In this document: in pieces, positions 1 to 64,000 of the stretch
Layout: every line of letters starts with the position of its first letter
Numbering within the stretch: position 1 is the first letter of the stretch
NCBI GenBank assembly: GCA_016748015.1
Contig: JAAOMT010000620.1
Location: 268,215-332,214, forward strand
Direction: 5' to 3'
Source: Geosiphon pyriformis uo1
Lineage: Eukaryota; Fungi; Glomeromycota
DNA length: 64,000 nt
The notes under the pieces: model-generated
The model's database searches: none
Seen by the model: the letters and a program-made list of their open reading frames with translations, nothing else
Told to the model about the DNA's origin: nothing
Program-made: the position numbers and the translations under genes

Positions 1-381
1 CAACTTGTCGTAACACTATTCTATGAACTTGAACTTTGCTATTTTCTACAATTTTGCTGAATTAAAGATACATTTCAGCGAACTACAAGTTATTTCTGTG
101 AACTATTAGATATTTCGGTGAACTATCAATTATTTCAGCAAATTTCTATAAATTTCGGCGAACTTTTGAATGTTACATAGTTTGGGGTATTGCATGATTG
201 ATCATCACAATTAGGTTACATTTGTGTTGTGTACAATTTGAGTTATTAATTAAATGATAATTTCAGACATTCTTTGCTAATGTAATAAGTGATAATTTGA
301 AATGATAATATATGCTAATTAATGATAGGAATTATAAGATAATTTCATGCTAAATAATATCTCTAATTTCGTCTGGTAACA
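1..381 (-). mobile_element. LTR terminus of a further, different LTR element (I), truncated by the window edge and inserted into element B
   Basis: Ends in GTAACA at 376-381, the family-type terminus. From 382 the sequence resumes as B's post-protease region, collinear with 48610 onward in copy G. Strand is inferred from repeats lying near the terminus, as in the U3 of the other LTRs. Confidence 0.6.
59..170. repeat. Degenerate ~20-bp tandem repeat with core TTTCRGYGAACT, about 5 units
   Basis: GAACT or a variant recurs at 80, 100, 120, 140 and 160, each preceded by TTTC(A/G/T)G(C/T). Confidence 0.75.
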
Positions 382-3173
382 CTATTGTCATTTCATGAGA
401 GTATTGGCAGCAGCTTATTGTGTTCTTCATCAGCCCATAAGACTTGATACACTTCCCAAGTAGGTTTTGGTTTTTTTTCTTCGAAGTCAATTAGTGGTGC
501 TGTGGTGTTGGTAGCTTTGAAGTGACCACACATTGCTAGTACTCACATGTGTTAACCATTCTGGCTGAGTACTAGTTCTTGAGTCATCTAATCAAGCATG
601 ACATTGATTTTGGATAGCCAGTCATTACCAACTAAAGCTTGATATTGGGTGGCTTCCATCACCAGAACTTTGATGGGTACTATGATGCCATTGACTTCAA
701 TTGAGAAGTTATTGATTTCACCAATTGGTTTTGGTGGTTCCATCCGTGGTGATAATCCTGACACTGGCAGTGCGATCAACTCAGCAACCTAATTGATCCA
801 TGAGTTGTCATGTAATGATGCTGCCTGCTGAACCACTGTCAAGGATTAATTTGATGAAGTGGCCATCAATCTTGGCATTAGTGTACATGGCTGTGATCAG
901 TTTCTCTTCAAGTACTGCTCCATTGAATAATAGTGTATCTGATGGTTCCTCAAGTTCGAATGAGAAGAGGCATCCAAAGATTCATTTTCGGTAATTGTAG
1001 CAGATGGAATATTATTGGTAGGTGGTTGTTGTTGTTGTTCAATTCCCTGATTGCTGGAAGTGGCATCTTCTGGAGTCATCAGAAGGCTTAAATAGTGTTG
1101 GAAATTTGGGTTTTGGGTGGGATCAGTGCCCAAATTCCACTGATGAAATTCTGATTGTTGATAGAAAGAGCTGGGGATTAGTTGATATACAACTATTGCT
1201 GATTTCCAGTTTTGGGTGATCCTTGATCTTGGGTTCCCTGATGTTATTTGAGCTGGGTTTGCTGGTGGTGTTTGAATAGTGGGTGTTTGATAGATTGCTG
1301 GTGGCTGTAGTTGATATATTACTTGTGGTTGCACCTGATAAATTGTTTGTGGCTGTGGTTAATAAACTGGAGTTTGATAAACTGGCAGTTGATAAATTGG
1401 TTGGTGCATCATAGGCAGGTAAGTGAGTTGGTATTGGTCTTGATTCAGGTGATGGTTCGGAATCTGGAACCGGTGATTAGGATTTCTATATTGATTTCCC
1501 AATTGTGAATTGCTATAAGTATAACAGTTGGCTCTGATGTGTCCTTGTTTACCACAGTTGTAACAGATGTGTGTTTCTGGCTGCCACGACTAATTGGATA
1601 ATGACAATAGATATGACTGATTTTGGAAACAATTCGTGTTTTCCTGATTGTTACACCATTGAGAGGTTGATAAATTGTGCGATTGTCAGCTAAGTATCCC
1701 TCTAATTTCTGATTAATTGAATTACTGAATTGCTTCAATTCGGAATCCAATTCAGATGATTCATTCATTGCTAGATTCACAGCTTGAGTGTGATTAGCTT
1801 CTAGTTCAGCTGCTTCAAAATCCCTGGTGTAGGTGACTGTGGTTGGAAGGTCCACTGGGTGCATTGGACATACTTGTTGTAGGATGCTACTGCACAATCC
1901 TCTAATAAATTGATTTAAAATCTATGGTGCTGTAAAATAGTCAGCTTAGATGGCTTGTATTTGGCATAGATTTCTATAGAAGTGTCCCAAGTAGGTAGTG
2001 ACTGCTTCAGTGTCCTCTTGTCTGATAGTGGTAAAGATGTTGGCTAATTTGTTGATACTATTATTGTTGCTAAAGTACCACAAGAATTCAGTTTTGAATC
2101 CATTAAAATTTTGGGGTTTAACAACAAAACTTTGATACCATGCATTAGCAGTATTCTGGAGAAAAAAAGGGATTACTTGCATTGCTCTAGCATCATCTCA
2201 ATTATTGGCTGTAATGGCTTTGGCCACATCATTTAACCAGACTTGGGCATTATTTTCTTCACTGTTGAATTTGTCAAGTTTCACAATGGGTGCATAAGCC
2301 ATTTGTTGTTGCTGTGATAGTAAAAGTTGTTGTTGTTGTTGGGGCAGTACTGGTGGTAGTTGTTGATTTTGTTGGTTCAGTGGTTGAATGGGCTGGCTAA
2401 TTAGTTCAATGGGTGGTTGATCAATGACAATAACTGGAGGTAAGTGTTGATTAATTACTTTGGGGTTTGGATTGTTCTGATTTGGTGGGGTTTGAAATTC
2501 GGAGTGTCGTTTTCTGAATTGTCTAAATTGGGCTGGGTTTGAAAGTTCGGGGTTTCAATTTCCAGGTTTTTTAGAATCAGGTTTTGGTAAGTAAATTCTT
2601 GATCCTCAGATTCTTTTTTCTCTTCTACTTCTTGTTCTTCTTCCGATTCAGTAATTTCCCAAGGACTTGCAATTCTGAAATTCGGTTGAGATGGTGGTGA
2701 TCAAAATTCTGATGGCATCAGTAATCGAGATTTAAATCCTTCAAAATACTCGCCATATAGTTCTAGTAAATCCTCTTTTCTTTGTTTAGTTTGAAATAAA
2801 AAATGTCCAAATGTTGATGTTGCGTTTGATGCAAACATGTCTGTTGATGATATATTAATGACACTTCCAAAGGTATAGTGGTAGAATGGGTTGTTTGGAG
2901 ACTCAACTCTAGTTTTCTTCTAAGTGGGTGGTTGTATCCTTTGAGGTGTTACTACTGGTGTTTGTAGTTTTTCTTTGTCTTTACTTGTGTAAGTAATTGG
3001 GTATCTTTGCTGTGTGTGGTGTTTAATTTTTTTGTTGATCTTAGTGATAATAAATGTAAAATTATGATTTGTGGGTAGGCTGGTGTTTTGAATTAATTTA
3101 TTGTAAAAAGTTTTTCTTACTGATTCAATATTCATGGATGTTCTCAACAGATAGGCAATCCTTTTGTTGATAT

Positions 3174-4046
3174 TATTACAGGTGATTATTTTTACTGTTG
3201 AATTAAATAACAAACCCATAACTTGGTGCTCAAAAGCTATTTCTGTTGATAATATTATGAAAGTGTTGTATCTGAAAGTTTTGATGGAGTTCTTTGTATA
3301 ATAGACAGAGATTCAATAGTGTCAATAGTAGATATATCTTTCCAAAAGTTTTCCCAATTTCTTTCTCAGTGTGGTGGCCAGATTTAGTCTGGCAGTCGTG
3401 CTCTTCTAGTAAGCTATCTGATAATATATAAAATCCTACCCTTATTTCTGGGTCTTTTACCAGGCTATTCTTGACATCAATAATTCAGTGCTTAATCTTT
3501 TTAATTAATTAGTATACAACAACAAAATCAAAGAAAGAAAGAAAATAAAAATAAAGAAAATAGAGAAAATAAACCAAGGCAATTTGTTAGTATCTGGTCA
3601 ATAGCTGTGATCAAGAGCTATTGTTTCAGCATGGTTAAGTATCAATTACTATCAACACTTTATGTTGATAGTGGAGAGTGGGTTGAGATATGGAATAATT
3701 ATTTATTTGATGATTGGGAACTGGAAGGTTGCTTAGATTAAATCTAAACTAAGAGGTTTCTCTTTTTAGCTTCTAATTCTACTGCTATATATACATAATT
3801 GAGATTCCTTAATTCCTTAATTCTTTGTGACAGGAATCCTGAGATTTCTGGAATCTTGTAATTCCTGATGAGAGGAATCCTGGAATTTTGGAATCCTGCA
3901 ATTCCTCGTCAGAGAATTCTGAAATTTCTGGAATCCTGTAATTCCTCTGAGAGGAATTCTGGAATTCCATATTTACTATGTCTATCTCTAATTGGCTAAT
4001 ATCTACTGACTAATAATACTATATTTCCTATATTCTATGAGTAACA
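3174..4046 (-). repeat. 3' LTR of element A (type 1 LTR)
   Basis: Direct repeat of 12439-13329; preceded on the minus strand by the PPT AAAAGGAGGGAATAA. Confidence 0.95.
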
Positions 4047-4061
4047 TTATTCCCTCCTTTT
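4047..4061 (-). promoter_or_regulatory. Polypurine tract of element A
   Basis: AAAAGGAGGGAATAA directly upstream of the 3' LTR. Equivalent tracts at 27131-27145, 38688-38702, 43189-43203 and about 53160-53174. Confidence 0.9.
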
Positions 4062-4720
4062 AATATTGAGCTCCATTAAAATCTAATTCTTTTAATTCCC
4101 CTTCTTGAATTATTTCTTGAACTTCTTTTTTGAGTATTACTTGTGTTATTTTATTTTGTAGTTTTTCAAATTGGGTGTTGGTCATTTTTCTCAATTGATT
4201 ACTCGTAACTGTATCCATTGTCATGTTGAGTAAGATTTCTGGTTGGTTTTGAAATCCCATATATAGCCAGTAAATGGCTTGAGCTTGTGTGGTTAGATTG
4301 TTTTTTCCCACAAATTGTTCTAGTTGTCCCAGTATTGTGGTGTCAAATAACTATTTTGTTTTGTCAGTGTACAAGTTCTGGATATTTATGTGTTGTCCCA
4401 AGTAAAAATAACAATAGTTTTTTGGAAATTGTTGTATCCACCAAGTCCAAGTTTCTCTGGTAAGTTCTTGGTGTAATTCGACTATTTGTTGTTCTTTCAT
4501 GGCCAATTTTATCTTGGTCATAATCTTGTTGACCACATTTTCAAGTCTTTTCTGTGCTTTGTTTTGTGGTATCTTTGTCGTATTTTTGTAACAAATGGTT
4601 TGTTGATTGATGGTAATTTCCATCTCCTGGTGTTGGATTAATTGAAAAATTTGTTAAGCTAGTGAATAGATATTGTCTATAATCTCCATTTTTCTGATCT
4701 CTTCTGTCATGTCAACCATG
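4060..4720 (-). pseudogene. Extra 3' ORF (ORF3, type 1) of element A, function unknown, interrupted by stops
   Basis: ORFs 4351-4623 and 4060-4311 are in one frame. Homologous segments in D (19586-19900 and 26804-27132) and G (43202-43850). Ends ...LDFxGAQY* at the PPT. Confidence 0.8.
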
Positions 4721-4744
4721 TTTTTTATATATTCTTTTGTCAAT

Positions 4745-6126
4745 CAATTGGACGTGTTGTTGTCAATGATAATGATTGATTCCAGATCTCGTGGAATCTC
4801 ATCTGGTTGGACTAGTATTCTCTGTACTCCTAATTGTAGAATATTACTGGTAGATAATGATGCTATATGATGATATGGTTTTAGTCAATCTCCATGTGTT
4901 GCTTTGGTTAAGATTTTGTTATTTAATCTTAATTTGTAAGCTCTATTTTCTAGAATTTCTTCTATGTAAAATGGTCCATCCCATTTGGGGTCAAATTTTC
5001 TACTCCATTGTTTTTCTGCTTTGGTATGATGTAGTAGTACTTTGTCTCCAATCCTGAATTCAACTGGTTTATTTAGTAGTTGGTTATCATGTCTTTTTTT
5101 TTGTTTCTCTTGTAACTTTTGTATGTTATTAGCTGCTCTTTATTGTTTGTTTTCTAATGTTTTCATTAAGTCATATGTTCTTTTCAACAATGTATTTTTG
5201 AAATTCTCTTCTGTTATTGGTTCGGTTGGGTATGTGCTAACTTCTATTTCCACTGATAGTGTTGTTGTTCTACCATATACTAATTCAAATAGTGTTGCTT
5301 GTATAGTATCTTGTTTCATTGTTCGATAAGCAAATAGTACTGATGGTATCAACAAATCCCAATTGTTTTGGTTTTCTTGGCTGAGTTTAGCTATTGCTTT
5401 ACACAATGTTCTGTTGAATCTTTTGACTAATCCATTGGTTTGTGGATAGTATGGTGATGATAATGGTCTCTTAATTCCAAATCTTTGGCTCAATTCTGTT
5501 AATGTTTTGTTCACAAAATGAGTTCCTTGATCTGATAATAATTCTTTTGGACATCCATGTCGACAGATCAAATCCTAATAAACAAATTCGGCAATGGATT
5601 CTGTATCCGCTCTTTGAATTGCTTTCACCTCTGGCCATTTAGTGAGATAGTCCATGGCTACTGTTATGTACCCATTTCCTCCACTGGTGATTGTTAATGG
5701 TCCAACTAGATCAATTCCAACATGGTCGAATGGTTGTTCTACTTTGATTGGTCTTAATGGTTCACTGGGTTTTGTACCTCCTCTTCACTGACAAGCATCA
5801 CAATTTTGAATATATTGGATAATATTTGGATACATTGATGGCCAATAGTATCTTTTTCTGGTTCTTTCCATGGTTGCTTCTTTGTAAAAATGTCCTGCTG
5901 TTAGATTTGAGTACATGTTAAATAATATTGTCTCTTTTTTTGGTTCTGTAATTACTCTGGTTGGTTGATCTGGATTTTTTCTATTTTTCTGATAAAGTAT
6001 ATTTTGGTGAGTGATAAAATATTTTGATTGTTGTTTAATATTCTTTTGTTCTGTTTGAGATAAATTCTCCTTGAACTGTTGAGTGTTTATATAATATTGA
6101 AGTTGTTGATATTTTTGTATGTTCAT
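4745..6126 (-). pseudogene. Integrase of element A (HHCC zinc finger, DDE core, SH3-like C-terminus)
   Basis: AGHF...YYWPSM...CDACQ (5785-6126); LLSDQGTHF and YYPQTNGLVKRFNRTL (5140-5571). Confidence 0.92.
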
Positions 6127-6188
6127 CTTTTGTTATATTTTTCGTTGGTATTGTTCTGGTTTTGTTATATTTTTGTTTTAAAATGTTC

Positions 6189-7450
6189 TTAGATTTGTCT
6201 TATTTGCAACAAACTATTAGCATTTCCGTTGTCTTTTCCTTTTTTGTAATGTATAGTATAATTGTATAGTGCAAGTGCCATTTTCCATCTTGACTGTCTT
6301 CTATCTCCAAATTCTTGTTTTTGGAGTAATGTTAATCCCTTGTGATCTGTGTATACTTCAAACTTCTGGCTTAAGTATTTTTTCCATTTCATGACTGCCT
6401 AATATATTGCTAAGTGTTCTTGTTCCAGTGTTCCATAGTTCTTTTTGGCTGATGTTAAACCTCTGCTGGCATATGTTACTGGATGTTCTCTGCTGTCCAG
6501 TCCTTTCTGAGATAATACTGCTCCCAATGCTTGGCCGGATGCATCAGTAATGATGATGAATGGTTTGCTGTGATCTAGATAAATCAGTACTGGAGCTTGA
6601 ATGAGCTTTTTTTTCAAAATGTCAAAAGCTTCTTGTTGACTTTCTGCCCATTTATATTTGGTATTCTTGGTTTGCAGTTGGTTGAGTGGCTGTGCTATCT
6701 TGGAAAAGTTCTTGATAAAATGTTGATAGTAGCTGGCAAATCCCAAGAATGATTTCAGTTCTGTCATATTGGTGGGCACTGGAAAGTTCTTTACTATCTT
6801 TATTTTCTCTGGATCTGTTTTAATGTCATCTTTGCTAACTATGTGTTCCAAGAATTTTAGTTCTGTCTTGCCAAAGAAGCACTTTGTTGCATTTAACTTT
6901 AGTCCTGCTCTTCTTAGTCTTTCAAACACTTGTTGAAGATGATGAAGATGATCATCAAATGTTTTTGAGAATACATTGGTGTTGTCCAAGTATACAACTA
7001 CTGATTTCTACAATAAGCCAGTATAGATGATTTCCTTTAGCCATTGGAAAGTGGCTGGTGTATTGGTTAAACCGAATGGTATTACTTCAAATTCGAAATT
7101 CCTTTCTTTCGTGGTGAATGCTGTCTTCTCTTTGTCAGCTGGATCCATGGCCACTTGCCAGTAACTACTGTCCAAGTCTAATGTTGAGAACCATTTGTTC
7201 TTGCCAAAAGCATCAAATAATTCCTGTATTCATGGAGTTGAATAGCTGTCTTCACAAGTTACACCATTGAGTTTTCTGTAGTTTACACAAAATCAGATCT
7301 TTCCATTCTTCTTATGGACAAGTATCACTGGTAATGACCATGGACTCATTGATGGCTGAATTAGCCTATTGTCAAGCATTCGGTTTATCTCTTGCTGAAT
7401 AATCTTGTGGCTGGCTAGTGATACTCTGTATGCTCTTTGTTTAATTGGCA
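6189..7450 (-). pseudogene. Reverse transcriptase and RNase H of element A
   Basis: Degenerate YLDD at about 6985; KLNATKCFFGKTELKFL; IITDASGQALGAVLSQ; VYTDHKGL; GKDNGNA. Confidence 0.93.
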
Positions 7451-8009
7451 TTGCATCTCCAGTCTTGATCTGATGCTGAATGATGTCAATTTAGCCAAAC
7501 TCATTTTCACTGGCAAAGATGTCATTGAACTGGTGGAGCAACATCTTAAGTTGTATATGTTGGAATGGATCTAAGTTTTCTATGTTCATTTGTTCCAATT
7601 GTTCTGGTTGGAGCAAATAACATTCACTTTGTCTGTATATTGTTTGTGATGTGATATCAACATATTCACAAAGTTGTGGAAAGTCTGAAATGGGGTTTGG
7701 TGGTTGATTCTCCATTTCAGTGTTTAAGTATCCAATAATGGTTCCAGCTGGTATTTCTATGACATTTTCTGTATTGTTATAGATGGGAATTTTGATGTGG
7801 CTGTAATCTTTGGCTGGTATGTGAAGATTGATAAGTCCAACTTCTTTTGATTTACAAAGACTGGCTTCTGCTTAAAAATTTGTGCTTGGTCTTTTTCCTT
7901 CCTTTCTATTGCTAGCATATACTGGTTATATGGTGAAATAGAAATAGCTTGACCAGTTGAGATAATTTCTCTTTGGTCAACAATTTCTTCCTCTGCCATA
8001 TTAACTGGT

Positions 8010-8420
8010 ACATCTATTCTATCCATTGATCCGAATCCCTGTATTCCTCTTGTTGTTATTCCTAATTCCCCCCTCTTTCCCACTAATACTAACTGAGCTA
8101 TTCTAACCAGAGGCAGGAATATTGCCTGTGCTATCTTTTTATTGGGCTCTATTATATAGGCTTTTTCTGAGTTATTTTGTAGCATAGCAATGATATTTCC
8201 TATATATCCTGCATCAATTATTCCTCCTCTTATATTAATCTCTCTTTTTGCTAAACTACTCCTAGATGCTAATTGAACCATTGTTGTTGCTGGAATTTCT
8301 AGTGCTACTTTCAGATCAATGCAAGTGCATGATTGTGGTTCCAATTTGATGGCCTCTTTTCCTGGATACCTTAGATCAAACTCTGCATCAGTATCATGTG
8401 CATATTCTGGCATAATACCT
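8010..8420 (-). pseudogene. Trimeric dUTPase domain of element A
   Basis: Motifs DA(G)FDL, ASRSSLA, GGIIDAGYIGNI, KIAQAIF and RGIQGFGS (dUTPase motifs 1-5) in ORF 7757-8413. Confidence 0.92.
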
Positions 8421-8679
8421 TCCCCATTGTCACTATATCATTTCAACTCTTGTTCCTTGGAGAGATCTGGTAGTACAATGTATTGTTTATAGTTTAAATC
8501 GGAGTTTGAATCATTTTTGTTGTCATTGCCATTTTAAACAGAGTTGAAACCGGTGTTTTCATCGTTATCGTCAGAGTCTGGATTGCGATTGATCAGTGAT
8601 TCTGATTCTGATGCACAGCTGCTGATTGGTTCTTCTTCTTTAGAAATTGTGTAGATCATGTGTGGTGGTGGATTGTAAA

Positions 8680-9310
8680 TGAGGTCACAATCATTATCAT
8701 ATTCAAAGTCACTGGGAATTAAACAATAGTGATACAGTCTTGTATTTAACTGTGCTAGCTATTGTTTTTGCTTTTCTCTAATGGATGCCAAGTTTTGGTA
8801 GTGTTCATGGAACTCTTTTGGTTCCAGAAAATTTATGACTGGCTTTGCGTCCCAGTCCAGCTCGATGGGTTCTGGTGAGTTGTTTTTAATTGTCCTGATT
8901 TCTTCTAGTAATGCGCCTTCAATTTTGGTGATTGCCATCTGCCATAATTCATCATCGTCATGTGGACAACTGTTCAATTGCTGTACAGCTCTTCTCCAGG
9001 TGGCTTCTATGGGTGTTTTTTTCTCGACCCAGTTGCTGATGAGGATTGTGTATTGGCAGGACATGTCACATGTTCCTCCTCTTCCAGGAATGTCGTTCCA
9101 TATTTCTTTGTCGAGAAGAGTTTCTCCATAGACTAGACATAGTGTATTATTCTATTTTCCCACTCATTTTGGTCTTCCAAAACATTTGACACAGCATATG
9201 TGGCAATAGAACTTGGTTGCCATCTGATATTCTTTATCGTTGTCACAGCATGCACCCATTGATAACAATTTCTTGCCGCAATCAATGCATATCAGTTTGG
9301 GTCAGCAATA
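8680..9310 (-). pseudogene. Cys-rich (multiple CxxC) domain between protease and dUTPase in element A
   Basis: Rebuilt across copies: CIDCGKK..GACC..KFYCxxC..CLACGE..GTCDxSCQY..LCDHCLIPCDFQYCDECD. Confidence 0.75.
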
Positions 9311-9670
9311 AGTTAATGATTGTTGTTGACTATAGGTATATGGGATATAAATGTTGTTGGCTTGAGGGTTTTCTTCCTCCCTCTCTTTCCCTTTTTTCTT
9401 TTCTTCTTTCCACTTCTAACTCGATGGTTCTTCTTGTTTGTTGTCAATCCAGATCAAATCATCTGTTTTCTAGGTCAGTTCTTCTTTTTGCTTTCCCTTA
9501 GGGTTGTCATTTTACAAGAGTATTGATGGTAGTTTGTTGTGGTCGGCATCAGCCCAGGAGACTTGGTAAGCTTTCCAGGTAGGTTTTTCTTTCTCCTCCT
9601 CCAGTTCAATCAATAGTTTCTCTCTTGGAGGAGTTTTGAAATAGCCACACATGGCCAGTACATATATGTG

Positions 9671-12380
9671 TCAGTCCTGATATGTTAGCTGGAGTTCCTG
9701 GGTGTTCCAGTCTAATGTTGCATTGACTTTGGATAGCCAGTCATTACCAACAAGAGCTTGGTATTGAGTGGCTTCCATCACTAGAACTTTAATGGAAGTC
9801 ACGATGCCATTGACTTCGAAAGGGAAGTTGTCAATTTCACTGATTGGAGTTTTGGTCGCTCCATTGGCTGTGATGATTCTGGCATTGGCAGCTCGATCAA
9901 CTTGGTAATCTAATTGATCCATGAGTTGTCGTGTGATGATGTTGCCTGCTGAACTGCTGTCAAGGATTAATTTGATGAATTGTCCCTCAACTTTGGTATC
10001 AGTGTACATCACAGTAATTGGTTTGGCTTCAAGAGTGGCTCCACTAAATAATGGTGTTGCAGTTGTTTTCTCGAATTCAAATGAGAATATAGCAGCCAAA
10101 AACTCGTTTTCAGTGATGGTAGCAGGTGAGATATTACTTGTGAGTGGTTGTTTTTGGGCAAATGCTGGGTTATTGGTTGAGGCGTCTTCTGGGGTGACCA
10201 GAAGACTTAAATAGTTTTGGGAATTCAGGTTCTGGGGTTGACCAGCACCTGAATTCTGCTGGTGTAATTCAGATGGTTGCTGTAAAGAACTGGAGATCAG
10301 TTGATGAACTACTATCGCCGATCTCCAGCTCTGTTGAGTCATTCTCGGTCTTTGGGTTCCATTGGGTGGTAAGCTTTGGGGTGGTGTTTGGATTTGTTGA
10401 GGTTGATAGATTATTTGTGGCTGCAGTTGTTGATAAATTACTTGTGGCTGTGGTTGATAGATTGGAGCTTGATACACTGGAGACTGATAGACTGATGACT
10501 GCATCACTGGTAGGTAAGCGGATTGGTTTTGATTTGGGTACTGATTTGGAGTTTGAAACTGGTGATTGGGGTTTCAATATTGGTTTCCCGATCATTGGTT
10601 ATTTAAATGCTGACAACAGTCAATTTGAATATGTCCTTGTTTACCACAATAATAGCAGATACACATTTCCTGTTGCCACTGTTGATTGGTCGATGAAGAT
10701 GGATGTGGTTGATTTTGGGCACAATTAGAGTTTCCTTGATTATTGCGTTATTGTGGAGACTGATAAATGGCGTAATTGTCAGCTAAGTATCCTTCCAATC
10801 TCTTATTAATTGATTCACTGAACTTCTCCAATTTGGAATCCAATTCAGATGATCCGTTCATTACTAGATTAACAGCTTGGGTGTGGTTAGCCTCTGATTC
10901 AGTGAATTCAAAATCTCTGGTGCATGTAACTGCGTCTTGAAGAGTGCCTAGATGTAATGGACATACATGTTGCAAGATGCTGCTGCACAGGCCATGGATA
11001 AACTGGTTGAGTATCTGTGGTGCTGTGAAATAGTTGGCGTCAATTGCTTAAATTTGGTGCAGATTTCGATGGAAGTGTCCCAGGTAAGTAGTGACCACTT
11101 CAGTTTCTCCTTGTTTTATGATGGTAAATGTATTGATTAGGCAATTGATGCTGTTATTGTTGCTGAAGTATCTTAGGAATTCTACTTTAAAGGCATTGAA
11201 ATCTTGTGGTTTATTAACCAAGCTCTGATATCATAAATTGGCAGTATCCTTGAGAAAGTAGGGAATGGCTTGTATTGTTTGAGCATCATTCCATTTATTG
11301 GCTGTGATGGCCTTTTCTATATTGTTCAGCCATACTTGAGTGTCATTCTCTTTGCCAGTAAAGTTGTCAAGTTTTGCAATTGGTACATAGGCCATTGGAT
11401 CTAAGTTAAGTGGTTGTGGTGGCTGTTGAAGCAGTTGTTGTTGTACTGGTTGTTGGGGTGGTAGTTGAAGTGGCTGTTATATGGGTTTGGCTATGGGATT
11501 AATTGGCAGTTGATTGATGACGATTACCAGAGGTAAGTTTTGCTGATTAATTAATTCAGGATTTGGATTGTTCTGCCTTTGATGATTCAGAGTTTCGATT
11601 TTCGAATTTTCTAAATTTAGATTTTGCTAAGTTTGAAGATTCGGGGTTTCAACTTCCGGGTTTTCAGTGATCGGGTGCTGGTAAGTGAATTCTTGATCCT
11701 CTGATTCTTCTTCCTCTTTTTCTGATTCTGCTGCTTCTTATGGATTAGAGATTCCGAAATCTGGTGGAGGCAGTGATGATCAAAATCCTGATGGGATTGA
11801 TGATCGTGAATTAAATTCCTCAAAGTATTCACTGTATAATCCTAATAATTCTGTTTTTCTTTGTCTACTTTGGAATGAGAATTGTCCAAATGCTAATGTT
11901 GTAGTTGATGGGAACGCATCTGTTGATGATATGTTGATGGCGCTTCCAGATATATAGTGGTAAGATGGGTTGCTTGGTGATTCAATTCTGTTTTTCTTCC
12001 AAATAGGTGGCTGTATTTTTCTGGGTGTTACTGCTGGTGTTTGTAGTTTTCCCTTGTCTTTACTAGCATATGTAATTGGATATCTTTGTTGAGTGTGGTG
12101 TTCAATTTCTTTGTTGATCTCAGTGATAATAGATGCGAAATTATGATTTATTGGTAGGTTGGTGTTTTGAATTAACTCTCTATAGAAAGTTTCCCTTGCT
12201 GATTCAGTATTCATTGGTGTTCCTAATAAAAAGGAAATCTTTTTGTTGACGTAGAAATTAAAGGCTGATTTGGTGGATATATAATTGTGGTTTAATCCCA
12301 AGTATTGACAATAGTGTTAAAATAAGAACTTTGCAAATCTTAAATGATTTGCTCCTATATTTTCTGATTCTGCCACTTTT
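9671..12380 (-). pseudogene. Gag (capsid-like core, CCHC knuckle, Q/P-rich linker) and aspartic protease of element A
   Basis: ORFs 11780-12301, 10748-10975 and 9671-10507; protease LILDS(G)SAG...ALVGNDWL. Confidence 0.88.
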
Positions 12381-12418
12381 GGATGGTGTTTGTTGGTGCT
12401 GGTTTTTTGTAGGATTAT

Positions 12419-12436
12419 ATCTCACAGGAAGCACCA
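12419..12436 (-). promoter_or_regulatory. Primer-binding site TGGTGCTTCCTGTGAGAT
   Basis: Starts 2 nt after the 5' LTR. Its complement ATCTCAC-AGGAAGC-A-CCA has the layout of a tRNA 3' end. tRNA identity is not established; elongator Met or Thr are candidates. Homologues at 13499-13516, 18841-18858, 28386-28403 and 30206-30223. Confidence 0.85.
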
Positions 12437-12438
12437 AA

Positions 12439-13329
12439 TGTTACAGGTGATTATTTCTGCTGTTGAATTAAATAACAAACCTGTAACTTGGTACTCAAAA
12501 GCTATTTCCATCGATGATATTATAAAAGTGTTGTATCTGAAGATTTTGATAGAGTCCTTTGTATAATAGACAGAGATTCAATAGTGTTGATAGTAGATGT
12601 ATCTTTTCAAGAGTTTTCCCAATTTCTTTCTAAGCATGATGGCTGGATTTAGTCTGGCAGTCATGCTCTTCTGGTAAGCTATTCGATAATATATAAAATC
12701 CTACCCTTATTTCTGGGTCTTTTACCAGACTATTCTTAACGTCAATAACTCAGCACTTAATCTTTTTAATCAATTAGTATACAACAACAAAATCAAAGAA
12801 AGAAAGAAAGAAAATAAAATAAAGAAAATAAAAATAAAGAAAATAGAAAAAATAAGCCAAGGCAATTTGTTAGTATCTTGTCAATAGCCATAATCAAGAG
12901 CTATTGTTCCAGTATGGTTAAGTATTAATTACTATCAACATGAAGTGTTGATAGTGGAGAATGAGTTGAGATATGGAATAATTATTTATTTGATGATTGA
13001 GAACTGGAAGGTTGCTTAGATTAAATCTAAACTGAGAGGTCTCTCTTTTCAGCTTCTAATCCTACTGCTATATATATATAATTGAGATTCCTTAATTCCT
13101 TAATTCTTTGTGACAGGAATCCTGAGATTTCTGGAATCTTGCAATTCCTGATGAGAGGAATCCTGGAATTTTGGAATCCTGCAATTCCTCGTCAGAGAAT
13201 TCTGAAATTTCTGGAATCCTGTAATTCCTCTGAGAGGAATTCTGGAATTCCATATTTACTATGTCTATCTCTAATTGGCTAATATCTACTGACTAATAAT
13301 ACTATATTTCCTATATTCTATGAGTAACA
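12439..13329 (-). repeat. 5' LTR of element A
   Basis: TGTTAC/GTAACA termini, adjacent PBS, TATA-like TATATATAG and GGAATTCC/GGAATCCT tandem repeats in U3. Confidence 0.95.
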
Positions 13330-13518
13330 ACGTAGAAATTGAAAGCTAATTCTACTGATATGTGATTATGGGTTAATCCCAAATGTTGACAGTAATGTTA
13401 AAATAAGAATTTTGCAAATCCTAGATGGTTTGCTCTGATGTTTTCTGATTCTGCCACTTTTGGATGGAATTGTTAGTGCTAGTTCTCTGTAAGATTATAT
13501 CTTACAGGAAGCACCAAA

Positions 13519-14387
13519 TGTTACAGATAACTATTTCTGGTGTTGAATTAAATAACAAAATCCATAACTTGGTACTCAAATCTAGTTGTAGTTGATAGTA
13601 ATCTGAATATTTGTGTCTAAAAGGTTTGTATTCAAAGAGTTTGGTTGAGTTCTTTGTATAATGAACAGAGATTCAATGGTAATAGTTTTATCCATAGCTT
13701 CCCGAAACCACAGTTTTGTCAATTTTTTTCTCAGCTTGATGGCTGGTATTTCTCCTGGTAAGCTATTCTCAATTGAGTGTTCTATCCTTATTTCTGGGTC
13801 TTTTACCAGTCACATTTATTCTGATGTCAGTGCCTTGCGTGTTAATCCTCAATAGAGTTAATAAACAACAATAAAATCAAAGTAAGAAATAAAATAAAAA
13901 TAAAATAAAAAAAAAAAAAAAATAAGCCAAGGCGATTTGCAAGTTAGTATTTCATCAATAGCCATGATTAAGAGCTATTGTTCCAGTGTAGTTAAGTATC
14001 AATTACTATCAACATAAAGTGTTAATAGTGGCAGTGGGTTTGAGATAACAAACAGTTATTTATTTGTGGTTTGGAAAGTTGTCTAGATGAAATCTAAACT
14101 GAGAGGTCTGTCTTTTTAGCTTTTAATTCTACTGCTATATATACATAATTGAGATTTCTCAATTCTTCAATTCTTTACAACAAGAATCCTGAGATTCCTG
14201 GAATTCTGCAATTCCTTTGAAAAAAATTCTAGAATTTTGGAATCCTGTGATTCCTTGTGAGAATCCTGTAATTCCTGGAATTCTGCAATTCCTGAAAGGA
14301 ATTCTGGAATTCCACATTTTACTATGTCTATTTCTGATTGGCTAATAACTATGCTAATATATATTTCCTATATTTCTATGAGTAACA
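13519..14387 (-). repeat. 5' LTR of element B
   Basis: TGTTAC at 13519, GTAACA ending at 14387, adjacent PBS. Confidence 0.92.
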
Positions 14388-15069
14388 TCATACAAGGAAT
14401 TGCAAGATTCTAGAATTCCTGGTGTGAAAAATTGAGAAATTGAGGAATCTCAATTATGTATATATAGCAGTAATGCTAGAGGTAGAAAAGACAGAATTTT
14501 GAGAGAAAAAAAACCTCCCAGTTTAAATATAATCTAAACAACATTCTATTCACAAATATTAATAAATAATTATTCACTATCTTAATTCACTCTTCACTAT
14601 CAACACTTTATGTTGATAGTAATTGATACTTAACTATACTAGAACAATAGCTCTTAATCATGATTATTAATGGGATACTAACTTGCAATTGTTTTTGTTT
14701 ATTTCTTTTATTTTCTTTTATTTCTTTTGTATTTCTTTTGGTTGACTAATTGATTAAGGATTAAAGTGCTGAGTTACAGACATTATAGGGACTGGTAAAA
14801 GACCTGTGAAACAAGGGTAAAACACTCATAGATTTAAGGATAACTTACCAGGAGGATTACTGGCCACCACACTGAGAAAGAAATTTAATGGAATTGCAAT
14901 TCTGGGAGGCTACTAAAACCACTATTAAATCTCTGTCTATTATACAAAAAACTCCACAACAAAATCTTCAAATCAACAAAACTTTCAAATATCAACACCA
15001 GAATACCAATCAAGCACCAAGTTACAGATTTGTTATTTATTTTAAGACTCCAAATAATTATCTGTAACA
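14388..15069 (+). mobile_element. Partial type 1 LTR (H; 3' or solo LTR), cut by B and inserted in the protease of element C
   Basis: Begins part-way through the U3 repeats and ends TGTAACA at 15069. It is followed by protease-coding sequence, not a PBS. Confidence 0.88.
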
Positions 15070-16479
15070 ACACCAACACTAGAGTTGAAACCATTGACAT
15101 CAAATTAATTTTCAATAGTGAATCAGCAAGTAGTATAATCATGAAGCAATTCATGAATCAACTAAGTTGTCAAGTAGATCATGCAGCTACTATCCAAATT
15201 ATAACCACAGACAGAAATACTAAAACCCCAATAGAAGAAATTGACAACTTCCCTTTCAAAATTGACAGAATTCAAATCTCCATCAAAGTGCTTGTTATGA
15301 AGGCCACCCAATATCAAGTCATCATAAGAAACAATTAGTTAGCTAAAGCTAATGCCATTATTAACTGGAATATGCAAGAACTACAGATTACTTTTAACAA
15401 ACAGCATACATAAGTTCTGGCTATGTGCAGACACTTTAAAGCTCAAAGTCCAGAAGAATTACTGATTGAATTTAAAGACTTAATACTACTACCAACACTA
15501 GAGATCTATCAAGTTTTTTAGGTTGATGATTACCAAGCAGAGTTACTCTCACCACCAACTTGGAAAGAAAAAAACAAAAAAAAGGCAGAAAAAGAACTAC
15601 AATCAGCATCTGCAGATTATCTCACTTCAAATCAAGGAAATCAATGATATTAAACCTCGAAATTAATTTATGTTAACTGTGGGAAAAAGTTATCTTCTAT
15701 GGATGCATATATCAGAAATGATGAGGAATGACCAACTGCCACCAAATATTACTGCAGACTTTGTGTATTAAAAAAATTTGGCAGACCAAAATAATAAAAT
15801 AAATAGAATAATACATTATGTCTTGCTTGTAACAAAATTCTGCCAGATAAAGAATTATGGAACAATGTTCTTGGCAGAGAAAAAAAATGCAATGAAACAT
15901 GTTAATACACTATTTTGATCAATGATTGAATACAAAAAAGAATCCCAATTGAGAATGTCTGAAAACAAGCACTTAGTAAATTGGATGGTTATCTACAGAA
16001 TGAACATAAAATATGGAGAATGGCAAGTGCCAAAGCCAAATGTGTTACACTCAATAAAATATAAGAAATTAAAAAAATCTGTTTACATCAGAATACAATA
16101 GATCTAATTACATTACAGAAGATTTTTTCATGGATAACCTAGATGCATTTTAAGATTAATATCAAAAATTGGCCCTAACCCAAGAAAAACAAGAACAGTG
16201 GTTAGCTAACTTAAACACAAAACTATGTAATTATTGTTTGATCCTTTGTTACTTTTAGTACTGTGATAAATGTGATCTTATGTTCAACCCATCTCTAAGA
16301 AAACTATACCCAATTATTAAACTACTTAAGCCCAAGTTAGAAAAGAAATTAATCACTGAGGACATGTTATTTCAAGATCTAACTAAAGATACCAAAACAA
16401 AACAGTATCTTGTTTATCCAGATCTTTTCAAAAAATTAAAATTAAAATGGTACAGTGACAACAAAAAAAAAATTTGCCC

Positions 16480-16870
16480 TAAAAAAGCACATGGCACTAA
16501 TGCTGGTTTCGATCTACAATATCCCAGACAATTACCTATAGTTATAGTTACACATTCTCTTATAACAATAGATCTTAAGATAGTGTTAGAAATTTCTGTT
16601 AATACAATGATACAAGTTGTCTTTTGATTTAGTTTAGCCAAAAAAGGAATTGACATAAAAAAAGGAATTATTAATGCTGGTTATATGGGAAACATTATTG
16701 TGATGCTACAGAACAATTTAGACAAATTTCACAAAATAAAATTACAAGAAAAGATTGTCCAAGCTATTTTTCTACTCTTAGTTAAAATACTTTAATTAAC
16801 CCCAGTAACAACTCAAGAAAAATTAAGTCTCACTGCCCAAGGAATCAATGGATTTGGATCAAATAGAAGA
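16480..16870 (+). pseudogene. dUTPase domain of element C
   Basis: AHGTNAGFDLQYP; GIINAGYMGNI; KIVQAIF; GINGFGS. Confidence 0.85.
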
Positions 16871-17509
16871 GTAAATGTACCAGTTAATTTTACAGAGGAA
16901 GACAGTAACCAGGTAGAACTTATTTATACTGACACAGTCATTTCTATCCTTCCATATCAACAATATATTTTTAAGATGAATTAAAAGATTTAAGATCAAG
17001 TTCTGTTATTTAAAGCCAGTCCTAAAATCTGTTCCCTAGCCAATGTTGCTAACTTATACCTACTGACCAAAGCTTATAAACACTTCAAAATTTCCATCCA
17101 CAAACCCACAAAAGATGTCATTGAAATCTTTGAAAAGACTCTTATTGGTTCCATCTCACCAGACATTTAACATCCCAAAAAACCCCAACCTATTCCAGAC
17201 TTTACACAGCTATTCTTATTTTGTGATATTACCTCACAAATATGGAACTTGTTAAAAGAAAGTTATCTGTTTATGCCAGAAAAAATTAACAAACTACACT
17301 TGGAAAACCTAAATATTCTCTAGCAAATTCAACTTAAGGTTCTCTTAAATCAATACACCAATGTCTTTGCCAGTGAAAATAAGTTTGAACACACTAACAT
17401 TGTGAAGCATCAAATTAATATGAAAAATGCACAATATTACTTAAAGAAAGAAAGCCTATCAAAGAAAAAAGGGAAAATGTAACTTAAAAAATGTGACAAA
17501 ATGTAAAAG

Positions 17510-17685
17510 AACACAGAATAATGTGCAATAATGTTGGATAATACATTATAATATAGAATAATGTGTTATAATACAGAATAACACATTATAACATGGGATA
17601 ACATGTTATAATACAAAATAACACAGAATAATGTGTAATAATATCAGATAACTTGTTATAATATAAGATAATTAGTTATAATGTA
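17510..17685 (+). repeat. ATAAC/ATAAT-based degenerate tandem repeats in the U3 of type 2/3 LTRs
   Basis: Short units such as ACAGAATAAT and GTGTTATAAT; the same array occurs at about 38780-38960 and 53230-53380. Confidence 0.8.
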
Positions 17686-17969
17686 AAAAAACAAAGTAAT
17701 AGTTAGCAAGAACAAACAATCCAAAACAATTCTGTAAAATTAAAAAATATGTATATATAGCAATAGTATTAGAAGCAGAAAAAGAGAAAATCTTCAGACA
17801 GAAATTTATTAGTTACCATTCTTAGTTAAAAACATATTATTTCAAAATATCAATAAATATACTTATTTAGAATTTCAAATTTAATTGCTTACTATTAGCT
17901 CTAAATATTGATAGTAATTGATATTTAAACCACATAGGAACAATAGTTCTTGATTATGACTATTAATAG

Positions 17970-20900
17970 TGTTATTCATAAAAATATAGGAATTATATTA
18001 GCATATAAATTAACCAATTAGAAGTAGCCATAGTAAATGTGGAATTCCAAGATTTTTCTCAAGAAGAATTGCAGGATTCTAGAAATTTCAGGATTCTTGT
18101 ACAAGGAATTGCAGAATTATAAAATTCCAGGCTTTCTCTTAAAAGAAATTGCAGAATTCTAGGAATTTCAAGATTCCTGGTATAAAAAATAGAAAAATTA
18201 AGGAATCTCTGTATATATAACAGTAGTGTTAAAAACAAAAAAGGCAGAATTCTTCAGTTAAAGATCTCTCAGTTTAGATTTAATCTAAGTGATCTTCCAA
18301 CTCACAAATATCAATAAATAATTATTCTCTATTTTAAATCTACTCTCTACTATCAACATGAAATGTTGATAGTAATTGATACTTAACCATACTAGAACAA
18401 TAGCTCTTAATCATGACTATTGATAGGATACTAACTTTTGTTGCCTTGGCTTATTTCTTTAATTTTCTTTTATTTCTTTTTATTTTGTTTTTGTTATTTC
18501 TTTATTGTGTACTAATTGATTAAGAGATTAAAGTACTGAATTATTGATGTCAAAGATTGCTTAGTAAAAAACCCCTGCAAATAAGTAGAGCATGTAAAAA
18601 AATTACAGATTACTTATCAGAGGAATATTAACCATCAAGCTGAAGAAAAAAATTGACAGAATTGTGATTCTGGAAAGCTACAAATAAACAACTATTGAAT
18701 CTCTGTCCATTATACAAAGAACTCAACCAAAACCTTCAGATAACAATATTTTCAGATTACTATCATCATAAATAGCTTCTAAGCACCAAGTTACAGATTT
18801 GTTATTTGATTCGAGATTTCAAATAATTATTTGTAATATTTAGTGCTTCTTGTAAGGTATAATTCTACAGAAAACCAGCACCAACAACAATTATCCAAAA
18901 GTGGTAGAATCAGAAATCATAGAAGCAAACCATTTAGGATTTGCCAAATCTTTGTTTCAACAGTACAGCCAATAATTAGAATTAAACAATGATTATTTTC
19001 CAGCAGAATCAGCCTTTAATTTTTATGTCAACAATAAAATTACAGACTGCTTAGGAGGAACAATTAACATTGAATCTGCAAGAGAAAATTTTTATACAGA
19101 ATTGTTTCAACATACTAGCTTACCAAGAAACTACAGTTTTGCACCAATCATCAAGAAAATCAATCAAACTATTGAAAGATACACCCAACAACAATTCCCC
19201 ATTACCTATGCAGACAAAGGCAAGAGAAGATTGCAAACACCAGTGGTAACACCAAAACAAATATAATCACCCACTTGAAAGAAAACCAGAGTTGAATTAC
19301 CAATAAATCCATCATATTATTATATACCAGGAAGTGCCATTAATATATCTTCAGTAGACGTGTCCACATCAAATACAATATCAACTTTCAGATAATTCCC
19401 ATTTCAAAGTAAACAAAGAAGAGCAGAGTTATTAGAACCATATAGTGAATACTTCAAAGGATTTAAATCATGATCACCAATGCCATCAGGATTTTGATTA
19501 CTGCCACCTCAACCAGATTTTGGAACCACAAGTTTGTGGAAAGTAATGGAATCAGAAAAAAAAAGTAAAAATCAGGAATTTACTTAAATGTTGTCCTAAA
19601 TAAAAGTAACAAAAGTTTCTTGAAAATTGTTGTATCTACCAATTCCAAGTTTCTATAGTTAACTCTTGGTATTGGGTAACTTTTGGTTGTGTTTTTATTG
19701 CCAATTTCACTTTTGTGATTATTTTGTCAACAGTGTTTTCTGTTTTTCTCCATTTTTTATCTCATAATCTTTTTCTGATGTTTGTGTATCTGATAGTTTG
19801 TTAGTTGATTGTAATTTTCATTTTTTGTTGTTGGATTAGTTGGAAAAATTGTTGTGCTAGTAAGTGAATATTGTCAGTAATCTCTATTTTCTGCTGTTTT
19901 TTGTCACATATATTGTGTTTTTTATATACTTCTTGGTTGTTCAATTTTACATGTTTGGTTCAATGATTATAATTGGTTTTAGATCTTATGGAATCTTATC
20001 TGGTTTGATTAGTATTCTCTGTACTTCTAATTGTGAAATATTACTGGTAAATGATGATGCTATATGGTGATATTGTTTCAGTTGATCACCATGTGCTGCT
20101 TTGGTTAAGATTTTGTTGTTCAATCTTAATTTATAAACTCTATTTCCAAGAATTTTTTTTATGTGAAATGGTCTATCTCATTTGGTGTCAAATTTTTCAC
20201 TCCATTGTTTTTCTACTTTGGTATGATGTAGAAGTACTTTGTTTCCAATTTTGAATTCAACTAGTTTCTCTAATAGTTGGTTGTCATGTCTTTTTTTTTG
20301 TTTTTCTTGTGACTTTTGTATGTTATTAGCTGCTCTTTATCTTTTGTTTTCTAGTGTTTCCATTAAGTCATATGTTCTTCTCAACAATGTTTTTTGGAAA
20401 TTCTCTTTTGTTATTGGTTTTGTTGGATATGTTTGTACTTTTATCTTTACTGATAGTGTCGCTGTTTTATCATATACCAATTTAAATGATGTTGCTTGTG
20501 TAGTGTCTTGCTTTATTGTCTAATAAGCAAATAATACCAATAGTATGAACAAATCTCATTCATCTTGATTTTTTTGGCTGATTTTGACAATTGCTTCACA
20601 CAATGTTCTATTGAATCTTTTAACTAATTCATTAGTTTATGAATGATATAATAATAACAATGGTCTTTTAATTCCAAATCTTTGACTTAATTCTTCTAAT
20701 GTTCTATTTACAAAATGAGTTCCTTAATCTGATAATAGTTCTTTTAGACATTTGTGTCAACAGATCAAATCTTGATGAACAAATTCAGCAATGGATTCTG
20801 CATTTGTTCTTTGAATAACTTTTATTTCTGGCTATTTTGTGAGATAGTCCATGACTACTGTAATATATCTGTTGTCTTTGCTGGTAATTGTTAATAGTCT

Positions 20901-23900
20901 GACTAAGTCAATTCCAATTTGGTCAAATGGTTGTCCTACTTTGATTGGTCTTAACGGTTTGCTGGGTTTTGTTTCATTTTTTCTTTGACAAGCATTACAA
21001 TTTTGAACATATTGGATAATGTCTGAATACATTGATGGCCAATAGTATCTTTTTCTGGTTCTTTCTATGGTTGCTTCTTTATAAAAATGTCCTGCTATTG
21101 GATCTGAGTACATGTTAAATAATATTGTCTCTTTTTCTGATTCTGTGATTACTTTGGTTGATTGATCTGGATTTCTTTTGTTCTTCTGGTAAAGTATATT
21201 TTGGTAATTGATAAAATATTTTGATTGTTGTTTTATGTTGTTTTGTTTCTTTTGAGATAATTTCTCCTTAAACAATTGAGTATTTATATAATGTTGGAGT
21301 TGTTAATATTTTTGTATATTCATGTTTTGTTATATTTTTGGGTTTAAAATGTTTTTAAATTTGTCTCATTCATAACAAACTGTCAACATTTCCATTGTCT
21401 TTTCCCTTTTTATAATGTAATGTAAATATATATGATAATAATATTATTTTCCATCTTGTATAATAATTATTTCCAAATTTTTGCTTCTGGATTGAAGTCA
21501 ATTCTTTGTGATCAGTATACACATTAAACTTTTAACTCAAGTATTCTTTCCATTTGGTTACAGTCCAATAGATAGCTAAGTGTTCCAGTACTGAAGTTTT
21601 ATAGTTCTTTTCAGCTGAACTTAAGCTTCTATTGGTGTAAGCTACTAAATGTTCTCTTTCATTTGGTCTTTTTTGTAATAGTACTGCTCCTAATGCTTGG
21701 TCTGATGTATCAGTGGTGATAATGAATAGTTTGCTGTGATCTGAATACATCAACACTAGAGCTTGGATAAGCTTTCTTCTTAATGTGTCGAAAACTTTTT
21801 GCTGAGCTTCTGTCCATTTATACTTCACATTTTTGGTTTGTAGATGATGGAATGACTGGGCCAGTTTAGAAAAGTTATTGATAAAGTGGCAATAATAGCC
21901 TGCGAATCCCAAAAATGCTCTTAGTTCTGTCAAGTTAGTTGGTACTGGAAAGTTCTTTACTATTGCAATCTTGTCTGAATCTGTTTTGATATCATCTTTG
22001 CTTACAATATGTCCCAAAAACTTGAGTTCTGACTTTTCAAAGAAACATTTGTTTGCATTCAACTTCAATCCTGCTATTCTCAATCTTTTGAACACTTGTT
22101 AAAAATAATGTAGATGGTTATCAAATGTTTTGGAGAACACATTTGTGTTGTCTAAGTAAACAACTATGAATGTTCACAGTAGTCCAGTATAAACAATTTT
22201 CATGAGCCATTGGAATGTTGCTGATGCATTCATCAAGCCAAATGACATAACTTTGAATTCGAAATTCTTTTTCCGTGTTGTAAAAACTGTTTTTTCTTTA
22301 TCTTCTGGCTTCATAACTACCTGCCAGTAACTGTTGTCTAAATCTAAAGTCAAGAACCATTTTTTTCTTCTAAAAGCATTAAACAGTTTTTAGATCTTTG
22401 GAATCAGATAGCTATTACCTTTAGTTACTCCATTCAATTTCTGATAATCTATACAAAAACAGATCTTTCCATTTTTCTTCTGGACTAGTACCACTGGTAA
22501 TGACCATGGGCTTATTGATAGTTGAATTAGTCTGTTGTCAAGCATCCAGTTGATTTCTTGATGAATGATCTCATGGCTGGCTGGTGGTATTTTGTATGCT
22601 CTTTGTTTGATTGACATTGTCTCTCCAGTTTTGATCTAATGTTAGATTATGTTAGTTCTATCAAATTTGTTTTCACTGGCAAAGATGTCATTGAAATTGT
22701 TGAGTAATATCTTGAGTTGTATCCATTAAAATGGGTCTAAGTTTTCCAAGTTTATCTGTTCCAATTGTTCTGGTTAGAGCAGATAACATTTTTCTCGTCT
22801 GTATATTGTTTAAGAGGTTATATCTACATATTCACACAATTGTGGAAAATTTGGAATGGCATTTGGTAGTTGGTCTTCAATTTTGGTGGTTAGATATCCA
22901 ATAGTAGTTTCTTCTGGTACTTCTATAATATCTTCTATGTTATTGTAAATAAAAATTTTGATGTGGCTATGGTTCTTGGCTGGTATGTGTAAATTGACTA
23001 ATCCAATTTTTCCTGATTCACAAAGTATTGCTTCTGCCTCAAAAATCTGAACTTGATCTTTTACTTTTCTCTCTATAACTACCATGTACTAATTATATGG
23101 TAAAATGGAAATTGGTTGACAAATGGAGATAATTTCTCTCTTGTCAATAACTTTTTCCTCTGTCATATTGATTAGTACATCTATTCTATCTGTTGATCTA
23201 AATCCCTGTATCTCTTTAGCTATAATCCCTAATTCTTTTTTGTTTCTCACTAATACTAATTAAGCTATTTTTACCAGAGACAGGAATATTGCCTGTACTA
23301 TTTTTTTATTTGGCTCTATGATATAGGCCTTTTCTGAATCATTTTGTAGCATTGCAATAATGTTTTCTACATATCTTGTGTTGATTATTTCTTTTCTAAT
23401 GTTGATTCTCTTTTTTGCTAAGCTACTCCTAAATGCTAGTTAAATCATTGTAGTTGCTGGAATTTCTAGTGCTATCTTGAGATCAATGCATGTGTGCAAA
23501 TGTGGTTCCAATTTGATGGCATTTTTTTCTGAATATCTTAGATCAAACCCTGCATCTGTATTATGTACACATTTTGGCATAATGCCTTTATTGTTGTCAC
23601 TATACTATCTGAGTTCCTGTTTCTTGAAGAGATCAAGAAGTGCAATATATGTTTTGGGATTTGAATCGGAGTTTGAATTGCTATTATTTTTTTTGCCATT
23701 TTAAGCAAAACTAAAACTGTTGTTTTTATTATCATCATTGTTAGAGTTTGAATCAGAATTGAAAATTGATTCTGATTCCAATGTGCAGTTGTTAATTGGT
23801 CCTTTTTTTTCTGGAATTGTGTAGATCATATGTGGTGGTGGATTGTAAATGAAATCACACTTATTACAATATTGAAAGTTACATGGAATTAGGCAGTTTT

Positions 23901-26900
23901 GTGAGCACTAATTTTTGGTAGTGTTTGTAGAATTGTTCTGGATCCAGGAGGTTTATGACTGGTTCCAGGTTCCAATCAAGTTCTATGAGTTCAGATGAGT
24001 TATTTTTAATTGTTCTTATTTCTTCTGGTGATGCTCCTTTGATTTTGACAAGTGCTATTTGCCAAATTTTATTATTATTGTGTGAACAGCTGTCCAGACA
24101 TTTGACTGCTCATCTCCAGGCAGCGTCTATGGGTGTTCTTTTTCTTACCCAGTCACTTATGAGAATTGTATATTGACATAATTCATTATATGTTCCTTTT
24201 TTCCCAGGAATGTTATTTCACATTTTTTTGTCAAGAAGAGTTTTTTCACAAGCCAAATATGGCTCATTATCCTATTTTTCAACTTGTTTTGGTTTTCTAA
24301 AGTGGTCAATGAGGCATGGGCGGTAATAAAACTTAGTTGCCATTTGGTATTCCTCGTCATTGCCACAGCATGTGCCCATTAATGACAATTTCTTATTGTA
24401 ATCAATGCATATGAGCTTTGGTTGGCGATAAGTGGATTGTTGTAGTGTAGTATAGATGTAGGAGTTATAAGTAGTGATGTTGATAGGTGTTGTTTTTTCT
24501 TCTTTCTCTTTTCCTTTTCTCTTGTCAGTTTTTTTTCACTCCCATGTTAATGATTTGTTCAGATCATTGTTAGTTCCCCAGACTTGGTTGGTATTTTAGG
24601 TAAGTTCTTTTCTTTGTTTTTCTTTTCTGTTGTTATCCCCAAAGAGTACCAGTAATAACTCATTGTGGTCTTTATCAGTTTAAGAAACTTGATAGGCTTT
24701 CCAGATAGGTTTCTTCTCTTTTTTCTTGAATTCAATAAGTGGTGCTGTCATGTTGGTGATCTTGAAATGGCCATACGTGGCTGATACACATGTGTGTTGA
24801 CTGTTCTGGCTGAATTAGAGCTCCTGCATGTTCCAATCAAGTGTCATATTGGTTTTTGACAGCCAATTATTATTAATGAGTGCTTATATTGAGTCACTTT
24901 TATGATTAATACCTTAATTGACATGATAATGCCATTGACTTCTATAAAGAAGTCATCAATCTCACTGATTAGAGTTTTGGTTGCTTCATTAGCAATGATA
25001 ATTCACGTGCTGGCAGCTCAATCAACTCGGTGACCTAATTGGTCCATGAGTTGTTTTGTAATGATGCTGCCAATAGATCTACTGTTTAGGATCAGTTTGA
25101 TGGAGTGGCCATCAACTTTAGCATCAGTGTACATAGTGGTGATAGGTTTTTCTTCAAGAACAGCTCCACTAAATAATAGCATGGTTGATAGTTCCTCGAG
25201 TTCAAACAAAAAAATGACATCCAGTAATTCATTTTTAGTGATGATAGCTGGTGGAATGTTGCTGGTAAGTGTTGATTGTTGGTTAGTTTCTGGTTTATTA
25301 GGTTGAGTGTTTTCTGGGGTAACCAGAAGACTTAAATAGTGTTGGAAAATTGGGTTTTGAGCATGCCCAGTTCCCAAATTCTAAGGACATGATTCTAATT
25401 GTTATGTGGAAGAGCTGAAGATTGGTTGGTGAACAACTATCGCTGATCTCCAATTTTGCGTAACTCTTAATCTAGAGTTTCCTGATATTATCTGAGCTGA
25501 GTTTGATGATAATATTTGAACTATGGGTGTCTAATAAATTATTTGTGGCTGCAATGGTTGATATATTACTTGTGGCTGTAATTAATAAACTGGAAGTTGA
25601 TATATGGGTGGTTAATATATTGTCTGCTGTATTATTAACAGATAAGTGGACTGATATTGTTCTTAATTTAAGTAATGATTCAGGATTTGAACTCTGTGAT
25701 TAGGATTTTGGTATTAATTTCCTGATTGTGAATTACTATAAAAATGGCAGTTAACTCTAATGTATCTTGTTTACTACAGTTGTGGCAAACTCACATCTTT
25801 GGCTGTCACAGTTAATTGAATAATGATGATAGACACAACTGATTTTGGAAACAATTCGCATTTTCTGAATTATTGTGTCATTGTAGTGGTTAATAAATTG
25901 TGTAATTGTCAGCTAAATATCTCTTTAATTTCTGATTAATTGAATTACTGAGTTGCTTCAATTTAGAATCCAAGTCAGATGATCCATTTATTACTAGATT
26001 TACAGCTTAGACATGATTAGTTTCGAGTTTAGCTGCTTCAAAATCTCTGACATTCATAACTGTAGCTTGAAAATCTGCTGGATGTATTGGGTGTATGCAC
26101 TGAAGGATGCTACTGCACAGTCCTCTAATGAATTGATTCAGGATTTGTGGTACTGTAAAATAATCAGTCTGTATGACCTAAATTTAATGCATATATCTGT
26201 AGAAGCATCCTAAGTAAGTGGTGACTGCTTCATTTTCTTCTTGTTTGATGGTGGTAAAGATATTTACTAGGCGATTGATACTATTATTATTGCTGAAGTA
26301 TTGTAGGAATACAAGCTTGAATGCATTGAAATCCTGTGGTTTATTGGCTAAGCTTTAATACCATGAGTTAGCAGTATTCTGGAAAAAATAAGAGATGGCT
26401 TGCATGGCTCTGGCATTGTTTCATCCATTAGTTGCGATAGCTTTTTCCATGTTGTTCAGCCAGACTTGGGTGTTGTTTTCTTCACTGGTAAATTTCTCAA
26501 GTTTAACTATTGGAGCATAAGCCATTGGTATGATTGGTTGTTGGTGTAGTGGTTGAAGTTGTTGTTGTGGCTGTAGAAGCAGCTGTGGTGGTTGTTGAGG
26601 TGATTGAAGTGGTTGTTGGAGAGGTTGCTGAAGTGGCTACTGTTAAATTGGTTCAATAATTGGTTCAGTTAGTGGCTGATTGATGACAATTACTGGAGGT
26701 AAGTTTTGCTGATTAATTGTTTCGGAGTTTGGATTGTTTTGAGTTTGCTGGATTTGAATGCTTGGAATTTCAACTTCCAGATTTTCTAAGATCAGGTTTT
26801 GGTGAATATTTAGAACTTGTATACAGATAAAACAAAACGATTATTTAACACAACAATACTGCAACAACTGGAACAATTTGTGGAAAAGAACAATTTGACA

Positions 26901-27983
26901 ACACAAGCAAGAGCCATTTATTGGCTACATACCAGATTTCAAAATCGACCAGAAATCTTACTCAATCTAGAAATAAATTTTATTACTATTAACCAAATGG
27001 AAAAAATAATCAATGCTCAATTTGAAAAATTACAAAACAAGATAATACAAGTAATTTTTGAAAAAAAAAGTTCAAAAAATACTCAACAACAGAGAATTAG
27101 AATTAGGAGATCTTGACGAAGCTCAATATTAAAAGGAAGAGATAATATTACTCATAAAAATATAAGAAGTATATTAGCATATAAATTAGCCAATTAGAAG
27201 TAGCCATAGTAAATATGGAATTCCAGGATTCCAGGAATTTCAAAATTTTCATACAAGAAATCACAGGATTCCAGAATTCCAGGATTCCTCTCAAAAGGAA
27301 TTACAGGATTCCAGAAATTCTAAGATTCCTGGTGTAAAGAATAAAAGAATTAAGAAATCTCAATTCTGTATATATAACAGTAGTATTAAAAGCAGAAAAG
27401 ACAAAATCCTTCAGTTAAAGACCTCTCAGTTTAGATTTAATCTAAGCAACCTTCTAACTCACAAATATCAATAAATAATTATTCTCTATCTCAAATCTAC
27501 TCTTCACTATCAATACTTCATGTTGATAGTAATTGATACTTAACCACACTAAAACAATAGCTCTTGATTATGGCTATTGACAGAATACTAACTTTTGTTG
27601 CCTTGGCTTATTTCTTTAATTTGCTTTTATTTCTTTTTATTTTGTTTTTATTATTTCTTTATTGTGTACTAATTAAAGCACTGAATTATTGATGTCAAAA
27701 ATTGTTTGGTAAAAGACCCCTATAAGTGGATAGAGCATGTAAAAGAATTACGGATTACTTACTAAAGGAGTACTGGCCATCAAGCTGAAAAAAAAAATTG
27801 ACAGAATTGTAATTCTGGGAAGCTACAAATAAACAACTATTAAATCTCTGTTCATTATACAAAAGACTCAACCAAAATCTTCAGATAACAATACCTTCAG
27901 ATCACCATTATCACAAATAGCTTCTGAGCACCAAGTTATGAGTTTGTTATTTGATTCGAGATCTCAAATAATCACTTATAACA
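17970..27983 (+). mobile_element. Full-length decayed Ty3/Gypsy element D with an internal inversion (19586-26803)
   Basis: LTRs 17970-18838 and 27146-27983, both on +; PBS 18841-18858; PPT 27131-27145; TSD ATAG/ATAA. Most of gag-pol lies on the minus strand. Confidence 0.92.
19586..26803 (-). pseudogene. Inverted gag(3')-PR-Cys-rich-dUTPase-RT-RH-INT-ORF3(5') segment of element D
   Basis: Minus-strand ORFs 25018-25377 (protease), 22390-22617 and 21532-22095 (RT/RH), 20832-21275 (integrase zinc finger). Confidence 0.9.
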
Positions 27984-29350
27984 ATAAGATACTAACTTGC
28001 ATTGTCTTGGCTTAAATTTCTTTATTTCATTTTATTTTGTTGTATTTTGTTGGTGGTTTACTAAACTTTTAAGGATTAAGCACTAAGTTATTGACATCAA
28101 AAATTGCCTAGTAAAAGACCCCTGTAAATGAGTAAAATACATAAGAATTATGAATTGCTTACTAAAAGATTGCCAGCCATCAAGCTGAGAAATAAATTGA
28201 CAGAATTGCAATTCTGGGAAGCTACAGATAAAATAACATAGGAATCTTTGTCTATTATACAAAAGACTTAATTAAAACCTTCAAAACATGAAAATCTTCA
28301 GATTACTATTATTTCATATCAATTAAGCACCAAGTTACAGATTTGTTATTTACTTCAACTATCCAAAATAATTACCTATAACATTTAGTGCTTCCTGTGA
28401 AGTATAATCCTACAGAAAACCAGTACCAACAACAGTTATCCAAAAGTGGCAGAATCAGAAATAATAGGGACAAACCACTTAGAATTCACCAAATTCTTAT
28501 TTCAACAGTATAACCAACAACTATTATTCAATAGAATCAGTTTTCAACTTTTACATTAATAAAAAAATTACAGATTTTCTAGAAAAACCAGTTGACATTA
28601 AATCAGCAAGAGAAAATTTCTATACAGAATTAATTTAACACACCAGTTTACTATGAAATTACAGTTTTACACCAATCATCAAAAAAATCAATCAAAAAAT
28701 TGAAAAATATACTCAACAATAATTTTCTATTACCTATGCAGATAAAAGTAAAAAAAAGTTACAAACACCAGCAGCAATTCCAAAAGAAATACAATTACCA
28801 ATATGGAAGAAACAAAGAATTGAATCTCTATTATATTTATCATATCATTACATACATGGAAGTACCATCAATATTGTATCAGTAAACATGTCCATATTAA
28901 ATGTAACATTAACATTTGAACAACTCTCATTTCAAAGTAAACAAAAGATAGCAGAATTATTAAGAACTTACAGTGATTATTTTGAAGGATTTAAATCATA
29001 ATTACCAACACCATCAGAATTTCAATTATCATTGCTTCAACCAAATTTCGGGACTGCAAGTTTCTGGGAGATAACAGAATCGGAAGAAAAAGAAAACAAC
29101 AATCAAAAATTTTATTACCACAACCTGATAATAGAAAACCTGGAAGTTGAAACCCCAAATATTCAAACTCAAGAAAATCAGCACAATTCAAATCCTGATC
29201 TTATTAATTAACAAAATTTACCTCCAGTGATCATGATAAACCAACCACCAATTGACCTAATTGCTGAGTTAATACTACAACAGTTACTAATACCACTTCA
29301 ATAACTACTAGTACAATAGCAACAACCAATTGTACTAATAGCATATGTAT

Positions 29351-30203
29351 TGTTACTCATAAAATATAGAAGATATATTAGCATATAAATTAGCCAATCA
29401 GAAGTAGCCATAATAAAGGAGAAATTTTAGGATTCCTCTCAAAGGAATTGTAGGATTCCAGGAATTTCAGGATTCTCATACAAAGAATCGCAGAATTCCA
29501 GAATTCCAGAATTCCTTTCAAAGAAATTGCAGAATTCTAAAAATCCCAGAATTCTTAGTGTGAAGAATTGAAGAATTGAGAAATCTCAATTATGTATATA
29601 TATTGGTAGCATTAGAAGAAGAAAAAAACAGACCTCTCAGTTTAGAGTTGATCTAAGCAATTTTTTACATTACAAATATCAATAAATAATTATTCACTAT
29701 CTTAATCTACTTTCTACTATCAACATGAAGTGTTGATAGTAATTGATACTTAACTACATTGAAACAATAACTCTTGATCATGGCTATTGACAGAATATTA
29801 ACATGCATATTGCCTTGGTTTATTTTTCTTATTTTTCTTTGTTTTCTTTTTTTGCTTTATTTTCTTTGTTAACTTGATTAAAAAGATATACATGCAGAGA
29901 TACTGATGTTAGAATATAGCACTGGTAAAAAACCTAGGAATAAGAGTAAACACTCAGAATTGAAGATATCTTACTAGGAGAATTACTGGCCATTACACTG
30001 AAAAAAAAATTGATAAAACTGTGGTTTTGGAAAGCTATGGATAAAATTATAAATTAAATTTCTGTTTATTATACAAAAAACTCAACCAAAACCTTCAGAA
30101 ACCACATCTTCAGAAATTACAAATATTAACCATCAATATTCACTTAGCACCAAGTTATGGATTTTGTTATTTGATTTGAGATTTCAAATAATCATCTGTA
30201 ATA
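29351..30203 (+). repeat. 5' LTR (type 1) of element F, inserted in the gag of E; no matching 3' LTR
   Basis: TGTTACTCAT at 29351, TGTAA(C>T)A ending at 30203, PBS 30206-30223, then a second gag start. Confidence 0.9.
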
Positions 30204-30259
30204 TTTGGTGCTCCCTGTGAAATATAATCCAACAGAAAACCAGCACCAATAAACAACCA

Positions 30260-33200
30260 TCCGAAACAGTGACAGAATCTGAAGATACAGGGACAAACCA
30301 CTTGGAATTCACAAAATTCTTATTCCAACACTATCACACCTATCTTGGATTAACAAATAATAGTTGGCCAATAGAATCAGCTTTCAACTATTACATTAAC
30401 AAGAGAATAGTCTATCATTTAGGAGGTCAAAGAGATCCAAAATCTGCCTTCAACAATTTTTTCAGTAAACTACTTATTTGCACCCCTAATTACAAAAATA
30501 AACAGGAAAATTAAAAAATACACCAAGCAGAGATTTCCTATTACCTTTGCTAACAAAGGAAAAGGAAAGTTACAAATACCAGCAAGAACACCAAAACAAA
30601 TTCAACTATTCATTTAGAAGAAACAAAGATTTGATTCACTTGTTAATTCATTATATTATTATACACCCAGAAGTATCATCAATATAATAAGCATGGCTAT
30701 AGCAAGTGCAACAACACCACTAAATAGAATCTCATTTCAAAGCAAACAAAATAATAAGCATAACTACAGCAAACATGACAACACCACTAAATAGAATCCC
30801 ATTTTAAAGCAAACAAAAGAAAACAGAATTATTAGGAACATATGGCATTTTGAGAGATTTAGATTGCAATCCTCAATGTCATCAGAAATTTGATTACCAC
30901 TATTATCACCAGATTTTGGAGCCATTAATCCTTGGAAAATAACTGACTCTAAGAAAGAGGAAAGTAATGATAAAGAAATCAGCAAGCAAAATCCAATCCA
31001 ACAAAATTCAGAAAATCAAACTCTGAATATTCAAACTCTGAAAAATCAGAACAATCCAAACCCTGATCCAATTAATCAACAAAACTTACCTCCAATAATC
31101 AAAATTAATCTATTGCTCATTCCACCAATCACCAAACAGCAATAACAGCCACAACTGCTATCCCAACAATAATTTCAACAGCAACCACAACAACAAATAG
31201 CCTACACTCCAATTGCAAAAATTGAAAAATTTACCAGTAAAGAGAATGACACCCAAGTATGGCTTAATAACATAGAAAAAACCATTGCAGCCAATAAATG
31301 GAATGACAACAGAGCCCTTCAAGCAATTCTTTATTTTTTTTAAGATACTGTTGACTTGTAGTATCAAAGTTTAGCCACCAAATCTCAAACATTTTAAGAA
31401 TTTAAAATTCTATTTTTGAGATATTTCAATAATAATAACAGTATTAATTGTCTAGTCAACACTTTCACCACAATTAAACAAGAAAAAACTGAAGCAGTTA
31501 CCACTTACTTGGAACACTTCTACAAGAATTTATGCCAAATTCAAGCAATCCAAGCTGACTATTTTACAGCACCACAGATCCTAAACCAATTTATTTATGG
31601 TCTGCACAGTAGCCTTCTTTAATACATATGACTATTACATTTAGCAACACTCCAAAACACAGTTACATGGGCCAGAGACTTTGAGTCAGCTAAATAAGAA
31701 GCTAACCACACCCAAGCTATAAACCTAATCATAAATGGATCATCTAACTTAGATTCCAAATTGAAACAACTCAATAATTCAATTAATCAAAAATTAGAAG
31801 GATATTTAGCTAACAATTACACAATTTATCAACCATCTCAAAGATGCAATAATCCTGAAAATGTGAATTGCTTTCAAAATCAGTTGCATTCATCATCATC
31901 ATCCAATTAGCCATGGCAGCAAGAGACACATATCTGCCACAATTGTGGTAAACAAGGCTATTTGATAATTGACTGCTGTTTTTATAATAATAATTCATGA
32001 TCGGGAAATCAATATTGAAATCCTGATTACAGGTTTCAAGCTCTGAATTAATACACAAATCAGGATCAATACTTGTCTCATTACACCCAAATGATACAAC
32101 AGCCAATTTATCAACCACCCATATATTAAGCTTCAATTTATCAGCTAACAACACCTATCATTTATCAACCACAGTCTTAACCTACTTATTAGTTACAGTC
32201 TCAAGTAATATATTAATTCCAACCAATTACAACACTGCCAGTAAACTCAGCTCAAATGACATTAGAAAATTCCAGATTGAAAGTTATCCAAAACTGAAGA
32301 TCATTAATGGTTGTCCACCAACTGATTCCCAGTTCCTCCAACCAATCTTTGGGATCATGACAGTGGAGTTCAAAAACTGAGTATACCCAAAACTTAAGTT
32401 CTTAGAACTACTTAAGTCTCCTGGTTATCCCAGAAAACATCACATCCAACCACCTGGAAATCAACCAAACACAACCACTTACCACCAACAACATTCTACC
32501 AGCCACTGTCACAGAAGACAAGTTACTCACAGCTATATTTTCTTTCAAAATTGAAGAACCATTAGAAATCCCTTTGTTCAGTGGAGCTGCACTTGAGGAA
32601 AAATCCATCATGGCAATGTACACTAATGCCAAAATTGATGGCTATTCTATTAAACTGATCCTAGATAGTAGATCAGCTAACAGCATTATCACAAAACAGC
32701 TTATGGACCAATTAGGTTGTTGAGTTGATTGAGCTGCCAGTGCAAGAATAATTACAGCTAATGGAGCCACCAAGACTTCAATTGGTGAAATAGATGACTT
32801 ACCCATTGAAATCAATGGCATCATTGTACCAATCAAGATATTAATTATGGAAGCCACTCAATACCAAGCACTCATTAACAATGATTGGCTGTTTAAAACC
32901 AATATGATGCTCAATTAGAACATCTAAGAGCTTCAGCTTAGCCAGAATGGTCAATACACACATATACCAGTCATGTGTGGCCACTTCAAGCCTATTACTA
33001 TGTTATCAGCACCACTCATTAAGTTCAAAGAAAAAAAAAGAAAACCTATCTGGGAAGCATACCAAGTTTCTTGGGCTGACAAAGACCACAACAAGCTACT
33101 ACCAATACTTTCTTGGGATGACAATGGGAAAAAAAAGTGAAAAGAAGAACTTACCTGAAATTTTGACCAAGCCAGAAGAACTAACAATGACCAGGAAGAA

Positions 33201-36200
33201 CTAATAACTTGGGAGAGGGAAGAAAGCAATAAGAGAAAAGAAAAAAAAAAGAAGGAAGAAACAACAACCACCAATACCACCACTTATAACTCTTATACCT
33301 ATACTATACCACAATGATCTATCTATTGCCAATCAAAACTCACATGCATTGATTGTGGCAAGAAATTGTTATCAATGGGCACATGTTGTGGCAACAATGA
33401 GAAATACACAATGGCAACAAAATTATATTGCTGCCTATGTATCTTTGAATGCTTTGGACGACCCAAATAACAAGGAAAATAGGACAATGAACTATGTTTG
33501 GCTTGTGGCAAAATGCTGTTAGATGAAGAAATGTGGAATGACATTTTTGGGCAAAGAGGAACATGTAATGAATCATGTCAATACATGATTCTAATAAGTG
33601 ACTGGATTAGAAAAGGGACACCAATAGAAGCCATATGGAGAAGAGCAATAAAATGCCTGGACAGTTGTCCACATAATGACAATGAAATGTGGCAAATGAC
33701 ACTAACCAAAATTGAAGGTGCATTGCCAAAGGAAATTAAAATAATGAAAAATAACCCTCCAAAACTCATAGAACTCAACTGAAACCCAGAACCAGTCATA
33801 AATCTCTTAGATTCAGAACAATTCTATGAACACTACCAAGAATTAGCACTCACTCAAGAAAAACAAAAACAATGCTTGGAAGAAATCAATATCCGACTAT
33901 GTAACCACTGTTTGATCCCATGTAACTTTTAATATTGTAATGAGTGTGACCTCATTTACAATCCACCACCATGCATGATCTACATAATTCCAGAGGAAGA
34001 CAAACCAATTAATAGCTGTGCATTGGAATCGGAATCAACCTTCAATCCTGATTTAAACTTCAACAATAACGACAACAAAACAATGGCTTCAGCTTTATTC
34101 AAAAGGGCAACAAAAATTACAATGATTCAAACTTTAATTCAAACCCCAAACAATATATTGTGCTTTCTAACCTCTCTAAGAAGCAGAAACTAAAATGGTT
34201 TAGTGACAATAATGAGAGCATTATGCCAAAATGTGCACATAATACTGATGCAGGGTTTGATCTGAGATATCCCAGAAAAAATGCCATTAAATTAGAACCA
34301 CACTCATGCACCTGCATTGATCTTAAAATAGCACTGGAAATTCCAGCAACAACAATAGTTTAATTAGCATCTAAGAATAGTTTAGTGAAAAAGGGAATCA
34401 ACATCAGAGAAGAAATAATTGACACAGAATATGTAAAAAATATCATTGCAATGCTACAAAATGACACAGAAAAGGCCTACATTATAGAGCCAAATGAAAA
34501 AATAGCACAGGTGATATTCTTGTCTTTGGTTAAAATAGCTCAATTAGTATTAGTAGAAAACAGAGAAGAATTAGGGATTATGGCTAAAAGAATACAGGGT
34601 TTTGGATCCATGAGTAGAATAAATGTATCAGTTAATATGGCAAAGGAAGAAATTGTTAACAAAAGAGAAATTATCTCCACCTGTCAACCAATTTCCATTC
34701 TACCATATAACCAGTACATGGTAGTTATAGAGAGAAAAGTAAAAGATCAAGTACAAATTTTTGAAGCAGAAGCAACAATTTGTAAATCAGAAAAAATAGA
34801 ATTAGTCAATCTATACATACTAGCCAAGAACTACAGACACATCAAAATTCCCATTTACAACAACACAGGAAACATCATCAAAATACCAGAAGGAACTATT
34901 ATTGGATACTTAATTATTGAAATTGAAGACCAACTGTCAAACACCATTCCAGATTTTTTACAACTATGTGGATATTTAGATATTACATCACAAACAATAT
35001 ATGAATGAGAAGAATGTTATCTGCTCCAACCAGAACAATTGAAACAGATGAACTTGAGAAATTTAGACCCACTACAATGTATGCAACTTAAGATGCTACT
35101 TAACAACTTCAATAACATCTTTGCCAGTAAAAACAAATTTGGCAGAACTGACATCATTCAATATCAGATCAAGACTGAAGATGCAATGCCAATTAAACAA
35201 AGAGCACACAAAGTACTACCAGCCAGTCATAAGATCATTTGTCAAGAAATCAATCAGATGCTTAACAATGGGCTAATTCAGTTATTAATAAGCCCATGGT
35301 TATTACCAATGGTATTAGTCCATAAGAAGAATGGAAAAATCCACTTTTGTGTGGATTATTGGAAACTAAATGAAGTAACAAAAGGAGACAGCTACCCAAC
35401 TCCAAAAATCTAAGAACTTTTCGATGCTTTTAGAGAAAAAAAATGGTTTTTGACATTAAACTTAGACAGTGATTACTGGCAAGTAGCTATGAAACCGAAA
35501 AATAAAGAAAAAACAGTATTCACAACATGAAAAAAAAATTTTGAATTCAAAGTTATGCTATTTGGCTTGATAAATGCTCCAGCCACTTTCCAGTGGCTCA
35601 TAAAAATTGTTTATACTGGGCTACTATAAAAATTAGTAGTCATATATTTAGATAACACCAATGTGTTCTCAAAAACATTTGATGATTATCTGTATTATTT
35701 CCAACAAGTATTTAAAAGACTCAAATGAGCAGAATTGAAATTAAATGCAAACAAATGCTTCTTTGGCAAAATGAAACTCAAGTTTTTGGGACATATGGTA
35801 AGCAAAAACAGTATTAAAATGAATCCAAATAAGATTGAGATTGTTAAGAACTTTCCAGTACCAAATAATCTCACAGAATTAAAAGCATTCTTGGGATTTG
35901 CTGAATACTACTGCCACTTTATTAAAGACTTTTCCAAAATAGCTCAACCACTACACCAACTCCAAACAAAAAACACCAAATATGAATAAACAGAAACTCA
36001 GCAAGAAGCTTTTAATACATTAAGAAAAAAGCTTATTCAAGCCCCAGTACTGATCTATTCAGATCATAGCAAGCCATTCATAATCACAACTGATGCATCT
36101 GGTTAAGCATTGGAAGCAGTATTATCTTAGAAAAAACTGAACAGATGAAAACATTCAGTAGCTTATGCCAGTAAAAGCTTAAGTCCAGCTGAAAAAAACT

Positions 36201-37835
36201 ATGGAACTCCAGTACTAGAATACTTAACTATCTATTGGGTTATTATCAAATAAAAAGAATACTTGAGTCAAAAGTTTGATCTATATACTGATCATAAAAG
36301 ATTGACTTCAATCCAGAAACAAGAATTTGGAGATAATTGTCATGCCAAATAGAAAATAGAACTTTTATCATTTAATTATACAGTATATTATAAAAAAGGA
36401 AAAGAAAATGGAAATGCTAACAGATTGTTGCAAATGAGACAAATTTAAAAACATTTTAACTTAAAAATATAACAAAAGATGAATATACAAAAATACCAAC
36501 AACTTCAATATTATATAAATACCAAATTGTTCAAGATGAAATTATCTTAAAAAAAACATAAAACAACAATCAAAATATTTTATCAACCATCAAAATATAC
36601 TTTACCAGAAGAACAAAAGAAATCCAGATCAATCAACTAGAGTAATTACAGAACCAGAAAAAGAGACAATATTATTCAACATGTACTTAGATCCAACAAC
36701 AGAATATTTTCATAAAGAAACAACCATGGAAAGAACCAGAAAAAGATACTATTGGCCATCAATATATCCAAACATTATATAATATGTTCAAAATTGTAAT
36801 GCTTGTTAAAGAAGAGGTGAAACAAAACCTAGTAAACTGTTAAGACCAATCAAAGTAGGACAACCATTTGATTACATTGGAATTAACTTAGTTGGACCAT
36901 TAACAATAAACAGCAGAGACAACAGATATATTGCAGTAGCCATAGACTATCTTACTAAATGGCCAGAAGCAAAAGTCATTCAAAAAGCAGATGCAGAATC
37001 TGTTGCCAAATTCGTTCATCAAGATCTGATTTGTTGACATGGATGTCCAAAAAAATTATTATCCAACCAAAAAACTTACTTTGTGAATAAAACATTAACA
37101 GAACTGAGTCAAAAATTTGGAATAAAGAGATCATTATTATCACTATATTACTCACAAACCAATAGATTAATCAAAAAATTCAATAGAACATTGTGCAAAG
37201 TAATAGCCAAGATCAGCCAAAAAAACCAGAACAAATAGAATTTATTTATACCATTAGTATTATTTGCTTATCAGACAATAAAGCAAGATACTACACAGAC
37301 AACACTATTTGAATTAATATATAGTAGAACAGCAATGTTACTAGTTGAGATAAAGATCAATACATATCCAATGAAACCAATAACAGAAGACAATTTCCAA
37401 GAAACATTGCTGAGAAAAACATATGAATTAATAGAAACACTAGAAAACAAACAGCAAAGAACAGTTGATAATATACAAAAGTCACAAAAAAACAAAAAGA
37501 AAGGCATGACAACCAACTACTAAATAAATTAGTTGAATTCAGGATTGGAGACAAAGTACTATTATATTATACCAAAGTAGAAAAACAGTAGAATAGAAAG
37601 TTTGATTCAAAATAAGACAAACCATTTTACATACATGAAATTTTGGGAAACAGATTTTACAAATTATGATTGGAAAACAGAATTCTGAAAAAGACAGCAC
37701 ATAAAAATCATTTAAAAATTTATCAAACAACACAAAGATCAATATCATTGATACCACAACTAGGAGCACAAATTTTATTAATCAGATCAGAAGATATACC
37801 ATGAAATATAGAACTAATCATAATCATCAAAACAT
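30260..37835 (+). pseudogene. Decayed gag-pol of the F/E chimera (Gag, protease about 32610-32940, Cys-rich about 33330-33960, dUTPase about 34220-34620, RT-RH about 35190-36450, integrase about 36480-37835)
   Basis: ORFs 31416-31622, 33498-33782, 34160-34363 (AHNTDAGFDLRYP), 34385-35008, 35039-35413 and 35735-35989. Confidence 0.9.
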
Positions 37836-37917
37836 AGCTATACATGTGCCAAAATTTAGATATTATGCACATATAAGCCTCGAGACCACAAAGAAAGAAA
37901 TAATAAAAATTTCAAAC

Positions 37918-38688
37918 ATGGACCTTTCAGACCAAATTTTAAAATTATCTAAACAATTATTTGATGAAATTCAAAAATCTACATCTCAAATAAAGATTAT
38001 AATTGATAAAAAAAAGATAAGATATAGAGATAAAAGGAAGAGAAAGATAGACAAAAGTTTAATTATAACTAATTATTTCTATTCTTACACTTCATTCAAG
38101 AAGAAAATTTTACAAAAAGAAATTAAATATACTTTTTGAATAGAATGTAGAGAAAAAGGAGAAGAGAAAAAAGAAAAAGTGAGAAAATTAGATAGAAGAC
38201 AAAAACAATTATATACAGCATACTTGGCCTTTAAGCTAGAAAAAATTAAAAAATTTTTAACTTGTAGAACCAAACTTTTTGAAACAAGGAAGTGAACACC
38301 AGACAATGTCCAAGAGTAAAAAAAAAAACTCTTTCCAACATATTGGTTTTACAAAATTAGGGAATAACTAGACTTAAAAAACCCATATAGAGACTACAAC
38401 CAGAAAACTTTTAATAAAGAAGCAATGCAACAAATGGAAAAATTCATAGAAAGAAGCAACTTAACACTATACTACAAAGCAACATGTTGATTATATGTCA
38501 CTTTTCAACATTGTCCAAATGTACTATTAGATAGATCTTTGAAAAAAATAACAATCAACAACATAGGATGAATAACCAATTAATAGTTTGAAAATCTATA
38601 AAAAACTATAATCGATATAACCATTAAACATTACATAAATGAAGTTCTACTAATAGACATAACTGATTTTGCAAAAGCTCAATATTAA
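37918..38688 (+). pseudogene. Extra 3' ORF (ORF3, type 2) of element E
   Basis: MDLSDQILKLSKQLFDEIQ...QQMEKFI..NLTLYYKA..WLY..FQHCPNVLL...DFAKAQY*; homologous to 52445-53161 in C. Confidence 0.75.
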
Positions 38689-38702
38689 AAAAAAGGAGAT
38701 AA

Positions 38703-39643
38703 TATTATTTGAAGAAAGAAAGTCTATTAAAGAAAAAAGAGAAAACATGATTTAAAAAACATGATGAAATGTGAAAAGACACAGAATAATACACAATAAT
38801 ATTGGATAATGTGTTATAATATAAGATAACATGTTATAATACAAGATAACACAGGATAATGTATTATAATATAGAATAATGTGTTATAATGCAGGATAAC
38901 ACAGAATAATATATAATAATATTAAATAACATGTTATAACATAAAATAATTAATTATAACATAAAAAAATGAAATAATAGCTAGTAAAAACAGACAATCC
39001 AAAGCAATTCTGTAAAACTAGAAAATATGTATATATAGCAGTAGTATTAAAAGTAGAAAAAAAGAGAATTTCCAAACAGAAATTCATTAGTTACTATTCT
39101 TAATTAGAAACATATCATTCCAAAATATTAATAAATATACTTATTTAGCATCTCAAATCCAATTGCTTGCTATCAGCTTTAAATGTTAATAGTAATTAAT
39201 ACTTAAACCACATGGGAACAATAGCTCTTGATCACAGCTATTAACAGAATACTAACTTGCATTGTTTTCTCTTAAATTTCTTTATTTTATTTTATTTTGT
39301 TGTATTTTGTTGGTGGTTTACTAAACTTTTAAGGATTAAGCACTGAGTTATTGACATCAAGAATTGCTTGGTAAAAGACTCCTGTGAGTGAGTAGAACAT
39401 GTAAAAATTACAGATTGCTTACCAGAAGATTGCTGACTATCAAGCTGAGAAAAAAATTGATGGAATTGCAATTCCAAGAAGCTACAAATAAAATAACATG
39501 GAAATCTCTGTCCATTATACAAAAGACTTAATTAAAACCTTCAGAATGCAAAAATCTTCAGATCACTACCATTTTATATTAATTGAGCACCAAGTTACAG
39601 ATTTGTTATTTACTTCAACTACCCAAAATAATTACTTGTAACA
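38703..39643 (+). repeat. 3' LTR of element E (type 2)
   Basis: Follows the PPT, ends TGTAACA, and matches 17435-17969 plus 27984-28383. Confidence 0.92.
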
Positions 39644-42283
39644 GTAATCTATTAAACAGTGGGCCTACTAAGTGCTTTTATTTGGTAATAATCTAATTAA
39701 GCAAGAAGTACAATGAATGCTCAACAATGGCTTGATTAAAGAATCACTAAGCCTTTGGTCTTCTCCAATGGTTCTGGTCACTAAGAAAAATAAGAAAATA
39801 AGATTCTGTGTAGACTACCAAAAGCTAAACAGTGTTATCTAAGAAGATAGTTATCTCATATTTCTCATTCAAAAAATTTTGAACAATTTAAAAAACAAAA
39901 AATGGTTCTTGTTATTAGATCTAGCCAGTAAATATTGGCAGGTTGAAATAGACTCCAAAGACAAAAAAAAATGGTATTTATCACTCAAGATAGAAACTTT
40001 GAGTTCAACATAATGCTCTTTGAACTCTGCAATACTCTTATTACCTTCCAACATTTTATAGATGTCATGTATAAAAAAATTTTGAGAAAATCAGTTATAG
40101 TATACCTAAACAACATCAACATCTTCTCAGAAACATTTGATAATTATTTGCTTTATTTTCAGCAAGTCTTTGAATGCTTTTGTAGTGTCAAATTAAAACT
40201 CAATCCCAATAAATGCTTCTTTGGAAAGACCAGTTGAAATTTTTAGAACACATAATCAGAAAAAATGAAGTTAAATCTGATCCAGATAAGGTTCAAAAAG
40301 TCAAAAATTTTCCAGCTCCAATCAACCTCAAAGAATTACAAGAATTTTTAGGATTGGCAGAATATTATTGATGATTCATCAAAAAATTCTTGATTATCAC
40401 AAAACCACTTTACCAGTTGTTGTCCAAACATGTACAGTATCTATGAAAAAAAAACCAACAGAAAGCATTTAATTATCTTAAGCAGTGATTAATCATATTC
40501 CCAATTCTGATTTACTCAGATTTTACTAAATAGTTTATTGTCACTACAGACATCTCGAAAAATACTCTAAGAGCAGTCTTATTACAAATAAAACTAGACA
40601 ATAGAGAATATCCAATTGCTTATACCAGTTGCAACACTAGCCCAGCAAAAAAAAATTACAGCACAACAGATCTGGAATGTCTTGCCATTTATTGGGCTGT
40701 ACAGATATGGAAACATTATTTTAGTTTGTCCTTTGACCTATATACTAATCATAAAAGACTTGTTTGATTACTTAACAATCCACAATTAGAGAGAAAATAT
40801 ACAAGATAAAATACTTATCTGCAACAATTCCCACTCAAAGTTCATTACAAGGAAGGATCCAAAAACACCAATGCCAACAATTTGTCAAGGATGCCACAAA
40901 CCTAATCTCAAACTTATAGACACAACCAATTACCATTGACTACATCAGTACCTATTAACACTACATTTCAAGAAGATATTATCTTAACAGAAACAGAGTA
41001 TCATATAAAAACAAGCCCAAAATTATTTTATTTAAGACAACCAACTGTATTAATAGGAATAATAAAACCACTCCATCCCACAATAAGTTATCAAAAACAA
41101 TAAAAAAGAAACTATATTACACAGTATGCATTTTGATCCAACTACAAGACACTTTAACAAAAATGCTACTCTCAAAAGAACTCTAAATTTATACTATTGG
41201 CCAACAATGTACAAAGATATTTTCAAATATATGCTTAATTGTGACTCATGTCAGTAAAAAGAAGAAGCCAAAACAACAAAACCATTTTAACTTATTCCAG
41301 TTGAAAATCTATTTGATAGAATTGGGATCAATTTGGTTGGTTTTCTCTTTATAATATCTAAAGAAAATTGTTATATTGCTGTAGTCATAAACTATTTAAC
41401 AAAATGACCAGAAGCCAGAACCATCCAAGTAGTAGATGCTAAAACAGTAGCTGAATTCATACACCAAGATCTGATTTGCAAACACAAATGCCTAAAAGAA
41501 CTGCTATCCAATCAAAAAATGCATTTTGTTAATAATATGTTAACCAAATTAAGTCAACAGTTTAGAATAAAATGTTTTTTATTATCACTATATTATCCAC
41601 AAATAAACAGATTAGTAGAACAATTTAACCAAACACTGTGTAAAGCACTAACAAAAATAAGTCATAAAAACAAACAAAAATGAGACTTATTCATACCTTT
41701 TGTACTTTTTACATACCAAACACTAAAACAAGATACAACTTAGTTCATATCATTTAAATTAGTCTATAGAAGAAAAGCCACTCTATTTATTGAAAGAAAA
41801 ATACAATTATACTCAATAAAAGCTATTACTGAAGAGAATTTCAAAGTAACTTTATATCATAGAACATATCAGTTCATAGAAATATTAGAAAATAATCATA
41901 AAACAGTAGCTGACAACATTAGTAACACTCAGAAACAACAAAAAGAAAGACATAATAAACATCTACTTGAACAACCAATGGAATTCAAGATTGAAGACCA
42001 AGTACTGTTATATTGTACAAAAGCTGAGAAACAATAGAGTGAAAAATTTGACCCAAAATAGAATAGTCTATTCTACATACACAAAGTTTTAAGCAATAGA
42101 GCTTACAAATTATGATTAGAAAACAGGATTCTAAAGAAAGTAACACATAGAAATCGGTTAAAAATTTATCATGCAAAACAAAAATCATTATTATCAGTAT
42201 CTCAATTAGGAACACAAATTTCATTAATTAGACCAGAAGATATACCATGAAATCTGGAACCAATTATTATCATCGAAATGTAG
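39644..42283 (+). pseudogene. RT, RNase H and integrase of element C
   Basis: SPWSSPMVLV, RFCVDYQKLN, YLNN(DD)INIFS, KLNPNKCFFG, LYTNHK, YYWPTMYKDI..CDSCQ, YYPQ.N.LVE.FN.TL. Confidence 0.88.
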
Positions 42284-42340
42284 ACAACATAGAGCAAATT
42301 AAATTAAGGAATTCAAATATATATAGCATCCAAAAAGCAG

Positions 42341-45300
42341 TGTTACAGTGATTATTTGGGGTCTTGAATCAAATAACAAACTCGTAACTTGGTGCTCAAA
42401 AGCTATTTCCATTGATGATGTTCTGAAAGTGTTGTATCTGAAGGTTTTGATGAAGTTTTTTGTATAATGGACAGAGGTTCAATAGTTGTTTTATCCATAG
42501 CTTCCCAGACTCACAAGTCTGTCAATTTTTTTCTTGGCTTGGTGGCCAACAATCCTCTGGTAAGTAATCTGTATCTTCTGTATGTGTCCTACCCACTTGC
42601 AGAGGTCTTTTACCAGGCAATTCTTGACGTTAGTAATCAGTGTTTTTAATCAATTGGTTAGTGCACAATAATAAAATCACAGAAAAATAAAGAAAATAAA
42701 GAAATCTAAAAAAATAAGCCAAGGTGATTTGCAGATTAGTATCCCATCAATAGCCGTAATCAAGAGCTATTGTTCTAGCGTGGTTAAGTATCAATTACTA
42801 TCAACATAAAGTGTTGATAGTGGAGAGTGGATTGAGATATGAAATAATTATTTATTTGATGATTGTGTTTCTAGGCTAAGGATTCTGTGGTATCAATTCT
42901 GTTTTTTCTGTTTCTACCACTACTACTATATATATATATTTAAGATTCCTCAATTCCTCAATTCCTTGTGACAGGAATCCTGGAATTCTTGGAATCTTGC
43001 GATTCCTGATGAGAGGAATCTTGGAATTCTGAAATCCTGCGATTTCTTGTCAGAGAATCCTGAAATTCCTGGAATTCTGCAATTTCTCTGAGAGGAATTC
43101 TGGAATTCCACATTTACTACGTCTACCTCTGATTGGCTAATATCTACTGACTAATAATACTATATTTTTCTATATTCTATGAGTAATATTATTCCCTCCT
43201 TTTAATATTGAGCTCCATCGAAATCTAATTCCTTTAATTCTCTCTTTTGAATTATTTCTTGAACTTCTTTTTTGAGTATTACTTATTTGTAATTCTTCAA
43301 ATTGGGCATTGGTCATTTTTCCCAATTGATTACTCATAACTGTGTCCATTACTGTGTTGAGTAAGATTTCTGGTCAGTCTTAAAATCCCATATATAGCTG
43401 GTAAATGGCTTGAGCTTGTGTGATTAGATTGTTCTTTTCCACAAATTGTTCCAGTTGTCTCAGTATTGTTGTGTCGAATAATTGTTTTGTTTTGTTGGTG
43501 TACAAATTCTGGATATTTACATGTTGTTCCAAGTGGAAATGGCAATAGTTTTTCAGAAATTGTTGCATCCACCAAGTCCAATTTTCTTTAGTAAGTTCTT
43601 GGTGTAGTCTGACTATTTGTTGTTCTTTTATGGCCAATTTTATCTTAGTCATGATCTTGTCAACAACATTTTCAAGTCTTTTCTGTACTTTGTGTTGTGA
43701 TATCTTTGCCATATTTTTGTAATGAATGGTTTGTTGATTGATTGTAATTTCTATTTCCTGGTGTTGGATTAATTGAAAAATTTATTGAGCTAGTGAATAG
43801 ATATTGTTTGTAATTTCCATTTTTCTGATCTCTTCTGTCATGTCAACCATGTTTTTTATATATTCTTTTGTCAATCAATTGGATGTGTTGTTGTCAATAA
43901 TAATTATTGGTTCTAGATCTCGTGGAATCTCATCTGGTTGGACTAGTATTCTCTGTACTCCCAATTGTGGAATATTATTAGTAGATGCTAATACTATCTG
44001 GTGATATGGTTTTAGTCAATCACCATGTGCTGCTTTGGCTAAAATTCTGTTGTCCAGTTTTAATTTGTAAGCTCTATTTCCTAGAATTTCTTCTATGTGA
44101 AATGGTCCATCCCATTTGGGGTCAAATTTTCTACTCCATTGTTTTTTCACTTTGGTACAATGTAGTAATACTTTGTCTCTAATCTTTAATTCAATTGGTT
44201 TGTTTGGTAGTTGATTATCATGTCTTTCATTCTGTTTTTTTTGTAACTTTTGAATATTATCAGCTGCTCTTCTTCATTTGTTTTCCAATGTTTCCATTAA
44301 GTTATATGTTCTTCTCAGCAATGTTTCTTGAAAATTTTCTTCTGTTATTGGTTTAGCTGGATATGTATTAATTTCTCTCTCTACTGGTAATGTTGCTGTT
44401 CTCCCATACACTAATTCAAATGGTGTTGTTTGTGTAGTATCTTGTTTTATTGTCCGATAAGCAAATAGTACTAATGGTATGAACAAATCCCAATCATTTT
44501 GGTTTTCTTGGCTGAGCTTAGCTATTGCTTCACACAATGTTCTGTTGAATCTTTCGACTAATCTGTTGGTTTGTGGATGGTATGATGATGATAATGGTCT
44601 CTTAATTCCAAATCTTTGGCTTAATTCTGTTACTGTTCTGTTCACAAAATGAGTTTCTTGATCTGATAATAATTTTTTTGGACATCCATGTTGACAAATC
44701 AAATCCTGATGAATGAATTTGGCAACAGATTCTGCATCCACTTTTTGAATTGCTTTTGCCTCTGGCCATTTAGTAAAATAGTCCATAGCTATTGCTATGT
44801 ATCTGTTTCCTCTGCTGGTGATTGTTAATGGTCTGACTAAATCAATTCCAATATGGTTGAATGGTTGTCCCACTTTGATTGGTCTTAATAGTTCACTGGG
44901 TCTTGTTCCTTTTCTTCGCTGACAAGCATCATAATTTTGAATATATTGAATGATGTCTAGGTATATTGATGGCCAATAGTATCTCTTTCTGGTTCTTTTC
45001 ATGATTGCTTCTTTGTGAAAATATTCTGCTGTTGGATTTGAATGCATGTTGAATAATATGATCTCTTTTTCTGGCTCTGTAATTACTCTGGTTGGTTGAT
45101 CTGGATCCCTTCTATTTTTTCGATAAAGTATATTTTGGTAAGTAATAAAATATTTTGATTGTTATTTGATACTCTTTCATTTCGTTTGAGATAAATTCTC
45201 CTTGAACTGTTGAGTGGTTATATAATGTTAAAGTTGTTGATATTTTTGTATGTTCATCTTTTGTTGTATTTTTTGTTGGTATTGTTCTGGTTTTTGTTAT

Positions 45301-48300
45301 ATTTTTGGGTTTTGAAATGTTTTTAGATTTGTTTTATTCATGACAAACCATCAGCATTTTCATTGTCTTTTTCTTTCTTATAGTGTATAGTATAAGTATA
45401 TTATGAAAGTGCCATTTTTCATCTGGATTGGTGGCCATCATCACATTCTTGCTTTTGAAGTAATGTTAATTCTTTATGATCCATGTATATATTAAACTTT
45501 TGGCTCAAGTATTTGTTCCACTTTATAACTGCCCAATAGATTGCTAAGTGTTCTTGTTCTGATGTTTCATAGTTCTTTTTGGCTGGTGTTAGACCTCAGC
45601 TGGCATATGCTACTGGATGTTCTTTGCCATCTGGTCTTCTCTGAGATAGTACTGCTCCCAATGCTTGGCCGGATGCATCGGTGGTAATGATGAATGATTT
45701 GCTGTGATCTGAATAGATCAGTACTGGAGCTTGGATAAGCTTTCTTTTCAGAATATCAAAAGCTTCTTGTTGACTTTCTGTACATTTATATTTTGTATTT
45801 TTGTTTTGCAGTTGGTTGAGTGGCTGCACTATCTTGGAGAAGTTTTTGATAAAACGTTAATAGTAGCTGGCGAATTCCAAGAATGATTTCAGTTCTGTCA
45901 TATTGGTTGGTACTGGAAAGTTCTTTACTATCTCTATTTTCTCTGGATTTGTTTTGATGCCATCTTTGCTAACTATGTGTCCCAAGAATTTTAGTTCTGT
46001 CTTGTCAAAGAAGCACTTTGTTGCATTTAACTTTAGTCCTGCTCTTCTTAGTTTTTTGAACACTTGTTGAAGATGATGAAGATGATCATCAAACATTTTT
46101 GAAAATACATTGGTGTCATCCAAGTATACAACTACTGATTTCCACAATAAGCCAGTATAAACAATTTCCATTAGCTATTGAAAAGTGGTTGGAGCATTGA
46201 TTAAGCCAAATGGCATCACTTCAAATTCGAAATTCCCTTCTCTAGTGGTGAATGCTGTCTTCTTTTTATCAGCTGGATTCATGGCTACTTGCCAATAACC
46301 ACTATCTAAGTCTAATGTTGAGAACTATTTGTTTCCACCAAAAGCATCGAATAATTCCTGTATTCATGGAGTTGGATAGTTGTCTCCATGAGTTTCCTGT
46401 AGTCCACACAAAATTGGATTTTTCTATTCTTTTTATGGACAAGTACCACTGATGACGACCATGGGCTCATTGATGGTTGAATTAGCCCATTGTCAAGCAT
46501 TCAGTTTATCTCTTGATGAATGATTTCATGGCTGGCTGGCAGCACTCTGTATGCTCTTTGTTTGATTGGCATTGTATCTCCAGTCTTGATCTAATGCTGG
46601 ATGATATCAGTTCGGCCAAACTCATTTTCACTGGCAAAGATGTTGTTGAAATTGTTGAGCAACATCTTGAGCTGCATACATTGGAGTGGATCTAAGTTTC
46701 CCATGTTCATTTGTTCCAATTGTTCTGGTTGAAGCAAATAACATTTGTCTTGTCCATAGATTGTTTGTGATGTGATGTCAACATATCCACAAAGTTGTGA
46801 AAAGTCTGGAATGGGGTTTGGTGGTTGGTTTTCTATTTCTGTGGTTAAATATCCAATAGTAGTTCCTTCTGGTATGTTGATGACATTTCCAGTGTTGTTG
46901 TAAATGGGAATTTTTATGTGGCTATAGCTTTTGGCTAGTATGTGGAAATTGATCAGCCCAATTTCTTCTGATTCACAAAGGTTTGCTTCAGCTTCAAAAA
47001 TCTGTTCTTGCTCCTTTTCCTTCCTTTCTATTGCTAGCATGTACTGGCTATATGGTGGAATAGAAATAGCTTGACCGGTTGAGATAATTTCTCCTTGGCC
47101 AACAATTTTTTTCTCTGCCATATTAACTGATACATTTATTCTATCTGTTGACCCAAATCTCTGTATTCCTCTTGCTATTATTCCTAACTCTTCCCTATTT
47201 CCCACTGGTACTAACTGAGCTATCTTAACCAAAGGTAAGAATATTGCCTGTGCTATCTTTTCATTTGGCTTTATTATATAGGCCTTGTTTGAGTCATTTT
47301 GTAGTATAGTGATGATATTTCTTACATATTTCATGTCAATTATTCCTCCTCTTATATTAATCTCTCTTTTTGCTAAACTACTCTGAGATGCTAGTTGAAC
47401 CATTGTTGTTGCTAGAATTTCCAGCACTATTTTCAGATTAATGCAGGTGTGTAAATGTGGTTCCAATTTGATAACATCTTTTCCAGGATATCTCAAATCA
47501 AACCCTGCATCAGTATCATGCACTCGTTCTGGCATGATGCCTTTGTTATTGTTACTGTATCATTTCAACTCCTGTTCTTTGGAGAGATCTGATAGGGCAA
47601 TGTATTGTTTGTAGTTAGGATCGGAGTCTGCATCATTGATATTTTTGTTGCCATATTGTGTAGAGCTGGAACTGGTGTTTTCATTGTTGTCTTGAATTGG
47701 GATTGTAAACTAATTCTAATTTCAATGCACAGCTGTTGATTGGTTCTTCTTCCTCAGAAATCATGTAGATCATGCGTGGTAGTGGATTGTAGATAAGGTC
47801 ATACTCATCACAATATTGGAAGTCACATGGAATTAAACAGTGGTCACATAACCTGGTGTTTATTTCTTCTAAGCATTGCTCTTGTTCCTCCCTTGTGGGT
47901 GCTAATTCCTGGTAATGTTTGTGGAATTGCTCCAGATCTAGAAAATTTATGACTGGTTCTGGGTCCCAGTCAAGTTCTATGGGCTCTGGGGAATTGTTCT
48001 TGATTTCTCTGATCTCTTTGGGTATTGCTCCTTCTATTTTGGTGATTGCCATTCTCCAAATTTTGTTATTGTCATGTGAACAACTGTCCAGTTACTGTAT
48101 GGCTCTTTTCCAAACTGCTTCTATTGGGGTTTCTTTTCTTATCCAGTCGTTTATTAGAATTGTGTATTGACATGACACATTGCATGTTCCTCCACATCCT
48201 GGAATGTCGTTTCATATTCTTTCATCTAGCAGGGTCTCCTTACAAGCGAGACAAGGTTGGTTATCTCATTTTCTTTGTCTCTTTGGTCATCTAAAACATT

Positions 48301-51300
48301 CAAGTAAGCATAGACGACAGTAAAACTTTGTTGTGGTGTGGTATTCCTCATCATTACCACAGCATGCACCCATTGACGACAGTTTCTTGCTGCAATCAAC
48401 GCATACAAGCCTTGGCTGTTGATAATTGGATTGTTGTGGAGTGTGGTGGGTGTAGGAATTATAAATGGCAGCAGTTGGTGGTGTTTCTTCTTCCTTTTCT
48501 TTTCTTTTTCCCTTATCTTCATTCCATTCTTAACTTGAAGCTTCTTCTTGTTTATTGTTAGTCTAAGTCAGATCATTGGTTTCTCAGGTAAGTTCGTTTT
48601 TTGCTTTCCTTTCCTGTTGTCATCCCAAGAGAGTATTGGTGACAGCTCATTGTGCTTTTTGTCAGCTCACAACACTTGGTAGGCTTTCCAGATAGGTTTT
48701 GGTTTCTCTTCCTCAAAGTTGATTAGTGGTGCCATGGTATTGGTAGCCTTAAAGTGGCCACACATTACTGGTACTTGCATGTGTCACCCGTTCTGGCTGA
48801 GTTGAAGCTCTTATATTCCAGTTCAGAGTGGTGTTTATCTTGGACAGCCAGTCATTACTAACTAGAGCTTAATATTGGGTGGCTTTCATGACGAGTACTT
48901 TGATTGGTACTATAATGCCATTAATTTTGATTGGTAAGTCATTGATTTCGCCGATTGGAGTTTTGGTCACTTCATCAGCCATGATAATTCTGGTGCTAGC
49001 AACTTGATCAACTCGGTGACCTAATTGATCCATGAGTTGTCGTGTGATGATGCTGCCTGCTGAACCACTATCAAGAATTAGTTTGATGAAATGGCCATTA
49101 ATTTTCACATCAGTGTACATGATAGTAATTGGCTTTTCTTCTAGTACAGCTCCACTGAATAATGGTGTGGTTGACAGTTCTTTGAGTTCGAATAGAAAAA
49201 TGGTGTCCAAAGATTCATCTTTTGTGATTGTGGCAGATGGAATGTTGTTGGTAGGTGTTTGTTCGAGTTCTTGGTTGTTGGATGTGGCATTTTCTGGAGT
49301 AACCAGGAGACTTAAATAGTTTTGAGAATTTGGGTTTTGGGTGGCGCCTGTACCCAAATTCCAAGAACAGGGTCTTGAGCTTTGGTGAGAGAAGCTGGGG
49401 ATTGGTTGATGAACAACCATTGCTGATCTCCAATTTTGAGCAATTCTGGGTCTCAGATTTCTTGATGTTATCATAGCTGAGTTTTGGATCAGTGTTTGGA
49501 TTGATAATTGAGACTGATAAATTATTTGGGGCTGTGGTTAATAAATTACTGGAGGCTGCTGTTAATAAATTGCCAGTGGCTGTGATTGATAAACTGGAGG
49601 TTAATATACTGGTGGTTAATAGATTGATTACTGCATCATTGGCAGATAAGTATTTTGATATTGGTCTTGATCTTGATTTGGATAACAATTCGGAGTTTGG
49701 AACTGGCGATCAGGGTTTCTGTATTGATTTCCTAATTGTTGATTGCTATAAGTATGGCAATTAATTTGAATATGGCCTTGTTTACCATAGTTGTGGCAGA
49801 CATGCATTTCTGGCTGCCACAGCAGACTAGGTGCTGTCAAGAATAATGAATGTGATTGATTTTGGAAACAATTCACGTTTCCTGAATTATTGTGTCATTG
49901 TGGTGGTTAATATATGGCGTAATTGTCAGCTAAGTATCTCTCTAATTTCTGATTAATTAATTCGCTGAATTGTTTTAATTTGGAATCCAATTCAGATAAT
50001 TTATTCATTACTAGGTTTACTGCTTGGGCATAGTTGGCTTCTAACTCAGCTGCTTCAAAATCTCTGGCGTGTGTAACTGCAGTAGGGAGGTCAACTGGAT
50101 GCATTGGACGTACTTACTGGAGGAGATTACTGTGCAAATCTCTAATAAATTGGTTCAAAATCTGTGGCACTGTAAAATAGTCAGCTTGAATTGCTTGGAT
50201 CTGACGCAGGTTTCTATGGAAGCATCCCAAGTAAGTAGTGACTGCTTTAGTATCTCCTTGTTTAATGGTGGTAAAGAGGTTGGCTAACTTGTTAATGCTA
50301 TTATTGTTGCTGAAATATCTTATGAATTCTATCTTGAAGTCGTTGAAGATTTGGGGTTTGACAGCTAGACTTTGATACCATGCATTTACAGTGTCCCTTA
50401 GAAAGTATGGGATGGCTTAAAGTGCTCGGGCGTCATTCCATCTGTTCGCAGTGATGGCTTTCTCTACATCATTCAGCCATACTTGCACATTATCATCTTC
50501 GCTAGTAAAGTTGTCAAGTTTTGTGATTGGTGTGTAGGCCATTGGATCTAAGTTGGGTTGTTGTGGTGGCTGTTGAAGTGGTTGTTATTGTACTGGTTGT
50601 TGGGGTGGTAGTTGAAATGGCTGTTATATGGGTTCGGCTATTGGATTAATTGGCAGTTGATTGATGATGATTACCAGAGGTAAGTTTTGCTGATTAATTA
50701 ATTCAGGGTTTAGATTGTTCTGCTTTTGATGATTTGGAGTTTCGATTTCCGAATTTTCTAGATTTAGATTTTGCTGAGCTTAAAAATTTGGGGTTTCAAC
50801 TTCTGGGTTTTCAGTGATCAGATTTTGATAAGTAAATTCTTGATCTTCTGATTCTTTTTCCTCTTCTTTTTTAGATAGTTCCCACAGGGTAGTGATTTCA
50901 AAGTCCAGTTAAGGCAGTGGTGATCGAATTCCTGATGGGGTTGGTGATCGTGATTTAAATCTCTCAAAATATTCACCATATGGTCTTAATAGATCTGTTT
51001 TCTTTTGTTTACTTTGGAATGGGAATTGTCTGAATGTTGATATCATGTTTGATGTGAACACACTTGCTGATGTTATATTGATGGTGCTTCCCAGTGTGTA
51101 GTAATAGGATGGGGCAGTTGGTGATTTAACTCTTGTTTTCTTCCAAGTGGGTGGTTGTATCTTTTTGGGTGTTACCACTGGTATTTGTAGTTTTCTTTTG
51201 TCTTTACTGGCATAAGTAATTGGATATCTTTGTTGGGTGTGATGTTCAATTTCTTTGTTGATCTTAGTAATGATAGAGGCAAAATTGTGATTTGTTGGCA

Positions 51301-52420
51301 GGTTAGTATTTTGAATTAATTCTCTGTAGAAAGTTTCCCTGGCTGATTTAGTATTTACTGGTGTTCCTAACAAAGAGGAAATCTTTTTGTTGACATAGAA
51401 ATTAAAGGCTGATTCGGCAGATATATGATTGTGGTTTAATCCCAAGTGTTAACAATAGTGTTGAAATAGGGATTTCATGAATCCTAAATGGTTTGCTCCT
51501 ATGTTTTCTGATTCTGCCACTTTTGGTTTGGTGTTATCAATGCTGGTTCTCTGTAAGATTATACCTCACAAATATTACAATAATTATTTGGAGTTTTGAA
51601 TCAAATAACAAACTCGTAACTTGGTGTTCAAAAGCTATTTCCGTTGATAATGTTCTGAAAGTGTTGTATCTGAAGATTTTAATGAAGTTCTTTGTATAAT
51701 GGACAGAGATTCAATAGTTGTTTTATCTGTAGCTTCCCAGATTCGCAAGTCTGTCAATTCTTTTCTCAGCTTGGTGGCCAGCAATCCTTTGGTAAGTAAT
51801 CCATATCTTCTGTATGTGTTCTACCCACTTGCAAGGGTCTTTTACTAGGCAATCCTTGATGTCAGTAATCAGTGCTTTTAATCAATTGGTTAGTGCACAA
51901 TAATAAAATCACAGAAAAATAAAGAAAATAAAAAAATCTAAAAAAATAAGCCAAGGCAATTTGCAGATTAGTATTCCGTCAATAGCCATGATCAAAAGCT
52001 ATTGTTCTAGTATGGTTAAGTATTAATTACTATCAACATAAAGTGTTGATAGTGAAAAGTGGATTGAGATATGAAATAATTATTTATTTGATGATTGTGT
52101 TTCTAGGCTAAGGATTCTATGGTATTGATTCTGTCTTTTCTGTTTCTATTACTACTGCTATATATACATATTTGAGATTCCTCAATTCCTCAATTCCTTG
52201 CAACAGAAATCCTGGAATTCCTGGAATCCTGCAATTTCTAATGAGAGGAATCCTGGAATTCTGGAATCCTGCGATTCCTCATTGGGGAATTCTGAAATTC
52301 CTGGAATCCTGCAATTCCTTTAAGAGGAATCTTGGAAATCCACATTTACTATGTTTATCTCTGATTGGCTAATATCTACTGACTAATAATACTATATTTT
52401 TCTATATTCTATGAGTAACA
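42341..52420 (-). mobile_element. Full-length decayed Ty3/Gypsy element G (10,080 bp)
   Basis: LTRs 42341-43188 and 51573-52420 (848 bp each), perfect TSD GCAG (42337-42340 / 52421-52424), PPT 43189-43203. Confidence 0.96.
43202..51520 (-). pseudogene. Gag-PR-Cys-rich-dUTPase-RT-RH-INT-ORF3 of element G (best-preserved copy)
   Basis: LILDSGSAGS (48869-49474); DAGFDLRYP (46591-47535); YLDD (45857-46171); TDASGQALGAVL; integrase ORF 44274-45047; ORF3 43380-43712. Confidence 0.93.
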
Positions 52421-53174
52421 GCAGCAAGAAACAATAAAACTTTTAACATAAACCTGTTAGATCAAATTCTACAACTTTTAAAACAATTATTTGAAGCAAT
52501 TCAACAATTTTCTGCTTAAGTAAAAGTGACAATTGATAGAAAAAAAATACAATATAAAGATAGAAGCAGAAAAAAAAAGAGCAAGAGTTCAACTAAAACT
52601 AAATAGTCCTACTTTTACCCAATGCTTGAAAGGAAAAATTGGAGAAAAAATTCCTCTTAGGTAGAACTGGAAATAAAAGAAGTTTATAAAAGATACATGG
52701 TCTCTGAGCTCAAAGAAATTAAAGAAGCTTTAGCTCATAAGACTGAACTTCCCAAAACAAGAGAATAAACACTTGACAATGCCCAGAAATAGAAAAAAAA
52801 ACTTCCTTCAGCATATTGGTTTTACAAAATTGGTGAACAATTAGATTTGAAGACACTATATGGAGATCTCAGCCAGAAAACTTTTAACAAAGAAGCAATA
52901 CAACAAGTAGAAAAATTTGTAGGGAAAAACAACCTGACCCTATATTACAAAGCAGCATACTAACTATAGACCATCTTCCAATATTGTCTAAATGTACTGT
53001 TGTATGGATCTATAAAGACTATAATAGTTAGTAACATAAAACAAATAACCAATTGACAGTTTGAAGACCTATGAAAAACAATACTTGACACAATTATTGA
53101 ACACTACACAAATAAAGTCATAATAACAGATACATATAATTTTGCAGGAGCTCAATTCTAAAAAAAAAAAATAA

Positions 53175-54197
53175 TATTATCCAAATAGAAAAACCAATCC
53201 AAAGTTATGAAAAAAACATGACCAAAATATAACATAACACAGAATAATATACAATAACATTGGATAACACATTATAACTTAAGATAATACAGAATAATGC
53301 ATTATAACATGGGATAATACAGAATAACATATAATAACACCAAATAGTGTGTTATAACATAGAATAACTAGAAATAACATAGAAAAACAAACCAATAATA
53401 GAAATAGTAAAGCAATAGCTAACAATAACAAAAACAATCAAAAACAATTCTGTAAAACCAAAAGAATATATAAAAACAAGTAGTTATAGAAGTTAGAAAA
53501 AAAGACACTTAGATACAACTCACTAAACAAAAATCAAATATCCTTACTCCTTCCATTATTTATTTTATTCTATCTTCATCTTTTAAAATAAATCAATTAT
53601 TGAGAAATTAGAATTATGAATTTATGTTCTTGAATTTTATAGACTTTACATAAATTAACTATTGTTTTATACCTTCATTTTAGGACAGATGCTCTTAGCA
53701 TAATTGTCTTGAATTATTAACAATTTGGACCAATTGCTTTTAATCATGATGATTAATGATACTAATTTTTTTTTTTTTTATTTCTTTTCTATTCTTTTTT
53801 TTTTTTTTTGTAAAGTGGCAACATAGTAAAATTAACTGTTTAGAAATAGGACTTTTGTGATAATTTGGTAAAAGAAGAAAGCTCCTTCTAAGTTTTGGAT
53901 ATTAACATTATCTTGTTAATTTATTAAAAGGGCAAAAAAACAATACCAGACTCTAATAACTATGCTTGTTAGTTTGAAGAAAATAGCTCACATTTATAAG
54001 AAATTGTAATCAGTGAAAGCCAAACCTTTGTGCTTTATAACCAAAGAACTCAACAGATAAAATCACAACCAGTAAATAAGATTTTCAGAGACTGATAATC
54101 AAGATTAAGCCAACAGAATTACACAAAAGATACATCACTGATAATTGAGAGCACCAAATATTACTATTTCCCTATTCTATTAAGGTTATCTATAACA
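53175..54197 (+). repeat. 3' LTR of element C (type 3)
   Basis: Follows the ORF3 stop and an A-rich PPT remnant; starts TATTAT (decayed TGTTAC) and ends TATAACA; shares the U3 repeats with type 2 and the AGCACCAA motif with all types. Confidence 0.75.
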
Positions 54198-55330
54198 ACA
54201 TATAGTAAAAATATAAGTTGTATTTAGTTTAAACCACTTAATCTGATTTTATGTACTAGATAGTAGTTAGATTTCATTTAATAAAAAAAATCAAAATCAA
54301 AATCAAAAGTATTTTATATATTATATTATTTAATATATTAGAATTTTTTATATTTTTTTTATTAATAGAACTGATTTTTTTAATATAGTATTTTTTTATA
54401 TTTTTAATATTTAATTTATTACTAATATTATTATAAAAGCTGTTTATTTTACTGTTTTAAAACACAAGTTTTTTAAAAATATTACCAAATTTACTATTTT
54501 TATATTTCTATTTTAATACCAAGCTTTTTGGCTTTTTTGTTATTAAAAATATACTTAAAAATATTTTTTTTGACATTAAATAAAATTTTTTCTATTTTTT
54601 TCTTTAATTATATTAATAACAAGAATATTTATTATGCTTAATTTTACAAATAAAAATATAACTTAATAAAATTATTTTATTCTAATTATTTTAATTATTA
54701 TTTTAAATTTTATTTAAATTTTACAGTATTTTTAACTAAGTTTTTTAAAAAACATATTAATAATGTAATATTTTATAAAACTTATATATAGTATTTTATA
54801 ATTTTAAATGTTGAATATTTAAAATTTTTACTAAAATGCATAATTATTATTTTAATTTTAAAAAATAATTTAAATTGTAAAGTTAAATAATCAAAAATAA
54901 AACGGTATTTTTCAAAAAAATTTTGTAAGATTTAAAAAAATTCTTGAATTAATTAATTATATTAGATATTTAATAATTATAATTGTTTATATTTATTATA
55001 TTAAAAATTGTATACTTTTTTTTTAATTATATACAACATATTTTATTATTATAATGTTAAAATAGATTTAATTTAACTGTAAACAAATTTTTTAAATAAT
55101 AAATAAAATCAGTTTTTTATTAATTTTAATTTATAAATATTTTTATAAATTAATTAAATTTATTTAACTTTAATAATAACAATATTATATTATCATTAAA
55201 AATAAAATATAAAACTTAAAAAGCCATACAAAAGAACTAAATTTTCAATCTTTGAGTTTATATTAATTTGTTTTTTAATAATCATTTTTAATATTTGCAA
55301 AATTGATTTTTTTCCAAAGCTTTTGTTTAA
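54198..55330. other. Extremely AT-rich low-complexity tract between the transposon nest and the genic region
   Basis: Very few G or C over about 1.1 kb; no ORFs in the track. Confidence 0.8.
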
Positions 55331-57066
55331 ATGTCAATTAATTCAATCAATCAAAAACATCGTTTATAAATTTTGTGAAAATTTTTATATTATTTATGTT
55401 ACATTATTAGAAATCATATTATGCAATTACAGATTTTGCAATTTCACAAATTATTAATATTAAAAGTAAATGTAAACCGGTTAATAATTTAGGTTTATCT
55501 TAAACAAAGTTTTTTTTGCCAACTTCCTTGAAATAGGAAAAACTTTCGAAATCCTGCATACTTGTGAAAAAAGATCTTTTAGTTTTAAATTGTTTGGAAT
55601 TCTTGCATATTGAAAAAAAATATCCTGCATATTAAGGAGAGAAAAAGGGAAGAAATTTTGTGTTTAAGGCTTGTTCTTTGGCATCAGTGCCTTTGGCTGA
55701 TTACAATTACAATCGAACCAGTGGGAATGCCCAAGTGCATTTAGGCCGAATACCGGAAATTTGCATATATAAATAATCACCGGCCTGGATCTTTACTTAA
55801 AGAGATTCGAACAAATTCTGAATCAAAATTCGAAGAGAACTTGCTTTACCTTAACTATTTGACATTGTTTATTGCTTTCGGAAAAAATATTCTGACCTTG
55901 TTCTTACAGCTATTGTCTTTGGATGTTTAGAATTCAGAATTCAATACATGTTTCCCATTTTGAAGGTTATGCTTGTTTTTGCTTCTAAATTTAAGGAGAA
56001 AATTGGAAATTAGTACAAAAATCAATTTGAACACAATGAGTTGGTTCCTTTTAAAATATAATATCACAGTTCAGATTGGCCCAGTTTTAAACACAATGCA
56101 ATTACTTGATCTTCATTACTTCGCAGCATGTAGAATGAGAAAGGAGAAGAACAGAGTGCATTAAACCAAATGAATTTTAGTCCATGATAATGAACACTAA
56201 AATGTATGGCACATTGGCAGAGTCTTTGGGTGTGTTAGGCTTAAAGGCTTTACCTTATGTGCATTAAAGGCAAGTCTACGATTAGTTCTATATAAATTTC
56301 AAACATGACTGGATCAAAAAAAAACCCCAAAAATTGACGCCAGCTCTAATAATAAAAAATTTTAATGGTTTAATCTACCTTAATCTAGAATTGCCTTGGG
56401 GAGGTGACATTTCAAGTTTTACAATACTAAAGTCTTGGTGTGGAAGACTCAGATGAGGACCGGAAAATTATGAAACTATTGTAATACTTTCCAAATATGT
56501 CAGTCAAAGAATCAATCGAACCAATCAATTTCAAGCTTCCCAGTCTCTTATGATGGAAACGACCCAAATAATTCTTTAAGGCGTGGATGTGAAGAATGGA
56601 ATACAGGAGGATGTTGTGTTTAGGGCGTAAATGTCAAACGACAGCTTTCAATTTATCGCAAACTCCCATACTAATGTTGTGATTGATATTAATAATGATC
56701 CACACTAATTTAATAGGATTTAAAAATGATGGACGTAGTGTTTGATTTCTTGCGTTCAAGTTTTGATTTGATTTTCTTCTGTGTGATTGAAATTGAATTC
56801 CGACGCGTTGGAATTTTTAGAGTTGATTATGTTTATCGTCCATCTTTTTACATTATTTAGGGTATCCCCTTATTTGTCAGGATTGACCCTGACTTTTGTT
56901 TTTTTCTGTTGATGTGTGTCACCAAAGAAATTTAAAGAGGCCTCTTCTCGCATCAGTTTTCACTCTACCTCCTCTTTCGCTTCTTTTTAACTCGGTTGCT
57001 CATCATCTCAAAATATATTTACTTCAATCGCCTCACTCCCTCGTTTTGTCTCTGAAGCAGTAAACT

Positions 57067-57316
57067 GTGAGTAGAAAACAGTAAAATTTTCTTTTTTGAG
57101 TTTGTGTATTGAAGCGCGACACTACAATATTTTGTTTTGCGTATTTCACGTTAAAAGTTCTCGCGTTTCTTTTCACCTTACTCTCACTCTTAAACGGTTT
57201 TGCTTTACCTTTTGTTGCTCTTTAACTTGGGTTTAATATCAGCCGGTGTACTCATCAGCTCAAAAACATTTTCTATTTCGAATAGGAAAGCTAATAGACC
57301 ACTTCTGGTTCCGTAG
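57067..57316 (+). other. Probable 5'-UTR intron of the beta-tubulin gene
   Basis: Donor GTGAGT at 57067, branch-like GCTAAT at 57290, acceptor TAG ending 57316, 24 nt before the ATG. Pyrimidine-rich start-site-like region upstream. Confidence 0.5.
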
Positions 57317-57340
57317 AATTTACGATAAAGAATAGCAATT

Positions 57341-59062
<1,722 letters not shown>

Positions 59063-60100
59063 AAAACCAAATATTCATCAAAGTGCATTCCATTCACATT
59101 CTATTATAGATTACTGTTCAATTCTTAACTCACCAGCAATAAATCACCTAATGATTGCTTATTAACCAACATATTCTTGTTTTTAATTGCAACTAATTAC
59201 AATATATGCTTTCCCTTAAGGACTCCCTGATTTATTTTCTTTAGTCAGACCTTGTAATTTAACAATCACCCCCCCCCCCGGCCCCCATAATTTGGATTTG
59301 GATGTTGAGGGAAATTCTCATTATATAAACATTACAGCTTCGCATTAAACTCCTTAGCTCGCATTTCTTTGTAGATCTAGGGTTTATAACAAGCCAAAAA
59401 GGTACTAGGCTTGATGTAGATTTCGCGATTTGAAGCCAAAAATTCTGATTTGTCCAAACCCTTAATAGAAAAAAAATAATCGAAAAATTAGTATGATTTG
59501 ATAATTCAATTTGACTTGTGATCAATTTGATCAGCACATTTGATCAGTGATCAAGATCACCAACTCTAATACCATTGGGTGAGTATTAAATAAGTACCAA
59601 ATTTAATTTAAAAATGGGCAGCACAAGCCAAGCCTACGGACCGGGTTATGTTTTTCTATTTTGTGTTTTAGGCAATTTTTATTGTTTTTATTTCGGTAGC
59701 CTTAATCTCCGTAATTGGCGGTAATATGTTGTTCTAGAGAGTTAGTTTTGCTTGGAAGGGCCACAACGAGAAGGTGCAGTTCAGTAAAATTTTTTTGCAG
59801 TTGAGAAGGCCACCAAAAGTAAAATTTTTTCACCAAAAAAATTTTCCACTTTTTTTCACCCATTTGTGAGTTTCTTTTCAGCATATATCATTTAACCCTT
59901 AACAGGTTACAATACATACACAAATCCAAACGAAGCATAAACTTCAAGCTCCGTTTTTAATCTTTCATTTTTGCATTTAACCCTTCCTACCTAACAACTC
60001 CTTCACGTATCTTTGATCATGATCCTTTGTTTCATGTTTTTCATTTGATAATATCCCTTCCTATTTGATCTCTTTATTTCTTTTTTGGTTTGGTCGTTTA

Positions 60101-60413
60101 TCGGGAACTCCCTGAAGAATCGCTATCGAAGCAACACACACAGAGAGCAAAGATTAGTCTTTGTTTCTCTTTAAAATGCTTCGGGGAAAGTCCCCGGACA
60201 AGTGGCAGAAAGTGTCGCCCATGATGTGGTAAAAGCCGTTATTCGCGTAATGCCGTTCGTTATGTAAGTCGAAGAGGTTTAACTCCAAGACTTGAACGTG
60301 CGCTTGCGAATCGGCCATGTTGGTCATAGAACAGTTATGCGATTGTACTCATGTGTGCCCCCCACGGTGCCATGGGTATAACTCAACGGGGCTTACTCTC
60401 AGGGTGTTCCCGA
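60101..60413 (+). ncRNA. NME1: RNase MRP RNA
   Basis: CR-I GGGGAAAGTCCCCGGAC (60183-60199) pairs with CR-V AACGGGGCTTA (60385-60395) as the P4 pseudoknot. P8 hairpin GTGGCA-GAAAG-TGTCGC carries the MRP-specific GARAR loop (60208-60212). Terminal P1 is TCGGGAACTCCCTGA / TCAGGGTGTTCCCGA. Confidence 0.93.
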
Positions 60414-61394
60414 AATAGAACCAAATCAGATTATTTTAGTTTTCGTTAGAATGGGGGGCTTATGAAATTTTTTTGTATTATTCATGCAGCATATTTTTAA
60501 AATATACATATTTTCATAAATCTTTTAATCAGATTAAAACTCATTCTTTGATTAAATCATAATTGCTTGTCTTAACTTTAGAATTATCCAAAAGTACCAA
60601 AGAATAAAATTATTGGAAGCTTGATGATAATATTTTACAAATTCTATTTATATAATAAAAGTGTATAGTGGAATGATTTTGAAACAAAAAGACCATGAAA
60701 ATTTCAGCCATCAATTCACGTTGAGATATTTGAACAAAATCTTGATTGTATTGGCAATTAAAATTAGTAAAAAATTTTTTATAAAATAAATAAATACGTA
60801 AAAATATATAAATATATATTTCAATTATGATAAAATTGTTAAAATAATTAAACCTGAAATTTTGAATCATGTTTTGATTTAATGTTAAAAATTTTGTAAA
60901 AATTGCTAATAATAAGTAGTAAAATAATAATAATAATTATAATAAATTTTGTTAATAATATTTTTTATATATACGATTCAATTATTGGGCAATTTTTATA
61001 ATGGAATTTTATTGAAAACTATTTTAAACAAATGTAATAAAGTATTCTGTATAAATAGGTTAAAAGATAAAATTGTAAATAGCTTTTTTCAAAGGTTTTG
61101 GACTTCATTTCAATTAATGAGAATATAATGAACATATGTAGTATTAAATGAAATGAGAATCTTTTTTATCACAACTTTAAGATTTTTCAAGTAATTTTCG
61201 TATGCTGACAAATTTCGACATAAATTCCTTTTACAAGGAAAATTTTAAAGAGATTACGTTAAAAAAAAAAAAGATAGGATGCTATGGCTCAAAGATTCTT
61301 TCGACAATGAATAATATTTATCTTGATAATACTCCTGGTTCTCAAAGAAATAATACATTGACCTGTTCCTGAAAATGATGCCTCTCGTCTGATT

Positions 61395-62315
61395 TTAGTA
61401 GGAGTTTGTATTTTCAAATAGACCTCCTTCATAATAAACATCGGATGTGAATAGCAGGTCATGTTCACTTGGTTTCGGTTGCCCAGTGATATGTGGCAAA
61501 ACAAATAATCGACAATCTTCAACGATACAATTTGGTCGAAAATCGACAAGAATTTCAGAATATTTTAGCATCCAACGATCATCGTCCTCACGAAGAACCA
61601 TAGTTTTATAAGGTATCTACCAGATTTGAAAGAACGATGTGTTTATTGCTCGAATTTTCAGTCAGTCAGAAAGAAGGAAAGAAGGAAAGAAGGAAAGAAA
61701 TGACGGATTTCTTTCAGAGTATGTTTACCTTGCGTTCTTCCAATCTATTCCCATAAATTGTTAATTTAAGATTGGCCTCTTCTACCAAATTATCAACCAT
61801 GTCAGTCACATTAAACTTTTTCTTGAAATTTTTAAGATTATATAGCAGCATATCTGTGCCGTGATGTCTGCTCGATGAAGAAGGGGTTCTGACTATAGAT
61901 TCATTTTTAAGAAGATTAGGTTTTGTGGAGGCCGATTTGGAAGACGACGGTGTTGTAATTAAGGCCTGAATAGCTTTATTTGAGGAAGACCTCGAGGAGG
62001 AAGGAGTTGTGATTCTCATTTTCTTTGAAGGTGTAGATGGATCGACTCGCCGTCGACTAGTTGGAGTTGTGTAGCTCCTATGTTTCATTTTCAATGGTAA
62101 TTTCTTGACAGAATTCAAAATCGTTGGAGAACAAGGTGGCGAGCAGTTACCCGCGTGCCATAATTCAGGATCACCCTTAATGATATCAGAATTCGTGTTT
62201 ATCATGGAGGCTGTTGTCGAAAAATTTTGACGAATAGACAAAATCTTATTTTCATCGTCTTCAAATGAATTGAGAATGGGTGATGACCCAATAATTTCTT
62301 GACCAGGAGAATTAC

Positions 62316-62375
<60 letters not shown>

Positions 62376-62946
62376 CAACCAAAGAATTGTTATTGTATAG
62401 AGTTTTTTTAATTTCCACATTCGAATTAAACGGTTGAGTAACATTTGTCACGGGTGATATTTGGATAGGTTCAATAGAGCCACTGTTAATAGGATTAGCA
62501 TTTTCCCCCAAATTTGTTGTATTGGGAGTGGCAGTGGTAGTGGTAGGTTCAGCAACTGATATTTGGGCAATCTCATTGTTAACGCTTTTGGGATTAGTTT
62601 TAACGCTGTCCCCCGAATTCTCTGTAATCATAGTTTCAGTCAAAGATTTTTGGATGACCTCGTTACCATCATTTTGACCGATGATAGAATCTTTCTTTGG
62701 ATTCCAACTCTTTGTAGAAGCGGTTTCTTTTTGAAATGCGACAAGTTCGCGATACCTCGCAGCAATCTTTTTATCGGAACAGACGTGCACCAAATAAATT
62801 TGATCACGACAGCAATATTTGAGAGCGAATATGTTATCTATGACATTTTTTTGAGCCCATTCAAAGTTCTCGTCAGCGCCTTGTTCGTTCAGCAGAGAGC
62901 TATGACTTCTGATAATAATACGTCGACAAGCATATCCGTTACACAT
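61395..62946 (-). CDS. Hypothetical Ser/Thr-rich protein, about 479 aa; exons 62946-61729 and 61616-61395
   Basis: The 410-aa ORF joins ORF 61395-61601 in frame through a GTAAAC...TAG intron (61728-61617). CpG-rich, undecayed composition. No family recognised; upstream exons are possible. Confidence 0.75.
62317..62373. repeat. (AGT)19 microsatellite encoding poly-Thr
   Basis: Perfect trinucleotide run inside the minus-strand CDS. Confidence 0.97.
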
Positions 62947-64000
62947 TATTATGTCAGTGAGAGAATTAATTCAGCTCCAATCGTTGAGTGAAACTCCTTT
63001 CTTTTGTTCTAAAGGCACTCTTTTGATTTCCCAGGGGATAAATGAGTTGATGATTCGCGTATCGCGAGTGACGCAAAGTTTCGCGTTTCTCTATGTTACA
63101 CGAATCACGAGGTATATTTGATGGAATGTAGAGTTTTAGGGATAGAAATTATGAAATTATGAAATTATGAAATTATAAAATGATGAAAAAATGAAAAAAT
63201 GAAGATAAAATGATAAAATGATTATTATTATTATTGCTTTGACAAAATGAGGTCCTTCCACTATGTATGCTAAATACATTATTATTATTACTTATAATAA
63301 TTTTAATATTAATATTATGAAATTATAAATTTTAAACAAGAAATAAATTTAGTTTTTATAATGAAAAAAGTTTTTTTATGTAATTATCATTCTATATTAG
63401 TTACCCCCTAAACTAAAGTTCATTGCATGAAGTGGCGAAAGATTCAATTATAGTAGTAAAATTCAAGGGATTGAAATATATTATCAGGAAAGTTTTTACT
63501 CATTTATCATATAAAAAAAAATTCAGAAATTCAGAAATTCCAGGTAAAAAGAATCTATTTCTGGTCTTTTTACGCTTTTTATTTAAAGTTTTTCAAAAAG
63601 TCAAATAAAAAAGACAAAAGATACATTGTTCTTATATTTTGTTGAAGAAATAAGTTTCTAAACTATTTTCAGTATCGTGTTCCCAAGTTTAAACTTTTGG
63701 TAAGGTTTTTTATCTTACTACAATGATAAATATTTGTTTGTTTTGTCGAGGTTTCACTAAATACTAATAGGTGGATTAGTTTAGTTTAATTTAATTTAAT
63801 TTAGTTGAAATTTTTTTAAATTATATTAGGTTAGGTTGTGGTATTTTGCAGGATTACACACTCATATTTTTTGTACACGTATATTTTAGGTTAGCAACCC
63901 AAATATTCGGTACATTGGATAAATGTGCGATTACCTATGATAAAATTCCCCGAACGCCAAATCTTTAGGTTAGGTGGGAAAAAAAAAAAAAAAAAAAAAA

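Follow-up and report, generated by a model that had tools for sequence, protein, structure and literature searches.

A selected accessory gene between integrase and the 3' LTR in Ty3/Gypsy retrotransposons of Geosiphon pyriformis

Ty3/Gypsy retrotransposons of Geosiphon pyriformis were found to carry, downstream of integrase, an open reading frame (ORF3) that is a genuine accessory gene maintained by selection and occurring as a family. Its position is of a known kind, and its protein fits none of the families in the libraries consulted. The elements described here lie in a stretch of 64,000 nucleotides (contig JAAOMT010000620.1, positions 268,215 to 332,214), referred to below as the window. 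LTR retrotransposons often have extra ORFs downstream of pol, whose jobs are largely unknown according to a review (PMC7264820).

The first 54 kb of the window (1-54 kb) consist of nested, decayed Ty3/Gypsy elements, beyond which lies a beta-tubulin-like gene. The five elements that matter here are called A, C, D, E and G. Their LTRs of ~850-890 bp start with TGTTAC and end with TGTAACA, the LTR pairs are 83-95% identical, and the insertions are flanked by 4-bp target duplications (CTGC for G and, with transition decay allowed, ACGT/ATAT for A and ACAA/GTAA for E). A PBS-like site of the TGGTGC type follows five of the six LTRs examined and is deleted in G, while a polypurine tract (PPT) is found at all five 3' ends. 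Pfam matches above cut-off place protease, dUTPase, RT, RNase H and integrase in this order in pol; by its LTRs, target duplication, PBS/PPT and pol order, the host element is a Ty3/Gypsy LTR retrotransposon. The dUTPase frames lie between protease and RT at 7757-8437 (-), 46591-47559 (-) and 34364-35008 (+), the Pfam match being that of 46591-47559. Element A, on the minus strand, runs from a 5' LTR at 12439-13329, followed by the PBS-like TGGTGCTTCCTGTGAG and bounded by the ACGT/ATAT duplication, to a 3' LTR at 3174-4046 (~870 bp), whose ends read TG...TA by decay. Its integrase occupies 4744-6111, with an SH3-like C-terminal part and a TGA stop at 4746-4744, and its PPT 4047-4061. When the integrase C-terminus and ORF3 of A, a single decayed copy, were scanned with Pfam, SH3_Tf2-1 was the sole match (E 7.8e-06, below cut-off) and a chromodomain was not found. 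Rfam gave no match at 3100-5300.

An initial sequence-only reading had described an ORF after integrase that ends at the PPT, in two types. Both points hold: when all six frames of the window were searched with a profile, exactly five copies turned up, all decayed, in sense orientation between integrase and the PPT, with type 1 in A, D and G and type 2 in C and E. The copy of A (4060-4719, minus strand) has 219 codons from ATG to TAA, and its TAA overlaps the PPT directly before the LTR start TGTTAC at 4046. That of G lies at 43202-43850 (minus strand), and that of D is in two pieces, a 5' piece at 19581-19915 (minus strand; 5' end approximate) within an inverted segment and a 3' piece at 26802-27132 (plus strand). 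The type-2 copies are those of E (37918-38688, plus strand; 256 codons) and C (52436-53161, plus strand), the upstream part of the latter lying to the left of the inserted G with its CTGC duplication. A and C ORF3 are 24% identical (E 1e-17), and the two types share the C-terminal core noticed earlier and, beyond that claim, an N-terminal motif as well.

No copy in the window is open. Stops are present in all five (at codons 22 and 123 in A, three in G, nine each in E and C); in addition, G is frameshifted near 43280, D is split by the inversion, and C is interrupted by G, which inserted just upstream. In-frame stops in the ORF3 frame versus the two other frames number 2/19/8 in A, 3/16/8 in G, 9/27/24 in E, 9/21/23 in C and 1/7/6 in the 3' part of D. 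Transitions make up nearly all of the 303 differences between LTR pairs (16 are transversions), and the ORF3 stops are therefore attributed to decay after insertion. In run X1, the codon-22 stop of A reads CAA in 99% of depth, and no variant of its terminal stop reaches 10% among 1743 contig pieces. The decay in the LTR pairs of A, D, E and G is almost purely C>T/G>A, and the ratio of observed to expected CpG is 0.23 in A, 0.21 in the relative L002 (below) and 0.94 in the tubulin region; together, the substitution pattern and the CpG depletion of the elements fit methylation-driven mutation. A motif, (C/T)(A/G)GAGCTCAAT, is found just upstream of the PPT in A, G, D, E and C, as well as at L002:3087-3097, and may be a cis signal besides coding sequence.

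Relatives were sought widely. All 98 matches to type-1 ORF3 (of 161 candidates) and all 40 to type-2 ORF3 (of 5212) are hypothetical proteins of Geosiphon pyriformis G9A89. At least 150 G9A89 'hypothetical proteins' are retrotransposon ORF3 copies rather than host genes. Searching 1.84 billion representatives with a profile yielded 111 matches. The relatives were grouped by eye into seven divergent types, with pairwise identities mostly of 21-46%; a tree was built from 14 rows. Type 3 likewise comes from G. pyriformis, and type 6 from ENA metagenome contigs (two of 59 matches are non-Geosiphon); the metagenomic relatives are open frames. A pattern scan of metagenomes (61 of 64 parts) confirmed at least two of 595 pattern matches, L001 and L002. 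Many G9A89 models are spliced around stops, and the ORF3 alignments of 23 rows (A2) and 24 rows (A6) were therefore built from apparently colinear ones only. No relatives were found in viral contigs (0/58 and 0/10 stretches), in prokaryotic genomes (0/173) or in phages (best E 0.4).

That ORF3 is a selected gene, as the sequence-only reading had supposed, is borne out by an excess of silent differences between A and D. Differences were compared with a permutation null preserving the substitution spectrum, for A vs D, A vs G and E vs C. For A vs D, ORF3 has more silent differences than the null (z 4.5 and 3.2); the same is true of pol (integrase z 5.5, RT-RH z 6.4), while the LTR controls gave z -1.1 to -0.1 and wrong frames negative values. 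For ORF3, neither A vs G (z 1.4) nor E vs C (z 1.3) reaches significance, and integrase in G vs A does not either (z 1.5); given the z of E vs C, the direct evidence of selection comes from type 1 and none from type 2. Raw pN/pS is 0.32-0.33 for type-1 ORF3, 0.50 for type-2 ORF3 and 0.25-0.51 for pol. Between subfamilies, ORF3 is under purifying selection, like pol, a conclusion drawn from type 1 (A vs D). Types 1 and 2 are 27% identical in ORF3, which is saturated for dN/dS, and 50% in integrase; for type 1 and L002 the values are 31% and 54%. Judged from these identities, ORF3 diverges faster than integrase.

Each ORF3 type with a readable U3, three in all, lies beside a different short-period array. 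The type-1 array of A (3825-3970, minus strand) is built of 40-bp units containing GGAATTCC-type palindromes and is situated between a CCAAT-like motif at 3991 and a TATA-like motif at 3786 of the 3' LTR (minus strand). The type-2 arrays of E (38770-38985, plus strand) and C (53225-53395, plus strand) belong to a second kind, which in E has a 10/20-bp period and ATAAC..GTTAT palindromes. The U3 of L002 contains a third array, of CTTAATT-type motifs at spacings of 10, 17 and 20, without an 8-bp palindrome. Motif counts separate the first two kinds: eight full type-1 U3s have 5-9 type-1 motifs and no type-2 motif, a ninth, an 86-nt remnant, has two and none, and three type-2 U3s have 11-15 type-2 motifs and 0-2 type-1 motifs. 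By these counts U3 type tracks ORF3 type in five of five copies, as had been noticed. It should be noted that the five window copies are two lineages and one recombinant rather than five independent pairings, and that the independent evidence for ORF3/U3 pairing is three pairs and one recombinant only. Linkage alone, which the sequence-only reading had also offered as an explanation, stands: because ORF3 adjoins U3, both the pairing and the chimera are expected from linkage just as well. Among the reads across the type-1 ORF3/U3 junction, 1% of 1743 pieces continue unlike it, the pieces being too short to decide, and none of the six loose ends listed (of 54), also short pieces, resembles a type-2 U3. 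As to an internal promoter with the response element of U3, the spacer and U3 of L002 share a 12-mer, as do 76 of 1000 shuffles (non-significant).

The recombinant is element E (17435-39643, plus strand), which has a type-2 U3 in both LTRs and a type-2 ORF3 together with D-like gag and pol. Inserted in the RT of C, E has a 5' LTR at 17435-28383 that is split by the inserted D (type-2 U3 at 17435-17960, the rest at 27984-28383); it differs from the 3' LTR (~38700-39643) by <1% transversions, and the two are flanked by the duplication given above. The LTR at 17435 had also been considered as a 3' LTR with an ORF3 remnant; this was rejected, as it is the 5' LTR of E within the RT of C. The first gag stretch and pol of E are D-like (1-6% transversions). 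Integrase shifts from D-like to C-like in a recombination zone at 37500-37650 (plus strand), and from ~37550 onward integrase and ORF3 are C-like (4-10% transversions); R-U5 is again nearest to D (6-14% transversions). A type-1 LTR and a second gag start are found inside E at 29351, and this insertion may have contributed part of the internal region. Irrespective of it, D-like sequence makes up the first gag stretch and U5, in comparisons that covered gag and R-U5 of elements other than C. In the simplest reading of these sequences, for which there is this one case, a block comprising the integrase end, ORF3 and U3 moved onto a type-1 backbone and was then transposed. The chimera fits a cognate ORF3/U3 module, and equally adjacency.

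The ORF3 protein matched no family in the libraries searched. Searches of Pfam, PHROGs, NCBIfam and PDB sequences gave nothing at cut-off, and Foldseek with ORF3 models gave nothing at E 0.001 in PDB and BFVD, the N-terminal 75 residues being barely covered; no significant match to an already described retroelement domain came from any of these sources. The model of type-1 ORF3 was poor (pLDDT 57). That of protein P0178, made with the 24-sequence alignment, reached a pLDDT of 82 (core above 90) and a pTM of 0.65, and comprises an N-terminal helix and beta-hairpin, a linker, and a helical core whose last element is a long helix. All fold scores were below the tool's noise level (Z under 8). Against 48,161 chains, the first model ranked SopB first (Z 4.5, rmsd 4.2, 88 aligned), followed by Spo0J (Z 3.6, rmsd 4.4, 93) and KorB (Z 3.6, rmsd 4.7, 89), all of which are ParB-type DNA-binding domains. 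For the P0178 model the best-ranked match was a designed protein, with Spo0J at rank 2 (Z 4.0, rmsd 5.3, 93), sigmaF at rank 9 (Z 3.7, rmsd 2.5, 56/57), and KorB and ParB at ranks 25 and 32, behind or amid unrelated helical proteins. DUF1016_N (PF17761), which may hold a helix-turn-helix (HTH), touches the putative HTH stretch of ORF3 in two of eight proteins (Pfam E 0.016 and 0.037; 14.6-15.8 bits, cut-off 32.8). Using hhalign, DUF1016 (eight sequences, namely seven of 25 listed plasmid hits and YhcG) aligned with the 6-sequence ORF3 alignment at a probability of 27.8% (E 6e-4, 63 columns), falling to 4.3% with the 24-sequence ORF3 alignment and to 0.1% for E. coli YhcG alone. The likeness to the ParB/SopB/KorB HTH and DUF1016_N runs over the Y.YF.IG ... 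G..N ... RLY..F stretch and is weak, with no score reaching significance. An N-terminal helix-hairpin part is particular to ORF3, for which no match to a ParB CTPase or nuclease domain was found. On these models, a ParB/KorB-type HTH is a lead, not an assignment.

Residues common to at least six of the seven types are mostly hydrophobic, to which are added P104, E141, G145, K146, N148, R158 and N181. The shared positions correspond to a hydrophobic core, a turn (G145, K146, N148) and the basic R158, with type-specific residues between them; E141 alone is acidic among the shared residues, which gives no sign of a metal-binding acid triad. The pI is 9.3-9.7 in four proteins and 5.2-6.3 in five, intact metagenomic ones included. 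An Atlas search returned nothing usable for P0004 and weak matches for P0178, including a 98-member eukaryotic cluster, mostly of Mucoromycota; the top match was a closterovirus coat protein, with a score that the tool rates as weak. Weak matches to RGS, importin-5, a GA-module and FtsQ were taken as chance.

We tentatively favor, as a real possibility rather than a probable one, that ORF3 is an activator or anti-silencer of the Tas or VANC kind that would bind the repeats of its own U3. The evidence for such a transactivator or anti-silencing factor is circumstantial and consists of the weak HTH hints, the ORF3/U3 pair of L002 and the chimera E. Fold scores below noise, the mixed charge of the proteins, the palindrome-free array of L002 and the proximity of ORF3 to U3 speak against it. 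ORF3 would be translated from a subgenomic or spliced RNA, and the predicted soluble, helical protein would bind its own LTR at the short U3 repeats. The putative HTH (helices 129-144 and 149-163 of the model, around the conserved G-K-x-N turn) would read DNA, and its target would be set by the type-specific residues with which the second helix begins. ORF3 might then recruit host transcription or demethylation machinery, with the outcome that its own family is activated or de-silenced, and the rapid divergence of ORF3 together with its U3 array could reflect an arms race with host cytosine methylation. A bolder form, which we regard as doubtful, is that an HTH-type ORF3 and its own U3 array make up a swappable, co-evolving, family-specific switch for activation or against methylation, that this switch is mobile as a block onto the gag-pol of another family, that it drove the LTR expansion of Geosiphon, and that there are at least seven orthogonal pairs.

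A post-transcriptional role is unlikely in our view, if well worth weighing. ORF3 would then act in RNA export or packaging, in suppression of RNA silencing or in particle trafficking in multinucleate hyphae, and the U3 pairing would hitch-hike. Retroviral accessory genes include RNA-export factors, as the available text of PMC7264820 describes, and AM fungi produce small RNAs at TE loci according to part of a preprint (bioRxiv 10.1101/2021.03.30.436303). This role would also suit the absence of a significant DNA-binding fold match, the acidity of several ORF3 types, and the fact that linkage accounts for the pairing. Against it, the recurring weak matches are to DNA-binding HTH domains. Moreover, the type-2 ORF3 of E functioned alongside type-1 Gag and Pol or was at least compatible with them, a point against a Gag partner specific to the lineage.

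It is quite improbable that ORF3 binds LTR DNA or chromatin without activating, as a repressor, a copy-number control or a tether of the integration complex. The HTH hints would apply equally to such a protein, and ParB-type domains such as KorB are known as repressors or tethers. The C-terminal part of the integrase of E travelled with ORF3, and integrase is without a chromodomain match, and both points speak for this reading. However, the arrays sit by the CCAAT- and TATA-like motifs of U3, upstream of them and away from the LTR tips, and the precedents with family-specific arrays are activators in the available text of PMC5735166 and bioRxiv 10.64898/2026.08.24.746577.

We consider it very improbable that read-through of the TGA, or a frameshift, makes ORF3 a C-terminal extension of integrase. 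The sequence-only reading had ORF3 in frame with integrase behind one TGA, and this part stands for A and G; in A the TGA is 8 codons before the ORF3 ATG, and, as to whether it could be a decayed CGA, among the 40 rows listed of 203 from run X1 there is no variant at 4746. The -1 frame of type 2, which overlaps the integrase end and is open for ~40 codons upstream of the ATG (C, E and gene model P0137), likewise speaks for an extension. As a general property the in-frame link fails, however, since the frame varies between types and within type 1: in C and E ORF3 is in the -1 frame to integrase, and run X1 contains 1-nt deletions just upstream of the ATG at 4721 (12%), 4723 (11%) and 4724 (13% of depth). 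The types also begin with the shared N-terminal motif near a Met. L002 encodes RT-RNase H and an integrase that is 54% identical to that of A, with one internal stop, followed by an AT-rich spacer of 317 nt and an open ORF3 of 230 codons, which continues beyond the purine tract and into an LTR that begins with TGTTAC. L001 contains an integrase end, an AT-rich spacer of ~700 nt and a type-6 ORF3 cut by the contig end. Because the ORF3 of L002 has its own ATG 317 nt past the integrase stop and in a different frame, family-wide read-through is rejected; the differing frames, the two spacers and the X1 deletions likewise count against read-through of the TGA, or decay into it, as the route to ORF3. 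ORF3 is a separate gene, with its own start codon in the intact relative L002. In L002:1-2139, the RNase H stop is at 772-774, integrase continues onward in the same frame, and the internal integrase stop is a TGA. The L001 spacer contains a 137-codon open frame at 398-811 (+), which may be another accessory ORF.

That ORF3 is a fusion protein like Env, or a remnant without selection, as its env position and the broken state of every window copy might suggest, is scarcely tenable, given the purifying selection, the frames open at 21-46% identity, an all-helical, soluble predicted core, only 1-3 cysteines, and, as the sequence-only reading had seen, no hydrophobic or transmembrane stretch (highest 19-residue Kyte-Doolittle mean 0.27-1.33 in nine of nine proteins).

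By position, orientation and conservation across family copies, ORF3 resembles the additional sense ORFs that lie between pol and the 3' LTR (aORF-3S) in LTR retrotransposons (PMC7264820) and the ORF3s of bdelloids (PMC5408684), as far as the available texts describe them. In the same part of PMC7264820, sense aORFs are Env-like with transmembrane stretches or are enzymes (GDSL esterase, DEDDy exonuclease), whereas the present ORF3 is predicted to be soluble and has no Pfam match at cut-off; the sole fungal case there, Boty, is antisense. Like foamy-virus Tas (Bel1), ORF3 is an accessory ORF at or into the 3' LTR (PMC3185757, in part): the ORF of types 1 and 2 stops at the PPT and that of L002 enters the LTR, a Tas-like placement. 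Tas binds U3 motifs (PMC3185757, available text), and by analogy the action proposed for ORF3 on its U3 would be alike. ORF3 differs from Tas in having no sequence or fold match to it and in its host, a fungal Ty3/Gypsy element without env. The VANC proteins of VANDAL (PMC5735166) and Spm TnpA (bioRxiv 10.64898/2026.08.24.746577) are, in the available texts, transposon-encoded accessory proteins that, like ORF3, outpace the core enzyme in divergence and are associated with family-specific short motifs in tandem repeats, those of ORF3 being candidate targets. The targets of VANC are tandem repeats that change between related families, according to part of PMC5735166. In contrast to ORF3, for which they are only inferred, binding and demethylation are demonstrated for VANC and TnpA, which belong to plant DNA transposons, and the VANC domains DUF1985 and DUF287 had no Pfam match in 24 of 24 ORF3 members.

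Sequence-specific self-activation is established for foamy viruses (PMC3185757) and plant DNA transposons (PMC5735166), according to the available texts; our literature search found no such factor for a fungal LTR retrotransposon. The search likewise found no description of ORF3 in the literature on Geosiphon or Glomeromycota elements, although Repbase and published repeat libraries could hold one. If true, a cognate ORF3/U3 module would be the retrotransposon counterpart of Tas and VANC. LTR content makes up 41.2% of the G. pyriformis genome in the available text of PMC11952901, a share (41%) that ORF3 activity could help explain. Because natural ORF3s exist in several types, and the U3 array can be read for three of these, a matrix of cognate versus non-cognate binding is feasible.

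Several minor observations were made. The integrase of A is nearer to that of L002 (775-2139; 54%) than to that of C (40931-42330; 50%), and the ORF3 of A groups with those of C and E, away from L002; these sequences suggest a possible discordance between the integrase and ORF3 trees, confounded by decay in C. D, G and the LTR at 29351, all type 1, are nested within the type-2 elements E and C, and A is inserted in the gag of another type-1 element; from the nesting order, type-1 insertions look younger than type-2 ones. Approximately 7.2 kb of D (19581-26790) is inverted relative to its LTRs, with breakpoints in ORF3 and in gag. Outside the element nest, beta-tubulin-like exons were recognized from the sequence at 57329-58618 (+), and 61714-62970 (-) holds a low-complexity frame of 418 codons that includes a poly-Thr run.
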